A DNA stretch of 64,000 nucleotides from positions 7,806 to 71,805 of the forward strand of contig DHVW01000007.1 in the NCBI GenBank assembly GCA_002412865.1. The letters are read 5' to 3'. Shown piece by piece: positions 1-64,000 of the stretch. A program made the translations under genes and the position numbers. The notes below the pieces were generated by a model that saw nothing but the letters and a program-made list of their open reading frames with translations, was not told where the DNA came from and searched no databases. Each line of letters starts with the position of its first letter. Within the stretch, counting starts at the first letter, position 1. This DNA comes from Sulfurovum sp. UBA5198. Lineage in GTDB: Bacteria > Campylobacterota > Campylobacteria > Campylobacterales > Sulfurovaceae.

Positions 1-1
1 G

Positions 2-175
2 CCAGATAACCCATTGCTTTTGGCTAATACTATCAAGGAAATAGTTTCGATAGAGTATGAGAAAATGGTAGAAATAGGGGCTAGAAATAGGGATTATTGT
101 GAGAAATATTATAGTATTCCACTACTAGTAGATAAATTAGAAAAAATTTTAAATGTAGAAGTAAATAATGGTTAA
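2..175 (+). CDS. glycosyltransferase, C-terminal fragment (gene begins upstream of the window; PglA-like position)
   Basis: Frame is open from the window edge to TAA at 173-175 (...[19 protein letters not shown]). It overlaps the next ATG by 8 nt and sits where pglA sits in the C. jejuni pglA-C-D-E order. Confidence 0.45.
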
Positions 176-758
176 AAGATTATTTGATATTATATTTTCA
201 CTGATTTTTATGATCATATTTTCACCACTATATATAGCTACGAGTTTGCTAGTTTGGATTGCAATTGGTCGCCCTATTCTATTTGCTCAAGAGCGTCCCA
301 CTATAAATGAAAAGATATTTGGAATATATAAATTCCGAACAATGAGTGATGAGCGAGATGAGCATGGAAATCTTTTAAGTGATGAGATTAGGCTTGGCAA
401 AATTGGTAAATTCATAAGAAGTTCTAGCCTTGATGAGTTACCACAACTTTTTAATGTTTTGCGTGGCGATATGAGCATGATAGGTCCTAGGCCACTGCTC
501 GTCGAATACCTGCCTCTTTATAATGAGAGACAAAGAAAAAGACATAATGTAAAAGCTGGCATCACAGGCTGGGCTCAAGTCAATGGTAGGAATGCAATAA
601 GTTGGGAGCAGAAATTTGAGTATGATGTGTGGTATGTGGAGCATATCTCATTCTGGTTAGACATGAAGATATTGGGCTTAACTATGTTAAAATTGTTCAG
701 AAGAAGTGGCATAAGCTCAAGCACAAGTGTAACAATGGAAAAGTTTAGGGGGAAATAA
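168..758 (+). CDS. pglC: undecaprenyl-phosphate sugar phosphotransferase (PglC-like bacterial sugar transferase)
   Basis: 196 aa. One N-terminal TM helix, then [11 protein letters not shown]...[31 protein letters not shown]...[12 protein letters not shown], very close to remembered C. jejuni PglC. Confidence 0.8.
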
Positions 759-761
759 AAT

Positions 762-2458
<1,697 letters not shown>

Positions 2459-2495
2459 GCAAATCTCGGTATAATAATTCACCATTTTTCAATGA

Positions 2496-2652
2496 GCCAA
2501 CTATACAATTCAAGTGATTTAGTGTGAATATTAGTTGCTGTTAGATTTGTGCTGAAAAAATTATCATCTACTCGATGTAAATGGTAATTTTTTGGGTAAA
2601 AATATAATAGTAATAAATGTTTGCAATGGAGTACTTGAATTGTATAGTTGGC
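2496..2652. repeat. perfect 20-bp inverted repeat (2496-2515 / 2633-2652) enclosing a 117-nt spacer
   Basis: GCCAACTATACAATTCAAGT and its exact reverse complement ACTTGAATTGTATAGTTGGC, in the pglE-rpsB intergenic region. Confidence 0.85.
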
Positions 2653-2800
2653 TTATAAATGAATATGGCAGCTCACATGTAGTTATCCTTGCATGGTTGC
2701 GTAAATTATCAATTATGATAATAAGCGTTAAGGACTACAGAGGCGAAAACCAGAAAGGCGATAATATCGCAAAAAATAATAATATACCCAAGGAGATACA

Positions 2801-3616
2801 ATGGTAACAATGAAAGACTTGCTCGAATGTGGCGTACACTTCGGACACCAAACAAGAAGATGGAATCCAAAGATGAAGAAATATATCTTTGGTGAGAGAA
2901 AAAAAATATATATAATCGATTTGCAAAAAACACTTCGTTATTTCAAATATACTTATAATGTAGTAAGAGATGCAGCAGCTGAGGGTCAAACTGTACTTTT
3001 TGTTGGTACAAAAAAACAAGCTAGAGTTGCAGTTGAACAAGCGGCGATCTCATGTGGCATGCCATATGTAGCAAACAGATGGTTGGGCGGAATGCTTACA
3101 AACTATCCAACTATCCAAAAATCTATTCGTAAACTTGAAATCATCGAGCAAATGCAAGAGAATGGTCAAATCAATCTTTTGACTAAAAAAGAAGCGTTAA
3201 TGCTTAGCCGTAAAAAAGACAAATTAAGCGATTATCTTTCTGGTTATAGAAATATGAAAAAACTACCAGATATGATGTTCGTTGTGGATGTAGTTAAAGA
3301 ACATATTGCTGTTCTTGAAGCTAGAAGAATGGGTATGAAAGTTGTAGCTCCACTTGATACAAACTGTGACCCTGATTTAGTAGATTATCCAATCCCTGGA
3401 AACGATGATGCAATCAGAGCGATTGAGCTTTTCTGTAAAGAGATGGCTGAAGCAATCAACGAAGGTAAAGCTATCTACGCTGAAAATCAAGGCAAAACAA
3501 CTCATGTAAATGCTGATACTGTAACAGAAGAAGAGATGAGTGCAATGATAGAAGAAGTGGCTGTTGAAGCAGAAGTTGCTACTGAAACTGCAACAGAAAC
3601 AACAACGGAGGCTTAA
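2801..3616 (+). CDS. rpsB: 30S ribosomal protein S2
   Basis: [34 protein letters not shown] is almost identical to Campylobacter S2. Has an acidic C-terminal tail. RBS AAGGAG lies upstream. Confidence 0.95.
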
Positions 3617-3618
3617 TT

Positions 3619-4680
3619 ATGGCAAACTTTGGAGCTGCGGATATTAAAAAACTCAGAGAGATGACTGATGCTGGTATGATGGATTGCAAAAAAGCACTTA
3701 CTGAAGCTGATGGCAATATGGACAAAGCTGTTGAATGGCTAAGAGACCAAGGCATAGGAGCTGCAGCTAAAAAAGCTGGTAAAGTTGCTGCTGAGGGTCT
3801 TATTGGAATGAAAGTAGAAGGCAAAAAAGCAGTCATCGTAGAGCTAAACTCACAAACTGACTTTGTTGCACAAAATGATAAATTCAAAAATACACTTAGT
3901 GATATTGTGAATCATGCATTTGCTAATAACATTGACAACGCAGAGGCTCTTAACGCTTCACAAATGGCCGATATGCCATTTAGTGAATACCTATCGTTAC
4001 AAATATCTACAATTGGTGAAAATCTAGTTGTTCGTCGTTCTGGCATGATTAGCGGAGATGAAAATACAGCAGTTAATGGCTATATTCATGCAAATGGTCA
4101 AGTTGGTGTAATTATTGCAGCTACTTGCGATAGTGCAGCTACTGCTGAGGCAATGACTGCGGCACTCAAAGATGTTTCTATGCACGCAGCTGCTATGAAA
4201 CCAACTACTCTTAGCTATAAAGACTTTGACGCTGCATTTGTAGCTGATGAGACTGCTGGTAGAATTATCAAAATAGAAAAAGAGAATGAAGAGCGAAGCC
4301 GTCTTGGTAAAACACTTCTGAATATTCCTAAATATATCTCTATGTCTCAACTAACTCCAGCTGTATTAGCTGAAGCAGAAGAGGCTATCAAAGCGAAACT
4401 AAAAGCTGAGGGTAAACCTGAGCAAATATGGGACAAAATTGTTCCAGGACAAGTAGCTAGATTTATCGCAGATAACACTACTCTTGATCAAGAGCAGTGC
4501 TTGCTTGACCAAAACTTTGTAATGGATGATAGCATCAATGTTGCTAAATATATCTCAAACAAAGCAGAGGCAGCTGGTGGAACTGCTACTATATCTACAT
4601 TTATCCGTCTTGAAGTTGGTGAAGGTATTGAAGTTGCAGAAGAAGATTTTGCAGCTGAAGTCGCTAAACAAATGGCGTAA
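3619..4680 (+). CDS. tsf: translation elongation factor Ts
   Basis: 353 aa. UBA-like N-terminus (IKKLREMTDAGMMDCKKALTEADGNMDKAVEWLR). Immediately follows rpsB. Confidence 0.95.
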   Translation: MANFGAADIKKLREMTDAGMMDCKKALTEADGNMDKAVEWLRDQGIGAAAKKAGKVAAEGLIGMKVEGKKAVIVELNSQTDFVAQNDKFKNTLSDIVNHAFANNIDNAEALNASQMADMPFSEYLSLQISTIGENLVVRRSGMISGDENTAVNGYIHANGQVGVIIAATCDSAATAEAMTAALKDVSMHAAAMKPTTLSYKDFDAAFVADETAGRIIKIEKENEERSRLGKTLLNIPKYISMSQLTPAVLAEAEEAIKAKLKAEGKPEQIWDKIVPGQVARFIADNTTLDQEQCLLDQNFVMDDSINVAKYISNKAEAAGGTATISTFIRLEVGEGIEVAEEDFAAEVAKQMA

Positions 4681-4681
4681 A

Positions 4682-4705
4682 TTCAAATGGCACTCGCCGT
4701 TTGAA
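4682..4705. terminator. possible bidirectional hairpin between convergent tsf and the patatin gene
   Basis: TTCAAATGGC-ACTC-GCCGTTTGAA forms a 10-bp stem with one G-U pair. No clear T-tract. Confidence 0.35.
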
Positions 4706-4730
4706 ACAACTAATAACTATCAATTTATTC

Positions 4731-5492
4731 TTAAATATATTTTTTCAATAACACTTTAGCATCAATATATCCAAGCTCAAACATCTCATCTAAGTGCTTA
4801 AATGAAACTAGAGAATAGTCACGTAACTTATCATTAGTGATAACACTATCGCAATTCTTTTGACTATTTTGTGAATTAGAGTAAGTATTCAGATACACTG
4901 TTCTTTTTATGAAATCATACATGCTGTGTTGCTTTTGAGATATATTTATTGGGTGTAAATTCACGCCAACAATTGGATAATTATAGTTCAAAAGTGGCAT
5001 AAATGGCATATGGTTTACAAAACCACCATCTGCAAGCAAATGACCTTCATGCTCAACAGGAGGAAAAAGAGGAACAAGTGCGCAAGATCCAAAACAGAGC
5101 TTTGGAATCTTTCCACTAGAATAATACAGCTCTTGACCGCTTATCAAATCTAATGCAGTCACAAACATAGGCATATTTAACTTCTCTAAACTTTCACACG
5201 GTATAAGCTCGTTGATTATTTGCGTATTATAATTTATTTTAAATATAGATTTACGAAAATAATTAAAAGAAAATATATCCCTAAATTCAGGAGATTTGAA
5301 AATCTCAAGCTGTCTTTGAGGCTTAACACCGGCTGCGTAGCTTGTTCCTATGACGGCTCCAATAGAAGTCCCACAAATAGCTTTAACTGATATTCCCATC
5401 TCGTCAATTCTCTGCAATACACCAAGATGATATGCCCCTCTAGCCGCACCACCAGATAATGCTAGCGAAATTCCACTCATACTTGCTCCCAA
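4731..5492 (-). CDS. patatin-like phospholipase
   Basis: 253 aa. Oxyanion motif GGAARG, nucleophile elbow GTSIGA and Asp motif ADGGF. Confidence 0.75.
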   Translation of the reverse strand: MGASMSGISLALSGGAARGAYHLGVLQRIDEMGISVKAICGTSIGAVIGTSYAAGVKPQRQLEIFKSPEFRDIFSFNYFRKSIFKINYNTQIINELIPCESLEKLNMPMFVTALDLISGQELYYSSGKIPKLCFGSCALVPLFPPVEHEGHLLADGGFVNHMPFMPLLNYNYPIVGVNLHPINISQKQHSMYDFIKRTVYLNTYSNSQNSQKNCDSVITNDKLRDYSLVSFKHLDEMFELGYIDAKVLLKKYI

Positions 5493-6214
5493 TGTATTAC
5501 TTCAAACCTACCATCATAATGCTCAACAATAGCACTACAATTCTCTACCCAATCACCACAATTATAGTATATTATATCTTCTATCATCTTTGCTTCTGGC
5601 TTATGAATATGACCACATATCACACCATCATATTTTTTATGTTTAGCGTGGGCCGTGAGTATCTCTTCAAAGTTATTAATAAAACTAATTGAACTTTTAA
5701 CATTGTCCTTGATATATTTAGAGAACGACCAATATCTATTTATACCACACATTTTACGAAAATTATTTAGTATATGATTTAAAAATAATACAAAGTCATA
5801 GCCTATATCCCCAGCTATTGCAAGCCATTTATGGGTCATAGTTATACTATCAAAAAAATCACCATGAGTCACAAGGTATCTTTTACCATCAACACCAATA
5901 TGCGTAAGCTCATTTACTATTTGCAAATTATCTCCCATGAAAAGTGGTGCAAAAGGACGCAAAAACTCATCATGATTTCCAGTAATAAAACATACTTCGG
6001 TTCCTTTGCGTGCTTTTTTGAGAACTTTTTGAATAATATTGGAGTGTGATTGCAACCATTTGAATTTTCTCTTTATAGCCCAACCATCTATGATGTCACC
6101 AACAAAAAACAGCTTGTCACTCTCGTTATGTTTTAAAAAATTCAAAAACTCATGAGCTTTTGCATATTTAGTTCCTAAGTGTATATCCGAGATAAATATC
6201 GATTTATATTGCAT
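5477..6214 (-). CDS. lpxH: calcineurin-like metallophosphoesterase, LpxH-type UDP-2,3-diacylglucosamine diphosphatase candidate
   Basis: 245 aa. SDIHLG, VGDIIDGW, GNHDEF, THGD and CGHIHKP metal-binding motifs. Overlaps the patatin gene by 16 nt. Confidence 0.6.
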   Translation of the reverse strand: MQYKSIFISDIHLGTKYAKAHEFLNFLKHNESDKLFFVGDIIDGWAIKRKFKWLQSHSNIIQKVLKKARKGTEVCFITGNHDEFLRPFAPLFMGDNLQIVNELTHIGVDGKRYLVTHGDFFDSITMTHKWLAIAGDIGYDFVLFLNHILNNFRKMCGINRYWSFSKYIKDNVKSSISFINNFEEILTAHAKHKKYDGVICGHIHKPEAKMIEDIIYYNCGDWVENCSAIVEHYDGRFEVIHWEQV

Positions 6215-6350
6215 GTGATTATTTTATTGCAAAATAGTAACAAATAAATTACACAGTATAAAAGCGATTGCCAAAATAGTCTGGATTTGATCTTGCATTT
6301 AGCACACAAAATATCAAATACGATATAATATTTCTTTTATAAGGATACAG

Positions 6351-9300
6351 ATGAGAGAGCTTTTTAGGTTTGTAGGATTTATGCCATTTCTATGGATAGT
6401 ATTTTTGAATTCTGCTGTGGATGTCGCACATAAAATTACACTACAAAATGTTTTACTTAAAAGCTTTGATGGTGGTGAGCTTATTATACTCACAGCACTT
6501 GTGAATGCAATGATATTGTTGCCTTTTATATTTTTATTTTCTCCATCAGGTTTTATTGGAGATAGATTTGCAAAGGTAATTACTGCCAGATATGCTGCAT
6601 TTGCAGCTATTTTGATATCTTTGGCTATTACTATTAGCTATTATATGGGTGAGTTTTATGTAGCATTTGGGCTTACTTTGCTGCTCTCGGTACAGAGTGC
6701 AATGTACGCTCCTGCAAAATACGGCATGATAAAGGAGCTAACTGGTGAAGATAATCTTGGCGAAGCCAATGGGGCAGTTCAGGCTATAAATATACTGGCT
6801 ATTCTAATATCCTCACTTCTATTTTCGATAGTTTTTGAATACCTCTATTTAAAAGATATTTTGACACCATCAGAGATATTGCGTTCAGTTGCACCTATTG
6901 GTTGGTTACTTGTGGTACTTTCATCAATTGAGTGGTTATTGACATTCAAGATGCCGCTCGCACCTAGTAAATCTCCAGAAATAAGCTTTTCAATAAAAAG
7001 TTTTTTCTCCCTAAACTATCTAAAAACTAATATGAAAACACTCAAGAAGGACGAAAATGTTTGGCTTGGCATAATCGGGCTTAGTATATTTTGGGGTGTT
7101 GGGCAACTAGTTCTTGCTGCATTTCCAGCTCATTACAAAAGTGTAATGGGCGAAGATAATGCAGTTATGATACAGATTATTCTTGCTCTTAGTGGTGTTG
7201 GTGTTGTGACTGGTTCACTATTAGCTGGCAAATATTCAAGGCATCATATAGAGCTTGGTATTGTGCCACTTGGTGCTGTTGGACTTCTAGTTTCACTTGT
7301 TATTTTTGCATATGCGACAACTATTCCCATGATGATTTTTGCTAGTTTACTCTTTGGTTTATTTGGTGGCTTATTTATTGTTCCACTTAATGCTCTAATC
7401 CAGTTTTTCGCACCACCAAAAGAAGAAGGTACAATTCTAGCTGGTAGCAATTTTATACAAAATATTGTTATGGTTGGATTTTTAGCATTCTCAGTTATAA
7501 CTGTAGAATTTTTAAAATTTGATGCAAAAGCTCTATTTTTGAGTGCAGGATTTGTTACACTTATTGGCTCATTGTTTGTAATCAAAAAGATTCCACATCT
7601 CTTTACTAGAGTGCTTTTGATGCCGATACTCAAAACGAGATACAAACTCACAGCAACAGGTATACAAAATATTACAAAAACTGGTGGGATGCTTTTGCTT
7701 GGTAATCATATTAGTTTTTTAGATTGGTTATTGCTGCAAGTGGCATCTCCAAGACCGATTAAATTTGTAATGGCAAAGAGCTATTACAACATATGGTATC
7801 TAAGGTGGTTTTTGGATTTCTTTAATGTCATACCGATATCAAGCATAGGTAGCAAGGGTGCGTTAGAAGCAGTGAAACAAAGACTAAACAATGGAGAAGT
7901 AGTCGCTATATTTCCAGAGGGTCGTATAAGTTATAATGGTCAAATGAATGAATTCAAAAAAGGGTATGAGCTAGCCCTTGGTGACACCAACCACCCAATA
8001 GTTCCGTTTTATATTCATGGCTTGTGGGGCTCGACATTCTCTAAGGCAAATGGGTTTTATAAGAGCATGATAGGTAATGGGGCTAGGAGAAGTGTGCGGG
8101 TAGCTTTTGGTAAGCCAATGTCCTCAACTGCAAAACCACACGAAGTAAAGCAAGAGGTCACAGAATTATCAAACCAAACATGGTCCCACATGATAGATAA
8201 TCTTGGTACATTGCCACAACATTGGCTAAGATCAGCAAAATCAAATCTTAAAAAACGAGCTATTGTGGACAGTACGGGGGCAGATTTATCTAATCTAAAG
8301 ATGATTACTGCGGTGTTTATGTTTTCTAACTACTTTAAAAATTTAAATAGTGAAAACATTGGTGTAATTTTACCAGCTTCAGCCATTGGTTCAATAGCTA
8401 ACATGGCACTTATGGTTACAGGGAAAGTGCCAGTAAATCTAAACTATACACTTAGTAGTGAAGCTATGATGTATGCGCTAGACAAAGCCTCTATTAAGCA
8501 TATCATCACTTCACGCAAATTTGTCACTAAGCTTGAGAGTAAAGGATTTGAATTTTCTACTACAATAAAAGACAAGCTGATATTTGCAGAAGATATAGGC
8601 GAAAGCTTCTCTAGGTCGAATAAGGCAAACTCACTACTAAAATCACTCCTATTGCCTAGATTTTTATTGGAATTTTTGTATATAAAAAAGGTGGATACGA
8701 ACCAAACGGCAACGATTTTATTTAGTAGTGGAAGTGAAGGTATGCCAAAAGGGGTAGAGCTAACACATAAAAACATCATGGCAAATATTAAACAAGTATC
8801 TGCACTTTTGAACTTTCAAGATAAAGATGTGATGCTAAATTCGCTGCCCATATTCCATTCTTTTGGACTAACAGTAACAACACTTCTTCCATTGTGTGAA
8901 GGGGTAAGTATCATCAGTGTGCCAGACCCAACAGATGCCGTTGCTGTTGGCACGTTGGCTGCAAGACACGGGGCTACTATTATGTTTGGGACTTCAACGT
9001 TTTATAGACTATATACCATGAATAGAAAACTACACCCTCTAATGTTTGGAACGATTCGCATGGCGGTTGCAGGGGCAGAAAAACTAAAACCAGAGGTACA
9101 AAAAAACTTCAAAGAGAAGTTTGGGCTAGATATCCAAGAGGGATATGGGGCTACAGAAACATCGCCAGTTGTGTCAGTTAATATGCCAAATTCACTTGAT
9201 TTGGATTCAATGCAAGTAGTAATAGGCAACAAAGAAGGCACAGTGGGACAAGGAATCCCTGGAACAATAATACGAATTATTGACCCGCAGACAAATGAGA

Positions 9301-9803
9301 TATTAGCACCAAATATAGATGGTATGATATTAGTTGGTGGGTCACAAGTCACGAAAGGTTATCTTGGTGATCCTGAAAAAACAGAGAGTGTGATAGTTAC
9401 GATAGATGGTATTAGATATTACAAAACTGGCGATAAAGGGCATCTTGATGAAGATGGATTTATCACGATAGTTGACAGATATAGTAGATTTGCAAAAATA
9501 GGGGGAGAGATGATAAGCCTAGGCATGGTTGAGGAGTCGATAGAAAAACTTTTCGGGGATAACATTCAAGCTGTTGCAGTGGCACTAAATGATGACAAAA
9601 AAGGCGAACAAGTTGCACTTTTATTTAGTGGCAAATTAGACAGTGAAACAGTAAAACAACAAATAAAAAGTAGCGAAATAATACCGTTAATGCAGCCAAG
9701 CCTATATATAAGACTAGATGAATTACCTAAACTAGCCAGCGGTAAAACAGATTTCTCAAAAGCAAAAACTATTGCTATGGAACAATTAAATGCAAACAGT
9801 TGA
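6351..9803 (+). CDS. aas: triple-domain lysophospholipid transporter (LplT-like MFS) / 1-acyl-sn-glycerol-3-phosphate-type acyltransferase / acyl-ACP synthetase (Aas-like) fusion
   Basis: 1150 aa. About 420-aa multi-TM N-terminus. PlsC motifs NHISFLD and FPEGRIS. AMP-binding motifs SSGSEGMPKGV, GYGATET and YKTGD. Confidence 0.75.
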   Translation: MRELFRFVGFMPFLWIVFLNSAVDVAHKITLQNVLLKSFDGGELIILTALVNAMILLPFIFLFSPSGFIGDRFAKVITARYAAFAAILISLAITISYYMGEFYVAFGLTLLLSVQSAMYAPAKYGMIKELTGEDNLGEANGAVQAINILAILISSLLFSIVFEYLYLKDILTPSEILRSVAPIGWLLVVLSSIEWLLTFKMPLAPSKSPEISFSIKSFFSLNYLKTNMKTLKKDENVWLGIIGLSIFWGVGQLVLAAFPAHYKSVMGEDNAVMIQIILALSGVGVVTGSLLAGKYSRHHIELGIVPLGAVGLLVSLVIFAYATTIPMMIFASLLFGLFGGLFIVPLNALIQFFAPPKEEGTILAGSNFIQNIVMVGFLAFSVITVEFLKFDAKALFLSAGFVTLIGSLFVIKKIPHLFTRVLLMPILKTRYKLTATGIQNITKTGGMLLLGNHISFLDWLLLQVASPRPIKFVMAKSYYNIWYLRWFLDFFNVIPISSIGSKGALEAVKQRLNNGEVVAIFPEGRISYNGQMNEFKKGYELALGDTNHPIVPFYIHGLWGSTFSKANGFYKSMIGNGARRSVRVAFGKPMSSTAKPHEVKQEVTELSNQTWSHMIDNLGTLPQHWLRSAKSNLKKRAIVDSTGADLSNLKMITAVFMFSNYFKNLNSENIGVILPASAIGSIANMALMVTGKVPVNLNYTLSSEAMMYALDKASIKHIITSRKFVTKLESKGFEFSTTIKDKLIFAEDIGESFSRSNKANSLLKSLLLPRFLLEFLYIKKVDTNQTATILFSSGSEGMPKGVELTHKNIMANIKQVSALLNFQDKDVMLNSLPIFHSFGLTVTTLLPLCEGVSIISVPDPTDAVAVGTLAARHGATIMFGTSTFYRLYTMNRKLHPLMFGTIRMAVAGAEKLKPEVQKNFKEKFGLDIQEGYGATETSPVVSVNMPNSLDLDSMQVVIGNKEGTVGQGIPGTIIRIIDPQTNEILAPNIDGMILVGGSQVTKGYLGDPEKTESVIVTIDGIRYYKTGDKGHLDEDGFITIVDRYSRFAKIGGEMISLGMVEESIEKLFGDNIQAVAVALNDDKKGEQVALLFSGKLDSETVKQQIKSSEIIPLMQPSLYIRLDELPKLASGKTDFSKAKTIAMEQLNANS

Positions 9804-10770
9804 TTTTCATACACATTTACTCAGTAGCGAACTTAGCTTTGATAGGATTTATGACAAATTAGCAATTAAGTTTTTTGGAGAAAAAATGGGCTTGGATAAA
9901 AATATGGCACTAAAAAGTCCATATACTGCATACACGCAAGCACTTATTTCCAATATAAAAAATTCAAAATATGTATCAAAATCTGTAATTTTTGGTGTTG
10001 ATGGTAGGTTTGATTATAGTGGAACAGAGATGCATAGAGACAAAACTGTATGCGCATCAAATGAAGATGTATTAAAACTTTATAAGGAGAATAGAGATAT
10101 ATTTATTCCATTTTTCTCGATAAACCCTATGCGTCACGATGCACTTGAACTCATTGATAAATATCATGCACTAGGCTTCAAGGGTGCTAAATTCTTGCAA
10201 AACTATTGGGGTGTGGACACTAGAGATGATAAGTATTTGCCATATTTTGAAAAACTTGCCAAACTAAACATTCCACTAATAGTGCATGTTGGGAGCGAAA
10301 GTAGTGTTCTTAGCGATAAATCATGTGAATGTATTGAGATGTTAGATGCACCATTAAAAGCTGGGGTAAAAACTGTTGCCGCACATATGGCACTTAGTTA
10401 TTCGCCACTTCGTCCTATTAAGGCTATATCTAAAAAACCACGAAACTTTGGGAAGGAGTATCATAGATTACTAGCAATGCTTGAAATGCACGATAATCTA
10501 TATGCCGATATTTCAGCACTACTCACTCCTGTGCGAGCAAAAGCCTTGCCACATTTGGCATCACAAAAACATATACACCATAAATTGTTATTTGGGACTG
10601 ATTATCCTGTGCCTTTTAGTGCTATATTTACCAGCTATGATTTGCCTCTTTCCAAAAGAAGAGAGATAGAATCCGAACCAAACACTCTTGATAGGTATAC
10701 AAAGGCTATTTTGGAATACTTTCCAAAAGAGAGCGAGATGTATACTAATTGGCAAAAGCTTTTAACTTGA
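9790..10770 (+). CDS. amidohydrolase-family (TIM-barrel metal-dependent hydrolase) protein
   Basis: 326 aa. N-terminal VDFHTHLL metal motif, later VHVGSE and GTDYP. Overlaps the aas stop by 14 nt. Confidence 0.55.
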   Translation: MQTVDFHTHLLSSELSFDRIYDKLAIKFFGEKMGLDKNMALKSPYTAYTQALISNIKNSKYVSKSVIFGVDGRFDYSGTEMHRDKTVCASNEDVLKLYKENRDIFIPFFSINPMRHDALELIDKYHALGFKGAKFLQNYWGVDTRDDKYLPYFEKLAKLNIPLIVHVGSESSVLSDKSCECIEMLDAPLKAGVKTVAAHMALSYSPLRPIKAISKKPRNFGKEYHRLLAMLEMHDNLYADISALLTPVRAKALPHLASQKHIHHKLLFGTDYPVPFSAIFTSYDLPLSKRREIESEPNTLDRYTKAILEYFPKESEMYTNWQKLLT

Positions 10771-10772
10771 AC

Positions 10773-11636
10773 TTATTCATCTTCACAACTACTCTCTTTG
10801 ATTGTTTTATAAAAGTATGCCAATCCAACAAACATAAGTGTAGTACCAAACAGTAGCCAAAAAGCAGATAACATATTTTGATAGTCTGACAATGCAATCT
10901 TAAATACTACCATTAGACTCTCAATAGCTAAAGCTATTATTATTGATACTAAAAATTTACCTAAAATCTTGTATTGTCTATCCTCTTCTTGATGAAATGT
11001 TCTAAATAAAACTTCATGTTCAAAAATTTGATTTGAAAGATCAGATATTGCGATACCTAAAGTAATTGATATAATTGATTTAAAAATACTATGCAACAAA
11101 TCTGTTTCTGTATTTTCAAAAAATATCATTACAAATGCATATACGCCATACAAAATCAGCGAAATTGCAACAATTGCAAGAGAAAGTGCGCCAATAAAAT
11201 ATACACTTCTTTTAAACTTATCATATAAGCTATTAAATTCAATAAGCTTAAGCTCCTCTAGAAGCCCTATCAGGTTGATATCAAAAACATAATAAATATT
11301 TTTATAATACCTAACCACTGTGACACTAGCTCTACCAGTCGTGTGATGAATATATGGATTGGATATATAAAATCCATCTTCGTCTGGTGTCACCATAGAA
11401 AAATATTGTTTTTTATTACTACCTTGGCTCTCTATGTCATGTTTTTTTCTGCAAATTGCTGGTGAGATTTGCATATAGTTTTCATCAACACTATATAATA
11501 TTTGGATTATTTTGTTATCTTTTAAAATTCTATCAGCATTCTCGATATAGTCTCTAGGTAGATTTTTAATAAGTGTTATTATGAATTCATCGATATTAGT
11601 TTTATTTTTTTTATAGATATTTACAACTTCTTTCAT
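10773..11636 (-). CDS. membrane protein: soluble Cache/PDC-like N-terminal domain plus a ~4-TM C-terminal domain
   Basis: 287 aa. No N-terminal TM helix. GFYISNPYIHHTTGRASVTVV resembles the Cache ligand-pocket strand. Hydrophobic helices run from about residue 150 onward. Confidence 0.4.
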   Translation of the reverse strand: MKEVVNIYKKNKTNIDEFIITLIKNLPRDYIENADRILKDNKIIQILYSVDENYMQISPAICRKKHDIESQGSNKKQYFSMVTPDEDGFYISNPYIHHTTGRASVTVVRYYKNIYYVFDINLIGLLEELKLIEFNSLYDKFKRSVYFIGALSLAIVAISLILYGVYAFVMIFFENTETDLLHSIFKSIISITLGIAISDLSNQIFEHEVLFRTFHQEEDRQYKILGKFLVSIIIALAIESLMVVFKIALSDYQNMLSAFWLLFGTTLMFVGLAYFYKTIKESSCEDE

Positions 11637-11710
11637 ATTTAATCCTTCTGAATTAATATCATTATAGCATTATTTTAGAAATGATTGAAAAATTTATAAA
11701 GAAATTTTAT

Positions 11711-11744
11711 TTTAAAAAAGCTGACTAAAGGCAAGTGCCTTTAG
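11711..11744 (-). terminator. Rho-independent terminator of glnA
   Basis: Minus strand reads CTAAAGGCA-CT-TGCCTTTAG (9-bp stem), followed by TCAGCTTTTTTAAAA. Confidence 0.65.
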
Positions 11745-11753
11745 GAATATTAT

Positions 11754-13181
11754 TTAGCAAGAGTAAGTGCTTCTCATCTCAAAAGGAGTTGGTCTAGCTT
11801 CATCTGGCCATACTTGTCTCTCGAATTGATAATGTTGATAAACATTGATAAATTCAGGTGTCATTACAGGTAGTAAGAATGCATTATCGGCTATAAGACC
11901 TTCCATTGCTTCTCTTAGCGTATGAGGCATTTGAGGGATTTTTCTCTCTCTAATCTCATCTAGGCTAAGCTCGTAAAGATCCTCATCCATTGGACCAACA
12001 GGAACATATTTATTTTTAATACCATCAAGTCCTGCTAGCATCAATACTGCGAAACAAAGATATGGACATGAGGCAGAGTCAGGGAATCTAGTCTCAATTC
12101 TAACAGCCATTTCGCCTGCACCATATGGGATACGACATGATGCTGAACGGTTTTGACTAGAGTAAGTCAATATGCTTGGAGCTTCAAATCCTGGGATAAG
12201 TCTCTTATATGAATTTGTAACTGGATTTGTAAACGCTGCTACTGCTGCTGAGTGCTTGAATATTCCACCCAAGTAGTGCAATGCCATCTCACTTAGATTA
12301 CCATAAGCACCTTGTGTGTAGAATAAGTTTTTACCATTTTTCCAGATAGATTGGTGTACATGCATACCATTACCATTATCACCATATAGAGGTTTTGGCA
12401 TAAATGTTGCACTTTTACCGTTCATGTGGGCTACCATTTTTATAACATATTTTAGTTTCTGAACATTATCTGCTGCTTCTACAAGAGTACCGAATTTAAC
12501 ACCGATTTCATGTTGTCCTTGTGCTACTTCGTGGTGACCTAGCATTACTTCTAAACCAACATCTTCAAGAACTTGCATCATCTCAGCTCTCAAATCAACA
12601 CCACTATCAATAGGCATTACTGGGAAGTATCCGCCCTTTGTTCTGGCACGGTGACCCATATTTCCAAATTCCATCTCTTTGTCGTCATTCCATTCACCAT
12701 CAACACTATCAACTCTATAGTATGATTCATTTACGCCAAGCTTGATTTTAACATCTTCGAATACGAAAAATTCATTTTCAGGACCAAAGAAAGCTTCATC
12801 GCCAACTCCTGATTCAGCTAGATATTTCAATGTTTTCTTTGCAATACTTCTAGGGCATTTCTCATAAAGGTCATTTTTATATATATCATATACATCACAG
12901 ATTAGGATAACTGTGCTATCAGCCGTAAATGGGTCCAAAAATGCTGTATCAATATCTGGCTTTAGTATCATATCTGATTTATTGATTGGCTGCCATGCTT
13001 CGATTGATGAACCATCAAATGGCAGTCCAGCCTCAAGCATACCTGCATTTACTGCACTCATTCTATAGCTCACATGATGCCACATACCTTTTAAATCTGT
13101 AAATCTAAAATCTACAAATCCTACTTCGTTCTCTTCACAATATGTGAAAAACTCTTCTATACTACTGACAAATTTGCCCAT
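11754..13181 (-). CDS. glnA: glutamine synthetase type I
   Basis: 475 aa. Classic GSI motifs ([32 protein letters not shown]). Confidence 0.95.
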
Positions 13182-13250
13182 TGATGCTCCTTGATATTTT
13201 AATAGCTATATTATATCCACATATTTACTAAACTATCGTTTAATATCTGT

Positions 13251-14030
13251 CTAAAAATTAATCAATTCACTATCTCTGTTTTTAAATCTCATAACTTTTG
13301 TATAGCCAACTTCTTTTGCCAACGAAACCACCTCATCATAACCATATCCTATATGTTCAACTTCGTGAGCATCAGAACTAAGCGTTATTGGAATATCAAG
13401 CTCATATGCCATCTCTAAAAGTCCTCTTGATGGATATACCTCGCCTATTGGCTTCCTGAGTCCTGAACTATTAAGCTCTATCACCATATTTGATTTTTTG
13501 ATTGCTTTCATGGCATTTTTGCTTAATATTTTAATATCAATATTAGGCAAAAATTTAAAAACTTTAAGTAGATCAAGATGCCCCGCTATATCAAATAGTC
13601 CACTTTTTGCCATATTTTCAATAGCATTAAAATAGCTTTGCCATATCTCATCAATATCTCTATCCTTATATCTACCAATAAACTCTGGGTTATCAAATCC
13701 CCATTCGTCCAAAAAATGCACAGAACCAATGAGATAATCAACTTTAGCCTTTAAGACCCTATCATCATGATATTTTGGTAGCCAATCTACTTCATAGCCA
13801 AGCAGTATCTCTATATTTTCAGCATATCTCTCTTTTGCATTTAGCACATCTTTTTCATAAAGACTCATCTCATCAAATCGAAGCCTATAATTCTCATCAA
13901 ACTCCATAGGAGCATGTTCGCTAAATCCATATATATTGATACCAAGCTCTATTGCTCTAGCTATAAACTCATCAATTGTACCATCAGCATGATTGCATCT
14001 AGTGGTGTGGTTATGTAAATCTATTCTCAT
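13251..14030 (-). CDS. PHP-family histidinol-phosphatase (HisJ/HisK-like)
   Basis: 259 aa. MRIDLHNHT, FSEHAP, GSVHF and SSDAHE metal-binding motifs. Confidence 0.7.
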   Translation of the reverse strand: MRIDLHNHTTRCNHADGTIDEFIARAIELGINIYGFSEHAPMEFDENYRLRFDEMSLYEKDVLNAKERYAENIEILLGYEVDWLPKYHDDRVLKAKVDYLIGSVHFLDEWGFDNPEFIGRYKDRDIDEIWQSYFNAIENMAKSGLFDIAGHLDLLKVFKFLPNIDIKILSKNAMKAIKKSNMVIELNSSGLRKPIGEVYPSRGLLEMAYELDIPITLSSDAHEVEHIGYGYDEVVSLAKEVGYTKVMRFKNRDSELINF

Positions 14031-14078
14031 TATTTTTCCATTATTGTATATTTTGTATTATACATTAAAAAAATGGCT

Positions 14079-14534
14079 TTAGAAATACTCTTTGAGTATT
14101 GAGGTAAAACTAGCTATTGTCTTATTGGCTTTAGATATATACTCATCAAATATATGTTTACTAGCTGGAAATGCTTCACTTAGCTCTTCGTAAATTGCTA
14201 TCTTGCCATCCATGTGTGCCTCTATTGCATCAAGCGTAATTATCATGGTATCTTTAGATACCGCATATTTCATCAACATCTCAAACATTCGTTTTCTAGG
14301 GTGTATTGACATAGACTCCCCAGCCTCTAATGCTATCTCTTTGAGGTCAAGTCTAGATATATAAATACCACTATTAACGGGTGCAATTAGTAGTGCATAA
14401 AGGGCATCTGTGTATGTAGGGTAATCTATTAGATTTACGCTCTCATCACTGTCGCATTCTCCATTTACGCAAAAATCCTCTTTCGTTTTTAGATTATCAA
14501 AAGTGACTTTTAGCGACTCATATGTATTGTTCAT
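14079..14534 (-). CDS. hypothetical cytoplasmic protein, last gene of Mo-operon 1; paralog of ORF 63195-63569
   Basis: 151 aa. Start overlaps the upstream stop by 4 nt. Ungapped by-eye alignment to the 124-aa ORF includes the identical hexapeptide SGIYIS. Confidence 0.5.
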   Translation of the reverse strand: MNNTYESLKVTFDNLKTKEDFCVNGECDSDESVNLIDYPTYTDALYALLIAPVNSGIYISRLDLKEIALEAGESMSIHPRKRMFEMLMKYAVSKDTMIITLDAIEAHMDGKIAIYEELSEAFPASKHIFDEYISKANKTIASFTSILKEYF

Positions 14535-15634
14535 TTGCTCTCCTCTAATTTTCTTGCATTTTGATGAAGCTGCGTGGCCTCATCTTCTTCTGTTTGACAT
14601 CTTTGGCATGTAGTTTCATTATCTTTACAAGTGAATTGATTGCCACACTCCACACATCTTTTGATATCAAACTTAGCTAATAGTCTCTGTGACGGCTCAA
14701 AGAACTCTCTTAATTCAAATGTTGGCTGAATATGAATAGCATCAGGCTCACAAACATCATGACACAAATGACACTTCACACAAAGCATTGAATCAAAATT
14801 AATCTGTGAAAAATTACTAACACTTCCCAGCGCTCCAGTGGGGCATATACGATGACACATTTGGCAATTTGTACACTTCTCATCAATATATTTTTGTGAA
14901 GTAAATGATATATCTACACTCTCTATCGTCTCATAATTCTGTGGCTTTGGTTCTCTTTTTAGAATTGCAAAAAGAAGCTTTCTCTTGTCTGGAATATTTT
15001 TGTTTTTGATTTTAGATATTATATTTGCATCAAACTCAAATATCTTTAAATCATCAGAGGCAACTTGCTCATCAAACATCGCTTTTTGTCTTGCTAGTGA
15101 TTCAGGTTTAAGTAGATTTAGAAAATCTCTTCTAGTACCACCTGCGGACTCTTTATCGCTGGGCTCTATTTGTAGATTTGCTGTATCTATTTTCTTGGTA
15201 GAAAATGTTGATAATATGAAATTTGCCTCTTGTACATTATGCATAATTTGAGGGTACAGAGTAGAAGCAATCTCACAACTACTGCAATGCCCAATGTCAA
15301 GATTGAGCTGTTGTTCGCTCCCTAAAGCTAGAGATACAAGCTCCTCTGCACTAAACAGTGATAAACACGGAATATTTGTTTTGCAAGATAGTACAGTTGG
15401 TGACTCAAAATGAGAAAAAGAAAAATTAATAGTACTAAAATTAGATAACGAAAAAGCACTTGTGGGACAAACTCCTACGCACCCACCACACTCTACGCAC
15501 ATTTCTGGCGTAAAAGCTGGTAAATGTGGAGCAAACTCAATAGCTTTTGTAGGGCAAATATCAATACATTTCGTGCAACCAGAAGCTATCGCACTAGCTC
15601 TAACACATGATGATAATTCTAGATTTAAACTCAT
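14531..15634 (-). CDS. polyferredoxin-like 4Fe-4S protein with C-terminal CxxC...CxxC ribbon (putative Mo-enzyme maturation/electron-transfer factor)
   Basis: 367 aa, no signal peptide. C-x9-CTKCIDICP, CVECGGCVGVCP, LSC-x5-C...HCSSCE, CTNCQMCHRICP, CVKCHLCHDVCEP, CVECG...CQRC. Paralog of 53779-54834. Confidence 0.7.
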   Translation of the reverse strand: MSLNLELSSCVRASAIASGCTKCIDICPTKAIEFAPHLPAFTPEMCVECGGCVGVCPTSAFSLSNFSTINFSFSHFESPTVLSCKTNIPCLSLFSAEELVSLALGSEQQLNLDIGHCSSCEIASTLYPQIMHNVQEANFILSTFSTKKIDTANLQIEPSDKESAGGTRRDFLNLLKPESLARQKAMFDEQVASDDLKIFEFDANIISKIKNKNIPDKRKLLFAILKREPKPQNYETIESVDISFTSQKYIDEKCTNCQMCHRICPTGALGSVSNFSQINFDSMLCVKCHLCHDVCEPDAIHIQPTFELREFFEPSQRLLAKFDIKRCVECGNQFTCKDNETTCQRCQTEEDEATQLHQNARKLEESK

Positions 15635-15643
15635 AACTATCTT

Positions 15644-16267
15644 TTATGCTTTTATTATTGAGCTTAAATACTCATAATCACTAAGTAAGAATTCCAAAGC
15701 TAATTCTGCTCCATCATGATAAAGTGGAGTGGTTGCTTCTTTTTTCATATTCACTAGAAACATTGGAGCCCACTTTAGCAAATGGTCATCAAGAAATCCT
15801 TTTTGAATATATGCAAGCTCATTAATACCATCTGTGTCGTTTGCCTCGAATGCTTTCTTGGTTGCATTACACAAAATATGCATAAATTCTAATTCAACTC
15901 CCAGATGGTCAGCACTAACAACTCTAGCTTTTTCTAATTCAACTTTAAAATCAAGTGCATTATAAAGAGACATAAGTGGACTTACTCCTCCACTTTGTAT
16001 CATCTGGTCTTCTTTTGTGTAAAAACTCTCATATGGCACTAGATGTAGTAAAAATAAATTAGCGTAATCTACATCATAATGCTGAGCTATTAACTCGCCA
16101 CAGCTAAGTTTATCCCTTTTGTCCCATGAGGCATAATGAGGCAATAGTGCTTTTAATGATTCATTCTCTTCGATGATTTTGAGGAACTCACAATCCACCT
16201 CACTAATCATTAGTCTAGATATTAACCCATATAGTGTTATTCTGTTTTCTATTTCTGTGATTGTCAT
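15644..16267 (-). CDS. TorD/DmsD-family redox-enzyme maturation chaperone
   Basis: 207 aa, all-helical. ADHLGVELEFM motif typical of the TorD family. Directly downstream of the catalytic subunit. Confidence 0.7.
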   Translation of the reverse strand: MTITEIENRITLYGLISRLMISEVDCEFLKIIEENESLKALLPHYASWDKRDKLSCGELIAQHYDVDYANLFLLHLVPYESFYTKEDQMIQSGGVSPLMSLYNALDFKVELEKARVVSADHLGVELEFMHILCNATKKAFEANDTDGINELAYIQKGFLDDHLLKWAPMFLVNMKKEATTPLYHDGAELALEFLLSDYEYLSSIIKA

Positions 16268-16342
16268 ATTGCTCTTTTTGTTTATGATTTGTAGTTATTA
16301 TATCAGAAGTTCTATTATGCCGTAGCATAACAGAAGTAGTGC

Positions 16343-19300
16343 TTATGGTGTTACATTAAAGCTATAAGCATTATCAGTTAGTCCCCATGCAGGGCGTTTG
16401 TAGTGCTTTGGTCTTCTGAGTTTATCTTCGCTCGTAAGAGGTCTTGTTAGCTTATCTCTCCATGCTTGATATATTTTCATATTATTTGCATAGTTTACAT
16501 GAATATCACCAATAGTATCCTCTTCTCCAGCTAGCTCAATAGATACTTTTTGATGCCATGCATGATTTCCAGCTATTGGGTCTGGCTGACATGGTGCAAC
16601 AGCATTTTGCCATGCCCCGCTAAGTCCATCCCACCAAATATTGTCAACATCTTTATTGAACTCTTTAAACTGCCAACTATCTTTTCTCTCTAGCATGCCT
16701 TTATCAATTCCTTGTTTCGGCTTTAGTGTACCAGTAGTGCCATCCATGCTCATGTCAAATAGTGGAGCCCCAAGACCCATTACGCCTAGAGGCTGCGAAA
16801 ATCCAGGGATATCTACTGAATTTTTAAGCTTCCATCTGCCTGCATGATGCGAACATGCCAAAGTACCAGGTAAAATTCCCTCAGTAGGAACAGCCATAGC
16901 TATAAAGTATCCACTCACAAGTCCGCTAACTGTATCACTAATAGTAACTTTTATCTTATCTTCTCTTTTTATACCTAGTCTTGTTGCATCTTTTGTTGCA
17001 ATCCATATTGGATTGTGATTTTGAGATATTTCCATAAGATGTTTAGAGTTCACACTTCTAGTATGAATATTATATGGCAATCTATAAATAGTATTTAGTG
17101 CAAAATCGTTATCATTTTTCATATATTGATGGTGGACTTGACTAACTAAATGAATCATCTTGTCTCTTTGACCTTGATTTAGAGGATAGAATGGTACAGC
17201 ATACTCAGCCCATTTCCAATCTTTCATAAACTGAGCAAAAACTTCAAGCTTACGACTAGGTGTTCTAAACCCTTCTATTTTTTTGCCATCCATAACAAGA
17301 CCTATTGATTTCTCATCTTCACTATCATGTATTTTTGCTTTTACAATCGCACCATCAACTCTCATAGTAGAAGCATCAAACTTCATATGTTGAGCATGAA
17401 TGATACCTTCATGAGCCACAAGCTCTTTCTCTTGAGGTCTGTATACATCTTTTTCCTCAAGCCAAGTACCCATATCTCTGAGCATCTCATAGTTTGGATA
17501 TTTACTATTAGCATATTTTGGATTGTGTTTTGCTTCGTGTGCCAAATTATGCAAATTCTCAAATGCTGCATTGTACCATTCTGCAATAGTTACACATCTT
17601 GTTGGATCTTCTTTTGATGCCCAATGGTCTCTAGCCCCAAGACTACCGTCAGGGTCAATATAATGCACCATCATATTTGCCCAAAACTCAACCTCTTCCC
17701 AAATCTCACCAAGACCACTAGCCATGTGTGCTTCTAATGTTCCTCTTGTAGGATCTTTTGGTTTCCAGCCCATTTTTTCCAATGCTACTCTGAGAGCTGG
17801 TTGTCTAAATCCTATGAATACAGCTGGCTTAATAGGCTCACTATGTTGGTCATGTCGCTCACCACTTAGCCCCACAGGCAAGATATAGTCGCAATACCAG
17901 TTAGTCTCAGACCAAGTTGGAGAGAGATTAAATGTAAGCTCCATCTTGTCTTCTCTTTTCATGCACTCTATCCATCTAAAGCCATCTGGATTGATCCAAA
18001 CTGGATTATATTGTCTTGGCATATAAACTGCTAGTTTACTAGGTATTTTAAGCCCCCTTGCGTTCCATTTATCTCTCCACTCGTCATCCATCAGATAATG
18101 AGGAAGTAAGAAGCTAGGGTCATAAGTACATAAAGGCATCTCAGGTGGATACTCTAGCTCGTTCCACACATCCAGCTTGGCTGGTTTTTTCCCTGCAACA
18201 GTAGCGGCGTCTCCCTTGCCGTTAACGGCCACTTCGTGCCAATCTACAAAGCTAATTCCACCCTTGTCTCCAGCCATAGAACCACGCAAAGTAAGCACAA
18301 AGAATCCAGCTTTAGTGTTCATCCAGCCACCACGATGCCCAACTGTTCCAGCTCTCCAAAAGAATGAAGCCACTTTGTCCTCAGCATCAATAAACATCTC
18401 AAAGAGTTTTTCAAGAGTTCGTGCCTCTACTCTACACTCTTTAGCTGTAAACTCAAGCGTAAATGGAGCATACATTTTTTTCATAAGCTCTATAAAATCT
18501 TCATAGCTCTCACCAGTTGGTACTTCACTTATAATGCCTTCACTTTTCATAAATTCAAGATGAGCTTTATCTTTCATAAGAACATCCCAGTTTGTCCATT
18601 TTTTGACAAACTCATGTTTTACAAGGTCGTTTCCATTTTTATCTTTTTCATTAAATATTCTATTGGCAAGGTGCAAGTATAAAGCAGCCTCCGTACCCGG
18701 CCAAATAGGAACCCATAAATCAGCCATACCAGCTGAGTTTGACATTCTAGGGTCCATCACTACTAGCTTAGCACCTTTTCTTCTAGCGTCTGCTATCAGT
18801 CCTGCCGCTGCTTGGAAATAGTGACCAGCATCGGCTGCGTGTGAAGATTGCAAAAATATCAATTTACTATTAGCCCAATCTGTTGAGTTTCTATCAGTAC
18901 CTGCATATTGATGTGTTCCAGCTCTCGCTCCAGCACTACATATATTTGTATGTGAACCATAGCCATCAACCCCAAGCGACGCTGCAATTCTGTACCCAAA
19001 ACCACTCTCATTTGGTCTACCCACATGATACACTATTGATTTTTTAGATATTTCATCGCCTACTTTAAGGGTGTCATGTATTTTTTTACCAATAGCACTC
19101 ATAGCCTGATCCCATGAGGTTCTTACCCATTTGCCCTCACCTCTTTTGCTTCCATCAGCTCTTTTCAAAGGAAAAGGGATTCTATCTGGGTCATACATTT
19201 GAGATAATGTTGCGTATCCTTTAGCACAGTTTCTGCCACGGCTACCGTAGTGCAGAGGATTTCCCATATATTTTCTGACTTTTAAATCTTTTGGGTCTTT

Positions 19301-19693
19301 TGATTTTTTATAATCCCCGATTTCCACCCAAGCTGTTAGTCCACATAGTGCTTCGCAGTTATTACAAATAGTTGGTACAAGCATATACTCGTTCTCTTTG
19401 ATACCATCAGGATTACTTTCGCTTCTCACACCATTTCTCTCTGTACCGCCTCGTTTCCAGTCGTCACCATCTAGCTCTTTATAGCTATCCCAATTTGCAA
19501 AAGGAGGATAAAATGAAAGTTCGCCACCTTTGGTTGCGACATTTGGTTCGGTTGCAAATGCAGGAGTGTCTACAATCGTCTCAAACACACCTTTTACAAG
19601 TACTGCTCCAGCAGCAGTATATGCCGTTCCTTTTAAAAAGCTTCTTCTGCTCTCTAAAAATATCGGTTTTTTTATATCTATTTTCTTTGTCAT
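16343..19693 (-). CDS. Tat-exported molybdopterin (bis-PGD) oxidoreductase catalytic subunit, Ttr/Psr/Phs/Arr-like
   Basis: 1116 aa. Twin-arginine signal SRRSFLKGTAYTAAGAV. FS0 motif CNNCEALCG...NCAKG. Candidate Mo-ligand Cys in GSHTNICSAGAR. Confidence 0.85.
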   Translation of the reverse strand: MTKKIDIKKPIFLESRRSFLKGTAYTAAGAVLVKGVFETIVDTPAFATEPNVATKGGELSFYPPFANWDSYKELDGDDWKRGGTERNGVRSESNPDGIKENEYMLVPTICNNCEALCGLTAWVEIGDYKKSKDPKDLKVRKYMGNPLHYGSRGRNCAKGYATLSQMYDPDRIPFPLKRADGSKRGEGKWVRTSWDQAMSAIGKKIHDTLKVGDEISKKSIVYHVGRPNESGFGYRIAASLGVDGYGSHTNICSAGARAGTHQYAGTDRNSTDWANSKLIFLQSSHAADAGHYFQAAAGLIADARRKGAKLVVMDPRMSNSAGMADLWVPIWPGTEAALYLHLANRIFNEKDKNGNDLVKHEFVKKWTNWDVLMKDKAHLEFMKSEGIISEVPTGESYEDFIELMKKMYAPFTLEFTAKECRVEARTLEKLFEMFIDAEDKVASFFWRAGTVGHRGGWMNTKAGFFVLTLRGSMAGDKGGISFVDWHEVAVNGKGDAATVAGKKPAKLDVWNELEYPPEMPLCTYDPSFLLPHYLMDDEWRDKWNARGLKIPSKLAVYMPRQYNPVWINPDGFRWIECMKREDKMELTFNLSPTWSETNWYCDYILPVGLSGERHDQHSEPIKPAVFIGFRQPALRVALEKMGWKPKDPTRGTLEAHMASGLGEIWEEVEFWANMMVHYIDPDGSLGARDHWASKEDPTRCVTIAEWYNAAFENLHNLAHEAKHNPKYANSKYPNYEMLRDMGTWLEEKDVYRPQEKELVAHEGIIHAQHMKFDASTMRVDGAIVKAKIHDSEDEKSIGLVMDGKKIEGFRTPSRKLEVFAQFMKDWKWAEYAVPFYPLNQGQRDKMIHLVSQVHHQYMKNDNDFALNTIYRLPYNIHTRSVNSKHLMEISQNHNPIWIATKDATRLGIKREDKIKVTISDTVSGLVSGYFIAMAVPTEGILPGTLACSHHAGRWKLKNSVDIPGFSQPLGVMGLGAPLFDMSMDGTTGTLKPKQGIDKGMLERKDSWQFKEFNKDVDNIWWDGLSGAWQNAVAPCQPDPIAGNHAWHQKVSIELAGEEDTIGDIHVNYANNMKIYQAWRDKLTRPLTSEDKLRRPKHYKRPAWGLTDNAYSFNVTP

Positions 19694-19703
19694 TCTGTTC
19701 TCC

Positions 19704-20651
19704 TTAGCTTAACGGTAGTAGTTGTGGGATTTTTAGCCATACATCTTTTGCAAAATACAAGCCAATTAATGCTAGTATCCCCGCAAATCTTAGAAGTGTG
19801 TAATTATCCTCTTTTACGGAAGTAGTTACTAGTGCGAATGGAATAATATATCCCACTATCATGGCAAACCAAAATTCAAAACTATACGAGCCTCCAAGAT
19901 GGATAAATGCTAGTGTAGCCTCTACTTCGCTATTTTTGAATGAAAAGAAATATTCACCCATATATAAAGTGAAGCTAATAGCAACTGTAACAGCTAGTAT
20001 CATTGCTATTCTGGCTCTAGGTTCTTTGCCCCATGACTCAGCCACAATAAGTAGCGTTGCACTTCCAGCCATAATAGCTGCAAGCATCATTTGTGCCATC
20101 TCAATAGGTGCTTCCCATAGGCCTCTTGCACTTGATTGTGCCATAATTATAGCTGTATACATAGTAACAGGTAGAGCTAGAAATACAATATATGGTAATA
20201 GTTTTTCATATAATCCACTGTTTGCTCTTACTTTTTTAGCCGTCTTGTTGCTCCTAAGTAGATTAGGCATATAATCAAGCAACCCAATAGCTGCCAATAG
20301 TGTAACAAGCCCCGTAAATAGACTAGCCATCCATGCTCCTACTGTAATTGCACTTGTAAAGTGTGGATGAAAAAATATATTTACCATTCTAAGCGGTTGA
20401 TGTAAATCTAAAAGAGTAAATAATAAAAATACATTTAACGCAACAAAAGATATAATAGGCATTAGCCATCTAACATTTGGTATTTTATCCTTGCTATATT
20501 TATAAAGCATATATGCACCAACCATAATTACACCAGTACCGATACTCTTCGCCCACATATTTAGAGTAATCATCCAACCCCAAACAATACCATTTAAAGC
20601 CACATCAAATGAGACAACGGCGTGCGTTGCTGCTACTGTACTCTCTACCAT
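19704..20651 (-). CDS. NrfD/PsrC/TtrC-type integral membrane quinol-interacting subunit
   Basis: 315 aa, about 8-9 TM helices. Lies between the FeS and catalytic genes. Shares 1 nt with the upstream stop. Confidence 0.8.
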   Translation of the reverse strand: MVESTVAATHAVVSFDVALNGIVWGWMITLNMWAKSIGTGVIMVGAYMLYKYSKDKIPNVRWLMPIISFVALNVFLLFTLLDLHQPLRMVNIFFHPHFTSAITVGAWMASLFTGLVTLLAAIGLLDYMPNLLRSNKTAKKVRANSGLYEKLLPYIVFLALPVTMYTAIIMAQSSARGLWEAPIEMAQMMLAAIMAGSATLLIVAESWGKEPRARIAMILAVTVAISFTLYMGEYFFSFKNSEVEATLAFIHLGGSYSFEFWFAMIVGYIIPFALVTTSVKEDNYTLLRFAGILALIGLYFAKDVWLKIPQLLPLS

Positions 20652-21403
20652 TAGTGTTCCCCTTTGTTGCTATCTTTTTTATTGCTTTCCATTCCAGCAA
20701 AACCAGTATTATCCAAATGATCATGTCCAAAGATTGGAGTCAAGAATCTATCTAGCATTGAGTGATTCGGGTCACCAACTGTATCAAGATGAGTGATATT
20801 TGTAAATAAGCTATAACCCTCGATTCGCTGGTGTGCTAAAGGATTTAAAGTTTGATTTCCACCACCTACATAATAGTGTTTAGGATTTGTATGTTTTTCA
20901 GGTTTTCTAACCTGAACTCCACCTTGGTGTTCCATTATGTATCTTGAAATGTGGCTATCTTTGTTATCAATATCTCCGAATATATTAGCCTCAACAGGAC
21001 AAGCTACCACGCATGCTGGCATCATTCCGCCCTCAACCCTATGAGCACAATATGTACATTTATCAGCCGTATTTGTCTCAGGGTTCATATATATAGCATC
21101 ATAAGGACACGCCATAATACAGCCAGCACAACCTATACATCTACTACTATCTATATTTACTATTCCGTTTGGTAAATAGTGAAGAGCTGAAACTGGACAT
21201 ATTTTTTCACATGGTGCATCTTCGCAATGGTTACAACGCATAGGCGTAAAACTTCGTGATGTATCAGGGAAAACACCTATATCTACATATTTTACCTTTA
21301 GTCTCCATGATGCTAGAGGCACTTCATTTTCTACCTTACAGGCTATTTCACAACCCTTGCACCCCATACATAGGTTTAGATCAACCAAAAATCCTAATTT
21401 CAT
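20651..21403 (-). CDS. four-cluster 4Fe-4S subunit (PsrB/TtrB/NrfC-like)
   Basis: CMGCKGCEIAC, CNHCEDAPCEKICP, CIGCAGCIMACP, CTYCAHR...PACVVACP. I prefer the ATG at 21403 (MKLGFLVDL..., RBS GAGGAG) over the ORF-track start at 21442. Confidence 0.85.
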   Translation of the reverse strand: MKLGFLVDLNLCMGCKGCEIACKVENEVPLASWRLKVKYVDIGVFPDTSRSFTPMRCNHCEDAPCEKICPVSALHYLPNGIVNIDSSRCIGCAGCIMACPYDAIYMNPETNTADKCTYCAHRVEGGMMPACVVACPVEANIFGDIDNKDSHISRYIMEHQGGVQVRKPEKHTNPKHYYVGGGNQTLNPLAHQRIEGYSLFTNITHLDTVGDPNHSMLDRFLTPIFGHDHLDNTGFAGMESNKKDSNKGEH

Positions 21404-21664
21404 AGACTCTCCTCGTTTAGCTTTAGTTATTGATATATGCAATTACAATATCTTACCTGCATAGTATAGTTGAAATCTTATTAAAAAAGATATAGTTTTA
21501 GTATAAAATAAGAAAATATTATCTATCTTGAGTAAAAAAGAATATATTGCATTAATAATGATGAACGAATCATGCAGTTATTTTGCTAATTATCACTATA
21601 CATCTTGCTATTAACTTCATATTGTTATAATTGCAACAATATTAAACAATAAAAAGGTTACAAA

Positions 21665-22228
21665 ATGGGATTAAAATCAGATAAATGGATACGAGAAAAA
21701 TCTCTAAAAGAGGAGATGATAGCTCCATTTTGTGAAGCACTCGTAGGCGAGGGTGTAGTTAGTTATGGACTTAGTAGCTATGGATATGACATACGAGTGA
21801 GCAATGAGTTTAAAATATTTACAAACATAAATGCTCAAGTAGTTGACCCAAAAGATTTTGACGATGCCAATGTAGTGGATTTCGTAGGTGATGTATGCAT
21901 CGTCCCACCGAACTCATTTGCACTTGCTAGAACCATAGAGTATTTCAAAATGCCAAGCGATACTCTAGCAATATGCTTAGGCAAAAGTACATACGCAAGG
22001 TGTGGTATTATTGTCAATGTCACACCATTTGAGCCTGGGTTTGAGGGACATATTACCATTGAAATATCAAATACAACTCCGCTTCCTGCTAAAATTTATG
22101 CCAACGAAGGCATCGCTCAAGTGTTATTTTTACAAGGCGACGAACAGTGCGAAACCACATACAGCGACCGCAAAGGCAAATATCAAAAACAAGAGGGAAT
22201 AACTCTGCCAAGGATTTTGAAAAAATAA
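21665..22228 (+). CDS. dcd: dCTP deaminase
   Basis: 187 aa. MGLKSDKWI..., GYDIRV and [12 protein letters not shown] are typical Dcd motifs. Confidence 0.9.
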
Positions 22229-22285
22229 TTGAATTAAATAGCTTTGCCCCATAACCAACAGGGAGTCTACTGAATTCACAAGTTA

Positions 22286-22304
22286 TCACACTTTATCAAT
22301 CCAC
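22286..22304. repeat. left 19-bp direct repeat of the island
   Basis: Exact match to 24089-24107. Flanking bases differ on both sides. Confidence 0.9.
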
Positions 22305-22595
22305 TTTTTGAAAAACAAATAGATGCTCGTGCATAATAAGTAAAAAGTTTGCTTCTTTGCTTTTATTTACCCAAAATCCAGTGGCTTTGCAATTATGTTG
22401 TTGCTTGATAATATCTTCCTTTAAAACAAATCCTGCATTTAAAAACCTTTGCATGACCATAAATGCTAGTGGTTGATACATTTTATTTCGTCTTGTGTCG
22501 CCCATGAGAATAGCACAAAATTTATTTGGCTTCGAGATTATAACGAGTTCAGCAGTTAAGATTAAAATAATTAAATTCTTTACTTGCAAGTTCAA
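22296..22595 (-). pseudogene. C-terminal remnant of a SAM-dependent DNA (N4/N6) methyltransferase
   Basis: The last ~75 aa (AILMGDTRRNKMYQPLAF...GFVLKEDIIKQQHNCKATGFW...FLLIMHEHLFVFQK) resemble the C-terminal end of a methyltransferase family I remember ending HEYLFVFKK. No FxGxG or DPPY motifs. The 5' part overlaps the preceding ORF. Confidence 0.35.
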
Positions 22596-23070
22596 TCCCT
22601 ATGATTTCATCAAAAGTTGTATTTTTTAGATACTCTTGATGTAGTTTTAGATTTTCAAATGCTTCATTAACATCTAAACCTTTTTCAAAACCTATTATTT
22701 GCATATTTTCTATATCAGGAGTATCTGATTCACTATTTGGTTGAAATGTTATTCCCTCAAAAGTTATAAATATAAAATCTTTGAGTAAGTTTTTTTCATT
22801 TTTCAAAATTTTATCAATAAAACCTTTTGACATCAATTCAAGAGTTTGCAAATCTAAATCTTGTAAGTCTTCCCATAATTCAAAGGTGTCATATTGTAAA
22901 TCTTCTATTAAATTTTCATAACCATCACTTGGAACTATCTCAACAAAATCGTTGTCATCATCTGTGTAACTTACATACTCTCTGTACATAATTTTAAATG
23001 GAAAGTAAAATGATGGGTTATTTAGTAAATATCTTATTATCTTTAAAGCTAATTCTCTTGTTATTGGCAT
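22549..23070 (-). CDS. hypothetical highly acidic protein co-transcribed with the DpnI-like gene
   Basis: 173 aa, D/E-rich, no TM helix or signal. The ATG directly abuts the DpnI stop (23071 / 23070). Confidence 0.5.
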   Translation of the reverse strand: MPITRELALKIIRYLLNNPSFYFPFKIMYREYVSYTDDDNDFVEIVPSDGYENLIEDLQYDTFELWEDLQDLDLQTLELMSKGFIDKILKNEKNLLKDFIFITFEGITFQPNSESDTPDIENMQIIGFEKGLDVNEAFENLKLHQEYLKNTTFDEIIGIELASKEFNYFNLNC

Positions 23071-23835
23071 TTATAGTACCTCATAATTTCCTCTTTTTGT
23101 AAATTTTAAAAATCTTTTATCTCTTAAAATTTGAAGTTGTTGTCTAATTTTTGCTTGTATATTGTTATTTTCAGGATGTTGTATTTTTAAATATTTTTCA
23201 AATTGATACATATCGCTTAAATCAAAATTTGCTCTTTGTAGCTTTTCGATACATTTAATAATATCAAGTAGCCAACCTTTAGACTGCACAGTGCTTGAGT
23301 CGTTTAGAAAACTTATTTTATCCCACTCGTCCATAATTTTATTTTTACTTTGAATTTGCTTGTCTTTAATGTAAAATATTTTTCCACTATTTGGAATGCT
23401 TGATATATCAATGTTGCACATTATATAATTTGGTTGATTTGGTATTCCTTTGCTTCTTGGTATAACCATACTGGGTACAAATAAATAACTAGGTACTGCT
23501 AAGAAATTAACTATCTCATAATTAGTTTTGTCATAATTTAAAAAGAAAAAATTTGGATTTGTTTCGCTTCTAATTCTCTCTATCATAGTATTGTAAGCAC
23601 CGTCAGCAATGGTTTTGCCAAGTACTTTACTGTTCTTACTTTTTAACTCATAGTCTTCATTGCAAATTTTGCAATAAAAATCTGCAACAGGTCTATTGTT
23701 CTCGTATTCATCAATACTATTTCCACAATTAGGGCAGTATACATGCTCGTTGACCCAATTTTCGGTCAAAACTCTTATTTTTTGAGAGTTGCTAGTATAA
23801 TTGTCACAGAGTGGAGAAAATAAATTTAAAGTCAT
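23071..23835 (-). CDS. dpnI: DpnI-family methyl-directed (G-m6A-TC) type IIM restriction endonuclease
   Basis: 254 aa, the same length as pneumococcal DpnI. Colinear blocks: YTSNSQKIRVLTENWV, YCPNCG, ENNRPVADFYCKIC, ELKSK, DGAYNTMIERI, NPNFFFLNY, GWL, and the C-terminal winged-helix IRQQLQILRDK. Confidence 0.85.
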   Translation of the reverse strand: MTLNLFSPLCDNYTSNSQKIRVLTENWVNEHVYCPNCGNSIDEYENNRPVADFYCKICNEDYELKSKNSKVLGKTIADGAYNTMIERIRSETNPNFFFLNYDKTNYEIVNFLAVPSYLFVPSMVIPRSKGIPNQPNYIMCNIDISSIPNSGKIFYIKDKQIQSKNKIMDEWDKISFLNDSSTVQSKGWLLDIIKCIEKLQRANFDLSDMYQFEKYLKIQHPENNNIQAKIRQQLQILRDKRFLKFTKRGNYEVL

Positions 23836-24020
23836 TATTTGATTGCAAAATAGAGTTCAAAAAACACTGCTCCGCCACCTAAAAATGGTTCGTGATAGTT
23901 CTCAAAAGTATTTGGAAACAGTGGCAAAAGTTGAGACATTAGCCCTCTTTTGCCTCCAACCCATTTGATAAATGGAGAATATGTTTGCATACTATTTGCC
24001 CTATCAATGCTTATAGTCAT
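23835..24020 (-). pseudogene. N-terminal remnant of a Dam-type (D12 class) N6-adenine DNA methyltransferase
   Basis: 61 codons: [22 protein letters not shown]...[15 protein letters not shown] (motif X plus FxGxG motif I), then TAA. The TAA shares 1 nt with the DpnI ATG. No DPPY region. Confidence 0.6.
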
Positions 24021-24088
24021 ATATTGCTCCCATCTTGTGATTATCTAGTAGCATTATACACATTTTTATTGGTGTAGAGATGAAATGC

Positions 24089-24107
24089 TCACACTTTATC
24101 AATCCAC
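24089..24107. repeat. right 19-bp direct repeat of the island (also the 3' end of the asnB-like gene)
   Basis: Exact match to 22286-22304. Confidence 0.9.
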
Positions 24108-25861
24108 CGACAATAACTATAAAGTGCAAAAATCTGATGTTTAAATCCACCACTTGTGGCTTTACTTAGTAAAAACTCAACCTCATCGGCATTGAAAATC
24201 TTTCTCTCATTATTTACTTTGCGTATGAGTTCCAGTTCATTCTCTTCTATGAGCCACTCCATATATGGATAGCTAAATCCTCGTTTTTTTCGTTCTATGA
24301 TTTGCTTTGGTAAATATTCATAGGCTATATCTTTGATGATGGCCTTGCTCTTGTCGCCAAACCTTATTTCAGGATCAATACTAAATGCACACTCTACCAC
24401 TCGCTCGTCTAAAAATGGGCTTCTAGCCTCCAATCCACATATCATACTAGCTCTATCTAGCTTTGGCAAGAACAAATCACCAAGCTTGATTTTCATATCA
24501 CAAAAGCTATACCAGTCAAGCTCACTGACTTGCCCACTTTTTAGAAATTCATCTCTATATTTTTGTATTATATTTTGCGAGCTATTGTCTTTGACATTTC
24601 TCTTTAAAAGCCTATTTTGTTGTAAATCAGTGAAAAGCTCCGCAGTAGACCTGAAAAGCAATGAGCCTTCTAGTGCTCTTTTGTGCCACTCCCACTCTTT
24701 GTTTTGTGAGTAGCTACTTTTGAGATGATTTAGTAACCATTTTGGATATTTAAGTTCGCTTAGTTTTTCTATTTCTATAAATTCTTTGTATGTTTTATAT
24801 CCCAAAAATAGCTCATCACTTCCATCTCCTGTAATGACTACTTTTTTGCCGTCAGTTTTGATTTTATTTAGTACGCTTAATAGTGGTAACATAGCAGGAT
24901 CGCCCAAAGGAGTTTCGAAATATCTATCTATCGTTTTGAAATTCTCAAAAAACTGCTCTTTTGTGAACACTACCTCTGTATGATTTGAGTCAATATGCTC
25001 ACTAACCATTCTAGCATATTGTGTCTCGTCATATTTGCTATATTTCTCTTCATATCCTACGCAATATGTGTCTATTTTTTGCTCTTTTGATAAAATAGCT
25101 GCAATAAGCGAGGAGTCAACTCCACCAGAGAGTAAAACTCCAAACGGAACACTAGGAATACGACATTTCACTGCATTTTTTAGTGCATCTTTTGTGGCTA
25201 TTTTGGCTTCTGATGGTGTGTGATATTTAATCTCATTTGAGAGTGGGTTAAATCTATTGGCTACTCTAATCTCTCCATCTTCAAACTCTACTTTTCCGCC
25301 AGCAGAAACACTATATATTCCAGTAAAGAATGTATCAGGAGATATAGTAGTCTGAAAGCTTAGATAGCATGGCAAAGCATCATATCTAACAACGAGGTTA
25401 CCGCCAAGTGCTTTTATCTCACTTGCAAACCAAAATGAATCTCCAAGCATTCTATAAAAAAGTGGTTTTTTGCCTACTTTATCTCTAAAAAGCTTGAGTT
25501 TTTTGCCATCATAAATAGCTATGGCATACATTCCGCTGATATGCTCTACAAACGCATCGCCATATATGCAATAATACTCATATATTACCTCTTCTTCTGA
25601 TGCATTGCTTGTACCGATTTTTTTTCCAAGCTCCCTATGATTATATATCTCTCCATTGAGTAAAATAGTAAAACTTGATTTTTCAAATATTCTAGTTGCA
25701 TTATCACAAGAGCTTGTTATGGCAAGGCGATGAATTCCAAAAAAGCTACTATCATTAGATATATAAGCACTTCCATCTTCGCCCCTATGTACTAAACTCA
25801 TATAGCTTTTTATTGTATTGTCTTTATCATGCTCCCCTATAACTCCAAATACGGCACACAC
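24089..25861 (-). CDS. asnB: asparagine synthase (glutamine-hydrolysing) family amidotransferase
   Basis: NGEIYNHRELG, PP-loop LLSGGVDSSLIA. A GTG start at 25861 gives M-C-AVFGVIGEH, the required Cys-2 Ntn nucleophile, with GGAG 8 nt upstream. The ORF-track TTG start at 25930 adds a spurious hydrophobic leader. Confidence 0.8.
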   Translation of the reverse strand: MCAVFGVIGEHDKDNTIKSYMSLVHRGEDGSAYISNDSSFFGIHRLAITSSCDNATRIFEKSSFTILLNGEIYNHRELGKKIGTSNASEEEVIYEYYCIYGDAFVEHISGMYAIAIYDGKKLKLFRDKVGKKPLFYRMLGDSFWFASEIKALGGNLVVRYDALPCYLSFQTTISPDTFFTGIYSVSAGGKVEFEDGEIRVANRFNPLSNEIKYHTPSEAKIATKDALKNAVKCRIPSVPFGVLLSGGVDSSLIAAILSKEQKIDTYCVGYEEKYSKYDETQYARMVSEHIDSNHTEVVFTKEQFFENFKTIDRYFETPLGDPAMLPLLSVLNKIKTDGKKVVITGDGSDELFLGYKTYKEFIEIEKLSELKYPKWLLNHLKSSYSQNKEWEWHKRALEGSLLFRSTAELFTDLQQNRLLKRNVKDNSSQNIIQKYRDEFLKSGQVSELDWYSFCDMKIKLGDLFLPKLDRASMICGLEARSPFLDERVVECAFSIDPEIRFGDKSKAIIKDIAYEYLPKQIIERKKRGFSYPYMEWLIEENELELIRKVNNERKIFNADEVEFLLSKATSGGFKHQIFALYSYCRWIDKV

Positions 25862-25952
25862 TCCCAAAACTCCTATACATATGATACAAAATAAGATGAT
25901 AATCTTTTTATTTGTGTTACAATACCACAAAAATATTCACAAAGCACATAAA

Positions 25953-28166
25953 ATGAAAAATTTAATTATCGTAGAATCACCAGCAAAAGCTAGAACCATA
26001 ACGACTTTCTTGGGTAAAGACTATAAAGTAGTGGCTTCAAAAGGTCATATTAGAGACCTTCCTGCATACAACTTTGGCATCAAGATAGATGAAGAGAGCG
26101 GCGATTTTTTGCCTCAATATACAGTCCCAAAAGAAGCATCAGCGACCGTTAAAGAACTAAAAGCATTAGCCAAAGATGCTGAGAACATCTTTATCGCAAC
26201 CGATGAAGATAGAGAGGGTGAGGCTATTGGATTTCATATTGCAACTGCTATTGGTAAAGAACCGCTGTCATTACCCAGAATAGTATTTCATGAGATTACT
26301 AAGTCTGCTATCAATCATGCACTTGAAAATCCACGGATTATAGATATGCAAAGTGTAGATGCACAGCAAGCCAGAAGGCTACTTGACCGCATGGTGGGAT
26401 ATAAACTATCTCCACTACTTGCTAGTAAAATACAAAAAGGTCTTAGTGCAGGGAGAGTGCAAAGCTCAACACTCAAAATCGTAGTTGACAAAGAACGAGA
26501 GATTCAAGCGTTTATTGCCGAGGAATACTGGAGTATTGATGGCGTATTTGCTCCCGATATAGAAGCTGCACTAATAAAACACAAAACCACCAAAATAGAT
26601 AAACTAACTATCACAGACAAACAAATGGCTGATGAGATAGAAAGCTCATGTATGAGTGATAAATATACTATTAGTGAAATAGAAACGAAATCTAAAAAAA
26701 GCAAAACTCCACCTCCTTTTATGACATCTACATTACAACAAAGTGCATCAACTCAATTAGGATTTTCTCCTAAAAAAACAATGATGGTAGCACAAAAGCT
26801 TTATGAAGGTGTTAAGACCGATAAAGGCGTGATGGGTGTCATAACCTACATGAGAACTGATAGTTTAAATCTTGCAAAAGAGGCAGTAGAGAAAGCTCGT
26901 GAGTACATAAATAGCAACTTTGGAGAAAAGTATCTACCTGAGCAACCACGAATTTATACAAGCAAAGCAAAGGGGGCTCAAGAAGCTCACGAAGCAATCC
27001 GCCCAACAATGGTAGAGTTTGATCCAAAAACTGCTAGCGAATATCTGGCTGCTGATGAGCTAAAGCTATATAAGCTAATTTATAATAGATTTTTAGCATG
27101 TCAAATGAATGAGGCAATTATCGAGTCACAAAATATTCTATTTGAAGGCAATGAAAATACATTTAAAGTCAATGGTAAAAGACTAATATTTGATGGTTTC
27201 TATAGGGTAACAGGATATACAGAAAAAGATAAATTATTGCCAAAACTAGAGCCAAAAAGCGTCATATTATTAAATAAAATAGTTTCACTTCAACATTTTA
27301 CAGAACCACCTGCAAGGTACAATGAAGCAAGCCTAATCAAAATGATAGAATCTCTTGGTATTGGTAGACCAAGTACATATGCCCCAACCATCTCTATACT
27401 AGAAACACGAAAATATATATCATTTGTCGAGAAAAGAATTCACCCAGATGAGAGTGCATTTTTGGTAACAAAAATGCTTGAAGAGCATTTTCCAGAAATT
27501 GTAGACAGTAGCTTTACTGCGAATATGGAAGAGAAGCTTGACCTTGTTGCAAGTGGTGAGCAGAATTGGCAAACTATTTTAAAAGAGTTCTATAATCCAT
27601 TTATGGAAAAAATAGCTGCAGGAAAAGAGAATATAATCAGCCTAAAAACTGCCACACCTACTGGCGAAAAATGCCCTGAGTGCGATAGCGAACTTCTGCT
27701 TAGAAAAGGTAGATTTGGTGAATTTATAGCATGTAGTAATTTTCCTAAATGCAAATATACAAAAAACATGGGCAAAACTGAAGGCACAGAAGAAGATGAG
27801 AATAAAGGTGAAGCCACTGACGAGAAATGTGACAAATGTGGTGCAGACATGACCATAAAAGGTGGCAAGAGAGGTAAATTCTTGGCGTGCACAGCATATC
27901 CGACTTGTAAAAATACGAAATCATTAACTGGGGCGGAAGAGATAAAGGCCCCATGTCCAGAATGTGGCGGGAAGCTAAATGAGAGGCTTGGTAAGCGTGG
28001 TAAATTTTATGGATGTAGTAATTATCCAGAATGTAATTTTATAGCAAACTTCGAGCCAATAGAACATAAATGCAAAGAGTGTGGATATATGATGGGCAAA
28101 AAAATACTTAAAACAAAAGAGTATTATGAGTGTTACAAATGCAAACACAAAGAGGATATAGTATGA
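25953..28166 (+). CDS. topA: DNA topoisomerase I
   Basis: MKNLIIVESPAKARTI (TOPRIM), an active-site Tyr region, and four C-terminal CxxC...CxxC zinc ribbons. The ATG at 25953 is preferred over the ORF-track start at 25818. Confidence 0.95.
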   Translation: MKNLIIVESPAKARTITTFLGKDYKVVASKGHIRDLPAYNFGIKIDEESGDFLPQYTVPKEASATVKELKALAKDAENIFIATDEDREGEAIGFHIATAIGKEPLSLPRIVFHEITKSAINHALENPRIIDMQSVDAQQARRLLDRMVGYKLSPLLASKIQKGLSAGRVQSSTLKIVVDKEREIQAFIAEEYWSIDGVFAPDIEAALIKHKTTKIDKLTITDKQMADEIESSCMSDKYTISEIETKSKKSKTPPPFMTSTLQQSASTQLGFSPKKTMMVAQKLYEGVKTDKGVMGVITYMRTDSLNLAKEAVEKAREYINSNFGEKYLPEQPRIYTSKAKGAQEAHEAIRPTMVEFDPKTASEYLAADELKLYKLIYNRFLACQMNEAIIESQNILFEGNENTFKVNGKRLIFDGFYRVTGYTEKDKLLPKLEPKSVILLNKIVSLQHFTEPPARYNEASLIKMIESLGIGRPSTYAPTISILETRKYISFVEKRIHPDESAFLVTKMLEEHFPEIVDSSFTANMEEKLDLVASGEQNWQTILKEFYNPFMEKIAAGKENIISLKTATPTGEKCPECDSELLLRKGRFGEFIACSNFPKCKYTKNMGKTEGTEEDENKGEATDEKCDKCGADMTIKGGKRGKFLACTAYPTCKNTKSLTGAEEIKAPCPECGGKLNERLGKRGKFYGCSNYPECNFIANFEPIEHKCKECGYMMGKKILKTKEYYECYKCKHKEDIV

Positions 28167-29020
28167 TGCCAAATGAAGTTTTTTTATGCTCGATTAATAA
28201 TATTCTAAGCGGTAGCTGCGGAGAAGATTGTTCATTTTGCACCCAAAGTTCCCGTTATCACGCCGATATCGAGAAGTATACACTAAAGCCGATTGAGACA
28301 ATTGTTGCAGAAGCTAAAGTGGCCAAAAGTGTTGGTGCATTAGGATATTGTCTTGTTACAGCTGGTAGAGGTTTAGATGAGCGTAAAACTGAATATATAG
28401 CTAAGGCAGCAACTGCAATCAAAAATGAAATAGATGGTCTAAATTTAATAGCTTGCAATGGACTTGCCACAAAAGAACAGTTAAAATTCCTAAAAGATAG
28501 TGGTGTAGATAGCTACAATCATAACCTTGAAGCATCACAATCATATTATGCCACCATATGTACAACTCATAGCTGGGCTGAACGATATGAGACTTGTGAA
28601 AATGTAAAATCAGTAGGCTTGTCTTTATGCACAGGTGGGATTTTTGGTATGGGCGAGAGTGAAGGCGATAGAATAGAGCTTATTAAGTCTGTCATTTCAC
28701 TATCTCCCGATTCGGTTACGCTTAACTTTTATCACCCAAATCCATCATTGCCAATCAAAGAGCGAAATATCTCAACCGATGAAGCACTAAAAGTTATTTC
28801 TAGAATGAAAAATGGGCTAGGTGTTGGTAAAATTTTGATGGTAGCTGGCGGCAGAGAACTTATATTTGCTGGTCGTGAGCTTGAAATGTTTAATGCTGGG
28901 GTAAATGCGATTGTTACTGGAAACTATTTGACTACCAAAGGTGATGAACCAAGTAGTGACAAAGTTATGCTAAATGCGTTAAAGCTAAGCATTGCTACAA
29001 ATTGTGATAATTTGAAATAA
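28163..29020 (+). CDS. bioB: biotin synthase
   Basis: Radical-SAM CGEDCSFC, then YNHNLE. The ATG at 28163 overlaps the topA TGA (ATGA). Confidence 0.9.
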   Translation: MMPNEVFLCSINNILSGSCGEDCSFCTQSSRYHADIEKYTLKPIETIVAEAKVAKSVGALGYCLVTAGRGLDERKTEYIAKAATAIKNEIDGLNLIACNGLATKEQLKFLKDSGVDSYNHNLEASQSYYATICTTHSWAERYETCENVKSVGLSLCTGGIFGMGESEGDRIELIKSVISLSPDSVTLNFYHPNPSLPIKERNISTDEALKVISRMKNGLGVGKILMVAGGRELIFAGRELEMFNAGVNAIVTGNYLTTKGDEPSSDKVMLNALKLSIATNCDNLK

Positions 29021-29032
29021 ATCGTTATCTCT

Positions 29033-29290
29033 CTAGTTCTCTTTTCTATTCCTATTTTGCTGTTTAAGTTCAAAATATTTTTTTTGAAGAACAGCATTAC
29101 TATTTTTTAGTTCAATAATTTTATTTGTAAGGTTTTGCTTTTCACTTCTGAGTTTAAAATATGTTAGTATAGAATTCTCTCCAAAAAGTAAAATACCAAG
29201 ATAAATACCCAAAAAAGCGATGACAGAGCCAATGATTAAAAATCTTCTATCAATGGTGTCTGATATTAAAGCAAATATTCTATGAATCAT
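29033..29290 (-). CDS. FtsB/DivIC-like septum formation initiator (small bitopic coiled-coil protein)
   Basis: 85 aa. One TM helix followed by a heptad-like region (LRSEKQNLTNKIIELKNSNAVLQKKYFELK). Immediately downstream of eno. Confidence 0.5.
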   Translation of the reverse strand: MIHRIFALISDTIDRRFLIIGSVIAFLGIYLGILLFGENSILTYFKLRSEKQNLTNKIIELKNSNAVLQKKYFELKQQNRNRKEN

Positions 29291-29298
29291 AAGTTACT

Positions 29299-30573
29299 TT
29301 AAAAAAGTTTATTGCCCAAATATTCAGACCCTTCAAATGTTAGCTCCCGTTCAATCTCAAGAAGTCTATTGTATTTAGCAACCCTATCGCTTCTAGCAGT
29401 CGATCCTGTTTTAATCTCACCAGTATTCAAAGCAACAGCAAAGTCCGCTATAAATGTATCTTCACTCTCGCCAGAACGGTGACTCATTACACATTTGTAT
29501 CCATTTCTTTGAGCTAATCTAACAGTTTGCATTGTTTCACTTACTGTACCTATCTGATTTGGCTTGATAAGTATAGAGTTAGCTATTCCTTTTTCAATTC
29601 CTTTTTTTAGGATATTTACATTTGTTACAAATAAATCATCTCCAACTATTTGGATCCTATTTCCAAGTCTCTCTGTCATTATCTTCCAGCCAGCCCAATC
29701 ATCTTCGCTTAATCCATCTTCGATTGAAACTATTGGATATTTATTGCACATATCTTCATAATAGCTAACTAGCTCCGCACTCGTCACTTTTCTATTTTCT
29801 GACTTTAGATTATACAATCCATTTTCGTCAACCAATTCAGAGGCTGCAACATCGAGGGCTATTGCTATCTGCTCTCCAGCTTTATATCCTGCTTTTTCAA
29901 TTGCCTGGATAATAATCGCTATTGGCTCTTCGTTATTTTTAAGATTTGGGGCGAATCCACCTTCGTCACCAACAGCCGTACTCTCACCCATATCATTAAT
30001 GATTTGTTTTAGGTGATGATAAACCTCTGCACTTGCCTGAAGTCCATCTGAGAACTTCTCAAATCCAAGAGGCATAATCATATATTCTTGAAAATCAACA
30101 GAGTTGTTTGCATGTGAACCACCATTGATTATATTCAGCATAGGAACAGGTATCAAAAGTGCATTAGCTCCACCGAGATATCTATATAGAGGTATTTTTA
30201 GAGATTTAGCAGCTGCTCTAGCTACGGCCATAGATACGCCAAGTACTGCATTTGCTCCAAGATTGGCATAATTATCAGTACCATCAAGCTCTTTCATAGC
30301 GGCATCAATCTCACCTTGCCCAAATGGGCTTGAACCTATTAATGCTTCAGCTATAACTGTATTGATATTTTCACACGCCTTAAGCACACCTTTACCCATA
30401 TAGCGACTTCCACCATCGCGAAGCTCTAACGCCTCTCTCTTGCCAGTACTAGCACCACTTGGGACTATTGCATTAACCAAAGTACCATCACTTAAGTGTA
30501 CAGTTGCTCTTACAGTTGGGTTACCTCTACTATCCATTACTTCATCAGCTCTAATATCGTCAATATATATCAT
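29299..30573 (-). CDS. eno: enolase
   Basis: 424 aa. [14 protein letters not shown] and SHRSGETED-like (SHRSGESED) motifs. Confidence 0.97.
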
Positions 30574-30638
30574 GTTTTACTACTCCATTAAAAATTACTT
30601 TATTTTAACGAAAGTTATCTAAAGGCTTGATTTACGGT

Positions 30639-31679
30639 CTACTCTTCTGTAGCCAAATCACCCTCACCCATTGAAAGCATATCACTCACTCCTAGTGCTT
30701 CTCTGATTTTGGCTTCTATCTCTTCGCGAAGAGGTATATTGTCTTTCAGGGTTTGTTTCGCACCCTCTTTGCCTTGCCCTAGCTTGTGAGCTCCATAACT
30801 AAACCATGCTCCAGCTTTGTCGACAATGTCAAGTTTTACACCATAATCAATGATTTCACCTTCGCTACTAATCCCTTCTCCAAACATAATATCAAATTCA
30901 GCTTGTCTAAAAGGTGGTGCTACTTTATTTTTCACAACTTTGGCTTTTACTCTATTTCCTATTGATGATTCACCCTGTTTTAGCGTTGCAATTCTTCGCA
31001 CATCTATTCTTACTGATGCATAAAATTTTAGTGCATTTCCTCCAGTTGTAGTTTCAGGTGAGCCATAGCCCATTGTTCCTATTTTCATACGAATTTGATT
31101 TATAAATATTACTGTTGTATTGGTCTTGTGTAAAACGCCAGTAAGCTTTCTTAGTGCCTGACTCATTAATCTTGCTTGAAGACCAACATGCATATCTCCC
31201 ATGTCGCCCTCAATCTCATTTTTAGGGGTTAGTGCTGCTACAGAATCCACGACTATTAGCCCAACTGCTCCGCTTCTAGCTAATGTCTCTAATATATCAA
31301 GTGCTTGCTCGCCATAATCAGGCTGTGAAACCAAAAGATTGTCTACATCCACGCCCAAATTTTTGGCATATTTTACATCAAGAGCATGTTCTGCATCAAT
31401 AAATGCACAAATCTCTCCATTCTTTTGAGCTGAAGCAGTTATCTGTAAAGCTAGTGTCGTTTTACCAGAGGATTCAGGTCCATATATCTCTATCACACGA
31501 CCTTGTGGTACCCCGCCAATTCCAAGAGCAATATCAAGACCCAACGAACCTGTGCTAATAGATTCAATCGGTTCAAAATCTTTATCGCCAAGACGCATTA
31601 GTGTACCCTTGCCAAATGATTTTTCAATCTGCTTCATAGCCATCTCTAGTGCTTTTTCTTTTTGTGCGTCCATTGCCAT
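30639..31679 (-). CDS. recA: recombinase RecA
   Basis: 346 aa. Walker [11 protein letters not shown]1/L2 loops, [10 protein letters not shown]. Confidence 0.97.
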
Positions 31680-31735
31680 AAACTATCCTTTAGTGTTGTT
31701 TTGTAATTCTATCGCTATTTTAATGGATTCCTAAT

Positions 31736-31780
31736 GAGCTAATGCAAAATATGTCAAATTGACATATTTTGCATTAGCTC
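31736..31780. promoter_or_regulatory. perfect 22-bp-arm palindrome upstream of recA
   Basis: GAGCTAATGCAAAATATGTCAA-A-TTGACATATTTTGCATTAGCTC, 57-101 nt upstream of the recA ATG. Its core CAAAATATGTCAAATTG recurs upstream of comM. Confidence 0.6.
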
Positions 31781-31881
31781 TGAATATTTAAGACACTAAA
31801 GATTAAAATATATTGATATATTGTTTTTGAATAAAGGGTTAGATTTTGAAAGAAATGAAATTTGAAGTATAGAGATAAAAT

Positions 31882-31906
31882 GAGTCAGAACTATTTGTTC
31901 TGACTC
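31882..31906 (-). terminator. Rho-independent terminator of the cold-shock gene
   Basis: Minus strand: GAGTCAGAAC-AAATA-GTTCTGACTC followed by ATTTTATCT. A second hairpin (TAAGTAGA / TCTACTTA, 31907-31927) precedes it. Confidence 0.55.
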
Positions 31907-31937
31907 TAAGTAGAATGCATCTACTTATTTGGAAAAC

Positions 31938-32156
31938 TTACAGAATATTCACATTCTCAGCTTGAGGACCTTTTTCGCCTTGTCCAACATCAAAAGAAAC
32001 CTTTTGATTCTCAGCCAAATCTACACGACCATAACCACTGCTGTTTACATTACGGTAGTGTACGAATACATCTTTACTTCCGTCTTCTGGTTGGATAAAT
32101 CCAAAACCTTTTTCACTGTTAAACCATTTAACGGTTCCATTTTTTTGATTTGCCAT
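31938..32156 (-). CDS. cspA: cold-shock protein (CspA family)
   Basis: 72 aa from the internal ATG at 32156: [34 protein letters not shown] (RNP1/RNP2). The upstream part of the 118-aa ORF is a hydrophobic artefact. Confidence 0.9.
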
Positions 32157-32257
32157 TGCAATTCCTTTAGTTATAAAATACACTTCATTGAAGTGACCGA
32201 AAATATAAAATAGAGAGTATTCTTTGAAGATTGATAGTACTACTAACGAAAGGTTAT

Positions 32258-32298
32258 AAATAAAAAACAAACCAAAGATGAAACTCAAAATCATCTTT
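32258..32298 (-). terminator. putative Rho-independent terminator downstream of the small membrane-protein gene
   Basis: Minus strand: AAAGATGA-loop-TCATCTTT followed by GGTTTGTTTTTTATTT. Confidence 0.5.
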
Positions 32299-32364
32299 CA
32301 ATAAGCAAAGTATACCTGAATTATTTCATAATAGCAAACAATAATGATAAACTTTGCTTTTAAG

Positions 32365-32511
32365 CTAAATACGGCGCCCCTGAATGACACGAATCAAGAC
32401 AATCACAATAGCGACAACCAATAATATATGAATTAATCCACCCATTGTATATGAGCTCACTAAACCTAAAATCCAAAGCACAACTAGAATGACTACAATA
32501 GTTTCAAGCAT
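32365..32511 (-). CDS. small membrane protein (lmo0937-like family), absent from the ORF track because it is under 60 aa
   Basis: 48 aa: MLETIVVILVVLWILGLVSSYTMGGLIHILLVVAIVIVLIRVIQGRRI. Strong RBS AAAGGAGAATAAA before the ATG. Two TM helices with a GG hinge and a basic tail. Confidence 0.7.
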   Translation of the reverse strand: MLETIVVILVVLWILGLVSSYTMGGLIHILLVVAIVIVLIRVIQGRRI

Positions 32512-32758
32512 TTTATTCTCCTTTTGCCATAATTTGGCATATTACAAATTAAGAATCAAACAATCACTTAACTTTTTATTGTACTCTTTTGAATCTTAAT
32601 GAATTATAAAACATAAGTTAATCAAATTATTTTAGTACAATAATCCATATAATAACAAAATTGGTCTTCTAAAAGTTGCATATTCTATTTGGAAGACCTT
32701 TTTCTAAAGAAAGATAAATCTTTTGGTATAATACCTTACATTAAATTCGGAGCTTCCA

Positions 32759-33619
32759 ATGAACATCTCTTTAGCACATTCGCCTGATGCGGATGATATT
32801 TTTATGTACTATGCCATTGCATTTGGCTGGGTAGATACGATGGATTATAATATCACAAATGAAGCATTAGATATAGAAACACTAAATATCGAGGCAATAA
32901 AAGGCACATATGATATCACTGCCATAAGCTTTGGAATGTATCCACAAATCAAAGACGAATATGCACTTCTAAGAACGGCTGTAAGTTTTGGCGAGGGATA
33001 TGGTCCAAAATTGGTGCGTAAAAAAACAACTAAATTAAAGCGAAATTTCAAAGTAGCCTTATCGGGAGCAAACACCACAAATGCAATGCTATTTCGTATT
33101 TTCTATCCTGATGCTAGAGTAGTTTATAAGAACTTTTTAGAAATTGAAGATGCTGTACTCAGTGGAGAAGTGGATGCAGGAGTATTGATACATGAGTCCA
33201 TACTAAATTATAATGAGAGTCTTGAAGTAGAAAAAGAACTTTGGGATATTTGGCTTGAGCTTAGCGGAGGAGGATTGCCATTGCCTTTAGGTGGTATGGC
33301 GTTGCGTCGTTCAATTCCTCTAAACCGTGCTATTGAAATAGAGCAAATACTTATAGAGGGTGTAAAAGTAGCGAATGAGCGAAAAGCGGAGCTTTCATCT
33401 AGACTAGAAAGTGAAAAACTAGTAAGAATTGATGGAGTCATGCTAGAGCGATACCTTGATATGTATGCATCGAGCGACTCTATTACGCTTAGTGATATTC
33501 AGCTACAAGCTCTTGATAAGCTTTTTGAAATTGGACATAAAAGTGGATATTATCATGAAGCAATTAGAGCAGAAAATTATCTAATTCCTACGCAATATGC
33601 TACGCTTCGGAATTCATAA
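32759..33619 (+). CDS. MqnA/MqnD-family menaquinone (futalosine pathway) biosynthesis protein, MqnD-like
   Basis: 286 aa. N-terminal SLAHSPDADDIFMYYAI resembles the MqnD SPCPND-type motif. Periplasmic-binding-protein-like fold family. Confidence 0.5.
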   Translation: MNISLAHSPDADDIFMYYAIAFGWVDTMDYNITNEALDIETLNIEAIKGTYDITAISFGMYPQIKDEYALLRTAVSFGEGYGPKLVRKKTTKLKRNFKVALSGANTTNAMLFRIFYPDARVVYKNFLEIEDAVLSGEVDAGVLIHESILNYNESLEVEKELWDIWLELSGGGLPLPLGGMALRRSIPLNRAIEIEQILIEGVKVANERKAELSSRLESEKLVRIDGVMLERYLDMYASSDSITLSDIQLQALDKLFEIGHKSGYYHEAIRAENYLIPTQYATLRNS

Positions 33620-34395
33620 TGTATTTTAAAATTATAGATTTTAGCAAGTTTACAAGTATAAAAATCGGACAAGAAGAAGAGGTATTAATAATCGAAAAAG
33701 GCGATGAGATACCAAATGATAGACACTTAATAGGGCATGGAAATAATCTGCTCATCTCCAGAAATCCACCACCTCTCATGATGCTAGGAAAAGATTTTGA
33801 TTATATTACACTTGATGATAATATACTAACAATTGGTGCAGCTACTCCAACTGGCAAGATTTTATCTTTTACAAAAAAGCATAATATTGCTGGCTTTGAG
33901 TTTGTATCAAAGTTGCCTGGAAGCATGGGTGGAATGCTAGCCATGAATGCGGGGGTAAAAGAGTATGAGATATTTAATATACTAGATAGTGTAAACATAA
34001 ATGGTGCCTGGTACGATAAAAACGATATAGAGCATGGATATAGATTTGCAAAACTTGGTGGAGTTGCAACCGAAGCTAGATTTATAATTCAAAAAGGATT
34101 TAATACTGAGCTACTAAACTCACTAGTTTCGCTCCGCTCAAATCAGCCATCACAGCCTAGTGCTGGTTCACTATTTAAAAACCCGTCAAATGACCATGCA
34201 GGCAGACTAATTGAAGCCGTAGGGCTAAAAGGAAAACAAATTGGTGGCATGGGATGGAGTGAGGTTCATGCAAATTTTTTGGTTAACTTTGGTGATGGCA
34301 CATTTGATGAGGCGATGGAGCTAATAAAACTCGCTAAACAAAGAGTAAAGCAAGAGTTTGGAATAGAGCTAAAATTAGAAGTTGAGATAGTTTAA
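33619..34395 (+). CDS. murB: UDP-N-acetylenolpyruvoylglucosamine reductase (short epsilonproteobacterial type)
   Basis: 258 aa. PSAGSLFKNP, DHAGRLIEAVGLKG, SEVHANFLVN. Confidence 0.88.
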   Translation: MYFKIIDFSKFTSIKIGQEEEVLIIEKGDEIPNDRHLIGHGNNLLISRNPPPLMMLGKDFDYITLDDNILTIGAATPTGKILSFTKKHNIAGFEFVSKLPGSMGGMLAMNAGVKEYEIFNILDSVNINGAWYDKNDIEHGYRFAKLGGVATEARFIIQKGFNTELLNSLVSLRSNQPSQPSAGSLFKNPSNDHAGRLIEAVGLKGKQIGGMGWSEVHANFLVNFGDGTFDEAMELIKLAKQRVKQEFGIELKLEVEIV

Positions 34396-34914
34396 CTATT
34401 TCTTAGTAGCGGTATCAGCGTTACATCTAACACATCTAATATAGTTAGATTGAATAGGCTGTCTAGCATATCTATGTCCGTCAACTGTATACACTACAAA
34501 ATATCTTCCTGCAGTTGCTGGAGTTGAAGTCCAAAAATCTGCACCACGATTATCAACAAAAACTCTCTGCTTTTTACTAACATTCATCATTTCATCAGAT
34601 GATGGCAGTCTCCAGTCAGAATAACCATTATAAACTAAAGTTTGGCAATAATTAACGGCATATGATTGATTTCCAGCTTTGCAATTAGAATCTTCAGTCA
34701 CATAGGCAGCATCATCTGCATCTCTATACGACGCATCTTGCCACATTAGCTCATTATCAAGCTCTAAATATACTCCATTTTTGTAACAACCATCTTTTGC
34801 TGTGCAGTCTGATGAAATATTATTCGTATATGGCTCAATATCCATCAATCCACCAGCGTTCGCAGGTATAATAAAAACGCAAAGTGCTAAAACAAGAGTA
34901 ATAATTTTATTCAT
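34396..34914 (-). CDS. secreted DUF1566 (Lcl C-terminal domain)-like protein
   Basis: 172 aa. Signal peptide. The YSDWRLPSSDEMMNV motif is typical of DUF1566. Confidence 0.55.
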   Translation of the reverse strand: MNKIITLVLALCVFIIPANAGGLMDIEPYTNNISSDCTAKDGCYKNGVYLELDNELMWQDASYRDADDAAYVTEDSNCKAGNQSYAVNYCQTLVYNGYSDWRLPSSDEMMNVSKKQRVFVDNRGADFWTSTPATAGRYFVVYTVDGHRYARQPIQSNYIRCVRCNADTATKK

Positions 34915-34955
34915 AAATAATCCTTTAATAAATTATACATTAAATTAACTTAACA

Positions 34956-35552
34956 CTATGGGTGTATTTCAACAATTGCACCCAAAGCTATTGCCTCCCA
35001 AAGAAATTTCATACCTGCATTTGGAACTGCTACACACCCCTCGGTCCAGTCATGTTTAAGTGTATATGCATCGCCAATACCGTTAGCATTCCACTTTGGC
35101 TGACCATGAATTGTTATAAGGTTCCCAGGATTTTTACCAATCGCTTTGCATCTAGCAATGTCAGCAGAATTTGGATATGATATAAGCAAATTTCTATACA
35201 ATCTATCATCACATTTTTTTCTAACTATCTTATAGGTACCTTCTGGTGTGCGATAGTCTCCTATCTCCATTTTGGTTCCCTTGTTCCAATTTTTACCTAG
35301 AGATATTGGAAATTCATTAACAACCTTGCCACTTTTGTAAGCTAAGAGTTTCTTTTGTGATTTATTAACAACTATTTTATCAATCTTGTCCATTTTAATA
35401 TCTTTTCCACTTCCAAGCTCATTGAGACACTCTTTGATTTCGTATGGAGTTTTATCCATACGCCCAAATGATGGCTCTGCAAGTTTCTTTTGCGTACACC
35501 CAGTCATTATAAATATACCAGCAGTAATTATTATTAAAAATTTTGCTTTCAT
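34956..35552 (-). CDS. L,D-transpeptidase (YkuD-fold) lipoprotein
   Basis: 198 aa. Lipobox IMTGC. Catalytic ITIHGQP...HDWTEGCVAV. Confidence 0.75.
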   Translation of the reverse strand: MKAKFLIIITAGIFIMTGCTQKKLAEPSFGRMDKTPYEIKECLNELGSGKDIKMDKIDKIVVNKSQKKLLAYKSGKVVNEFPISLGKNWNKGTKMEIGDYRTPEGTYKIVRKKCDDRLYRNLLISYPNSADIARCKAIGKNPGNLITIHGQPKWNANGIGDAYTLKHDWTEGCVAVPNAGMKFLWEAIALGAIVEIHP

Positions 35553-35563
35553 ATTTGTCCTTT

Positions 35564-35941
35564 TTATGCATTATCAAGATCCATAGGGCTTATTCTATGC
35601 TTCTCTTTTTTATAGTTCTGTTTATTCTTTAGTTTTTGTAGACGATTGAGATTACTCATCTCAAAATCTCGTATCTCGTCTAATGCTATCGTGTGATTAT
35701 TAAATCTATTATGAATATCTAAAATATACTCTTTTAACTTTTGATGATACTCTCCATCAAGCCTTATCTGCTCTTTTTCAAGTAGTTTTTTTACCATTGG
35801 ATTAAAGACAGAATTAAATTTCTCCAAATCAATATTTCTATTGCGAAACATTTTAAATAAATTTTTTGAGATTTTCTCCATCTCTCCAATATATTTTTGT
35901 CTAGTAAATTTATCTATCTGTTTTTGTGTATATTTTGCCAT
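35564..35941 (-). CDS. hypothetical basic helical protein
   Basis: 125-aa ORF with sensible spacing to neighbours. No motif recognised. Confidence 0.4.
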   Translation of the reverse strand: MAKYTQKQIDKFTRQKYIGEMEKISKNLFKMFRNRNIDLEKFNSVFNPMVKKLLEKEQIRLDGEYHQKLKEYILDIHNRFNNHTIALDEIRDFEMSNLNRLQKLKNKQNYKKEKHRISPMDLDNA

Positions 35942-36068
35942 TCAAGACCTAGTAGTCATCTTGTCTATTGCTAGACTGCAAATGAATTATACTAAAAATA
36001 TTAGGAAAAATCATTAATAATTAATTTATTTTTGGTTAATAGGAGTGATAATTCTAGGAGATTAAAAA

Positions 36069-36204
36069 GTGCAAAGCACTTTGAGCCGACCGCTGAGGTC
36101 GATTAACGAAGCGAAGCTTTGCTTTGCTAGCTAGATAAATGAAGGTGCAAAGCACTTTGAGCCGACCGCTGAGGTCGATTAACGAAGCGAAGCTTTGCTT
36201 TGCT
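36069..36204. repeat. two tandem copies of a 60-nt GC-richer structured element (36069-36128, 36145-36204; period 76 nt)
   Basis: GTGCAAAGCACTTTGAGCCGACCGCTGAGGTCGATTAACGAAGCGAAGCTTTGCTTTGCT occurs twice, exactly. It has internal hairpins (CGACC-GCTGA-GGTCG; GTGC-AAA-GCAC). The second copy forms AACGAAGC...GCTTCGTT abutting the tpx stop. Confidence 0.85.
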
Positions 36205-36207
36205 TCG

Positions 36208-36723
36208 TTAAATAGCTTGTCTAGCAGCAGCAAGTGCTTCTGCATAATCAGGCTCGGAAGTGATTTCTGGCACTACTTGTTTATAAGTAACTTTACCATC
36301 TTTGCCAATTACAAATATAACTCTAGCAGTGATACCAGCTAGAGGTCCATCAGCCAAAAGCACACCATAAGCATTAGCGAAATCTTTATTTCTAAAGTCT
36401 GAACATACTTTTAGGTTTTCGATGCCAGCAGCACCACACCATCTAGCAGCAGCAAATGGTAAATCCATAGAAACAGTGATAACTTCTACACCTTCTAGTG
36501 AAGCAGCTTCTGTATTAAATCTTCTAGTTTCAGCGTCACATACACCAGTGTCTAATGAAGGTACTGCAATTACTAGTTGAACCTTACCTTCTCCACCAAT
36601 AGTCTCGTTTTGGAGCATTGGGTTACAGTTTACTACTGTTACTACTGGAGCTGTGTCACCTACATTGATTTCAGTACCTGCTAGGTTACATACTGTGTCG
36701 TTTTTAAATGTTACTGTTGCCAT
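36208..36723 (-). CDS. tpx: thiol peroxidase (atypical 2-Cys peroxiredoxin Tpx)
   Basis: 171 aa. Peroxidatic Cys in PSLDTGVC and resolving Cys in ARWCG. Confidence 0.9.
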   Translation of the reverse strand: MATVTFKNDTVCNLAGTEINVGDTAPVVTVVNCNPMLQNETIGGEGKVQLVIAVPSLDTGVCDAETRRFNTEAASLEGVEVITVSMDLPFAAARWCGAAGIENLKVCSDFRNKDFANAYGVLLADGPLAGITARVIFVIGKDGKVTYKQVVPEITSEPDYAEALAAARQAI

Positions 36724-36829
36724 TTTAATTCCTTTTTTATTTATATTTTTTATTTACAAAACAATTATGACCTAATTAAGATAAAATTACTCTTAAATTA
36801 AATTTATATCCAATTTGAACATAGTCATG

Positions 36830-37231
36830 TTACTTTTTTACCAGTAGACCAACTTTAAATATTCTATTTGCTATTCTTTCTATCGAACCATTAACATCAC
36901 TTACAAAATCACTTTGTGACTTATAAATTATATCTTTATTTTTATATATTTCTACTCTACTATATCCACTGAAACCTAATCCTGTTGTTTTTGATTCAAT
37001 TGCAGTACATTTTGCAACCTTATAGATATTTAAACGCAAGGAATATTTACAATTTTTGGAGGAATATGGAGCAAATAAATTATTTAACTTTTTATTCTCT
37101 TCACCATTTATAGCATCAATATTAAGGCATTTTAATGGTAGTAGATTTTGATTATATACTTTGTCATATACAGGTTTATTTTCAGCACAACCACTAAGCA
37201 ACAAGAGTGCCATAAGTGCGACTCTATACAA
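36830..37231 (-). CDS. hypothetical lipoprotein
   Basis: 133 aa. Lipobox LLLSGC. Confidence 0.5.
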   Translation of the reverse strand: MYRVALMALLLLSGCAENKPVYDKVYNQNLLPLKCLNIDAINGEENKKLNNLFAPYSSKNCKYSLRLNIYKVAKCTAIESKTTGLGFSGYSRVEIYKNKDIIYKSQSDFVSDVNGSIERIANRIFKVGLLVKK

Positions 37232-37613
37232 GCAACTCTTTTGTCCAGCTCATCATAGTCTCCTGTGCTTGTGGATTTGGTGCCTCCATAAAGCTAATTA
37301 TAAAACTATCCCCTGTGTCGGCTACACCGATTGAACGAGGTCTTATGCTCATTACTTGAGGCTTTGGTAGCTCCTTGCCAAAACAAAATATTATATTTTT
37401 TGCAGCTAATATATTAGGACTCAACATACCATCACTAAGTGATTTTGTGTGTGCGTAATGATCAAATATGGCTATAAAAGCTACAACTGGATGTATGTCA
37501 ATTTTATCTTTAAAATATTCAATTATATCATCCACACTTTGATATTTTATCTCATTTTTTGCTATTTCTAGCTCTACTATTGGATATTTTTCCATTAGTG
37601 TTGTTTGCTTCAT
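37224..37613 (-). CDS. hypothetical conserved cytoplasmic protein
   Basis: 129-aa ORF. Overlaps the downstream lipoprotein gene by 8 nt. No motif recognised. Confidence 0.45.
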   Translation of the reverse strand: MKQTTLMEKYPIVELEIAKNEIKYQSVDDIIEYFKDKIDIHPVVAFIAIFDHYAHTKSLSDGMLSPNILAAKNIIFCFGKELPKPQVMSIRPRSIGVADTGDSFIISFMEAPNPQAQETMMSWTKELLV

Positions 37614-37633
37614 TCTTCTTTCCTTTTTTATTA

Positions 37634-37739
37634 TTTACTCTCAAATTTTAGCAAAGCAAAAATTAGGTCTTCAGCAGACTGCTCACGCAACTTGTTGCTT
37701 TTTGCATTTTACTCTCAAATTTTAGCAAAGCAAAAATTA
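37634..37739. repeat. 32-nt direct repeat (37634-37665 and 37708-37739)
   Basis: TTTACTCTCAAATTTTAGCAAAGCAAAAATTA occurs twice, exactly. The second copy contains the stop codon of the SQR-like gene. GCAAC-TT-GTTGC and AGCAG-A-CTGCT hairpins lie in between. Confidence 0.85.
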
Positions 37740-38897
37740 CATACCTGGTATTCGTGGAATATTTCCTAATTTTGATTGTTTGCAGTACCAACCCCAGCCT
37801 TTTTTCATCCAGTGTCCAATTATTGGTAATGGTATCATTTTTGCACTTGTATTGCTTCTATATACAAATGCTGCTCCATTACCAATATCCATCATACACA
37901 AAATATTTAGGTGTTCTATATAGCTTTTTTTGTCACTTGGATTTGTGATATTGTGAGCTACATTTTTTGCCATCACTTCAGCTACATGACCCTGTTTTGC
38001 CTTCCAATCATTATCCCCTAAGAGCTTAGCACTGTCTCCAATTGCGTATATGCCTGTCATGCCATCTACTTCATTGTACTCATTTGTCACAACAAAACCA
38101 GTATCACATAAAGGCAAATCAGAAGCTGCCAAAATATCGTGACCAGTTCCAGCAGCTATAAACATAGTTAAGTCACTTGCTAGTTTAGTGCCATCTTCAA
38201 ACGCAACACCATCACTCTCAAAGCTTACTATTTTAGAGCCTACTTTTTTGTTTATATTGCACGATTTAAACATTTTATCCATCATCGCAAGGGCTTTTTG
38301 ACCCATTTTCTCGCCAGGTTTTTCCATTGGAGCAAAAAATGTTATTTCAAATTTATCTCTAATTTTTTGTTTTTTTAGATAATTATGGACATTGAATAGC
38401 ACTTCAAAAGCCGGACCTCCTCTGACTGCTGATTTGTCTTGTGGGTTTCCGCCAAATCCAAATGCAAGTTGTCCACCACCTCTAGCTATAAGTGCTTGCA
38501 GTCTAGTATAAATCTCATCAGCTTCTTCTGGTTTTCCACAAATCGATAGAGTATTTTCAATACCTTTTGGTTTTAATTTCCCCTGCCCAAGTGCTATTAC
38601 GATATTATCATGCCCTTCAAGTACGGCTCCGCTCTTTAGAGTTATTTTTTTTGCTTTAGACTCAACTTTTGTGACCTCATCAATTATTAAATCAAAACCA
38701 TGTTTTGCACTCAAGTCTTTTAGAGGAATGCTCACATCACTCCTGCTAACCTCACCAGTTGGAATCCAAATAGAAGTAGGATATATATAGAAATAATCTC
38801 TATCGCTAACAAGCGTAACCTTATGGTCATTGTTTCGTAAATATATAGCTACTTCAATTCCTGCGAAACCACCACCTAATACTAATATCTTTGCCAT
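37737..38897 (-). CDS. FAD-dependent pyridine nucleotide-disulfide oxidoreductase, sulfide:quinone oxidoreductase-like
   Basis: 386 aa. N-terminal Rossmann ILVLGGGFAGIE, a second dinucleotide site, and AIGDSA near the C-terminus. Confidence 0.6.
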   Translation of the reverse strand: MAKILVLGGGFAGIEVAIYLRNNDHKVTLVSDRDYFYIYPTSIWIPTGEVSRSDVSIPLKDLSAKHGFDLIIDEVTKVESKAKKITLKSGAVLEGHDNIVIALGQGKLKPKGIENTLSICGKPEEADEIYTRLQALIARGGGQLAFGFGGNPQDKSAVRGGPAFEVLFNVHNYLKKQKIRDKFEITFFAPMEKPGEKMGQKALAMMDKMFKSCNINKKVGSKIVSFESDGVAFEDGTKLASDLTMFIAAGTGHDILAASDLPLCDTGFVVTNEYNEVDGMTGIYAIGDSAKLLGDNDWKAKQGHVAEVMAKNVAHNITNPSDKKSYIEHLNILCMMDIGNGAAFVYRSNTSAKMIPLPIIGHWMKKGWGWYCKQSKLGNIPRIPGM

Positions 38898-38919
38898 AAA
38901 TGCTCCCTATTTTGGCTTA

Positions 38920-38951
38920 GATTATAATAGTTATAAGCTTAAACTATACTT
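38920..38951 (-). promoter_or_regulatory. conserved 32-nt promoter box upstream of the SQR-like gene (contains TATAAT on the minus strand)
   Basis: GATTATAATAGTTATAAGCTTAAACTATACTT matches 40508-40539 at 29 of 32 positions. Lies 22 nt upstream of the ATG. Confidence 0.55.
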
Positions 38952-39030
38952 TGTTTCTTATTACGCATGTAAAGTATATCTTTATTCAACAAAAACAGTC
39001 CATAATTGGTTCTGTTTTATATGTTTTGAT

Positions 39031-40470
39031 TTATTGTTTAAGTGATGTAGCTGAAGGGTATACAAATACTGTCTCTTCGGTTGTTGTGATTTTGGATTTA
39101 TCGTCAACTGCAAATGCTTTTATAACCACAGGTATTGGTGTATCCTTATTTGCATCTTTGCTCAGTATCTCTTTAGTTTCTAGCACAACTACTGTTTTTT
39201 TCTTCGCTCCAGCACTCATATGGAATGGCTCAGTTGGTCTTGTGATTTTGATATTTTTATTTCCAACTATTTCAATATAAAAATCATGTGCTTTTGCATC
39301 TGTATTTGTAATAAGCATCAAATAATCATTTTCAACTGTTTTGCCATCTTCTAATATTTTGTATGGTCTTGTAGTTTTATCAATATTAAGCAACATCGTC
39401 TCTTTTTTACTACCCATCACAAGCAATGTAATTAATACTAGAGTTAGTGCTACAAAATACATAATTGTTTTGCTTCTCCAGTAGTCAGTTTTTCCCTCTT
39501 GTGCTATAGTCTCTTTCTCGCTTGACCATCTAACAAGACTTGGCTTACCTAATGCCCCCATTACCTTCGTACAAGCATCAACACATTCAAGACAATTAAT
39601 ACACTCAAGCTGAAGACCTTTTCTGATATCAATATGAGTAGGACAAACAGTCACACAGCTCTCACAAGTAGTACACTCAGCAGAAGGCGTAGTTACAAGC
39701 AAATCTTTTTGTTTTGTGAACTGTTTTGCTCTATCATTGCCATGCCCACTATATATATCTCCTCCTCTATGTGGATCATATATTGCCATAATAGTATCTT
39801 TATCATACAACACCGATTGAACACGGCTATACGGACATATATATACGCAGAAATCCTCTTTGATAAATATAACATCGACAATCAAGAATAATGCCAAGCC
39901 AACAATAAAACCTATAAGCACCATATGCTCTCTAGGATTTGCAAGATACGCAAAGAAATCCTCAGGTGGTACGAAATACCACATAAAATTTGCAGCAACC
40001 AAAAGTGACAAAGACGACCAAATCAATATAGCCACAACTCTTTTGATTTGGTTCACTGCCAAGCTCATATCTGGGTCTTTTTGTTTATTTGAAATTCTCT
40101 TTCTCATACCAAGTATTTTTGTCTCTATCAAATCTCTATATATAACCCTAAAGATTGTTTGGGGACATAGCCAACCACACCATGCTCTACCGCCAATTGC
40201 TGTTAGTGCAAATATCCCTAAAAATAGCAACATAAGCAAAAATGGCATCAAATAAAGCTCTTGCATATCAAAAGCAATTCCTGCAAATTCAAGCTTCTTT
40301 TGATCAAAGTTCAATAAAAATATATGATTACCATTAATAGTAATCCATGGTAATACCAAACCAACTATTGTCACGGCAAGATATGCCCAATATCTCTTTA
40401 TGCTATATGGTATCCAACTTTTTAGATACTCTTTTCCTCTACTCGCAGGTTTTACTTCTACTGTTTCCAT
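39031..40470 (-). CDS. ccoG: cytochrome c oxidase (cbb3) accessory protein CcoG/FixG
   Basis: 479 aa. CGWLCPQT, CVYICP, CTTCESCVTVCP, CINCLECVDAC, and a C-terminal Ig-like domain. Confidence 0.85.
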   Translation of the reverse strand: METVEVKPASRGKEYLKSWIPYSIKRYWAYLAVTIVGLVLPWITINGNHIFLLNFDQKKLEFAGIAFDMQELYLMPFLLMLLFLGIFALTAIGGRAWCGWLCPQTIFRVIYRDLIETKILGMRKRISNKQKDPDMSLAVNQIKRVVAILIWSSLSLLVAANFMWYFVPPEDFFAYLANPREHMVLIGFIVGLALFLIVDVIFIKEDFCVYICPYSRVQSVLYDKDTIMAIYDPHRGGDIYSGHGNDRAKQFTKQKDLLVTTPSAECTTCESCVTVCPTHIDIRKGLQLECINCLECVDACTKVMGALGKPSLVRWSSEKETIAQEGKTDYWRSKTIMYFVALTLVLITLLVMGSKKETMLLNIDKTTRPYKILEDGKTVENDYLMLITNTDAKAHDFYIEIVGNKNIKITRPTEPFHMSAGAKKKTVVVLETKEILSKDANKDTPIPVVIKAFAVDDKSKITTTEETVFVYPSATSLKQ

Positions 40471-40507
40471 TGTTATTCCTTTAGTGTTAAGTGTATGTTA
40501 ATCTTTT

Positions 40508-40539
40508 GATTATAATTGTTATAAGCTTAAATAATACTT
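40508..40539 (-). promoter_or_regulatory. second copy of the conserved 32-nt promoter box, upstream of ccoG
   Basis: GATTATAATTGTTATAAGCTTAAATAATACTT, 37 nt upstream of the ccoG ATG. Confidence 0.55.
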
Positions 40540-40617
40540 GTGATTGTTATTATTTTTCTTTTTGTGCCATTTTTTTATGCTACAATTACAACATAAGCAT
40601 ATTATACAGGAGAAAAG

Positions 40618-41091
40618 GTGAATTTAACACACTTGGATGAAAAAAATAAACCGAAAATGGTAGATGTTTCAAATAAAGACGAAACAGTTCGCATTGCCAT
40701 AGCTAGTGGCATTATAGAGGTTGGCAAAATTGCATTTGATGCCGTGATAGCAAATGAGACAAAAAAAGGTCCAGTATTGCAAACAGCCGTAATAGCAGCT
40801 ATTATGGGTGCTAAACGCACGAGCGATCTTATACCTATGTGTCACCCACTTATGCTAACTTCAGTCAAGACAGACATAGAGGAGCTTAGTGATATTTCAA
40901 GCTTTCGCCTTACAGTCACAGCCAAGCTTAAGGGCAGAACTGGCGTGGAGATGGAGGCCCTCACTGGTGTAAGCGTAGGACTACTCACTATCTATGATAT
41001 GCTCAAAGCCATAGACAAATCAATGGTAATTAGAGATATTCAACTAGAACACAAAGAGGGTGGTAAATCTGGGGATTTCAACCGCCAATAA
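40618..41091 (+). CDS. moaC: cyclic pyranopterin monophosphate synthase
   Basis: 157 aa. GTG start after [22 protein letters not shown] and IPMCHPL motifs. Confidence 0.9.
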
Positions 41092-41115
41092 CATCGGACT
41101 TACAAGGAGATAAAA

Positions 41116-41388
41116 ATGATAACACTTGATGATAAAACAATAGAAAAACCAGTTATAGAATATCCAACAGAGTGGGGATACAAACTAATAGGCAAGGATT
41201 TAAACGCTCTTTTGGCATGCATCAAAGAGACTATGATGGACAAAGAACATACAACCAAAAGTGGAAATGTATCAAAAGCAGGAAAATACCATAGCCACAA
41301 TGTAAGCTGTATGGTACTAAGTCAAGAAGAGAGAGATGCAATCTTCAAAGCATTCCAAGATCATGAATCTGTGGAGATGGTAATTTAG
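41116..41388 (+). CDS. YbeD/HP0495-family (DUF493) protein
   Basis: 90 aa. The YPTEWGYKLIG signature is typical of DUF493. Confidence 0.6.
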   Translation: MITLDDKTIEKPVIEYPTEWGYKLIGKDLNALLACIKETMMDKEHTTKSGNVSKAGKYHSHNVSCMVLSQEERDAIFKAFQDHESVEMVI

Positions 41389-41837
41389 GATTTCTTCTCT
41401 TCACTAAACCATATTTGATGAATCAAAAACCAACCGATAGCAATATCTATCATCACATCAGCGAAGTTAAATACTGCAAAATCAAAACCACAATGCCATG
41501 CCACATAATCCACAACCCCACCATGTGTAAATCTATCCAATAGATTACCAAGTGCCGCTCCGACAAGCAATCCAGCAGGAATAGCGTAACTCTTGATGTA
41601 TCCTTCTTTGATAGTAAAGTAGATTAAAAATGAGACAAGAGCAAGCTGTATCCACTTGAGATAATCACCCAAAAAAGCTAGCATACTAAATGCAACACCA
41701 CGATTATAGTGAAGCTCTAGTGAGATGCAGTCACTCCACCAATAGGCTTGCTCAAATACAAACATATATTTTATAGTTTGATCTATTGCAAAAATAGCAA
41801 CTGCTATTAAGACAAATATTACAAAACTATTTTTCAA
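41385..41837 (-). CDS. lspA: lipoprotein signal peptidase II
   Basis: 150 aa, 4 TM helices. NRGVAFS and FNFADV motifs. Confidence 0.85.
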
Positions 41838-43171
41838 GCAATAGCCTTAGCAAAAAATATTTTTGCCTCTTCCATTGTTTTGTCAAGCAGTGCATCATCT
41901 TTGCCTTCAAGCAACAGTCTTATTTTATTTTCAGTGCCAGAATATCTAAATAGATGACGCATATTAAGACTCTCTATTTTTGCACAAAACTCATCTATAC
42001 CATCTATCGTTGAGATTTCCGGCTTACTTGTTATTAGCATTGCGTGTTGTTTTTGTGGGTATGACTCATATGGATTAAATGCCTCACTTGCTTTTAGTCC
42101 GCTTTTTGCTAAATATGCTAAAGCTTGTAATGCACTTGATAGTCCATCGCCTGTTTTTGCATAGTCACTAAAGATTATATGTCCACTCTGTTCACCGCCG
42201 AAGTTAATGCCTTCTTTTTGCATCACTTCAACCACATGCTTATCGCCTACATCACTGCGATAGAAGTCTATACCGTGCTTTTTGAGATACTCCCCAAGTC
42301 CTTCATTACTCATCACGGTTGCTACCATGCCGTTGCCTTTTAGTAATCCTTCTGATTTAAGGTGCATTGCCAAAACAGCCATTAGTTTATCTCCGTCTAC
42401 TACTTCGCCTTTTTCATCTACCATCACAAGCCTATCAGCATCTCCATCAAGTGCAATGCCCACATCAGCTCTATATTCAAGTACAGCTTTAGCTAGATTT
42501 TCAGGATGCATAGCACCACACTGTTCATTTATATTAAATCCATTTGGTTTATTGCCAAGCACCACAATATCGGCGCCAAGCTCTTCGAGTATTGTAGGAG
42601 CAACCAAATACCCAGCACCATTGGCACAATCCACAACAACCCTTTTGCCAAGTAATGACAGATGCGGCGGAAATGAGTTTTTGATATGCACTATATAACG
42701 ACCTATTACATCATCTATTCTTTTTGATTTGCCTATCTCTTTTTCTATCGATTGTGACGCATGGATAGTCTCCATGTCATTAAAAATCTCTTCAATCAGC
42801 TTCTCTTTGTCTCTGTTGAGTTTATTTCCATTACAGTCAAAAAACTTAATCCCATTGTCATAAAATGGATTATGGCTAGCTGATATCATAACTCCAGCGT
42901 TACATCTCATGTCTTCTGTTAGAAATGCTATGGCTGGTGTTGGCAAAGGTCCGACCTGTATCACATCGAAGCCCACTGCTGTGAACCCTGATACTATCGC
43001 ATTTTCTACCATATAGCCACTTCTGCGAGTATCTTTGCCTACCAAAATTTTATTGCCAGATGCAAACTGACGAAAATATATTCCAGTTGCCATAGCAAGT
43101 CTCATCATATCAAAGGCATTAATCTTTTTACCAGCCTTACCTCGCACACCATCAGTTCCAAATAAAGACAT
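41834..43171 (-). CDS. glmM: phosphoglucosamine mutase
   Basis: 445 aa. LFGTDGVRG, phosphoserine loop SASHNP, DGDADR. Confidence 0.95.
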
Positions 43172-43260
43172 TTTAACTCCAAATTTTTAGATATAATTCT
43201 TGTAATTATAGCCAAAATATAATTGGAATCTCTAAACAAATAAAATTCGTGGGGCGGTAG

Positions 43261-44142
43261 ATGATAAGAGTGATACTACTATCGGCACTTATCATATTTA
43301 GTGGTTGCAAAGACGCTAAGCCAATACAAACAAATCTGATAACAAAACCTATGCTGTGGAAGATTTCAAAGAAAGGCACAAAAGATTCCTATTTATTTGG
43401 TACTTATCATACGAAAAATCCAAATATTACATCTCTAAACCCTACTATTTTAGGTGCATTTAAAGCGAGTGATAAACTATATACTGAATTGGCTCTCAGC
43501 GACGATGAGGCAACTGCTATAAATAAATTTGCGATGCTACATAAACCAATACCATTAAAAAATAGGTTAAGCCAAAAAACAATAGATAAAATCAAAAAAA
43601 CAGCTCCATCTACAAGCATATCTGAACTAGCATCTTTAAAAACATGGGCGATAGCAATAGTTCTGGATAGCAAAATGGAAAAAAGTGAATACGAAAAACT
43701 CCCAATTATGGACGAGAGACTAATCTTGCTTGCTAAAAACGACAAAAAAGAGAGAGGTGCGTTAGAAGAATGGAGGGAACAGCTTGGTTCATTAGACAAA
43801 CTTACCGAGCCAGAGCAAGAGGAGCTAGTATCTATCACGCTTGATATCACAGAGCCTAATGAGAGGGTATCAGTAGAGAAGTGGTATCTAGATGGCGACA
43901 TAGGTGCATATGATGAGCTTGAGAAGAAATTTATAAACGGCTCAAAACTTTACAAGAAAATTATGGTAGAGAGCAGAACAAATAGAAGTGCCACGATGGC
44001 CAGAAGGATTGATATTATTCTCTCAAGCAATCCAAATAGATCATACTTTTTTGCCATAGGTGCTGCACATATGCCTTCAAGCGATGGACTTATTACACTG
44101 CTAAAATCAAAAGGTTACGAAATAACAAGAGCTGAAAAATGA
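43261..44142 (+). CDS. TraB/GumN-family lipoprotein
   Basis: 293 aa. Lipobox FSGC. LFGTYH... and a C-terminal GAAHM motif. Confidence 0.6.
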   Translation: MIRVILLSALIIFSGCKDAKPIQTNLITKPMLWKISKKGTKDSYLFGTYHTKNPNITSLNPTILGAFKASDKLYTELALSDDEATAINKFAMLHKPIPLKNRLSQKTIDKIKKTAPSTSISELASLKTWAIAIVLDSKMEKSEYEKLPIMDERLILLAKNDKKERGALEEWREQLGSLDKLTEPEQEELVSITLDITEPNERVSVEKWYLDGDIGAYDELEKKFINGSKLYKKIMVESRTNRSATMARRIDIILSSNPNRSYFFAIGAAHMPSSDGLITLLKSKGYEITRAEK

Positions 44143-44238
44143 ATATTTAATCAAATCTTAATATTCAACAAGGTAAAATGTTGGAATTAATTGTCTAAAC
44201 TAAAAAGTTTACTCATAATACAAACCAAGGAAAACAAT

Positions 44239-44508
44239 ATGGCACATCACAAATCGGCGAAAAAAAGAATTTTACAAACAGCAGTAAAAACTGAAAGAAA
44301 TAGATATTATAGAACTCGTATCAAAAATATCACTAAAGCTGTTTTAGAAGCAGTAGCAGCAGCTAACAAAGAGACAGCAGTAGTTGCTTTCAAAATAGCT
44401 AACCAACAAATTCATTCAATGGTAAGCAAAGGTTTTATCAAAAAATCAACTGCATCAAGAAAAATAGGTCGTCTTCACAAAATGGTTAACGCTATCGAAG
44501 CTGCGTAA
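44239..44508 (+). CDS. rpsT: 30S ribosomal protein S20
   Basis: 89 aa from the internal ATG: [22 protein letters not shown]. Confidence 0.9.
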
Positions 44509-44553
44509 GCAGTTTTGGTTCACCAATCCCCTACTCATTACAAAGCATTTTAA

Positions 44554-45621
44554 ATGTTAAAAGAAAAATTACTCCCATTTATCGAAAGATACGACGAACT
44601 CAATAGACTTCTTAGTGCTCCAGATATTAGCGATGATATTAAACGGATGACAGAACTTAGTAAAGAGCAATCTTCTCTATCGTCAATAGTTGAAAAAGCA
44701 CAAAAGTATATCTCTACCTCTGAAGCAATTGATGACAATAAAGAGTTGTTATTTGATGCCGAATTAGGTGAACTTGCAAAAGAAGAGCTTCCTCTGCTAG
44801 AAGCTGAGCTGCTAACCTTAGAAGATGAGATAAAAGTTTTAATGATACCAAAAGACAAAAACGATGACAAAGATATATTTATAGAGCTTCGTGCTGGTGC
44901 AGGTGGGGACGAGAGTGCTCTATTTGTCGCTGATGTTTTTAAAATGTATATTAGATATGCTGAAATTTCAGGCTGGAAAAGTGAGATAGTAAGTACAAGC
45001 GATGGTACAGCTGGTGGATACAAAGAGATGATATTTCAGCTAAAAGGTAGCGGAATATACTCGAAGCTAAAATATGAATCAGGCACACATAGGGTTCAAA
45101 GAGTTCCAGATACTGAGACTCAGGGTCGCGTGCATACTTCTGCTATTACAGTTGCAGTTATTCCAGAGGTCGATGATGTAGAGGTAGACATCAAGCCTAA
45201 TGAGATAAAAATGGATGTTTATCGTTCGAGTGGGTGTGGTGGTCAATCAGTAAACACCACAGACTCAGCAGTTAGATTGACTCACATACCTACTGGCATA
45301 GTAGTGGCTATACAAGATGAAAAATCACAACATAAAAATCGCGAAAAAGCAATGAAAGTATTAAAAGCTAGAGTTTATGAACAAGCCATGCAAGCACAAC
45401 TAGATGTGGCGTCAGCCGATAGAAAGCTACAAGTAGGAACCGGTGATAGATCTGAAAAGATTCGTACTTATAACTATCCTCAAAATCGTCTAACCGACCA
45501 CCGTATTGGTTTGACTATTTATGCACTTGATGATGTTATGGAAAATGGCAACTTAAAGCTAATAATTGATCCACTCATTGCTCATGCACAAGCAGAGGCA
45601 ATTACAGCTGCTGGGCTTTAA
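44554..45621 (+). CDS. prfA: peptide chain release factor 1
   Basis: 355 aa. [18 protein letters not shown] (PxT tripeptide region) and SGCGGQSVN (GGQ). Confidence 0.97.
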
Positions 45622-45642
45622 GCGTCAAAGCCCAGTTTCTTC
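45611..45642 (+). terminator. Rho-independent terminator of prfA
   Basis: CTGGGCTTT-AAGCGTC-AAAGCCCAG followed by TTTCTTC. The stem includes the stop codon. Confidence 0.7.
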
Positions 45643-45650
45643 ATAAAAAT

Positions 45651-46250
45651 TTAATCTTTTCTATATTTAAAATACCATACAAGACTTCCTATTGTTGCTA
45701 GCAGCATATCTTTATGTGCATCCCATATATCACCCTGCTGTCCATTGTAAGATTCAGCGTCAGCTGCGGTAAGCCCTAGTGCCACAAGCCACTCAGTCCA
45801 TTCGTAAACCACGCTCGAAACTACAACAATACCAACTGTTAAAACAAATGAGTGAATTTTCGTTGTATTATATCTACATTCTAATTGTGAAACAATAGCT
45901 GGAGTCAATAGCAATCCATATAATAAATGAACAAACCTATCATAGTGATTTCTACTCAAGTCAAACAGTTCATTCAAATTTATACTGCTTATGTAGTAAA
46001 ACCAATCATTATATGGAACAAAACTATAAAGCCATCTCGCACCAATTGTATGTGCCACGAGAAATATTATGATTAATGAAAAATCAAAATTTTTCATTGT
46101 ACATTTTGTATTCAACCTCCATATGACAAGTAGACCAACAAAAGTGAGAGAACTATGCATAAGCTGCTCGTATGGGTGCAGTGGGTAAACCCATGTGACT
46201 ACCATAAAAAGGACAAATAAAGCTGTAAGCCTTTGTTTAAAATTCATCAT
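45651..46250 (-). CDS. multi-TM membrane protein (YjdF/DUF2238-like)
   Basis: 199 aa, about 6 TM helices. The family assignment is tentative. Confidence 0.4.
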   Translation of the reverse strand: MMNFKQRLTALFVLFMVVTWVYPLHPYEQLMHSSLTFVGLLVIWRLNTKCTMKNFDFSLIIIFLVAHTIGARWLYSFVPYNDWFYYISSINLNELFDLSRNHYDRFVHLLYGLLLTPAIVSQLECRYNTTKIHSFVLTVGIVVVSSVVYEWTEWLVALGLTAADAESYNGQQGDIWDAHKDMLLATIGSLVWYFKYRKD

Positions 46251-47473
46251 GCCTCTATATAGTCCAAGTCTTTATGGAATGTTTCACGAGTCATATAAAG
46301 CATAATAAAACCAAGTGAAAATACTACTATACCCACAGTTGCACCAGCTAATAATATACCGATGCTTCCTTTTAGGTACATAAAGCTCATGGTTACTGGC
46401 ACTACTGAACCCCTCACAAAATTAGGAACTGTTGTGGCTACTGTGGCACGGATATTCGTCCCAAACTGTTCTGCTGCCATCGTAATAAATAGAGCCCAAT
46501 ACCCGCAAAATAATCCAAGTAAGAACATTGCAAAATAAAACTGATTAGCTCCAGCACCACTAAGCGTATAGTAATAAGCTACACTAGCAGCAGATAGCCC
46601 AAGGAAAAGCATATAAGCTTTTTTACGACTTTGTAGTTTTTGAGATAGATACCCACTAGCTAAATCTCCTACACTTAGCCCGATATAGCAATACATAAGA
46701 GCCTGACCAGCCTTTATCTCACCATCTATATCAAGTGCAACGGCAAATTCTGGCGAGAACATCACAAGTACGCCCACAACATACCATAAGGGTACACCAA
46801 TAAGTATCGCTTTTATATATTTTGCAAAAATCTCTCTATCTTTAAATAACGAGAAGAAATCACCTCGCTTTATTTTATCGCTTTGAGTATGCGTAAACAT
46901 ATCAGATTCGCGAACTTTAAACCTAAGGAATAGTAGTGCAAAACCAAGCAGCCCTCCGAATATATAAGCATTTCTCCAGTCAAAATGAGTGGCTACTATG
47001 TTGGCGGCCACAACACCCAAAACTCCAAAAGCAGCTATCGCCATTACTCCATAGCCCCTAAGGTGCTTAGGCAATATCTCTGCTACCAGTGTAACTCCAG
47101 CCCCGAGCTCACCAGCTAAACCTATGCCAGCTATAAATCTCAAAATTGCGTACTGCTCAACTGTGGTCACAAATGCATTTAGTGTGTTGGCTGCTGAATA
47201 TAGAAGGATGCTAGCAAAAAGCACAGACATTCTGCCTTTTTTGTCACCCATTATCCCCCAAAGTATACCACCAATTAACATTCCTATCATTTGCATATTT
47301 AGAATAATACTACCCCAATGCATGATACCATCTTTGTCAAGCCCAAGCTCTGTAAGACTCTGTACCCTAACCACACCAAAAAGTATTAAATCATAAATAT
47401 CTACAAAATAACCCATCGCTATTACGATCACAGGGAGTGTCAAAACTTGACGCATTATTGAAACTTTATTCAT
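46247..47473 (-). CDS. MFS transporter
   Basis: 408 aa, 12 TM helices. GDKKGRM loop 2-3 motif. Confidence 0.75.
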   Translation of the reverse strand: MNKVSIMRQVLTLPVIVIAMGYFVDIYDLILFGVVRVQSLTELGLDKDGIMHWGSIILNMQMIGMLIGGILWGIMGDKKGRMSVLFASILLYSAANTLNAFVTTVEQYAILRFIAGIGLAGELGAGVTLVAEILPKHLRGYGVMAIAAFGVLGVVAANIVATHFDWRNAYIFGGLLGFALLFLRFKVRESDMFTHTQSDKIKRGDFFSLFKDREIFAKYIKAILIGVPLWYVVGVLVMFSPEFAVALDIDGEIKAGQALMYCYIGLSVGDLASGYLSQKLQSRKKAYMLFLGLSAASVAYYYTLSGAGANQFYFAMFLLGLFCGYWALFITMAAEQFGTNIRATVATTVPNFVRGSVVPVTMSFMYLKGSIGILLAGATVGIVVFSLGFIMLYMTRETFHKDLDYIEA

Positions 47474-48915
47474 TTTATAGTTTCTTTATCGAGTTCGCCA
47501 CTTTTTAATTTGGCTAGATATTCTCTTAGCATTATTCTTACATCGCCAGACATCACAAGAAGTCCAATCACATTTGGTACTGCCATCGCTAGGAATAATA
47601 TAGATGCAAAATCCACCATTGTTCCAGTGTCCACAATAGTAGCAATAACAACAAAAGCCAAAAATATCATTTTATACACTATAACGCTTTTCGTTCCAAA
47701 TAGATATGCCCATGCAATCTCTCCGTAATATGACCACGCAATAAGAGTAGAAAATGCAAACATAAATATAGAAAATGCCAACACTGCTGGGAACCATGAA
47801 ATTGACATTCTAAACGCTTCCGCTGTGAGTCCTGAACCATTTTTTGCATCTATTAGTTCTTTAAATCCATTAGCAGGGTCATATACTCCAGTAATAACAA
47901 TCACAAGTGCTGTCATTGTGCAAACTATCACTGTATCGATAAATGGCTCATATAGTGCAACAATTCCTTGGCGAACAGGATATTTTACTTTTGCCGTTGA
48001 GTGGGCGATAGGTGCCGAACCAAGACCAGCTTCACTACTAAATACAGCTCGCTGGAAACCTTGCACGATTACACCAACCATACCACCTGCTACCGCTATT
48101 GGAGCAAATGCTTCACTAAAAATCTTTGATACGGCCATTGGCACAAGGTCATAATTAGAAAATATTATCCAAAGTGCGGCACTCACATAGACAATTATCA
48201 TCAAAGGTACAATCTTTTCGGTCACTTCACCGATTCGTTTTATCCCGCCAAGAATTACTGCACCTGTAAGTGTGGCTACAATAATGCCAAAAACCCATGG
48301 GTACTCTTTGAAAAAGCCAATCTCATTGCTAACGGCACCAAGTGCTTGTGATACTTGAAAAGTATTGCCTCCGCCAATAGCTCCACCTATTAGAAATATT
48401 GCAAATATCACAGCTAAAACCTTGCCTACTTTTGGAAAGCCTTTCTCTGCAAAGCCTTTGTTTAGATATCCCATTCCACCACCGATAATAGTACCATCAG
48501 GTAAAAATTCTCTATATTTTAAAGAGAGTGTCACCTCCGTAAACTTGAGTGTCATTCCCAGAAATCCAGCAACAATCATCCAAAATGTTGCCCCTGGTCC
48601 ACCTATACTAACAGCAATAGCTACTCCTGCGATATTTCCCAGTCCCACAGTAGCCGAAAGAGCGGTAGTTAGGGATTGTCTCGGCTCTAGAATACCAACA
48701 TCATCGGCTGTTTTATAGTCACCTTTTATTATGCGATATGAATGCCTGAACATTCGTAGATTTATAAAACTAAATTTAAGTGTTAAATAAACACCGCCAA
48801 AAATGAGCAGGGCAACGACAAATGGAACTTTTGCTCCATCTATTAATCCAAAAAAAATATCAAAAAAAAGTGCGTTATCTAAAAATCCAGTTATGTGCTT
48901 AAATAATTCGTTCAT
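47470..48915 (-). CDS. alanine/glycine:cation symporter (AGCS family)
   Basis: 481 aa. Multi-TM with TVGLGNIAGVA and SSEAGLGSAP motifs. Confidence 0.85.
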   Translation of the reverse strand: MNELFKHITGFLDNALFFDIFFGLIDGAKVPFVVALLIFGGVYLTLKFSFINLRMFRHSYRIIKGDYKTADDVGILEPRQSLTTALSATVGLGNIAGVAIAVSIGGPGATFWMIVAGFLGMTLKFTEVTLSLKYREFLPDGTIIGGGMGYLNKGFAEKGFPKVGKVLAVIFAIFLIGGAIGGGNTFQVSQALGAVSNEIGFFKEYPWVFGIIVATLTGAVILGGIKRIGEVTEKIVPLMIIVYVSAALWIIFSNYDLVPMAVSKIFSEAFAPIAVAGGMVGVIVQGFQRAVFSSEAGLGSAPIAHSTAKVKYPVRQGIVALYEPFIDTVIVCTMTALVIVITGVYDPANGFKELIDAKNGSGLTAEAFRMSISWFPAVLAFSIFMFAFSTLIAWSYYGEIAWAYLFGTKSVIVYKMIFLAFVVIATIVDTGTMVDFASILFLAMAVPNVIGLLVMSGDVRIMLREYLAKLKSGELDKETIK

Positions 48916-49044
48916 GCGTGCTACCAGCCTATTATAAATTTATTTTATTTTAACATATTTGGGCTTTGTGACAAGCGTGAAATGCCAAGTAAGCTTTTAG
49001 CTCTTAAACACAATAATGATACAATGGCATATTAAAAAAATGGA

Positions 49045-49500
49045 ATGGCTATGCAAAAATATAAAAAACCAAAACAAAATATATCAAAAAATAAAATAGA
49101 ACCATACGCAACAAACTCTAGCAAAATCAAAGCATTTATTACTGATAATTTTTTACTTATGATGCCAATTATATATATTGTATTTTATATAGTAATGGGA
49201 GGCAGAGAAGAGTTTCGCGACAATTTATTTATCGGATGGATAATGATATTTGCTCCCCTAGTGATTATTCAGTCAATTTTTTTATCAAGAAGCGGTCAGA
49301 CACCTGGCTACAAAGCATATCAAATAAAATTGCTAGATGATATTAGCGGCAAAAAGCCATCATTTCTTGTCGCACTCTTTAGGAGCATATTGGCACTATT
49401 ATCATTTTTTACAATATTTGGTTGGCTAATGATGTTTATGAGAAAAGATAGAAAAACACTTCATGATTTACTTAGCAACACAGCGGTTTACAAAGCATAA
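49045..49500 (+). CDS. RDD-family membrane protein
   Basis: 151 aa, 3 TM helices. GQTPGYKAY and the RKDRKTLHDLLSNT tail are typical of RDD proteins. Confidence 0.55.
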   Translation: MAMQKYKKPKQNISKNKIEPYATNSSKIKAFITDNFLLMMPIIYIVFYIVMGGREEFRDNLFIGWIMIFAPLVIIQSIFLSRSGQTPGYKAYQIKLLDDISGKKPSFLVALFRSILALLSFFTIFGWLMMFMRKDRKTLHDLLSNTAVYKA

Positions 49501-50624
49501 TGAATAGATCATCGTTTGCGATTGTGTGGCTTTTGCGTGGTTACTATTTTTTCTATTTTGCAATGGTCGGTGTATATATAGTTTTTTTACCAAAAATACT
49601 CACAGACCTTGGGTATAGTCCAGCTGAAGTTGGAATAATTTACGCGGCAGCTCCTATGATGAGATTTTTATTGCCATTTGTTTTCCAGCATATTATTGAA
49701 CTTAATTATAAAATTTTTGCTATATCACTTTTTGCTACTCTAATTGCAGTTATTATGTTTTGGTTTTCTATTCATAATTTTTGGAGCTATTTAGCCGTAA
49801 ACATACTTTTTGGTGCAGCAATGGGAATATCTTTGCCTTATATTGAGACTATTGCTCTTGGAATACTGGACAAAACCAAATATGGCAAAGTAAGACTTTG
49901 GGGTTCAATTGGCTTTATGCTTATTGTTATATGGCTAGGTCGCATACTTGACACCGCAGAACAAGGCTTATTATATCTTTTTGCTACTGCACTTCTTACG
50001 CTTTTGCTTGGTATTATGGTTGGCAAATCTGATAACAAACAGTCATATGACACAGAAGATACCAGCTCTTTTTCAATCATAGCCCATGCTCCACTTTGGC
50101 TTTCAATATTACTTATGCAAATAAGCTTTGGTGGTTTTTATAGTTTCTTTACGATATATGAAACAGCACATGGTATCTCTCTTGAGATGAGTAGTTGGCT
50201 ATGGGGATTTGGTGTAATATGCGAAATAGCAATGCTCTATTTTCAAGGTCCATTGCTAAAAAGAAACTTGCTTAATATTATAAAATTTGCTACGCTAGTT
50301 ACAGTATTTAGATGGCTATTATTATATATATTTCCTGATTCAATTGGGACTGCTTTTTTATCACAATCAATGCACGCAATTAGCTTTGCTCTTTATCATA
50401 CTGCAATGATTAGTTATATATACAGTCTATATACCCAAAAAAGACTTGCTCAGCAGTTTTTTCTAGGCATTGGGTTTGGACTTGGTGGTTCGCTTGGTGC
50501 ATATTTAGCTGGCATATTTTATGGGCATAATCTTTTTTTACTTGAATCTATAATAGCTTTATTGGCATTTGCAGTATTATTTTTACCACACAAAAAGGAG
50601 ATGAAAAATGCAAGCCAAATATAA
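49500..50624 (+). CDS. MFS-like transporter (MFS_1_like / PPP-type)
   Basis: 374 aa, about 11-12 TM helices. The ATG overlaps the upstream TAA. Confidence 0.6.
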   Translation: MNRSSFAIVWLLRGYYFFYFAMVGVYIVFLPKILTDLGYSPAEVGIIYAAAPMMRFLLPFVFQHIIELNYKIFAISLFATLIAVIMFWFSIHNFWSYLAVNILFGAAMGISLPYIETIALGILDKTKYGKVRLWGSIGFMLIVIWLGRILDTAEQGLLYLFATALLTLLLGIMVGKSDNKQSYDTEDTSSFSIIAHAPLWLSILLMQISFGGFYSFFTIYETAHGISLEMSSWLWGFGVICEIAMLYFQGPLLKRNLLNIIKFATLVTVFRWLLLYIFPDSIGTAFLSQSMHAISFALYHTAMISYIYSLYTQKRLAQQFFLGIGFGLGGSLGAYLAGIFYGHNLFLLESIIALLAFAVLFLPHKKEMKNASQI

Positions 50625-51183
50625 TACGGCGGTAATATTCGCAGGCGGAAAAAGTAGTCGCATGGGAACAGATAAAGCTCTTTTACCATTTGGTGGCCAT
50701 AATTCAATGGCAGAATACTTATGTCAAAAGCTCACAAAAATATTTCAAAATGTTTATATATCAGCAAAAAGCGATAAATTTGATTTTTCACCAACAGTTA
50801 TTATTGATAACTATGAGCAAAGTTCTCCAATGGTTGGACTAGTATCTATATTTGAGACGATTGATTACGATGAGATATTTATAATAAGCGTCGACTCTCC
50901 ATTAATTACACAAGAAATTATTGATATGTTATACAAAAATGCAAGTGAGCATATAAATGCAGATGCGATTATCGCAACCAGTCCTGATGGTATAGAGCCT
51001 ATGTGCGGTATATATAGACGAACTATCTATCCTCTGGCAAAAAAGTATTTAAATGATGATATGCATCAGCTAATGAAGCTTTTAAAAAATAGTACCACAG
51101 AGTATCTAGAGTTTGGTTCAAATAAAGAGTTTTTAAATCTAAACTCTCCAGACCAATATGAGATAGCAATTGCTAAATATTAA
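50608..51183 (+). CDS. mobA: molybdenum cofactor guanylyltransferase
   Basis: 191 aa. VIFAGGKSSRMGTDKALLPFGG and a later SVDSP motif. Confidence 0.8.
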   Translation: MQAKYNTAVIFAGGKSSRMGTDKALLPFGGHNSMAEYLCQKLTKIFQNVYISAKSDKFDFSPTVIIDNYEQSSPMVGLVSIFETIDYDEIFIISVDSPLITQEIIDMLYKNASEHINADAIIATSPDGIEPMCGIYRRTIYPLAKKYLNDDMHQLMKLLKNSTTEYLEFGSNKEFLNLNSPDQYEIAIAKY

Positions 51184-52079
51184 TCTCTTTTTTCGTCTAA
51201 AATAGTTTTTATCATTTTTTTGGCAAAGAATGTAAATTTGTCAAAAAGTTCACTTCTAAGCTTATCTTTGTGGTGAATCATATGCAAATCTCTTTTGCAT
51301 TCAAACTTTTTAATATTCGCTCTATGTAGAGTGCCATCCAAAATATCTTTTTCAACTGCAAGCTGAGATAGACAGGCTAAAGTATCGCTGCCTTTTAATA
51401 CACTTTTGATTGATTCAGTATGTCCAAGCTCTAAAAATATATTCAAATTATTACATTTATCTTTGATATGCTCCAAAAACATCTCTCTAGTGCCACTACC
51501 TTTTTCTCTCAAAACCCACTTATGATCACTTAAGTCATTCATGTTGCATGGTGTACTAAATTTATCTGTTGAAGAAACTACTAATAATTCATCAACTCCG
51601 ATTATCTCTTTGGCAAGTTCTGAGTCACTCACTCCACCCTCTACAAAGCCTATATCAATTTGACCATCTTTAATCATTTCAATTATTGCTTTTGTATTTC
51701 CTTCTTTGAGGGAAATCTTTACATCAGGGTACTCGCTCATATAGTTACAGATAATTGTTGGCATCATATAGTCAACAATTGTTGTGCTAGCACCCACTCT
51801 AATTATGCCTTTGTTTGGTGAGAATTGGAACTCATTTTGGACATCAATTATTTTTTTATAAAGAGGTTTGATTTCTTCATAAAAAGCTCTACCTACTTCG
51901 TTTAGTATTAATCGTTTGCTTATTCTATCAAATAGCTGTTTACCAAGCGTCGTTTCTAGCTCTTTTATTGACATAGATACAGCTGATTGACTAAGTCCCA
52001 TATCTTTAGACACAGAAGTCAGATGCCCTACTGATACTACATTCAAAAAAATCTCAATTTGTCTTAGTGTTATGCTCAC
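51180..52079 (-). CDS. LysR-family transcriptional regulator
   Basis: 299 aa. N-terminal wHTH (LRQIEIFLNVVSVGHLTSVSKDMGLSQSAVSMSIKELE) plus a substrate-binding domain. Confidence 0.85.
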   Translation of the reverse strand: MSITLRQIEIFLNVVSVGHLTSVSKDMGLSQSAVSMSIKELETTLGKQLFDRISKRLILNEVGRAFYEEIKPLYKKIIDVQNEFQFSPNKGIIRVGASTTIVDYMMPTIICNYMSEYPDVKISLKEGNTKAIIEMIKDGQIDIGFVEGGVSDSELAKEIIGVDELLVVSSTDKFSTPCNMNDLSDHKWVLREKGSGTREMFLEHIKDKCNNLNIFLELGHTESIKSVLKGSDTLACLSQLAVEKDILDGTLHRANIKKFECKRDLHMIHHKDKLRSELFDKFTFFAKKMIKTILDEKRD

Positions 52080-52150
52080 TTATTTACCTACTATATTAAA
52101 TTTACACGATTATAACACGATTATTCTTAAATATTACTTCTTAACTATTA

Positions 52151-53713
52151 TTAGTTGATAATTTTTCTTTTTCTATAACTTAATGCTTCCAATATATCAA
52201 CTCTTAATATATCATGATTTCCATTTATATCAGCTATTGTCCTCGCTACTTTTTTTATGCTTGCAATGCTCCTATGAGATAGTGCGAATCTACTCATTGC
52301 ACTCTCCAGTACAGTTAAGGCGTCATCTTTAATCCTGCAATACAAATCTATCTCTTCTTCTTTTAATTTACCGTTTAACCTTTTTTGACCTCTGGCTTTT
52401 TGTGCTTTAAATGCCTTAAGTGTTAGCTTTCTCATCTCTATAGAGCTAATGTCTGATTTATCGCTAGTTTCTACCTCCTGCATAACTACAAAGAGATCTA
52501 TCCTGTCTAAAAATGGGTCACTAAGTCGGTTTTGATATCTAACTATCTCTGCTTCGCTACATCTACACTCGTTCTTTTTTGATAATAAATTACCACATGG
52601 GCATGGATTCATCGCTGTAACAAACATGATATCAGCATCATACGCAATCTTTGCATTTACTCTGGCGATATTCACCTTTCTGTCTTGAAGTGGCTCTCTC
52701 ATCGCTTCTAATATTGGCTTTGCAAAGTGTGGTAACTCGTCAAAAAATAGAATACCTTTGTGTGCTAATGCTACCTCTCCTATTTTGGCTCCACTTGAGC
52801 CTCCCCCAAAAACAGAGGCACTGGTGGCAGTATGATGAGGACTCCTTAGTGGTCTAGCGGCATCAAAAGTGGGTAGCTGTCCATCTAAAAACTGATGTTT
52901 TGCGATTGAAAGCATCTCTAGCTCTTCAAGTGGTGGTAAAATATCTCGCAATCTTTTGGCAATCATGCTTTTACCGCACCCAGGGCTTCCCTCCATCAGA
53001 AAATTATGCATACCAGAAGCTGCTATCACTGAAGCTCTTTTTGCTACACTTTGCCCCTTTACATCAGAAAAATCAGACTCAATAGAACTTTTAGAATAAT
53101 ATGAAATGTCATCTATTGTGATTTTATCAGCGTTATATTCAAATCGTTGCGTTTGTGCATTAAACTCTCCAGTTTGTATAATAACAATAGCTTCACTAAG
53201 CGTATCCACTCCCACAAAATCAACTCCAGATATGTAACTAAGATGGCTAATGGCATCATTTGGGACTATTGCTTTACTAATTAACCCTTGTTCTTTGAGT
53301 GATAAAATAAGTGGGAAGAGCATAGTGCTACTTTTTATCTTCCCATCAAGTCCTAATTCGCCAAAAACAAACAAGCCTTCATAATCAAAACTAGATTTAT
53401 TCAATGCAATCAATAGTGCCAACGGCAAATCAAAATGAGTACCATTCTTCTTTATGTCACTTGGGCTTAGATTGACTGTAATTTTTAGAGGCGGGAATGT
53501 AAAGTTGTTTGTTAGTAGTGCTGACTTTACCCTTTCTCTTGATTCTTGGATATCACTACTAGCAAGTCCAACTACTGAAAAACCAGGTAAACCCTTTGTG
53601 AATGTTGCTTCAACCTCTATAACTTTAGCTTTTAATCCATCAAGCGTTGCACATGCTAATCTATTTATAGTTGCTGTTTGTTCAATTTCTATTTTATTGT
53701 CTTCTATTTTCAT
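52151..53713 (-). CDS. comM: YifB/ComM-family Mg-chelatase-like AAA+ ATPase
   Basis: 520 aa. Lon-protease-like N-domain, Walker A GSPGCGKS, Walker B FFDELP, and a Cys cluster CPCG...CRC. Confidence 0.9.
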   Translation of the reverse strand: MKIEDNKIEIEQTATINRLACATLDGLKAKVIEVEATFTKGLPGFSVVGLASSDIQESRERVKSALLTNNFTFPPLKITVNLSPSDIKKNGTHFDLPLALLIALNKSSFDYEGLFVFGELGLDGKIKSSTMLFPLILSLKEQGLISKAIVPNDAISHLSYISGVDFVGVDTLSEAIVIIQTGEFNAQTQRFEYNADKITIDDISYYSKSSIESDFSDVKGQSVAKRASVIAASGMHNFLMEGSPGCGKSMIAKRLRDILPPLEELEMLSIAKHQFLDGQLPTFDAARPLRSPHHTATSASVFGGGSSGAKIGEVALAHKGILFFDELPHFAKPILEAMREPLQDRKVNIARVNAKIAYDADIMFVTAMNPCPCGNLLSKKNECRCSEAEIVRYQNRLSDPFLDRIDLFVVMQEVETSDKSDISSIEMRKLTLKAFKAQKARGQKRLNGKLKEEEIDLYCRIKDDALTVLESAMSRFALSHRSIASIKKVARTIADINGNHDILRVDILEALSYRKRKIIN

Positions 53714-53747
53714 ACAAGAAGTATCGCAAAACTTTCACATATGCTTT

Positions 53748-53764
53748 CAAAATATGTCAAATTG
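53748..53764. promoter_or_regulatory. 17-nt motif upstream of comM, identical to the core of the recA palindrome
   Basis: CAAAATATGTCAAATTG at 53748-53764 equals 31745-31761, in the same orientation relative to both minus-strand genes. Confidence 0.45.
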
Positions 53765-53778
53765 TAATACTTTTCTTG

Positions 53779-54834
53779 TTACATATCCCTGGCGAGTGTA
53801 AATAATTTTGTATTATTTTGTGCAAAATCTATACATCTATTGCAAATAACTTCGCCATGCTTTTGAGGAAAATCGACTCTGCACTCTTTGCAGGCTACAA
53901 AATGATTTTCAATTAACACTTCAGCTCTACCAAATGCAAGTGAAACCATATCAAAATTATCAAAGCTACTAATAGACTTTGGCTTACATATATCATCACA
54001 TATTCCACATGCTATGCATCTAGTGGGCTGAAACAGTATTTTTGTCTTTTCCGCACCAAAAAATAGTGCATTTGTTGGACAAAATTGCAAACAATCTCCA
54101 CAATTCGTACAAGAGTTAAAATCTATCTTTTTATTGCTTAGAAAACTGAATTTACCTTCAATAACTTGGGTCGTGAAATTTTCAATAGAGTATTTAAGTG
54201 AATTTTGCAACACAAGCCTTGATTTTGGCAATGTCTCCTTTGGGTCAAATAATTTATCAAACTCACTACTATCATCACCAAGTGCTTGTGCTTCAGTAGC
54301 AAAACTAAATATAGCATCCCTTCTGCTTATCTCTGGCTTGGTCTCTCTTGACTCAATCTCACTTATGCCAATTGGGGCTAAAAATCTATTTGCCTCACTC
54401 ATCGTTGCTCTAATTTGAGCCTCTACCTTGCCACCACAATTAATCACTTCACATGAGCTACAATGTGACATATCAAGCGTTACACTTTTCTCTCTTAGTC
54501 CTAGTGAAATTAAATTTTCACATCCAAAAATGCTCAAGCATTGACCTAAGTTTTTACACGATAATACCAAATCTTTATCAAGTCCACTTTTCAATATAAA
54601 TGATATTGGGTCAAACTCGCTATTTGAAAAAGTAGAGGTCGGACATGATCCGATGCATGCATTACAATCAATACAAACTGTGCTATCTAATGCTATTCGT
54701 TTTGCATGAGAAAGTGCAAGTGCATCAGCTGGGCAAGCCTCTATGCAGATACTGCATTCATTATACAAATACTCTGTTCTGAGGCATTTTAATGGATCAA
54801 TAGATATTTTCGCATTTGAACTAAGCAGACTCAT
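53779..54834 (-). CDS. polyferredoxin-like 4Fe-4S protein with C-terminal CxxC...CxxC ribbon (paralog of 14531-15634)
   Basis: C-x9-CSICIEACP, CIDCNACIGSCP, LSC-x5-C...HCSSCE, CTNCGDCLQFCP, CIACGICDDICKP, CKEC...CNRC. The ATG at 54834 (MSLLSSN...) is preferred, because the ORF-track start adds a hydrophobic leader overlapping the TorD-like gene. Confidence 0.7.
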   Translation of the reverse strand: MSLLSSNAKISIDPLKCLRTEYLYNECSICIEACPADALALSHAKRIALDSTVCIDCNACIGSCPTSTFSNSEFDPISFILKSGLDKDLVLSCKNLGQCLSIFGCENLISLGLREKSVTLDMSHCSSCEVINCGGKVEAQIRATMSEANRFLAPIGISEIESRETKPEISRRDAIFSFATEAQALGDDSSEFDKLFDPKETLPKSRLVLQNSLKYSIENFTTQVIEGKFSFLSNKKIDFNSCTNCGDCLQFCPTNALFFGAEKTKILFQPTRCIACGICDDICKPKSISSFDNFDMVSLAFGRAEVLIENHFVACKECRVDFPQKHGEVICNRCIDFAQNNTKLFTLARDM

Positions 54835-55429
54835 TTGTATTCTCCACAACCATATTGCTATAATCTTCAAGCATAAAATCAATAGTAAAATCAGACAAGT
54901 CACTATAAAATGGGTTGTCACTCATCTCTTTTATTGCAATTAAATATTGTGGTATCCAAGCCATTAGATGTTCAGTATAAAACTTCATTTGTGCTTTTGT
55001 GTCTTGTTGCAAAATAAGTTTTTGCATAAATCCAAATTCAATAGCTATATGGTCAGGCACATGATGATGTGACGCCTCTAAGTTTAAATCATATCCATGA
55101 TTTACATAAAATTGAGTAACTGGGTTTTGAAGTCCCACAAGTATCTCATTTTTAGCATCAATTGCAGATGATTCAATCGGGTGGTTATTCATCACAAATA
55201 GCGAATTATAGGCAATACTAAGCTCTCTTAATGTGCTCTGCTCGTCGCCACTGTGTAAAAAATCAAATGCTCCATCGCCTATTGTTCTTAATAGTTCATC
55301 ATTGGCTTTTAGCTCTGTGAATAGCTTTTCGCTTATCTCTGAACTGTAAATTCTTGATAAAAATGCGTAAATATATGCTCTTATTTTATTGTCCACTATA
55401 GACTCCTTTTCTCTAGAAAGAATACCCAA
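54821..55429 (-). CDS. TorD/DmsD-family redox-enzyme maturation chaperone
   Basis: 202 aa. PDHIAIEFGFM motif. Helical. Confidence 0.7.
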   Translation of the reverse strand: MGILSREKESIVDNKIRAYIYAFLSRIYSSEISEKLFTELKANDELLRTIGDGAFDFLHSGDEQSTLRELSIAYNSLFVMNNHPIESSAIDAKNEILVGLQNPVTQFYVNHGYDLNLEASHHHVPDHIAIEFGFMQKLILQQDTKAQMKFYTEHLMAWIPQYLIAIKEMSDNPFYSDLSDFTIDFMLEDYSNMVVENTNESA

Positions 55430-55507
55430 ATATTATATATATGAGATAAAAATATAGACTATATTGTGTCACAATGTACTATATATTTTTTCTCAAAAGA
55501 GATGCTT

Positions 55508-55960
55508 TTACAAGCACCCTTTAAAGAATGATTTTCCTCCAGCAGCTGGAGCTTCGAAATGTGAAGCTACGATAGTATTCGCACCTTCATCGAAGTCACC
55601 TTTGATAGTAACTTCATTTTTATTAATACCTTCTTCAAGCATTTTTGCTGTATCAATTTTAGAAGAGTCAATGTTGTAATATTTCATATCGTCATGTACA
55701 AACAATACTAACTCCATCTTCTCCTTGTCTCCAAATTCCCATTTTTGATTACAATCGCCTTCACCACATACAACACTTTCCATGCGACAATCTGCGAACA
55801 TACCTTCTTCGGCACACCATTTAGTTGTAAGAAAACCTTTTTTCTCAAATGTGCCATTTGCATCAGCTGATGCATTTGTCTCATTTGAATCGCCTTTTCC
55901 TTTATTGCAACCTGCTAGGATTAATCCTGCAAGCAATGCAGTTAAAACTAATTTTTTCAT
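55508..55960 (-). CDS. Cys-rich periplasmic lipoprotein of unknown function within Mo-operon 2
   Basis: 150 aa. Lipobox LILAGC. Additional Cys in WCAEEGMFADCRMESVVCGEGDC and a C-terminal GCL. Start overlaps the gamma gene stop by 4 nt. Confidence 0.5.
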   Translation of the reverse strand: MKKLVLTALLAGLILAGCNKGKGDSNETNASADANGTFEKKGFLTTKWCAEEGMFADCRMESVVCGEGDCNQKWEFGDKEKMELVLFVHDDMKYYNIDSSKIDTAKMLEEGINKNEVTIKGDFDEGANTIVASHFEAPAAGGKSFFKGCL

Positions 55961-57183
55961 TTTTCTACCTCCGCTTTTAGAGTTTTGAGATACGCTACAG
56001 CGTCGTTTATACTTTTATCATCAGTCATCATTGGTGGCATTGTTGATGTTCTTTTGCCTGTTTTTGCATCCAACTCATACCATTTGAAATTTTTATGTGC
56101 ATTTCTATTATACCCTGGAACTATAACCGCACTTGGGTCTTTGATAGATTCAGCCAAATATGCACTAGTTGTATATCCACCAATATTTTTAAGGCCTGGA
56201 GCCATATATGGAGATGACGCTACTTTTGTAGCACTTGTTGTATGACAACTCACACACATAGCCTCTACTTGCACCTGGCCAGCTTTAGCGTCACCTTTGG
56301 GTTTGCTCGTAAGCTCAGCTATTAGTGCCTCGCCTCCGCTTTTACCTTGAAGTTTAACTGCAGTCCATGAAGATAGGTTTTTTACACCACCACGATTATA
56401 TTTTGAGCCGTCCCAAATAGCAAATGCAACAGGTACAGCACCAGAACTAGCACTTAAACTTTGAGCAATTACAGCTGTCCATTTTTTCGTTTTAGCATCA
56501 TATGTCATGCTCATTCCGGACTTGTCGCTACCATCTTTAATCTCAGTTAGTGATCTAAAACCTTCAGATATAAACGCTTTGTGATACTGTTTGCTAAGTT
56601 TAGCTATTGCTGCTCTATTTTTCTTTAGATCCTCACCAAATGCATTTACCATATTTGTAGCAAGTTGGCTTGCTACATCTTTGTTTCCATTTGGTTCAAA
56701 ATATGCTGGGATAGATTTTGCAATATGAACAACAACAGGTCTGCCATCACTGCCCATACCAATATATGGTAATTTTTTAGGGTCGCTATAATTCACAGGA
56801 ATCTGTGTGGCAAAACCATCAGCATATGCATCTGATGCATTTTTTGCCATTGTATTATTTGTAGCATCGCTCCAAGTTAGTTTAAATGCGATAGTCGAAC
56901 CGCTATAAACTGCTTGAATTTGTGCCATTTTAGCTTTAGCGTCGCTATTTACAGCGTTACCTTTTTTGTCATTAAGCTTAATTGTAGTCTGTGGATAAAG
57001 AACAATCGAAGTTGGTTTTGAACCACTCCACATACTGCTACTTGTTGAAACTGAAGCCAAATTTATGCTTCCAACTTTAGATGCAGTTATCACGCCACTT
57101 GGAGTTACAATAGGTTTAGCAAAAGCTACTGTAGCCAAACTGGTGGCTACTAAAAGTGATTTTGTTATATTACGCATGTGCAT
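55957..57183 (-). CDS. gamma subunit: EB_dh-like (type II DMSO-reductase heme-b subunit) domain fused to a C-terminal monohaem cytochrome c
   Basis: 408 aa. Sec signal ending VAFA-KP. N-terminal ~290 aa in the gamma-subunit position. C-terminal CVSCH haem-c motif with a downstream MPPM (Met ligand candidate). Confidence 0.65.
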   Translation of the reverse strand: MHMRNITKSLLVATSLATVAFAKPIVTPSGVITASKVGSINLASVSTSSSMWSGSKPTSIVLYPQTTIKLNDKKGNAVNSDAKAKMAQIQAVYSGSTIAFKLTWSDATNNTMAKNASDAYADGFATQIPVNYSDPKKLPYIGMGSDGRPVVVHIAKSIPAYFEPNGNKDVASQLATNMVNAFGEDLKKNRAAIAKLSKQYHKAFISEGFRSLTEIKDGSDKSGMSMTYDAKTKKWTAVIAQSLSASSGAVPVAFAIWDGSKYNRGGVKNLSSWTAVKLQGKSGGEALIAELTSKPKGDAKAGQVQVEAMCVSCHTTSATKVASSPYMAPGLKNIGGYTTSAYLAESIKDPSAVIVPGYNRNAHKNFKWYELDAKTGKRTSTMPPMMTDDKSINDAVAYLKTLKAEVEK

Positions 57184-58339
57184 TCCCCTCTGTTTTATTT
57201 CCTTCGCCGTGTGGCTTCTCGTCTACGAATGGTAGTGAAAAATCTGCTGTAAATTTACCTTTTGAATATCTATCATCAATTGGTGCCAATGGATTTTTAT
57301 TTCCACTTGCTTTTGCAACATCTTGATAATAGTTCGTATCAAGTCTAAACATATCAGCATGATGATAAGCTATCAATATATCCATCAATTCACTCTCACC
57401 AGTTTTTGCTCTTTTCTCTTTTTCGCTCTTTATAGTCTTAATGGCTGCATGAACTGGCTTACCAAATAGCAATTCAAGTTCTGTCATTGGAACCCTTTGG
57501 CTTCCTTCGATTATTCTACCTTCTGCATCAAATTTAGCTGGTGCTTCTGTTGGTGGAACATAATATACATTTGGTTGAGTTCCATAATCACTTCTTAGTG
57601 GCAGTGCAACTTTATATTTTGTAACCAATTTATATACTTGACCTTCTGTGTCATCCAAGAAACCTACAAAACGAATTCTACCAACACACTGTTGTGCACA
57701 CGCTGGTGGAAGACCTTGTTCTATTCTAGGGAAACAAAGAATACATTTTTCACTTTTTGAAATCTTAGAGTTGAAATATATTTTTTTGTATGGACAACCT
57801 GCTATACAATATCTATACCCTTGACATCTATCCAAATCCACTAGAACAACGCCATCTTGATCTCTTTTGAAGATTGCGTCTCTTGGACAAGCACTCAAAC
57901 AGCCAGGGTTTGTACAATGGTTACAAATTCTAGGCAAATAGAAGAAGTAGTTATCGCTAGGGAAGTTTCCTTTGCCAACATCTTCGTCCCAGTTTGGTCC
58001 CCATGTTGGTGTACTATCAGCGTGGAATGCTGGTGTAGCATCACCTTTTGTATAGTTATATGTTCCTACATCTTCATAGTTAAAATCCCAAGGCACACCA
58101 TAATCAGCTTCGATATTAGGTATTACGCCCTCTTTAAGATCACCAGCAGCATCAAATCCACCACCTAGATCCATCCAGTTTTTAGGGTATCCAGTACCAG
58201 GATATGTTTCCACATTATTCCAGTACATATACTCTCTACCATTTCTATTTGTCCATTGTGTTTTACACGCAACAGTACATGTTTGGCATCCGATACATTT
58301 GTTCAGATCCATTACCATTGCTAATTGTCTTTTTGACAT
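57170..58339 (-). CDS. NarH-type four-cluster Fe-S beta subunit of a type II Mo-bisPGD enzyme
   Basis: 389 aa. MVMDLNKCIGCQTCTVACK...YWNNVE, CNHCTNPGCLSACP, CQGYRYCIAGCPY, CILCFPRIEQGLPPACAQQC. Confidence 0.85.
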   Translation of the reverse strand: MSKRQLAMVMDLNKCIGCQTCTVACKTQWTNRNGREYMYWNNVETYPGTGYPKNWMDLGGGFDAAGDLKEGVIPNIEADYGVPWDFNYEDVGTYNYTKGDATPAFHADSTPTWGPNWDEDVGKGNFPSDNYFFYLPRICNHCTNPGCLSACPRDAIFKRDQDGVVLVDLDRCQGYRYCIAGCPYKKIYFNSKISKSEKCILCFPRIEQGLPPACAQQCVGRIRFVGFLDDTEGQVYKLVTKYKVALPLRSDYGTQPNVYYVPPTEAPAKFDAEGRIIEGSQRVPMTELELLFGKPVHAAIKTIKSEKEKRAKTGESELMDILIAYHHADMFRLDTNYYQDVAKASGNKNPLAPIDDRYSKGKFTADFSLPFVDEKPHGEGNKTEGNAHA

Positions 58340-58351
58340 ATCTATTTCCCC

Positions 58352-61258
58352 TTACGCTTTCTCTATATTTATTGCGCCATCATACGCATACTGATTTCCG
58401 TCCCAAAGACCGCCAAATTTCAAGTGACCCCAGCCATCTGCCATCTCAAGCAAGTTTAGTGCTGTTGGCACACACTCATTGTGACCTTTGTTAAATCTAT
58501 ACATATTTGGCTCCCAACCATGCTCCATCACTAGACCATCTGGAGGACAAGAGCTTGAAACTTTTGCCATTACAAAGAACTCACTAAGAGTATTAAATAC
58601 TCTCATCATATCACCATCTTTGATATTCATTTTGGCAGCGACTAGATTATTAATCTGACCATATGGCACACCACCTCTTTGTAGTCTTTGAAGTATTCTG
58701 CTCGTTTTATAGTTTGAGTGAATAGACCATCTAGCATGTGGTGTCATTAGCATAAATGGATATTTTTTAGGGTCATTTGGTCTAATTCCCTCCATTCCTG
58801 TGTTCGTATTTGCACCCATTTGAATATAAAGAGGATGATCCACATAGAATGTTTGTCTTCCACTTACAGTTTCAAATCTCTCAAATTTATAAAGCATATT
58901 CTCGAAAGTATTATACGGTCTATCACTATACAATGGAGACGACTTACCAGCTTTTTCATTAATTTGCAAGAATCCACCAGCTTTATACATCTTCTCAGCA
59001 GTCCATGGCTCATACTGTACACATTTTTCTAGTGCTGCGTCAAGTGCCATTTTATCTGTTCCCAAATACGGCTCCATAGCAGTTTCGCTCTCTTCATCTG
59101 TATTTGTAAACTCTTTATATACTATTGATAGGTCATGGAAACCTGGTTTTGCATATTTTTTATCGTCTTTTACTTTTGCTTTAGAGATATTTTCTGGTTT
59201 ATTAGCTATCTCTTCAAGTTTTTTTGCAATAAGTCCCATCATGCTCCACTCATCCATCGCTTCACCTACTGGTTTTAGGTTAGCTACTGGTTGAGCAAGA
59301 TTTGTAAATCTATGGTATCCTGGGCTAGTTCTAAGGTCATGAACCTCATAGTGAGATTTCGCAGGAAGCAAAATATCTGCATAACATGCAGCTTCACTCA
59401 TCATGTAATCCACATACGCAAAATATTTAATCTTTCTTAGGAAAGCTTCTCTATATTCACTACCTTTGTTTCTTCTAAATCTAGAATCAGCAATGATAAG
59501 TGCAACTTCAGGCTCCCACCATGGTTTATTTACATTTCCATGTTTACTAGCATCGTTTATTTTGCCATCTTTACCAGCTGCGAGCATAGAATTGATAACT
59601 TCCATATAATCTTTTTTGCTCATACCATTTTGAGCTCTTTTTACATCTTCATCACCAAAGTATTTATCAAAAGTCTTCATGCCATCACCAAATACAAACT
59701 CACCAACAAATCCAGAACCAAATCTAGCAGCATATTTACCACTAAATCCACCTAGAACTTCTAGTCCACTTAGTTGGAATTCATTTTCAGTATTAAGTCC
59801 GCCATATGGCCCAAGTCTACCAGTAAGTCCACAGATTGAAGCAATATTCCATACGCTCATTAGACCATTAAAATATTTATTTAGTGAAAATCCTGTTGTG
59901 ATAGATACTACTTTTGGTAAAGCTATATCACGAGCAAGCATTCTAACTGTATCTGGGTGTACACCTGTGATTTTTTGAGTCTCTTCAGGAGAAAATCTCT
60001 CGATATTCTCTTTTAGCATTTCAAATACAGTAGTTACCTCTACATCTTCGCCATTTAATAGCTCAACATCCCAGCTACCTTCAAGCTCAGGGTCAATCCC
60101 AAGCTCAGCAAGACGAATAGATTTATGCTCACTACCTTCAGTACCTGGCATAAGAGCGATTTCGCCACCATTATTGTTCATTACATAGAACTCTTCATGG
60201 AATTTTTCAGCATCTTCAGGTTTTGCAGGTTTTTCCACATCACTTCTTCTTAAAAGTTTTTTAGACTCTTTCATTACTAGGAATGGAAGATCTGTAAATA
60301 GTTTCATAAACTCAGGCTTATAAAGCTTCTCTTTTAATATCTCATGAATAACTGAAGCAGCAAGTATATTATCACTACCAGCTTTGATAGGTATCCATAT
60401 ATCAGCTGATTTTGCAGAACCATTAAACTCTGGCGTGATTACATAAACTTTAGCACCATTATATTGACCTTCCCACACGAAGTGAGCATCAGGTATTCTA
60501 CTTACAGATGGATTTCCACCCCAGAATACTGCTGTATCTACATTATACATAAAATCATAAGTACAGCCAACATTCCCCTCGCCATATGCAACAGCAGCAC
60601 CAGAGAACATATCCCCTAGGTATGATGATGGATAGATACGAGATGAACCTAACATTGTAGAAAATCGTAGTGGTCCTCCTCTTCTACCTTCTGTTAGTAG
60701 TCCAGTACCAGCATGAACTGTTAGTTTTGATGGACCTTTTGCAGGATCAACCATCACATCCCAGATTTTTTGAGCTACTTCACCAGCTGCGTCATCCCAG
60801 CTTAGTCTCTCCCACTTACCCTCACCTCTTTCTCCAACTCTTTTCATTGGATAAAGAAGTCTATTTTTTTCATACATTACTTGTGAATGCTGTACGCCTT
60901 TATTGCATCCTCTTGGATTAAAATCAGGAATTTTAGGGTTAATAGATGGGTATCTAGCCGATTGATTCTCTCTAGTTACTACGCCGTTGTGAGACCAGAT
61001 TTCCCATGCACAGTTACCTTGACAGTTTACACAGTGATATGCAAAACCAGTATCCTCTATATTTCCACGCATAAATCCAAATTCATTTCTATACATATCT
61101 TCTGTATATGTACCGTTTGGATAACCTTCAAGTCCCGTCTCTATTTTCATAGCATCAGTTTTAGCGAACAATGCACCTTGAGAGGCGACCATTGTAGCTG
61201 TTACAGTAGAAAATTTAAGAAAATTTCTTCTTTTTTCGTTTGTCATATTTTTTGTCAT
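58352..61258 (-). CDS. Tat-exported NarG-type (type II DMSO reductase family) molybdopterin catalytic alpha subunit; substrate unknown
   Basis: 968 aa. Twin-arginine EKRRNFLKFSTVTA. FS0 motif H-x3-C-x3-C (YHCVNCQGNCAW). Candidate Asp ligand region SSYLGDMFSG. Size is like SerA/ClrA/DdhA/EbdA/PcrA rather than NarG/NxrA. Confidence 0.85.
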   Translation of the reverse strand: MTKNMTNEKRRNFLKFSTVTATMVASQGALFAKTDAMKIETGLEGYPNGTYTEDMYRNEFGFMRGNIEDTGFAYHCVNCQGNCAWEIWSHNGVVTRENQSARYPSINPKIPDFNPRGCNKGVQHSQVMYEKNRLLYPMKRVGERGEGKWERLSWDDAAGEVAQKIWDVMVDPAKGPSKLTVHAGTGLLTEGRRGGPLRFSTMLGSSRIYPSSYLGDMFSGAAVAYGEGNVGCTYDFMYNVDTAVFWGGNPSVSRIPDAHFVWEGQYNGAKVYVITPEFNGSAKSADIWIPIKAGSDNILAASVIHEILKEKLYKPEFMKLFTDLPFLVMKESKKLLRRSDVEKPAKPEDAEKFHEEFYVMNNNGGEIALMPGTEGSEHKSIRLAELGIDPELEGSWDVELLNGEDVEVTTVFEMLKENIERFSPEETQKITGVHPDTVRMLARDIALPKVVSITTGFSLNKYFNGLMSVWNIASICGLTGRLGPYGGLNTENEFQLSGLEVLGGFSGKYAARFGSGFVGEFVFGDGMKTFDKYFGDEDVKRAQNGMSKKDYMEVINSMLAAGKDGKINDASKHGNVNKPWWEPEVALIIADSRFRRNKGSEYREAFLRKIKYFAYVDYMMSEAACYADILLPAKSHYEVHDLRTSPGYHRFTNLAQPVANLKPVGEAMDEWSMMGLIAKKLEEIANKPENISKAKVKDDKKYAKPGFHDLSIVYKEFTNTDEESETAMEPYLGTDKMALDAALEKCVQYEPWTAEKMYKAGGFLQINEKAGKSSPLYSDRPYNTFENMLYKFERFETVSGRQTFYVDHPLYIQMGANTNTGMEGIRPNDPKKYPFMLMTPHARWSIHSNYKTSRILQRLQRGGVPYGQINNLVAAKMNIKDGDMMRVFNTLSEFFVMAKVSSSCPPDGLVMEHGWEPNMYRFNKGHNECVPTALNLLEMADGWGHLKFGGLWDGNQYAYDGAINIEKA

Positions 61259-61270
61259 ATTCTATCTCCC

Positions 61271-62341
61271 TTATCTTCTGACTGGTAAATTCATATCATT
61301 ACCCCAAGCATCCCAGCTACCTGTGAATACTTTTACATTTTGGTATCCCAAGTTACGCAAAGCAGTTATTGCGTGAGAGCTTCTACCTGTCCCTACTTGA
61401 CAATAAGCATATATTGTTTGATCTTTTCTTATGCCATTCTTGTCAAATACCTTTTGCATCTCTGCATTTGATTTGAAAGATTTTTTATTATCTTCATCAT
61501 AAAGATTTTTCCACTCTATAAATTTAGCACCAGGAATATGTCCGCCTCTAGCAACATTGTCTTTCTTGTCTTCACCTATAATCTCAGTCATGCCTCTACT
61601 ATCAATAATTACAAATTTAGACTTTGCACCATTTTTAGCTATATCTGCTTGAGCTTTAGCGACTTCTTTTTTTTCTGCAATATATTTTTTGTCAATATTT
61701 TTTGGGTCAATTACATAATTACTAGCTGCATGTTTAGTCTCTTCTCCTGGTTGCATTATAGTTGTTGTTTCTAGTTTTGCTACCTGAGCTTTAATAGCTT
61801 CTTCATTGGCTTTTAGTTTTGCAACTTGAGCTGCATCTTTAGTTGCTTTAATAGTTTTCTTAAGTGCTTTTCTTTGTTTTTTAAGGGTTTCTATTTTCAC
61901 TTGTACAGGATCTACTAACTTGATACCTTCATATCCACCATTAAGGATTTTAATATTTTTATGGCCATAACTCTCAAAGAAACTATGTACTCCAGTAGCA
62001 TTTGGTCCACGGTAGTTATCATAAGCTATGATTGTTTGATCGTTTCTAATGCCTTTGCTTCTGATATACTCCTGTGCTTCTTTTGGACATTGATACAGAG
62101 GTGCACATTTCATATTTCCCATTTTATCAGAGTGATGCAAGTGGTGAGCACCCATACTTACTGAGCCTTTTATGTGTCCATTGGCATACGCATCTTCATC
62201 GTCACCTGATACAAAAATATAATTCTTATTCCCTATCAGTTTAACTGCTTCAGCAGGTTCAATAAGTTGTACTGGTGCAGCCCAAAGTGAGGTTGCAACC
62301 AATAAACTACTGAGCAAAACTGTACTTTTAACTCTTCTCAT
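61271..62341 (-). CDS. secreted tandem-rhodanese sulfurtransferase with coiled-coil linker
   Basis: 356 aa. Signal peptide ...SLWA-AP. The N-terminal rhodanese domain lacks the catalytic Cys (AYDNYRGPNATG). A Lys/Ala-rich linker follows. The C-terminal domain has the active loop CQVGTGRS. Ends 12 nt before the alpha subunit ATG. Confidence 0.8.
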   Translation of the reverse strand: MRRVKSTVLLSSLLVATSLWAAPVQLIEPAEAVKLIGNKNYIFVSGDDEDAYANGHIKGSVSMGAHHLHHSDKMGNMKCAPLYQCPKEAQEYIRSKGIRNDQTIIAYDNYRGPNATGVHSFFESYGHKNIKILNGGYEGIKLVDPVQVKIETLKKQRKALKKTIKATKDAAQVAKLKANEEAIKAQVAKLETTTIMQPGEETKHAASNYVIDPKNIDKKYIAEKKEVAKAQADIAKNGAKSKFVIIDSRGMTEIIGEDKKDNVARGGHIPGAKFIEWKNLYDEDNKKSFKSNAEMQKVFDKNGIRKDQTIYAYCQVGTGRSSHAITALRNLGYQNVKVFTGSWDAWGNDMNLPVRR

Positions 62342-62631
62342 TCGTTTTCCTTATAAATTTTATCACCCTATGAAATACTGATTTTATACTGTACAGCTCG
62401 GGTTTAACAGGTTATTATAGAGTGACTTCTCTTAAACTAAAATAAAAACAAATTATAATTTAAAAATATGTTTTACTTATGTTAAAAAATAGCTATTTCT
62501 TTATTTGATATAAATTTTAAATATTAGCATTATCTGTAAAATATATTAAAGTAAATATTTTTATAGTAATTTGCAGAGTTTTAATCATAAAAATGCTATA
62601 TTCGCACAAATAATGAAAAAGGCTACAAGAA

Positions 62632-63198
62632 ATGACACGAGATAATGCAGTCGATATGCTAATGGAACAAGAGCTTGATATAAAGCTAGTGCGAGAGATA
62701 TTTGATGAATTCAAAGACAATATGGAAATTGTAGGCATGGTAGCCATGAATGTATCTCGTAAATGCAGTGTATACGACAAAGAGCAAGGCAAAAGTGATA
62801 ATATGATAGCCTTGCTAGAAGAGCTATCAACCGTAGATGACATGGGGGCTAGATGGGCAGTTGCTAAAAACCATTTTACTTCAGTAGAGATACTAGAAAG
62901 ATTAGCAAATGACGAAATTAACCTTGTTAGAGCTTTAGTAGCCACAAATCCAAACACGCCAGTAGCAGTTCTAAACAAGCTATTCTCAGACGAAAAAATA
63001 GTCAGAGATGGCCTATCTGGCAACGCAAATACGCCTCTTAAGTTACTCAAAGTATTAGCAAGTGATAGCGATAAAATGGTTAGGCTAAGAGTAGTAGATA
63101 ACCCTTCCGCCACAAAAGAACTATTAGCTACAATGTTAGAAGATACAGAAAAAGATATACTCAAAGCAATTGAAATCAGACTAGGAGAGATGGCATGA
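62632..63198 (+). CDS. leucine-rich-repeat-variant (LRV/HEAT-like) repeat protein
   Basis: 188 aa. Repeats of about 24 aa: VRALVATNPNTPVAVLNKL, VRDGLSGNANTPLKLLKVL, VRLRVVDNPSATKELL. The antisense 232-aa ORF is low-complexity and rejected. Confidence 0.55.
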   Translation: MTRDNAVDMLMEQELDIKLVREIFDEFKDNMEIVGMVAMNVSRKCSVYDKEQGKSDNMIALLEELSTVDDMGARWAVAKNHFTSVEILERLANDEINLVRALVATNPNTPVAVLNKLFSDEKIVRDGLSGNANTPLKLLKVLASDSDKMVRLRVVDNPSATKELLATMLEDTEKDILKAIEIRLGEMA

Positions 63199-63569
63199 AA
63201 CAGGGCAAAAAACACGAAGATAGACAGAGCGAATATGAAACGCTAGAAAAACAACTTTTATCACTATTTCATAGTGGTATTTATATATCATCGTTTGATG
63301 TAGTTCAGATAGGTAAAGCTATAGGACTTGATATGCCTTTTAAAGATAGGGATGTGCTATTAAAATCACTATTTGCTCAAGCAAAAAAAGAGGACAAATT
63401 CTCTGAAGCGCTCAGACATATCGGACTATATATTAGAGAGAGAGCAAATAAATATACAGTACTAGGAAATGAATACCCTCATGCAAGACCACTAATTACC
63501 TCATGGCTACAAAAGGCTAAAGCTACAGATGCACTGCTCAAAAGAGAAATGGCGAGGGATATACATTGA
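63195..63569 (+). CDS. hypothetical protein, paralog of ORF 14079-14534
   Basis: 124 aa. Shares SGIYIS and scattered identities in an ungapped alignment with the 151-aa ORF. Overlaps both neighbours by 4 nt. Confidence 0.45.
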
Positions 63570-64000
63570 ACACAGAGGATGTTACCAAAATACTCACAGC
63601 AGTAACCTATCCAGGTATTGAGAGGGACATAGTATCGCTAAAACTTATAGAAGATATAAAAATAGAAAATAATAAACTCGCAATCAAGCTATCCATATCA
63701 AATGAAGTAGCCTATGAGCAGATAGAAAAACAGATTCACGAGCTACTAAAGTCTAGTTTTGACTCAACTGAAGTTACATTTATCTCCAAAAAAACCAAAT
63801 CCACTAGTTATGGTTCATCGGCCAAACCAAACAACAGAGCTCCTTATGCAAAAAATATAATCGCTGTCACAAGTGGGAAAGGTGGAGTTGGCAAAAGCAC
63901 AGTAAGCGTTAATCTTTCAGTTTCTCTAGCACAGAAGGGCTACCGTGTAGGTCTGCTAGATGCCGATGTTTATGGACCCAACACTCCTAGAATGCTAGGT
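63566..64000 (+). CDS. mrp: Mrp/ApbC/NBP35-family Fe-S cluster carrier ATPase (partial; runs off the window)
   Basis: TTG at 63566 is the first start codon after the in-frame stop at 63518. [25 protein letters not shown] (MIP18-like N-domain), then deviant Walker [13 protein letters not shown] and LLDADVYGP. Confidence 0.8.

Follow-up and report, generated by a model that had tools for sequence, protein, structure and literature searches.

What would a polyferredoxin without an export signal be doing beside an exported molybdoenzyme, and why would one genome provide such a protein to each of two enzymes from different families? The question is raised by a 64,000-nucleotide stretch of Sulfurovum sp. 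UBA5198 (contig DHVW01000007.1, positions 7,806 to 71,805; hereafter the window). Fe-S delivery to Tat substrates and the sensing of completed assembly by chaperones are known in outline from a few E. coli enzymes, and TorD-family chaperones are established as binding the twin-arginine leader of the apo-catalytic subunit. To our knowledge, NapF is the sole example of a dedicated ferredoxin in such a system, and a poorly understood one.

Two paralogous gene sets beside two molybdoenzymes

A preliminary description of this DNA had placed a TorD-like gene, a polyferredoxin gene and a gene for a small protein at each of two molybdoenzyme loci, and all six ORFs were found at the coordinates given there (Table 1). 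Searches of all window ORFs with HMMs and BLAST recovered exactly two copies of each. Pairwise BLASTP and HMM alignment of the small proteins revealed that the three pairs are homologous: TorD1 and TorD2 share 24% identity over 204 aa (E=5e-16), polyFd1 and polyFd2 are collinear with 31% identity over 360 aa (E=4e-44), and the small proteins align without gaps with 26 of 105 residues identical (25%; E=1e-7), in agreement with the earlier estimate of about a quarter. A profile-profile comparison of the two small-protein families (hhalign probability 97%, E=1e-10, 101 columns) likewise speaks against these ORFs being unrelated. The hexapeptide SGIYIS occurs in both small proteins (14355-14372 on the minus strand and 63273-63290 on the plus strand), and the order of Cys motifs in the two polyferredoxins is as originally reported.

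Table 1. Genes and motifs of the two molybdoenzyme loci, in window coordinates
Feature	Position	Strand	Evidence
PsrB-like Fe-S subunit, operon 1	20651..21442	-	Pfam Fer4_11, E=1.6e-23
NrfD/PsrC-type membrane anchor, operon 1	19704..20651	-	Pfam NrfD, E=1.1e-15; hydrophobic, KD19 2.41
MoA1, Tat-exported Mo-bisPGD catalytic subunit, 1116 aa, operon 1	16343..19693	-	leader ESRRSFLKG; Pfam Molybdop_Fe4S4, Molybdopterin, Molydop_binding
TorD/NarJ-family chaperone 1 (TorD1)	15644..16267	-	PF02613, 64.6 bits vs cut-off 22.2
ArxB2-like polyferredoxin 1 (polyFd1), 367 aa	14531..15634	-	family HMM, E=1e-104
Internal Tat-like motif TRRDFLN of polyFd1, residues 167-173	15116..15136	-	alignment of relatives
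Small helical protein, 151 aa, operon 1	14079..14534	-	alignment, profile comparison
Tandem rhodanese, periplasmic (Sec signal), operon 2	61271..62341	-	Pfam Rhodanese, 2 stretches, E=6e-30
MoA2, Tat-exported alpha subunit, probable type II DMSO-reductase family, operon 2	58352..61258	-	leader EKRRNFLKF; TIGR03479, 722 bits
Beta Fe-S subunit, operon 2	57170..58339	-	TIGR03478, 510 bits vs cut-off 480.7
Gamma subunit, operon 2: EB_dh haem-b domain fused to c-type cytochrome	55957..57183	-	Pfam EB_dh, Cytochrom_C
150-aa lipoprotein, operon 2, no assigned function	55508..55960	-	LAGC lipobox
TorD/NarJ-family chaperone 2 (TorD2)	54821..55429	-	PF02613, 43.8 bits vs cut-off 22.2
ArxB2-like polyferredoxin 2 (polyFd2), 351 aa	53779..54834	-	family HMM, E=1.5e-97
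Internal Tat-like motif SRRDAIF of polyFd2, residues 170-176	54307..54327	-	alignment
LRV (leucine-rich variant / HEAT-like) repeat protein, divergent operon gene 1	62632..63198	+	PF01816, 38.6 bits vs cut-off 21.6
Small helical protein paralogue, 124 aa, divergent operon	63195..63569	+	BLASTP, profile comparison
Probable Mrp/NBP35 (ApbC-type) Fe-S carrier ATPase, N-terminal 145 aa; runs past window end	63566..64000	+	P-loop GKGGVGKST, DUF59-like N-terminus

TorD1 lies 9 nt upstream of polyFd1, which in turn overlaps the 151-aa small gene by 4 nt, while TorD2 and polyFd2 overlap by 14 nt (an extension of the polyFd2 ORF up to a GTG at 54921 is possible; relatives begin at the MSLL methionine). 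At locus 2 the third member of the set is found in a separate operon together with genes for an LRV protein and an Mrp/NBP35 ATPase, each of which the 124-aa gene overlaps by 4 nt. It is divergent from operon 2, as reported, but it is not a lone gene, being instead the middle one of this operon. Among the loci L006-L011, which cover the gene contexts of polyFd2-type relatives, the rhodanese gene and the LRV gene beside the small paralogue keep their places throughout, and the 150-aa lipoprotein gene is kept in L006, L009 and L010. In operon 1, the Fe-S subunit probably begins at the ATG at 21403, giving 250 aa; its relatives have 251 aa, and orthologues 70-93% identical to it are encoded by the first gene of the same operon elsewhere. 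Scans for promoters and terminators gave signals at or below chance and leave the transcription units undefined by this means.

As had been claimed, the two catalytic subunits belong to different families. The best PDB match of MoA1 is Thermus PsrA (2vpw, E=4e-28), over the N-terminal part only, and all its NCBIfam equivalog scores are far under the cut-offs (PhsA, 120 bits vs 694; TtrA, 56.5 vs 1750). Judged by these scores it is a member of an unnamed, divergent PsrA-like clade, conserved in high-GC bacteria at an identity of 53%. MoA2 appears to be a type II DMSO-reductase-family protein, closest to PcrA (4ydd/5e7o, E about 1e-100); in its operon the beta subunit scores above the type II cut-off (510 vs 480.7 bits), whereas the alpha (722 vs 984.75) and gamma (79.5 vs 169.85) subunits score below theirs. 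ArxA was rejected as an identity for either partner enzyme, since the ArrA model gives MoA1 and MoA2 only ~70 bits each. A canonical Tat leader is present in both alpha subunits, and the TorD, polyferredoxin, small and LRV proteins have neither a signal peptide nor a transmembrane segment (their N-termini show nothing signal-like, and none of their 19-mers exceeds a KD hydrophobicity of 1.3), which bears out the earlier statement that they lack export signals and points to a cytoplasmic location. Given that both enzymes come with a full periplasmic or membrane electron path, consisting of B and NrfD subunits or of beta and a haem-b/cytochrome-c gamma, the cytoplasmic ferredoxin is left without an evident redox partner.

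The polyferredoxin family and its internal twin-arginine motif

In polyFd1, four ferredoxin Cys motifs are accompanied by a Cys group in the middle and a CxxC...CxxC at the C-terminus; the polyferredoxins are predicted to carry four [4Fe-4S] sites, a further Cys group and a C-terminus resembling a Zn ribbon. They match no curated family. Identity with NapF was rejected (TIGR00402 gives polyFd2 37.8 bits vs 102.2, with the polyFd1 match not among the best 25, and only 50 generic ferredoxin columns align when the family is compared with E. coli NapF by hhalign), as was orthology with NapG; the possibility raised earlier, of NapF- or NapG-like proteins unlinked to TorD, is further at odds with the strong TorD linkage seen elsewhere. 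In BLASTP searches polyFd1 matches Sulfuricella ArxB2 collinearly over 344 aa (E=1e-19) and polyFd2 matches it with E=1e-14, and the family HMM recovers the arxB2-position protein of Sulfuricella denitrificans skB26 over HMM positions 4-359 (E=1e-59), a gene that we call arxB2 from its cluster position, its ArrA-like catalytic subunit and the literature (PMC6549141). By these matches, the polyferredoxins are full-length homologues of ArxB2, at an identity of only 22%. The set had been termed uncharacterised; for the polyferredoxins this holds only in part, as ArxB2 gives their family one protein with a name.

The family comprises at least 178 clusters at 50% identity and displays an internal, Tat-like motif with the consensus S-R-R-x-[FL]-[FL]-[KR], which lacks a hydrophobic stretch. 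All 120 close relatives have the RR, as do 107 of the 128 family representatives, with about 10 of the remaining 21 showing KR; about 8% of the representatives, and likewise the haloarchaeal fused form, either lack the motif or have a degenerate version of it. In an alignment of 29 sequences (23-46% identity), apart from Cys, Pro and a single Ala, only the RR are invariant. A past fusion with a Tat-dependent ferredoxin could have left the motif behind as a frozen remnant, which would count against a role in maturation. Half-length matches among the representatives resemble gene fragments rather than split genes. An AlphaFold2 model of polyFd1 from a 20-sequence alignment (pLDDT 50) was unusable for cluster geometry or motif exposure.

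The genome scan took in the best 80 of 424 relatives as species-level loci, all of them operon-1 orthologues. TorD is found upstream of polyFd in all of the 80 species-level loci with enough upstream sequence, and polyFd is followed by the small gene in 67 of the 75 loci whose downstream sequence reaches 480 nt or more. In metagenomes, scanned for the pattern shared with Sulfurovum, the TorD-polyFd linkage was recovered in 75 Sulfurovum-type loci and 5 high-GC loci, the latter being the only ones of distant type among the 80, and the order TorD-polyFd-small in 75 loci; the same gene order is seen in high-GC relatives whose polyFd is only 30% identical. Searches of plasmids by tblastn with polyFd2 and P0391 added nothing. 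TorD1 shares 38% identity with its high-GC orthologue vs only 24% with TorD2, which argues that each enzyme has its own ancient, dedicated copy. Hence, of the earlier proposal of a general cytoplasmic maturation system it holds that the set appears cytoplasmic and recurs with different enzymes, but no single machine is shared between enzymes, and the maturation role itself is suggested by gene context and by analogy with NapD/NapF. The triad occurs without molybdoenzyme genes in the examined upstream flank of at least five genomes (L027, L035, L043, L060, L065) and probably also of L017 and L033; as its upstream neighbours in L043, L065 and L035 are unrelated genes, the triad behaves as a unit. 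Across the wider family, the polyferredoxin and TorD-like genes are found beside at least five clades of Tat-exported molybdoenzymes, with ArxA, PhsA-like and FDH-type enzymes, and a haloarchaeal instance, among these contexts. No description of a module of TorD, polyferredoxin and small protein was found in the literature searched.

Could the polyferredoxin be a true redox subunit, either a Tat passenger travelling with alpha and beta or an electron wire at the cytoplasmic face, with TorD a mere neighbour? Its sixteen Cys in four canonical [4Fe-4S] motifs are as in electron-wire polyferredoxins, and MvhB and FwdF are its best PDB sequence matches, yet the conserved signal-like RR has no role in an electron wire and the protein lacks a Tat or Sec signal. 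NrfD/PsrC anchors hold no cofactor to pass electrons across the membrane, and operon 2 is devoid of any membrane subunit. The arx literature groups arxB2 with the 'structural' genes, in one paper as a putative small subunit (PMC6683785), and reports that it is transcribed and, in one strain, arsenite-induced; in the present case, however, a beta Fe-S subunit is already available to both enzymes, triads occur with no molybdoenzyme genes in the flank examined, and one family serves enzymes with unrelated electron paths. On balance, we regard a redox-subunit role as unlikely.

The small helical protein and its neighbors

The small protein has a core of ~105 aa with an SG-x-Y motif, to which the 151-aa version adds an N-terminal extension with an invariant CxxGxC. 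No significant sequence or profile match was obtained in Pfam, NCBIfam or the PDB, and in a Foldseek search with its model (pLDDT 83) the best PDB fold reached only E=1.2. One relative (P0140) is tagged PF28017.1, a tag unmatched in the Pfam version used. Identity with DUF3305/DUF3306 was rejected, as neither Pfam searches up to E=10 nor hhalign against the Sagittula proteins (probability <=0.1%) gave a match to these families.

The 124-aa paralogue is part of a conserved LRV-small-Mrp/NBP35 operon divergent from operon 2, with the synteny of the Mrp/NBP35 gene at this locus seen in three related lineages only. Independently of this, the Sagittula FDH cluster has an Mrp/NBP35 gene adjoining its polyFd-containing gene. 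The first 145 residues, which are those within the window, resemble the Mrp/NBP35/ApbC ATPases in their DUF59-like N-terminus and P-loop, and orthologues (345 aa) match Pfam FeS_assembly_P and ParA/MipZ. An extra 156-aa gene was rejected as an LRV homologue, and Mrp genes that some genomes have 6-9 kb downstream of operon 1 were rejected as parts of the module, being more likely housekeeping copies.

A divergent position such as that of the small paralogue relative to operon 2 is typical of regulators, and the small proteins might accordingly be read as HTH-like operon regulators or, at locus 2, as part of a general LRV/Mrp Fe-S operon that adjoins operon 2 by chance. The small gene is indeed dispensable at some loci: it is absent from 4 loci with ample flank and from the arx, Azoarcus and FDH clusters, and is therefore not essential to the polyFd-TorD pair. 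On the other hand, at locus 1 it ends the operon and overlaps the polyFd stop, it overlaps LRV and Mrp at locus 2, and it accompanies polyFd across lineages even where the polyferredoxins have strongly diverged. A PadR/AphA-type regulator was itself rejected, the resemblances being weak and singly insignificant (PadR Foldseek probability <=0.44, TM below 0.4; AphA_like E=0.009 in 1 of 13 members; Vir_act_alpha_C in 2 of 13), and with no significant match to any DNA-binding family the regulator or chance-neighbor reading appears improbable.

A candidate pre-export maturation module and its known counterparts

From homology, conserved linkage, the lack of export signals and motif conservation, which were established directly, we infer all functional steps of the following proposal, which we judge slightly better than even: each Tat-exported molybdoenzyme would carry its own cytoplasmic pre-export maturation set, working like NapD/NapF. 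The TorD-family chaperone would bind the twin-arginine leader of its apo-catalytic subunit, and the polyferredoxin would act beside it, as NapF does beside NapD, delivering or repairing the [4Fe-4S] cluster(s) of the apo-enzyme, or keeping them reduced, prior to export. Through its internal Tat mimic the polyferredoxin might be recognized by the TorD-like chaperone or the Tat receptor, and this recognition might couple cluster insertion to freeing of the true leader. An adaptor role within the set could fall to the small helical protein; at locus 2 its paralogue would be co-translated with an LRV scaffold and a putatively dedicated Mrp/NBP35 that loads clusters. That the polyferredoxin is instead a redox- or oxygen-sensing checkpoint or decoy, whose cluster state sets whether the mimic occupies or frees the chaperone and so gates export with no cluster donation, would suit a Tat-like motif conserved in a non-exported protein, the many labile clusters and the constant pairing with a leader-binding chaperone, and sequence alone cannot separate it from donation, but we know of no precedent for such a checkpoint and the Mrp/NBP35 linkage fits cluster supply better than sensing, so that we give it little credence.

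Extending the maturation proposal, we tentatively suggest that ArxB2-like polyferredoxins may represent a widespread second tier of Tat proofreading, in which the leader mimic of an Fe-S donor would be read by the TorD-like chaperone or TatBC, coupling cluster insertion to leader hand-over, together with a helical adaptor and a dedicated Mrp/NBP35 loader. If true, this would account for the long-unexplained arxB2 gene. The 'orphan' ArxB2 in any case becomes a member of a family that accompanies TorD-like chaperones and the above exported molybdoenzyme clades in several bacterial phyla and a haloarchaeon, carries a near-invariant signal-peptide mimic, and can recruit further parts (a small helical protein without a database match, an LRV scaffold and Mrp/NBP35). 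Hundreds of genes labelled '4Fe-4S dicluster domain-containing protein' or 'hypothetical protein' could thereby be better annotated.

Among known systems, the chaperones resemble the TorD/DmsD/NarJ maturation proteins in passing the Pfam Nitrate_red_del model (PF02613) and in being encoded downstream of a catalytic subunit with a Tat leader. Both fall under all NCBIfam equivalog cut-offs tested (TorD, DmsD, type II chaperone, EbdD), with best scores of 50-56 bits vs 132 (TorD) and 36-48 bits vs 152 (TIGR03482), and unlike the E. coli paradigms they invariably come with a polyferredoxin. NapF is a cytoplasmic protein that binds NapA and, in Rhodobacter, is required for NapA Fe-S assembly (reviewed in PMC10609526); the E. 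coli protein begins ASRRGILTGRW, lacks a hydrophobic region, and is encoded by a gene overlapping the one for NapD, the leader-binding chaperone. The likeness to polyFd, namely a cytoplasmic, multi-[4Fe-4S] protein with a non-exporting SRR motif whose gene adjoins that of a leader-binding chaperone, is one of mode of action and not of membership: only one generic ferredoxin dicluster is shared, the motif is N-terminal in NapF and internal in polyFd, the chaperone is of the NapD type there and the TorD type here, and polyFd is twice as long with extra Cys groups.

ArxB2 is the [4Fe-4S] protein of the arxB2ABCD clusters for anaerobic arsenite oxidation. Its role has been called unclear (PMC6549141); it aligns with polyFd through its RR motif and C-terminal CxxC...CxxC and is likewise encoded with a TorD-like gene (ArxD) and a Tat-dependent molybdoenzyme. 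The arx clusters differ in that the partner is ArxA rather than a divergent PsrA-like enzyme or a probable type II DMSO reductase, that the small helical protein is absent, and that arxB2 and arxD stand at opposite operon ends, whereas polyFd here directly follows TorD; this separation and the listing of ArxB2 as structural count against the maturation reading. The literature view of arxB2 as arx-specific is contradicted by the present data. Finally, proteobacterial FDH operons contain a set of TorD, DUF3306, DUF3305 and a 'hypothetical ferredoxin' (Bay et al. 2015, PMC4464133). Their small proteins (DUF3305, DUF3306, DUF6505, DUF6494) are unlike the one described here (hhalign <1%), and the FDH protein has an N-terminal extension of ~250-260 aa; the C-terminal ~330 aa of this 650-aa '4Fe-4S binding protein' nevertheless constitute an ArxB2-like module, with TorD encoded adjacently.

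Two molybdoenzyme operons and their paired accessory genes

The window, which has a G+C content of 35.7% and Sulfurovaceae as its closest relatives, encodes two operons for exported molybdoenzymes, both on the minus strand, and a plus-strand operon with 4-nt gene overlaps that lies across the divergent intergenic region from operon 2. Exactly two copies are present of each of three accessory proteins: a TorD-family protein, a polyferredoxin (polyFd) and a small protein. The pairing of these genes noted in the preliminary description is real. The TorD-like pair is homologous (24% identity over 204 aa, E=5e-16), as are the polyferredoxins, which show their cysteine motifs in identical order (31% over 360 aa, E=4e-44), and the small ORFs align gap-free (25% over 105 aa, E=1e-7); comparison of the two small-protein family alignments with each other gives a probability of 97% and E=1e-10. 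As had also been proposed, the accessory proteins lack export signals, with neither a signal peptide nor a hydrophobic segment in any of them.

Features of the two molybdoenzyme operons and the divergent operon
Operon	Product	Position	Strand	Remarks
1	Fe-S subunit	20651-21442	-	first gene in order
1	NrfD-type anchor	19704-20651	-	
1	Catalytic subunit MoA1, 1116 aa	16343-19693	-	leader ESRRSFLKG
1	TorD-family protein (TorD1)	15644-16267	-	
1	Polyferredoxin polyFd1, 367 aa	14531-15634	-	
1	Small protein, 151 aa	14079-14534	-	
2	Periplasmic double rhodanese	61271-62341	-	Sec-exported; first gene
2	Alpha subunit MoA2, type II DMSO-reductase-like	58352-61258	-	leader EKRRNFLKF
2	Beta subunit	57170-58339	-	
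2	Gamma subunit	55957-57183	-	EB_dh haem-b domain fused to cytochrome c
2	Lipoprotein, 150 aa	55508-55960	-	conserved
2	TorD-family protein (TorD2)	54821-55429	-	
2	Polyferredoxin polyFd2, 351 aa	53779-54834	-	
Divergent	LRV-repeat protein	62632-63198	+	
Divergent	Small-protein paralogue, 124 aa	63195-63569	+	
Divergent	Probable Mrp/NBP35 ATPase	63566-64000, continuing past window end	+	start of gene only; DUF59-like N-terminus, P-loop GKGGVGKST

MoA1 matches Thermus PsrA over its N-terminal part only (E=4e-28) and reaches the cut-off of no curated family model. Together with the B and C subunits, encoded in the order B-C-A (window 16343-21442 (-); 4540-9419 in locus L093), it represents a clade of PsrA-like enzymes, ~1115 aa long and without a name, that spans Sulfurovaceae to high-GC (Myxococcota-like) bacteria with 53% identity, the Fe-S subunit reaching 70%. 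MoA2 is nearest to the perchlorate reductase PcrA (E about 1e-100) and stays below the NCBIfam cut-off. Operon 2 (window 55508-62341 (-)) encodes what is probably an unusual type II DMSO-reductase set with a leading rhodanese, a gamma-cytochrome c fusion and a lipoprotein; judging by the rhodanese, the substrate may be a sulfur compound. Reading the polyFd2 ORF from a GTG at 54921 (53779-54921 (-)) would add 29 strongly hydrophobic residues and create a 101-nt overlap with TorD2, but this extension is probably not translated, because gene calls in relatives begin at the conserved MSLL methionine (54834).

Gene neighborhoods and the ArxB2 family

Among 80 species-level genome loci, the best 80 of 424 relatives and all of them operon-1 orthologues, TorD precedes polyFd in every case with enough upstream sequence. 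Of the 75 loci whose downstream sequence reaches 480 nt or more, 67 have the small gene behind polyFd; it is clearly missing at four (L045, L053, L061 and L087). The same gene orders recur in 75 metagenome loci. High-GC metagenome contigs retain the entire B-C-A-TorD-polyFd-small order at identities to the window of 30% (polyFd), 38% (TorD) and 53% (MoA1), with the small protein recovered by HMM (E=9e-19); named distant polyFd members come from Myxococcota MAGs. At least five genomes (L027, L035, L043, L060 and L065; probably also L017 and L033) encode the TorD-polyFd-small triad with no molybdoenzyme genes in the upstream flank examined, and unrelated genes (YjeF-type, IleRS, DUF2334) lie upstream of it in L043, L065 and L035. 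Such triads are often trailed by one or two further ~150-aa ORFs, one of them NlpC/P60.

A tblastn search of annotated plasmids with a distant polyFd representative found members of full length in five settings: Sulfuricella denitrificans skB26 (pSCD), Azoarcus sp. KH32C, Sagittula, Bradyrhizobium and two haloarchaea. In Azoarcus the family occurs with a PhsA-like B-C-A enzyme and TorD, in Haladaptatus with an FDH-like enzyme and TorD, and in Sagittula and Bradyrhizobium with FDH3-type formate dehydrogenases, TorD, DUF3306 and DUF3305. In the latter two the module makes up the last ~330 aa of a divergent Fe-S protein of 650 aa. Their clusters (L175, Sagittula sp. P11, 5767-13400; L177, Bradyrhizobium sp. 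131, 3503-10212) also contain a biotin/lipoate-ligase-like gene and DUF6505, to which Sagittula adds DUF6494 and Mrp/NBP35; the whole looks like a larger accessory set, likewise undescribed. "Hypothetical ferredoxins" have been reported in 43% of TorD-fdh operons (Bay et al., PMC4464133).

On pSCD the polyFd-type gene heads a cluster encoding, in order, this 4Fe-4S protein, a molybdenum subunit that is ArrA-like, an Fe-S protein, NrfD and TorD, with genes for a PhnD-like protein, a kinase and a sigma-54 regulator running divergently. The skB26 cluster corresponds to arxB2ABCD and arxXSR (Ospino et al., PMC6549141). Given this layout, the ArrA-like subunit and the published description, the head gene is arxB2. 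The family HMM detects skB26 ArxB2 with E=1e-59 over positions 4-359, and in BLASTP ArxB2 matches polyFd1 (E=1e-19, collinear over 344 aa) and polyFd2 (E=1e-14). Judged by homology, polyFd is a new member of the ArxB2 family, which has been named but not explained; in other arx papers ArxB2 is listed as a [4Fe-4S] protein and no more. These results go against the published view that arxB2 is specific to arx clusters.

Pfam and NCBIfam register only generic ferredoxin domains in polyFd, and RefSeq labels in the Sulfurovum mangrovi set read "TorD family", "4Fe-4S dicluster domain-containing" and "hypothetical". When 1.84 billion representatives were searched with a profile, at least 178 clusters matched at E below 1e-30, most of them full length (320-430 aa). 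In an alignment of 29 sequences (23-46% identity), the invariant columns are the sixteen cysteines of four ferredoxin motifs, four C-terminal cysteines (CxxC...CxxC), two prolines, one alanine and two adjacent arginines; three middle cysteines are nearly invariant. The arginines lie in the context [SDT]-R-R-x-[FL]-[FL]-[KRS], which is found at residues 166-176 in all 120 close relatives examined; RR is present in 107 of 128 full-length representatives, with KR in about 10 more, and skB26 ArxB2 has GRRAFFSFL at this position, its RR aligned with that of polyFd1. The motif fits the Tat consensus S-R-R-x-F-L-K, yet it sits in the middle of the protein and has no hydrophobic stretch behind it. The literature searched contains no description of this conserved signal mimic.

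The small protein and the divergent operon

The small protein has 296 relatives, all unnamed, and no sequence or profile match in PDB, Pfam or NCBIfam. Its core spans about 105 aa, and L45, S55, G56, Y58, R80 and P123 remain invariant when high-GC relatives are added. The AlphaFold model (pLDDT 83) is all-helical behind a disordered N-terminus and retrieves no PDB fold at E below 1; faint resemblances to PadR/AphA-like proteins are not significant. The 151-aa clade has an N-terminal extension, predicted to be disordered, with an invariant CxxGxC (residues 22-27 of the product of window 14079-14534 (-)) that might serve in handling metal or clusters; the extension is missing in the 124-aa and high-GC clades.

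The LRV-small-Mrp arrangement is divergent from operons of the operon-2 type in three lineages, whose small proteins are 60-87% identical to that of the window, and in Sagittula an Mrp/NBP35 gene also adjoins the polyFd-containing gene. In the literature searched, neither the small-protein family nor its LRV/Mrp link is described. A 232-aa Ser/Leu-rich low-complexity ORF antisense to the LRV gene (window 62517-63215 (-)) is almost certainly no gene.

Many Sulfurovum genomes, though not the window, carry an extra hypothetical gene of ~156 aa between polyFd and the small gene (L092 9492-9962; L043 11096-11578; also L047, L073, L074, L078 and L085). Its sole match is a sub-threshold one to Shikimate_dh_N (E about 1.5e-4), and it is unrelated to the LRV protein. 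High-GC locus L094 has a different ORF of 183 aa (2431-2982). In Azoarcus sp. KH32C (pAZKH; L173 7405-10538), three hypothetical genes separate TorD from the ArxB2-like gene, which is itself followed by a hypothetical gene of 132 aa. The hypothetical proteins of the Azoarcus and FDH clusters show no similarity to the small protein; since those of Azoarcus are unlike it, the small protein that comes third in such modules may be lineage-specific.

Probable maturation role of the accessory set and the redox alternative

The main alternative, disfavoured here, takes polyFd as a real redox subunit, as tends to be assumed in the arx literature. Against it stand four points: polyFd has no export signal, the NrfD anchor is cofactor-less, operon 2 lacks any membrane subunit, and triads exist with no molybdoenzyme genes in the upstream flank examined. 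The best reading is that TorD, polyFd and the small protein probably form a dedicated pre-export maturation set, given that the accessory proteins are cytoplasmic while the enzymes are Tat-exported with complete electron paths, and that polyFd goes with a leader-binding chaperone rather than with any single enzyme type. The maturation system envisaged in the preliminary description is the reading with the most support, though not as one general machine: TorD1 resembles its orthologue in high-GC relatives more than it resembles TorD2, which argues for sets that are enzyme-dedicated and ancient. We propose that the internal Tat mimic of polyFd would act as a handle, recognised either by the TorD-like protein or by the Tat receptor, and that Mrp/NBP35, the LRV protein and the small protein may load or dock clusters.

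The nearest working model is NapD/NapF. NapF is a binding partner of NapA and helps in the assembly of the Fe-S cluster of that enzyme (PMC10609526). The E. coli protein starts with ASRRGILTGRW and lacks a hydrophobic region; its gene overlaps napD. PolyFd is nevertheless distinct from NapF: the NapF model, whose cut-off is 102.2 bits, scores only 37.8 on polyFd2, and homology between the two proteins is limited to one ferredoxin dicluster.

Follow-up and report, generated by a model that had tools for sequence, protein, structure and literature searches.

A DpnI-type restriction cassette bounded by 19-bp direct repeats between dcd and asnB in Sulfurovum

A block of restriction-modification genes bounded by exact 19-bp direct repeats was located between the housekeeping genes dcd and asnB of the sulfur-oxidising bacterium Sulfurovum sp. 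UBA5198. Judged by its sequence, a two-gene DpnI module, consisting of a predicted methyl-GATC-dependent endonuclease and a small partner, is nested in the two ends of a former DpnII/MboI-type M1-R-M2 operon. The block is a mobile defence cassette of a familiar kind, and its unexpected part is a well-preserved "broken" methylase gene. With moderate confidence, the structure is regarded as a compact and currently immobile restriction cassette that inserted with target duplication at asnB and was later imported by homologous recombination.

The repeat pair and the block between its copies

The 19-mer TCACACTTTATCAATCCAC occurred in exactly two copies in the window, which is the whole 64-kb stretch of DNA analysed, at 22286-22304 and 24089-24107 and thus at a spacing of 1803. 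Identity between the copies ended at both edges, with the outside sequence differing at once. No third copy was found in the 64-kb window with up to three mismatches tolerated, for which 0.05 matches were expected by chance, and two copies occurred in 0/100 shuffles. Both copies were recovered at equal spacing in separate assemblies of other samples (L001, SRR1313278; L002, SRR1313272), and since these assemblies are independent the repeat pair is not an assembly artefact. The repeat-flanked block is real.

The right repeat (24089..24107, without assigned strand) comprises the closing five codons and the stop of the asnB-like gene and aligns in frame with the asnB end of relatives, reading WIDKV-stop against WLDKR-stop; in the closest empty site (L166), 12/19 nt are identical. 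The 19-mer is therefore asnB-derived, and the left repeat (22286..22304, likewise without strand) duplicates the asnB 3' terminus. Read on the minus strand, the final two codons and the stop (V-D-TGA) of a methylase fragment termed M2C also fall in the first 9 nt of this left copy. The conserved left flank is dcd, encoding dCTP deaminase (21665..22228, plus strand, stop at 22226-22228), which is convergent with the conserved right flank, an asnB-like gene for a glutamine-hydrolysing asparagine synthase (24089..25861, minus strand). A 57-nt spacer (22229..22285, no strand) separates the dcd stop from the left repeat and has no detectable homologue in the dcd-asnB interval of any relative; it is intergenic DNA peculiar to the lineage or the donor, or else it was co-imported. 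Its alignment with the spacer of L166 scored below shuffles, and blastn-short searches with the 57-nt spacer, the 68-nt spacer inside the right repeat and the 19-mer against all fetched loci and the remaining window returned chance matches only.

The 1784 bp between the repeats had a GC content of 29.0%, compared with 35.7 +/- 2.2% for all 1784-bp windows, and formed the lowest-GC window of that size in the 64 kb. They contain four minus-strand items, namely a Dam stump (M1N), the DpnI gene, an acidic ORF of the AF_1447 family and M2C. The insert holds restriction-modification genes only, with no mobility gene between the repeats. No transposase domain was detected in any ORF of the interval with Pfam, NCBIfam and PADLOC profiles, and tblastn with the integrase of L158 as a single probe gave no match to a tyrosine integrase in the 64-kb window. 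Terminal inverted repeats were not found, as there is no complementarity between the inner ends TTTTTGAAAAAC... and ...GAGATGAAATGC. A scan for promoters and terminators returned counts like those of shuffles, and viral contig scans for a phage vehicle with DpnI and with M2C gave no matches.

Most of the preliminary description of this DNA was upheld by these results. The repeat search reproduced the exact 19-mer pair with immediate divergence outside it, the right copy does encode WIDKV and the stop of the asnB-like gene, and the left copy does begin 57 nt past the dcd stop. Windowed GC bore out the AT-rich character that had been read by eye, and the reported absence of an integrase or transposase held for the ORFs of the interval, with the integrase probe also blank across the window. 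As for gene content, the Dam stump, the DpnI gene, the acidic ORF and a methyltransferase piece were all found as described. The status of the C-terminal methyltransferase piece as a remnant was not sustained, as such pieces recur beside DpnI genes and are under purifying selection.

The DpnI module and the ends of the older operon

The DpnI gene (23071..23835, minus strand) is intact and encodes a DpnI-family type IIM restriction endonuclease of 254 aa (PADLOC mREase_II, 7e-104). Both domains that define the family were recognized, the N-terminal PD-(D/E)XK catalytic domain as PF06044 over residues 1-179 (E 4.7e-70) and the C-terminal winged-helix domain as PF17726 over residues 185-252 (E 3.1e-31). 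The protein aligned over its full length to DpnI of S. pneumoniae (4ESJ, E 1.6e-75), with the alignment reaching residue 252 and the D...E-x-K catalytic motif kept (PVADFYC...ELKSK). Directly downstream lies its partner gene, an acidic ORF of 173 aa with a pI of 4.15 that belongs to family PF27350 "AF_1447" (22549..23070, minus strand) and occupies the slot held by DpnD in other cassettes. This ORF had no matches in the local Pfam, NCBIfam, PADLOC and PHROGs libraries or among PDB sequences, and its single-sequence AlphaFold model reached a pLDDT of 48.

Upstream of DpnI, M1N (23835..24020, minus strand) is a 61-aa N-terminal stump of a D12-class Dam methyltransferase, covering profile positions 1-38/253 with motif I kept (FLGGGAV). 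Its stop overlaps the ATG of DpnI (TAATG) and the DpnI stop abuts the next ATG, which are operon-like junctions. The 68-nt region upstream of M1N (24021..24088, minus strand) contains, by reading the sequence, a TATAAT at 24058-24053 and a GGGAG ribosome-binding site at 24031-24027. This region is presumed to be the promoter of the former methylase operon, now driving M1N-DpnI-AF_1447 and possibly M2C. DpnI would thus have no promoter of its own and would be transcribed from the captured M1 promoter, with its translation coupled to the 61-codon M1 stump. At the DNA level, homology to six other DpnI cassettes begins at the DpnI ATG or at most about 40 nt from it, never upstream, and at the other end it stops 0-3 nt from the left repeat, with the exception of L156, where it runs 9 nt into the repeat.

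At the far end of the block, M2C (22296..22595, core 22299-22550, minus strand) represents the C-terminal ~82 aa of a circularly permuted PF01555 (DpnA-related) DNA methyltransferase from which motifs I and IV are missing. As called, it is a 99-aa ORF with a putative TTG start. It corresponds to positions 172-249/249 of PADLOC PDLC03376 and shares 58% identity with the C-terminal part of the M2 of F. vincentii, which is full-length at 244 aa. M2 is kept from residue ~155-160 of 244-247 onward. A hidden N-terminal half of M2, as in a split methylase, was sought upstream of M2C and none was found.

The two methylase pieces differ in class, the N-terminal one being D12 and the C-terminal one permuted PF01555, and because they come from two different enzymes the ancestor was an M1-R-M2 operon of the DpnII/MboI type. 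An intact operon of Dam, DpnII endonuclease, Mrr and M2 is present in F. vincentii, and L165 carries an intermediate with a 236-aa M1, DpnI, DpnD and an 88-aa M2C. The locus shows dam replacement, with a DpnI-type gene in place of GATC-methylase and DpnII genes and truncated methylase ends remaining. The endonuclease is predicted to cut incoming DNA bearing Dam-type G-m6A-TC methylation, and the host would tolerate it because both GATC methylases at the locus are disabled.

The dcd/asnB locus in relatives

The DpnI island was present in the window and in L001-L004 and was otherwise missing from every relative found, including L166 at 92% DNA identity, in which a spacer of ~96 nt without an island separates dcd from asnB. 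The gap measured 150 bp in L005, the dcd and asnB stops abut in L006-L011, and a BON-LysM gene lies between the two genes in place of the island in L149 and L150. The dcd/asnB gap is thus a variable spot with differing or no cargo between conserved genes, as in minimal mobile elements. An alternative allele, either an intact methylase or a DpnII cassette, was absent from all relatives, which carry the empty site or the BON-LysM gene. The block without homologue in relatives spans 22232-24094.

This comparison agrees with the earlier view of the block as accessory DNA, as it was absent in all relatives including the one at 92% DNA identity. It did not recover the predicted empty site, in which a single 19-mer would join ...GTTA to CGACAA...; L166 lacks a counterpart of the 57-nt spacer, and its asnB end shares the 12/19 positions given above. 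The closest empty site is 8% diverged overall and 21% beside the junction. Since no exact empty site was seen, a single 19-mer before insertion is the presumed earlier state. Relatives between 92% and 100% identity were sought by genome and metagenome contig scans, an asnB protein search and exact-protein look-ups, and none were found.

The asnB 3' end is mosaic (24089..24388, minus strand), with 79% identity to L166, whereas the remainder of the gene reaches 89-95% and the neighbouring part of topA 97-100%. The same 300 nt are among the best-conserved segments between other lineages. They probably represent a recombination tract imported with the island, and owing to this mosaic stretch the island itself probably came with flanking DNA by homologous recombination, a reading that rests on one relative (L166) covering only 39 nt of dcd. 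The mosaic end also lends support to the cassette exchange by transformation that had been considered in the preliminary description. The 12/19 match to L166 was also considered as a sign that the asnB end had been overwritten, and this was rejected, as the match is not significant against the local identity of 79% (P = 0.08).

Origin of the cassette

The favoured explanation involves two steps. A cassette of this lineage would have inserted once, directly past the stop codon of an asnB allele, and this insertion would have duplicated the final 19 bp of asnB as an illegitimate insertion with target duplication, as in restriction-modification units of Helicobacter and Campylobacter. Later the block would have moved into the present lineage by homologous recombination in the flanking housekeeping genes, taking with it ~300 nt from the 3' end of asnB and probably also the 57-nt spacer; the route would be natural transformation in the style of a "minimal mobile element". 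The exchange of DpnI for DpnII may have occurred either in place or before arrival. Inserts composed only of restriction-modification genes, with target-derived direct repeats, overlap with a gene 3' end and low GC, are known and include epsilonproteobacterial cases (PMC2853133). The 19-bp repeat is shorter than the 30-bp cut-off by which "long target duplication" is defined (PMC2853133) and lies within the range of att cores. Among six related cassette loci, no flanking repeats of at least 10 nt were found except for one AT-only 10-mer, and because these loci are without such repeats the 19-bp repeat belongs to this insertion and not to the cassette. The option of a decayed integrase-bearing element, raised earlier, appears unlikely, as the left repeat lies at the M2C stop, the right one 68 nt upstream of the M1 start, and related cassettes are without the repeats.

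Site-specific integration would make the 19-mer an att core at the asnB 3' end and the block a cis-mobilisable, CIME-like mini-element, for which a tyrosine integrase was supplied from elsewhere and which may still excise; an excised circle would read M2C end-19mer-GCATTTCATC. An exact repeat of 19 bp has the length typical of att cores, integration of this kind typically targets the 3' ends of conserved genes, and a related DpnI-X-M2C module adjoins an integrase gene in L158. Such an origin is nonetheless judged unlikely, given that the single tyrosine integrase probe was unmatched in tblastn across the 64-kb window, that no space for an integrase remains between the repeats and the restriction-modification genes, and that the six related cassettes elsewhere have neither comparable repeats nor the 19-mer. 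The M2C stop codon does lie inside the left repeat, as if the core were the element's own, but the tails past the conserved FVFQK vary freely among M2C relatives, with lengths given as 0-2 and as 0 to >10 residues, and this position is therefore weak evidence and was not accepted as proof of a cassette-borne repeat.

Campbell-type integration, in which a circular cassette sharing ~19 bp with the asnB end entered by a single crossover in short homology, would yield exactly the observed structure, with the homology on both sides. The M2C 3' end of L156, TTGCTTTGA, matches the first 9 nt of the repeat, GTGGATTGA, at 6/9 positions and hints at pre-existing microhomology. Against this, a 19-bp identity of unrelated sequences is very unlikely by chance, the M2C homology of other relatives stops 0-3 nt from the repeat edge, and 19 bp does not exceed the shortest homology that RecA-dependent exchange usually needs to be efficient, which together make this route improbable. 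A transposon-type target-site duplication, by a transposase acting on the cassette ends, would account for direct repeats right at the boundaries of the insert, and some IS elements such as IS1630 duplicate 19-26 bp (PMC2853133). It is largely refuted by the missing inverted repeats and the lack of any transposase-domain ORF in the interval, and with related cassettes also lacking conserved ends past their coding sequences it is considered very improbable. That the 19-mers are a chance repeat unrelated to the arrival of the block is hardly credible, as only the AT-rich composition speaks for it; the chance expectation and the shuffles given above speak against it, as does the position of both copies at the cassette ends, where DpnI-cassette homology stops, within or just inside the homologue-free block. 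Insertion with target duplication and later import is accordingly preferred over these readings. The locus is a small and clean example in which a scar derived from the target marks a restriction cassette at a hotspot beside housekeeping genes, and it is relevant to the spread of defence genes that lack mobility genes.

Conservation of the truncated methylase

The nearest relatives of M2C are all truncated ORFs, and M2C-type fragments recur beside DpnI genes in several lineages; truncated homologues number ~120. The pN/pS of M2C amounted to 0.05-0.16 with synonymous sites near saturation, which corresponds to strong purifying selection. For L156 and L157, which have a common truncation junction, pN was 0.024 and pS 0.39 (Fisher p 2e-16). 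The fragment is more conserved than the intact DpnI gene beside it. Its AlphaFold model, built from a 100-sequence alignment, reached a pLDDT of 80.5, and the best Foldseek match of this model against the PDB was no better than E = 0.09. A Nitrospirota copy (L163) lies beside a full-length M2 and without a DpnI gene.

From these patterns of substitution and recurrence it is tentatively suggested, at slightly less than even confidence, that M2C, which comprises the final ~82-133 aa of a permuted DpnA-like methylase and lacks the SAM-binding motif, is a selected mini-protein and forms a third, conserved part of the DpnI-type cassettes of Campylobacterota. It might modulate the methyl-dependent nuclease or confer immunity to it, or it might act as a dominant-negative "anti-methylase" that blocks renewed GATC methylation. 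If functional, the fragment would be a new accessory protein in methyl-dependent restriction; as a truncated methylase piece conserved under purifying selection, it is the most useful lead from this locus.

Comparison with known systems

A literature search returned no account of DpnI cassettes from Sulfurovum, Sulfurimonas or Campylobacterota. The short exact end repeats, the lack of a recombinase inside and the target at a gene 3' end are shared with CIMEs; the block differs from these in that no cognate integrase was found by probe in the window and that related cassettes are without the repeat. Insertions of restriction-modification units with long target duplication (Nobusato 2000; Furuta, Abe and Kobayashi 2010) resemble it in their restriction-modification-only content, lower GC and target-derived repeats over a gene 3' end. 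The repeat is 19 bp here, however, and thus <30 bp, and a single-copy target of the same allele was not seen in an empty-site genome.

Where the neisserial drg ("dam-replacing gene") is inserted within dam, both dam itself and a duplicate of the flanking leuS are truncated; drg has been likened to minimal mobile elements and is thought to spread as such by transformation (PMC4269198). As in drg at leuS/dam, a DpnI-family endonuclease lies inside a GATC-methylase gene and leaves the methylase truncated, GC is below that of the host, the flanks are housekeeping genes without mobility genes, and a truncated duplicate of a flank is present, leuS there and 19 bp of asnB here. Unlike drg, the locus described here is the wreck of a two-methylase M1-R-M2 operon, in which the 3' piece stems from a second, PF01555-type methylase, and an AF_1447-family partner gene follows DpnI. 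The phylum differs as well, and no conspecific allele with an intact methylase was found at this locus, where relatives have an empty site.

Pneumococcal DpnI and DpnII cassettes swap cleanly between common flanks. Here, in contrast, pieces of a DpnII-type operon have been retained around the DpnI module; the intact relative has the gene order M1-R-(Mrr)-M2 and not M-A-R, and the partner is AF_1447 and not DpnD. The likeness to the pneumococcal DpnI cassette (dpnC-dpnD) consists in an endonuclease that resembles 4ESJ from end to end and is followed by a small second gene, which in the relatives L164 and L165 belongs to the DpnD/PcfM family as in dpnC-dpnD. The counterpart with a D12 methylase, a PF01555 methylase and a DpnII endonuclease likewise resembles pneumococcal DpnII (dpnM-dpnA-dpnB), DpnI and DpnII being alternative cassettes in S. 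pneumoniae (PMC3573125). The Sulfurovaceae example joins the two textbook "epigenetic conflict" cassettes, neisserial dam/drg and pneumococcal DpnI/DpnII, and shows that in environmental Campylobacterota, too, a GATC-methylating system is exchanged for a methyl-GATC-cutting one, with the DpnI module nested in the stumps of the older operon.

Gene Content of the Island

The island comprises the 1784 bp between two 19-bp direct repeats in the convergent gap between dcd and asnB. At 29.0%, its GC content is lower than that of any other 1784-bp stretch of the sequence (mean 35.7%, sd 2.2%), which agrees with the preliminary description of an AT-rich block. All of its genes lie on the minus strand and run from the asnB stop toward dcd. 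The 68-nt upstream region holds, on reading of the sequence, a TATAAT (24058-24053) and a GGGAG ribosome-binding site (24031-24027). It is followed by M1N (24020-23835), a 61-codon N-terminal stump of a D12-class Dam methylase that matches only positions 1-38 of 253 of the Pfam profile, and whose stop overlaps the ATG of the next gene (TAATG). This gene encodes an intact DpnI-family endonuclease of 254 aa (23835-23071; PF06044, 4.7e-70, and PF17726, 3.1e-31), which aligns over its full length with pneumococcal DpnI 4ESJ (1.6e-75) and keeps the D…E-x-K motif. The ATG of an acidic ORF (173 aa, pI 4.15) abuts the DpnI stop; the precomputed annotation places it in PF27350 “AF_1447”, and no match was found in local profile libraries or the PDB.

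The last gene before dcd is M2C, a 99-codon ORF whose last ~82 residues match positions 172-249 of the 249 positions of a type II methylase model. Its parent is a circularly permuted PF01555 enzyme, not a Dam; motif I is N-terminal, and the protein ends in …HE-x-LFVF-x-K. Fusobacterium vincentii and a Nitrospirae MAG have this methylase (M2) at its full length of 244-247 aa. In F. vincentii, the genes are ordered Dam, DpnII endonuclease (PF04556, 4.7e-109), Mrr, and M2. Given this intact order, M1N and M2C represent the opposite ends of an M1-R-M2 operon of the DpnII/MboI type, with the DpnI module now in place of its middle.

Flanking Repeats and Insertion Site

An exact search of the 64 kb places the 19-mer TCACACTTTATCAATCCAC at 22286-22304 and 24089-24107, and no third copy was found in the window with up to three mismatches tolerated. 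By chance, 0.05 occurrences are expected, and two copies appeared in 0 of 100 shuffles. Sequence identity ends at each edge of both copies, the left of which starts 57 nt past the dcd stop, and the right one supplies the asnB-like gene with its stop and the five codons before it (…CRWIDKV*), all as first described. The 1803-bp spacing of the repeats is kept in two independent assemblies from other samples (L001, L002), so the structure is no assembly artefact.

The asnB 3' end reads TGG ATT GAT AAA GTG TGA (WIDKV*) in the window and …TGG YTG GAT AAA AGA TAR (WLDKR*) in relatives. As 12 of the 19 nt are identical in frame, the 19-mer is the true asnB terminus in diverged form, of which the left copy is the duplicate; this match is not significantly lower than the local identity of 79% (P = 0.08). 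DNA homology to six other DpnI cassettes stops 0-3 nt from the inner edge of the left repeat, except that in one of the six it reaches 9 nt into the repeat by chance similarity. No flanking direct repeats of at least 10 nt were found at six related cassette loci, save one AT-only 10-mer. With homology ending at the repeat edge and related cassettes free of such repeats, the repeat is specific to the present insertion and does not belong to the cassette family. Inverted repeats are absent from the inner ends of the island.

The topA-asnB-dcd synteny is common to Sulfurovaceae, and the window outside the island is housekeeping DNA. Against every relative, 22232-24094 forms a non-homologous block, which bears out the accessory nature of the island. 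The gap itself varies in content. In L006-L011, the stop codons of dcd and asnB abut or overlap and are palindromic (around 9773-9782), the 150 bp between the two genes in L005 (7674-7826) include a perfect hairpin, ATTCCTGC-GTAG-GCAGGAAT, and a BON-LysM gene occupies the gap in L149 (2634-3095) and L150 (2803-3264). The closest relative in the collections, L166 (92% DNA identity over asnB-topA), has an empty gap of ~96 nt. The convergent dcd/asnB gap is thus a small hotspot for gene-content change in Sulfurovaceae.

Origin of the Repeat and Arrival of the Island

The repeats had been interpreted as an att-type or target-site duplication bounding either a decayed element or a cassette exchanged by transformation. 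This interpretation holds in part. The repeat does have the appearance of a target duplication or an att core, and transfer by recombination is probable; the predicted empty site with a single 19-mer was not found among the relatives, and the 57-nt spacer of the window has no counterpart in L166. Between the two origins, the repeat is on balance slightly better read as the scar of an illegitimate insertion than as an att core.

Compared with L166, the window is 97-100% identical in the 5' part of topA and 89-95% in most of asnB, and 79% in the last ~300 nt of asnB that adjoin the island. Over these ~300 nt, the distance to L166 is about the distance to L005, L149, and L150, and the asnB 3' segment is among the best conserved between other lineages. 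To judge from the alignments, this divergence pattern is the signature of a recombination tract, and the uneven asnB and topA identities point to frequent recombination in the region. Homologous recombination therefore probably brought in the island along with neighbouring DNA of a more distantly related asnB allele; on the dcd side, the comparison covers only 39 nt of the single close relative, L166. In that case, the original insertion, in the donor lineage, would have produced the 19-bp duplication. Minimal mobile elements of naturally transformable bacteria are thought to undergo such homologous exchange (PMC4269198). A second low-identity patch to L166 (73-87%) was observed at 26549-26728 within the otherwise 97-100% identical topA. 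The asnB-like protein (24089-25861) shares 73% identity with its L005 orthologue, and the adjacent topA and dcd 93 and 98%, respectively.

Related DpnI Cassettes

DpnI homologues are common in Sulfurimonas, Sulfurovum, and Arcobacteraceae. A small partner gene lies 3' of DpnI in every locus examined and belongs to the AF_1447 family in L152 and L153-155, to DpnD/PcfM in L164 and L165, and encodes a 229-aa protein with an AF_1447 N-terminus in L156-L162. Most loci then carry a 3' fragment of the same PF01555 methylase as in the window. It spans 133 aa in L156-162 and 88-89 aa in both L164 and L165, is reduced to a 60-nt relic in L153-155, and is missing from L151 and L152. Upstream of DpnI, L165 retains 236 aa of a D12 methylase (profile positions 1-190 of 253). 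The similar arrangement of stumps across loci indicates that the nesting of DpnI in DpnII-type operon stumps is recurrent and not limited to the window.

Further observations were made at single loci. In L165 (~4941-5000), an out-of-frame 23-codon relic, DMVFADPPYFLSNNGLSIQSGK, separates the DpnD gene from the methylase fragment. The relic is a further layer of methylase debris and is very similar to the motif IV region of pneumococcal DpnA. In L158 (268-4733), the module of DpnI, 229-aa protein, and methylase fragment adjoins an AAA_14/DUF4143 ATPase gene and a tyrosine integrase, so the DpnI module may ride on an integrative island in some genomes. At L151 (1306-1975), a small cluster of defence or addiction type contains the closest DpnI homologue outside the species (82% identity), immediately 3' of a zeta-toxin-like gene and a toxin-antitoxin pair, MNT/HepT (nucleotidyltransferase/HEPN). 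In the Nitrospirae MAG (L163), full-length M2 (2694-3437) is followed by at least four further C-terminal fragments of it (4196-4423, 5076-5339, 6052-6177, and 6927-6980). Toxin-antitoxin genes (ParE, PIN/VapB) are interspersed among the fragments, as though the M2 3' end had collected a succession of cassettes.

Selection on the Truncated Methylase Fragment

The closest homologues of M2C are all truncated ORFs (119 of 119, 67-141 aa). In an exhaustive search, truncated representatives reached up to 77-81% identity and full-length ones at most 63%, while the Nitrospirae full-length M2 shares 73% with M2C. Fragment copies were compared between the window (22296-22550, minus strand), L156 and L157 (5001-5402), L164 (5001-5270), and L165 (5001-5267). 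Over 82 shared codons, the window differs from L156 and L164 at 8-9% of non-synonymous and 58-68% of synonymous sites. L156 and L157, which have the same truncation junction, show a pN of 0.024 and a pS of 0.39 over the whole 133-codon ORF (Fisher p 1.7e-16). For the methylase fragments beside DpnI, pN/pS is about 0.05-0.16 with synonymous sites near saturation, and the fragment had fewer amino-acid changes than the adjacent intact DpnI in all pairs compared. In an alignment of 100 sequences, 9 residues are invariant and 33 near-invariant; M2C retains all of the former and 31 of the latter. There is no long ORF on its opposite strand.

These substitution patterns indicate that the truncated fragment is under strong purifying selection as a protein. 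The low pN/pS, the conserved residues, and the exclusively truncated closest relatives speak against the methyltransferase remnant first proposed. In the window, M2C is a putative ORF with a TTG candidate start and no ATG ahead of its core. Its AlphaFold model is confident (pLDDT 80.5) and consists of a beta-alpha-beta-alpha-beta unit, for which Foldseek returned no significant match. A selected methylase fragment traveling with DpnI genes is the one feature that may surprise specialists.

Proposed Working of the Cassette

In no other DpnI cassette does the homology reach upstream of the DpnI ATG, so DpnI would have come without its own promoter. The former methylase promoter would drive the operon, with the 61-codon stump translated before DpnI by coupling at TAATG. 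DpnI would cut G-m6A-TC DNA, e.g., phage or foreign DNA from Dam+ sources, and the chromosome would be spared because both GATC methylases of the locus are disabled. GATC is absent from the island and occurs at 0.24 of expectation in the window (49 vs 202), which is weakly compatible with a past under GATC-directed restriction, since several other palindromes are equally depleted. Observed/expected ratios were 0.04 for ACGT, 0.12 for GCGC, 0.25 for CGCG, 0.27 for CCGG, and 0.30 for GGCC. Such strong avoidance of short palindromes suggests that many restriction systems have acted on this DNA over a long time.

Comparison with Known Systems

The island is very probably both a DpnI cassette replacing Dam/DpnII and an RM cassette that occupies a hotspot between housekeeping genes and bears an insertion scar. 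It was not assigned to integrative elements because a tblastn search of the 64 kb with one tyrosine integrase gave no match, nor to transposons, as the island has neither inverted ends nor an ORF with a transposase domain. For the flanking repeats, the nearest systems are RM-only insertions with target-derived direct repeats in Helicobacter, Campylobacter, and others (PMC2853133); the 19-bp repeat is below the 30-bp criterion of that study and fits an att core equally. The pneumococcal DpnI (dpnC-dpnD) and DpnII (dpnM-dpnA-dpnB) cassettes are nearest in gene content (PMC3573125), and the neisserial drg inside dam is nearest in function and nested architecture (PMC4269198).

Follow-up and report, generated by a model that had tools for sequence, protein, structure and literature searches.

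A conserved Campylobacterota gene cluster for a periplasmic type II Mo-bisPGD enzyme, a possible sulfur-compound:cytochrome c oxidoreductase

Gene Organization and Conservation of the Cluster

In the 64-kb stretch of the Sulfurovum sp. UBA5198 genome analyzed here (the window), seven co-directional genes are located on the minus strand. They encode a secreted tandem rhodanese (61271..62341; two PF00581 domains and a Sec-type signal peptide), the 968-aa Tat-exported catalytic alpha subunit of a Mo-bisPGD enzyme (58352..61258; PF00384 and PF01568), a NarH-type beta subunit with four Fe-S clusters (57170..58339; TIGR03478, PF13247), a gamma subunit combining an EB_dh haem b domain with a cytochrome c (55957..57183; PF09459 and PF00034), a small secreted protein of 150 aa without a family match (55508..55960), a cytoplasmic maturation chaperone of the TorD/NarJ family (54821..55429; PF02613), and a cytoplasmic polyferredoxin of Fer4 families (53779..54834). 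Gaps of 12 nt separate rhodanese from alpha and alpha from beta; the beta and gamma genes overlap by 14 nt and the gamma and small-protein genes by 4 nt; a 78-nt gap precedes the TorD gene, which overlaps the polyferredoxin gene. The earlier note had reported this set of tightly spaced or overlapping genes, including the 12-nt spacing of rhodanese and alpha, and all seven ORFs and their spacing are confirmed. Its GTG start for the polyferredoxin (54921, to which the frame is open) is most likely to be replaced by ATG 54834, because homologues align only from residue 26–33. The moaC (40618-41091) and mobA (50608-51183) genes also lie in the window as it had stated, and no Cld homologue is encoded in the window or at any of the related loci.

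The conserved unit is larger than the seven genes first reported, and includes three divergent genes upstream (62632-64000+, plus strand), beyond the range originally described. The first encodes a leucine-rich repeat variant (LRV) alpha-solenoid protein (62632..63198; PF01816) and is present in all 30 family loci with upstream sequence, and in Nitratiruptor. The second (63195..63569) overlaps both of its neighbors and occurs in 29 family loci and in locus L044; its 124-aa product has no Pfam or NCBIfam match. The third runs off the end of the window, so that only the N-terminal part of an Mrp/ApbC/NUBPL Fe-S cluster carrier ATPase is seen (63566..64000), with a P-loop (GKGGVGKST) and an FeS_assembly_P-like N-terminus in the translation; the gene is found in 23 loci and in L044, and its homologue at locus L028 matches PF10609 (E = 2e-95). 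The intergenic region between the divergent genes (62342..62631) contains a conserved −10-like element, TATAAT (62414-62419, minus strand), with TTTAAG 11 nt upstream of it, and the ribosome-binding site is TAAGGA. Across nine aligned intergenic regions from five lineages, the element reads TATAAT in seven and TACAAT or TAAAAT in the remaining ones; five of the six positions never vary. A generic promoter scan of the region performed no better than on shuffled sequence, and an Rfam search of it gave no match.

The seven genes occur in identical order in 34 Campylobacterota loci (genomes) of Sulfurovaceae, Hydrogenimonas, Sulfurimonadaceae, Sulfuricurvum, and Arcobacteraceae, and the alpha ORF is intact in every locus that holds the whole gene (27/27); the arrangement is therefore far beyond chance. 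The cluster is an intact and widely conserved one of sulfur-vent and sulfur-cave bacteria. Disruption in relatives, which the earlier note had named as evidence against its proposal, is seen in Nitratiruptor sp. SB155-2, where alpha carries a 1-nt frameshift, and in a more distant, degenerate paralogue (L039); the other complete copies are intact.

Catalytic and Electron-Transfer Subunits

The alpha subunit has the Tat motif RRNFLKF and an FS0 motif (H75-x3-C79-x3-C83, with C118). The putative Mo ligand is Asp216, within SSYLGDMF, which in the alignment falls on Asp170, the Mo ligand in PcrA. The previous assignment to the type II group is borne out. Among solved structures, the best matches are PcrA (4ydd/5e7o; E about 1e-100) and EbdA (2ivf), and alpha scores 722 bits against TIGR03479, below the cut-off (985) of this curated type II model. 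A phylogeny, as the earlier note had proposed, was built by neighbor joining with 100 bootstraps; its named references are ClrA, PcrA, and periplasmic NarG, with SerA, DdhA, and EbdA included only as unnamed cluster representatives. The alpha family and three uncharacterized relatives form a clade of their own, which is sister to the ClrA clade (ClrA, P0126, P0132; 98/100) and never groups with PcrA or periplasmic NarG (0/100). By these positions, alpha lies outside any characterized clade with the same operon composition.

The beta subunit exceeds the cut-off of TIGR03478 (510 versus 481 bits), in agreement with its earlier designation as NarH-type, and among its Cys groups CQGYRYCIAGCP has the pattern of the 3Fe-4S site. 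It has no signal peptide and is probably exported jointly with alpha. The gamma subunit has a Sec signal peptide, the EB_dh domain and, at its C terminus, a monohaem cytochrome c (C310-x2-CH, Met382); this fusion of a c-type haem domain is present in every aligned family member. Met143 and Lys268 of gamma align exactly with the EbdC haem b ligands Met108 and Lys201, and all aligned homologues keep the Lys along with the GMGS, CxxCH, and MP motifs. Met/Lys ligation is typical of a high-potential haem, and from the axial ligands we infer the potentials of the gamma haems. Haem b with Met/Lys ligation has a potential of +256 mV in EbDH and +324 mV in DMS dehydrogenase, with cytochrome c proposed as the partner (PMC8840923).

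The cluster has been interpreted as a nitrate reductase, NarGHI (PMC4674564, PMC4288042). This label fails every test made and is rejected. NarGHI and the cluster belong to the same superfamily branch and share FS0, the Asp ligand, a four-cluster beta subunit, and a NarJ/TorD-type chaperone. However, alpha carries a Tat signal, is shorter by about 270 residues, and scores 208 bits against the narG model (cut-off 1084), and beta scores 255 bits against narH (cut-off 524). There is neither narK nor NarI, and the gene ‘downstream of narH’ encodes a soluble EB_dh–cytochrome c fusion.

Closer parallels are found in ClrABC of Ideonella dechloratans and in SerABC and DdhABC; SerA and DdhA are related to ClrA. 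All share with the cluster a Tat-exported alpha subunit with His/Cys3 FS0 and the Asp ligand, a NarH-type beta subunit, a Sec-exported EB_dh gamma subunit with haem b, a TorD-family chaperone, and a soluble complex in the periplasm with c-type cytochromes as electron-exchange partners. Unlike ClrABC, in which the gene order is A-B-D-C, the cluster has the order A-B-C-x-D, a cytochrome c domain fused to gamma, no cld, and the extra conserved partners rhodanese, Cys-tailed small protein, polyferredoxin, LRV, 124-aa protein, and Mrp; its alpha subunit is only 33–35% identical to ClrA. PcrAB (PDB 4ydd, 5ch7) is the closest solved structure, alignable over 880 residues, and shares the FS0 motif and the position of the Asp ligand. 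PcrA groups with periplasmic NarG and not with the alpha family, however, and its aromatic gate F164/Y165 is replaced by P210/S211 in alpha. PcrC is a multihaem c protein, whereas the gamma subunit of the cluster is an EB_dh protein (PMC8840923).

The enzyme could be a respiratory reductase for a high-potential oxyanion (selenate, chlorate, or nitrate). As in SerABC and ClrABC, electrons would then be supplied by the cytochrome bc1 complex and cytochrome c, here via the fused haem c and the haem b, with the rhodanese and the Cys-rich small protein handling a reactive product (e.g., selenite or Se(0)). The sister position to the chlorate reductase clade agrees with such a role, and the high-potential haem b suits the reduction of couples above +250 mV no less than it suits a dehydrogenase. 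The cluster is also the sole nitrate reductase reported for the Zeitz genome (PMC4674564), and ‘narG’ transcripts have been reported from Campylobacterota-dominated vents, where attribution to the cluster is not possible. The low identity to ClrA, the low narG score, the separation from PcrA and periplasmic NarG in the tree, the lost PcrA gate residues, and the missing Cld all argue against it. Nitrate is below detection in the Frasassi cave waters, home of the closest relative (PMC4288042), and Nap is already present in some hosts (Nitratiruptor SB155-2, Frasassi bins). Oxyanion reduction also gives no account of the conserved rhodanese, YeeE, and soxYZ linkage described below, and we regard it as unlikely.

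Rhodanese, Small Cys-Tailed Protein, and Sulfur-Gene Neighborhoods

The catalytic Cys of the C-terminal rhodanese domain is located in the 7-residue loop of YCQVGTGRSS (CX5R), which has a one-residue insertion in alignment with Thermus and Mycobacterium rhodaneses; the loop is C[QHMN]VG[AVT]GR in 33 of 34 aligned homologues. The N-terminal domain has a conserved HHLHHSD motif (HHLHH[SAG][DN] in 29/34) and a C-x6-C motif, and a Lys-rich linker connects the two domains. The rhodanese gene is directly upstream of alpha in every locus with upstream sequence, and the three nearest outgroup lineages (L039, L040, L043), in a clade with bootstrap support of 78–100, show the linkage too: directly upstream in L039, and close by in L040 and L043, where a YeeE-type Sulf_transp gene separates the rhodanese gene from alpha. 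L039 additionally contains soxY (ending GGCGG), soxZ, two MBL-fold genes, and thioredoxin genes, and DsrE and DUF302 genes flank the Nitratiruptor module. The suggestion, originally based on the rhodanese at this locus, that the substrate is a sulfur compound is strengthened by this rhodanese linkage, with YeeE in two of the lineages and soxYZ in one.

The loop length bears on another reading, in which the enzyme acts on a different chalcogen or metalloid (arsenite, thioarsenate) or on organosulfur (dimethyl sulfide). Under the loop-length rule that Bordo and Bork are said to have set out in 2002, CX5R corresponds to Cdc25/Acr2-type enzymes, which reportedly bind tetrahedral P or As oxyanions and not a bare persulfide. 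In the L040 cluster, moreover, a rhodanese domain is fused to a regulator of the ArsR family. DMS dehydrogenase, itself a type II enzyme, shares the gamma haem ligation, and relatives are named ‘dimethylsulfide dehydrogenase’ in IMG. However, regulators of the ArsR family sense persulfides as well, none of the flanks showed ars, arr, aio, or arx genes, the IMG names are automatic transfers, and DMS oxidation would leave the rhodanese, YeeE, and soxYZ without a role. A metalloid or organosulfur substrate is accordingly judged highly improbable.

A rhodanese encoded with a Mo enzyme is also reminiscent of Wolinella succinogenes, in which Sud, a periplasmic rhodanese-type sulfur-binding protein, serves the Mo-bisPGD enzyme PsrABC. 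This likeness serves as a working analogy. By the same analogy, the enzyme could reduce elemental sulfur, polysulfide, or tetrathionate in the periplasm, with the rhodanese passing sulfane sulfur to Mo as Sud does and electrons flowing inward via gamma. Against this, the alpha subunit has an Asp Mo ligand in a NarG-type fold, and the S-S reductases known so far fall in another branch of the Mo enzyme family. The cluster rhodanese differs from Sud in its two domains and CX5R loop, and Psr takes quinol electrons through an NrfD membrane anchor, whereas the cluster has a high-potential haem b and a haem c and no NrfD/PsrC quinol-oxidizing anchor. The Met/Lys haem b and His/Met haem c, expected near +250 mV, would be about 500 mV above the polysulfide couple, and a separate Psr-like operon with NrfD is encoded in the same window (14079-21442). 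In favor of this reading, S0 is reduced by cluster-bearing Nitrosophilus alvini and Sulfurospirillum arcachonense and by Hydrogenimonas thermophila, a congener of cluster-bearing Hydrogenimonas strains. For Sulfurospirillum arcachonense, described as sulfur-reducing, an absence of Psr, Phs, and Ttr is reported (PMC4794192), and Nitratiruptor SB155-2, with its frameshifted alpha, is the sole listed relative without S0 as acceptor (table in PMC7728183). These correlations are few and compare the isolates by cluster and S0 use; sulfur reduction is considered quite improbable.

The 150-aa protein has four invariant Cys residues (C49, C58, C65, C70) and an almost invariant tail, PPPPKKSFFKGCL, with a penultimate Cys; the nearly invariant tail also appears as APPPPKKSFFKGCL. 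Across 66 sequences with a mean column identity of 42%, KSFFKGCL is at least 90% conserved. All of the 114 homologue clusters that carry an organism name are from Campylobacterota. Pfam, NCBIfam, and PDB sequence searches gave no match, nor did the SoxY, DsrC, and TusA models. In an AF2 model (mean pLDDT 78, tail of low confidence) the core is a predicted beta-barrel and the tail is predicted to be flexible; Foldseek gave weak OB-fold matches only (best CcmE, 2kct, E = 0.14) and no significant structural match. The description of the protein as a Cys-rich lipoprotein holds for Sulfurovaceae, including the present genome, where it has a lipobox; elsewhere it has a plain signal peptide. The Cys tail and the CX5R loop of the rhodanese were previously undescribed.

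SoxY has a GGCGG arm, and DsrC an arm with a penultimate Cys. The tail Cys of the small protein recalls these sulfur-carrier arms, and the protein may have a carrier role. One degenerate paralogue, L039, a single case, lacks the tail Cys together with the rhodanese Cys and the alpha FS0 ligands. The SoxYZ carrier with SoxCD sulfane dehydrogenase is a possible functional precedent: a small periplasmic protein bears a Cys on a flexible C-terminal arm, a Mo enzyme adds oxygen atoms to the sulfur held there, and the electrons pass to a c-type cytochrome. DsrC with DsrAB offers another. In the nearest paralogue, the present enzyme adjoins soxYZ, but there is no homology: SoxC is a Mo enzyme of the sulfite-oxidase family, and SoxY has an Ig-like fold. 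The earlier note mentions neither the tail Cys nor the CX5R loop, the three upstream genes, or the published NarGHI label.

Proposed Function and Maturation

We propose, with a probability of about 50%, that the seven-gene product is a sulfur-compound:cytochrome c oxidoreductase, a periplasmic type II Mo-bisPGD enzyme that most likely acts as a dehydrogenase. The complex is predicted to be soluble or lipid-tethered in the periplasm. The analysis itself establishes what the parts are and where they are predicted to lie, their cofactor ligands, their conservation across genomes, the position of alpha in the tree, and the sulfur-gene neighborhoods; in this proposal we infer the substrate, the direction of electron flow, and the roles of the rhodanese, the Cys tail, and the three upstream genes. 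The secreted rhodanese would take up sulfur from thiosulfate or polysulfide, and the tail Cys of the small protein would carry a sulfur species or present it to the enzyme. Alpha would then perform oxygen-atom transfer at the Asp-ligated molybdenum, converting either sulfite into sulfate or the sulfane sulfur on the carrier into a thiosulfonate. Electrons would pass from Mo via FS0, FS1–FS4 of beta, and the Met/Lys haem b to the gamma haem c, and from there to the periplasmic cytochrome c pool and cbb3 oxidase or denitrification enzymes. Weighing against this proposal, most of the named isolates that bear the cluster oxidize H2 and reduce S0, and there are no classical Sox-type sulfur oxidizers among the named matches. 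One of them, N. alvini, grows with H2 as the sole electron donor (PMC7728183); if the enzyme oxidizes sulfur, it does not support growth of this organism under the conditions tried.

The TorD-like protein and the polyferredoxin, likely a NapF-like maturation factor, would mature cofactor-loaded alpha–beta in the cytoplasm before Tat export. The former, which the earlier note had identified as TorD-like, matches PF02613 and scores below the cut-offs of both NF003442 (TorD) and TIGR03482. A maturation role is suggested because such a gene pair also stands behind another, unrelated operon for a Mo enzyme in the window, where a full-length polyferredoxin paralogue (31% identity, E = 4e-44) lies behind the TorD gene. 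The divergent LRV, 124-aa, and Mrp genes probably share in alpha–beta maturation.

A conserved ten-gene module

The seven co-directional genes reported for positions 53779–62341 are all present on the minus strand at exactly these coordinates. They encode, in order of transcription, a tandem rhodanese with a Sec signal peptide (61271–62341; two PF00581 domains), the 968-residue Mo-bisPGD catalytic subunit alpha (58352–61258; PF00384 and PF01568), the NarH-type beta subunit (57170–58339; TIGR03478), a gamma subunit that joins an EB_dh haem b domain to a C-terminal cytochrome c domain (55957–57183; PF09459 and PF00034), a 150-residue protein matching no family (55508–55960), a TorD/NarJ-type chaperone (54821–55429; PF02613) and a polyferredoxin of the Fer4 families (53779–54921). 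Intervals from the rhodanese to the torD gene are 12, 12, −14, −4 and 78 nt, and the torD and polyferredoxin genes overlap. The mobA and moaC genes noted elsewhere in the window are also present.

With each species represented by a single genome, a scan recovered 34 loci that encode a close relative of alpha, spanning Sulfurovaceae, Hydrogenimonas, Sulfurimonadaceae, Sulfuricurvum and Arcobacteraceae. The seven genes keep an identical order in all of them, as far as the contigs reach; downstream of the operon, gene content varies with lineage. The nearest locus is a metagenome-assembled genome (MAG) from the Frasassi sulfidic cave, with an alpha 96% identical to that in the window, which is accordingly ascribed to a Sulfurovum-like cave organism. 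The seven genes form a conserved unit that extends beyond the range given in the earlier note: three divergent upstream genes are present in every locus whose sequence extends that far. They encode an LRV-repeat protein (62632–63198), a 124-residue protein without a family match (63195–63569) and an Mrp/ApbC/NUBPL Fe–S carrier ATPase (from 63566, continuing past the window). All ten genes are found in Nitratiruptor sp. SB155-2.

The earlier note held that disruption of the operon in related genomes would speak against its proposal. The alpha reading frame is unbroken in all 27 loci with a complete gene, and it is split in Nitratiruptor sp. SB155-2. An apparent disruption in locus L032 was rejected as a real lesion, being a stretch of masked N. 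In the Nitratiruptor sequence (AP009178.1, 4746–7654), alpha is divided into ORFs of 693 and 301 residues by a one-base deletion within an A run (GCAAAAAACTGG), a change that may mark alpha as a pseudogene, reflect a phase-variable tract or have arisen as a laboratory mutation.

In the divergent intergenic region, a TATAAT element is retained in seven of nine aligned regions, with TTTAAG 11 nt upstream; a generic promoter and terminator scan gave signals no better than those in shuffled sequence. An Rfam search returned no match, and hence no Moco riboswitch. Beyond the Mrp gene, 15 loci (L028, 2315–3829, and 14 others) encode a protein matched by Pfam to DUF3373 and presumed to lie in the outer membrane. 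A large protein containing DUF302 is likewise found repeatedly, in Nitratiruptor, Sulfuricurvum, a Sulfurimonadaceae MAG and the paralogous locus L039 described below (DUF302-containing proteins at L044, the Nitratiruptor locus, 465–1370; L023, 425–1174; L015, 136–552). On the other side, prfA lies within about 200 nt after the polyferredoxin gene in 12 other Sulfurovaceae loci, whereas about 8 kb separates the two genes in the window and in locus L001; the region 44554–53713, which carries comM/yifB, mobA and genes for a LysR regulator, two MFS transporters, an RDD protein and an amino-acid carrier, is therefore a lineage-specific insertion or rearrangement.

Alpha as a type II molybdoenzyme

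Alpha carries the Tat motif RRNFLKF, the FS0 motif H75-x3-C79-x3-C83 with C118, and Asp216, which aligns with Asp170 of PcrA, the Mo ligand of perchlorate reductase; among solved structures, alpha is matched best by PcrA (E about 1e-100) and EbdA. Against TIGR03479, the type II subfamily model, it matches end to end at 722 bits, below the cut-off of 984.75, and beta exceeds the TIGR03478 cut-off (510 bits; cut-off 480.7). By sequence, the curated models thus place alpha as type II, yet as an outlier, which is consistent with its separate clade in a neighbour-joining tree.

This tree (100 bootstraps) contained as named references only ClrA and periplasmic NarG, taken from annotated plasmids of Ideonella and Haloferax, and PcrA of Azospira, copied from a printed structure-search alignment; SerA and DdhA were absent as named sequences. 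A search against 1.8 billion representatives clustered at 50% identity merges all of the alpha family into one cluster, with only a few intermediate relatives. In the tree, the family is joined successively by the cluster representatives P0121 (bootstrap 100), P0127 (95), P0124 (78) and P0125 (100), and the resulting group is sister to the ClrA clade (ClrA, P0126 and P0132) in 98 of 100 replicates. The ClrA clade is monophyletic by itself in 100 of 100, with the alpha family outside, and no replicate groups the family with PcrA or periplasmic NarG. Identities are 33–35% to ClrA, 31% to PcrA and 30% to periplasmic NarG. The FS0 motif, the Asp ligand, the TIGR scores and the tree agree with the earlier assignment of alpha to type II rather than to NarG, and the phylogeny that the earlier note proposed places the family beside, not inside, a characterised clade, SerA and DdhA being unnamed in it.

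The cluster has been labeled NarGHI, the gene after narH being taken as narI (PMC4288042; PMC4674564). That label is wrong, since the gene after narH encodes a soluble EB_dh–cytochrome c fusion. NarGHI combines a cytoplasmic alpha with the membrane dihaem subunit NarI, whereas here a Tat-exported alpha is paired with the soluble fusion. Alpha scores 208 bits against the narG model (cut-off 1084) and beta 255 bits against narH (cut-off 524). Both NarG and periplasmic NarG were rejected as identities of alpha on the HMM scores, the Tat signal, the missing NarI and the phylogeny. Alpha also falls far from PhsA (102 bits; cut-off 694) and TtrA (64 bits; cut-off 1750); Psr, Phs and Ttr systems use an NrfD-type membrane anchor and a PsrA-type subunit, and the studied operon is without NrfD.

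A search by tblastn with Ideonella Cld found no chlorite dismutase gene in the window, as the earlier note had stated, or in any fetched locus. Perchlorate or chlorate reductase was rejected because cld is missing from the window and these loci, the alpha subunit lies outside the clade, and the PcrA aromatic gate F164/Y165 is replaced by P210/S211. Reduction of selenate, chlorate or nitrate, which the sister position to the ClrA clade would fit, is a possible but unlikely function.

Full-text literature searches found the cluster neither characterized nor named; it occurs there only as "NarGHI/Nar". Campylobacterota do not figure in a review on how the DMSO reductase superfamily evolved; papers on sulfur disproportionation and the Sulfurovum transcriptome mention rhodaneses and molybdopterin enzymes and not this gene set; and a Cd/Cu omics paper on Nitratiruptor sp. 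SB155-2 does not mention the cluster. The enzyme class is already known. The new element is the combination of this clade with a fused gamma, an obligatory rhodanese, a Cys-armed small protein and the LRV/Mrp trio, and the module has a real chance of harboring new chemistry.

Proposed electron exit, probable maturation factors and sulfur-related partners

Gamma matches PF09459 at 60 bits (cut-off 33) and TIGR03477 at 79.5 bits, below the cut-off of 169.85. Its conserved Met143 and Lys268 align with the haem b ligands Met108 and Lys201 of EbdC, so that gamma is an EB_dh subunit with predicted Met/Lys haem b coordination, as in type II enzymes, and it carries a fused cytochrome c domain. In measured enzymes, Met/Lys haem b has a potential of +256 to +324 mV, with cytochrome c as the proposed partner (PMC8840923). 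A high-potential exit from haem b to haem c would be compatible either with a dehydrogenase feeding the cytochrome c pool or with a reductase whose substrate couple lies above about +250 mV.

TorD and the polyferredoxin are probably maturation factors, because the same pair occurs in a second, Psr-like molybdoenzyme operon of the window (14079–21442, minus strand). This operon encodes an Fe–S subunit (20651–21442), an NrfD/PsrC-type membrane anchor (19704–20651), an unusually long Mo-bisPGD subunit of 1116 residues (16343–19693; top models DmsA and PhsA, both far under cut-off), a TorD-like chaperone (15644–16267), a polyferredoxin (14531–15634) and, also within it, a 151-residue protein without assigned function, all on the minus strand. 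The two polyferredoxins are paralogues, 31% identical over their full length. A place for the polyferredoxin in a periplasmic electron chain was rejected because it has no signal peptide and because, in the unrelated Mo operon, its paralogue is likewise encoded after torD. On the Haloferax mediterranei plasmid pHME322 (10663–12802), genes for a hypothetical protein, a HEAT-repeat protein and a P-loop NTPase follow torD of the periplasmic Nar system; the latter two parallel the LRV and Mrp genes of the module, and no sequence similarity between the two pairs was detected.

The small protein, described in the earlier note as a Cys-rich lipoprotein, is more than that across the family, as the lipobox is restricted to Sulfurovaceae. 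It has four invariant Cys residues, and its tail APPPPKKSFFKGCL is at least 90% conserved across 66 sequences with an average identity of 42%. All named family members are from Campylobacterota. There is no match in Pfam or NCBIfam, and the protein does not qualify as a SoxY family member; a PDB sequence search likewise found none. AlphaFold models a beta-barrel core with good confidence and the tail with low confidence, and Foldseek gave weak, non-significant OB-fold matches, from which no fold-based function can be claimed. SoxY and DsrC present a Cys near the C-terminus on a flexible arm. The small protein bears a resemblance to SoxY in this design only, by analogy, its tail being KSFFKGCL as against GGCGG in SoxY.

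A rhodanese gene lies upstream of alpha in every family locus with upstream sequence. The protein has two domains and a predicted catalytic Cys314 in a loop with the consensus C-[QHMN]-V-G-[AVT]-G-R. In sulfurtransferases of the tandem TST/MST type this Cys sits in a six-residue loop of the C-terminal domain; compared with the enzymes of Thermus and Mycobacterium, the loop here has one additional residue. Loop length in rhodaneses is held to determine how large an atom or anion is bound, and a tetrahedral adduct, for example a thiosulfonate, would fit the longer loop. A role in cofactor sulfuration was rejected, since the Sec signal peptide implies action in the periplasm.

Among the nearest outgroup lineages, L039 has a rhodanese gene directly upstream of alpha; L040 and L043 have one near alpha, and a YeeE-type Sulf_transp gene immediately precedes their alpha. 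P0125, the next relative out, has a classical A-B-D-C operon without rhodanese. The module of Nitratiruptor is bordered by DsrE and DUF302 genes. On the basis of the rhodanese, YeeE and sox linkage in the outgroup loci, the association with sulfur genes predates the Campylobacterota family.

L039 (7901–14465; JGI metagenome 3300033146) is the closest paralogue of the module, with an alpha 51% identical. It lies directly downstream of soxY (ending GGCGG), soxZ, two MBL-fold genes, thioredoxin genes and DUF302 genes. The locus appears degenerate: its alpha is without the FS0 His/Cys ligands, the catalytic Cys of its rhodanese is replaced by Ser, the Cys tail of its small protein is missing, and the torD and polyferredoxin genes are absent. 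L039 is therefore not clean evidence for SoxY as the carrier.

Candidate function in sulfur metabolism

A sulfur-compound dehydrogenase feeding the cytochrome c pool is the favored reading, at a probability of about one half, on the basis of the linkage to sulfur genes, the lack of cld in the window and the fetched loci, and the sulfidic, nitrate-poor habitats. The rhodanese would mobilize sulfur out of thiosulfate or polysulfide, the Cys-tailed small protein would carry or present it, and the Mo center would catalyze oxygen-atom transfer, converting either sulfite to sulfate or bound sulfane to thiosulfonate, the electrons passing to cbb3 oxidase or denitrification enzymes. Arsenic species or DMS as the substrate are long shots.

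A more specific and rather doubtful version proposes Sox-independent periplasmic oxidation of carrier-bound sulfur, which would be a new design. Here, the CX5R rhodanese would load or unload sulfane sulfur at the penultimate Cys149 of the small-protein tail, the type II (NarG-type) molybdoenzyme would oxidize the sulfur on this protein stepwise, one oxygen-atom transfer after another, and electrons would pass to cytochrome c. If true, the system would be a functional analogue of SoxYZ–SoxCD built from unrelated parts and a third enzyme class acting on protein-bound sulfur, after SoxCD and DsrAB, and it would broaden the known chemistry of NarG-type enzymes. No other NarG-type enzyme is known to act on a protein-bound substrate.

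Host physiology counts against sulfur oxidation. The named hosts of the cluster are mostly H2 oxidizers that reduce S0, and Nitrosophilus alvini, which has the cluster, grew on H2 only (PMC7728183). Sulfurospirillum arcachonense is described as sulfur-reducing and reported without Psr, Phs or Ttr (PMC4794192), and for Nitratiruptor sp. SB155-2, with its split alpha, S0 is not among the listed electron acceptors, in contrast to its relatives (PMC7728183). These observations keep alive the reading of the enzyme as a sulfur-compound reductase; it is nevertheless improbable, given a thermodynamic mismatch of about 500 mV and the missing quinol-oxidizing anchor.

Sulfidic caves, springs, aquifers and hydrothermal vents are habitats in which Campylobacterota predominate. 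Frasassi cave Sulfurovum populations, including the closest relative of the window, have been reported without a Sox system, and the module is a concrete candidate for their thiosulfate or S(0) processing. Metabolic models of Campylobacterota already score the cluster as membrane-bound nitrate reductase (NarGHI), a label that fails every test of the present analysis, and so nitrate respiration may be overpredicted for these genomes and "narG" overcounted in metatranscriptomes from vents. Intact copies in the cultured hosts Nitrosophilus alvini, N. kaiyonis, Hydrogenimonas cancrithermarum and Sulfurospirillum arcachonense make experimental work feasible.

Elsewhere in the window, the gene for a pyridine nucleotide-disulfide oxidoreductase that weakly resembles type III sulfide:quinone reductase lies beside ccoG, which encodes a cbb3 oxidase accessory protein (37737–38897 and 39031–40470); this pair is consistent with a microaerophilic sulfide oxidizer.
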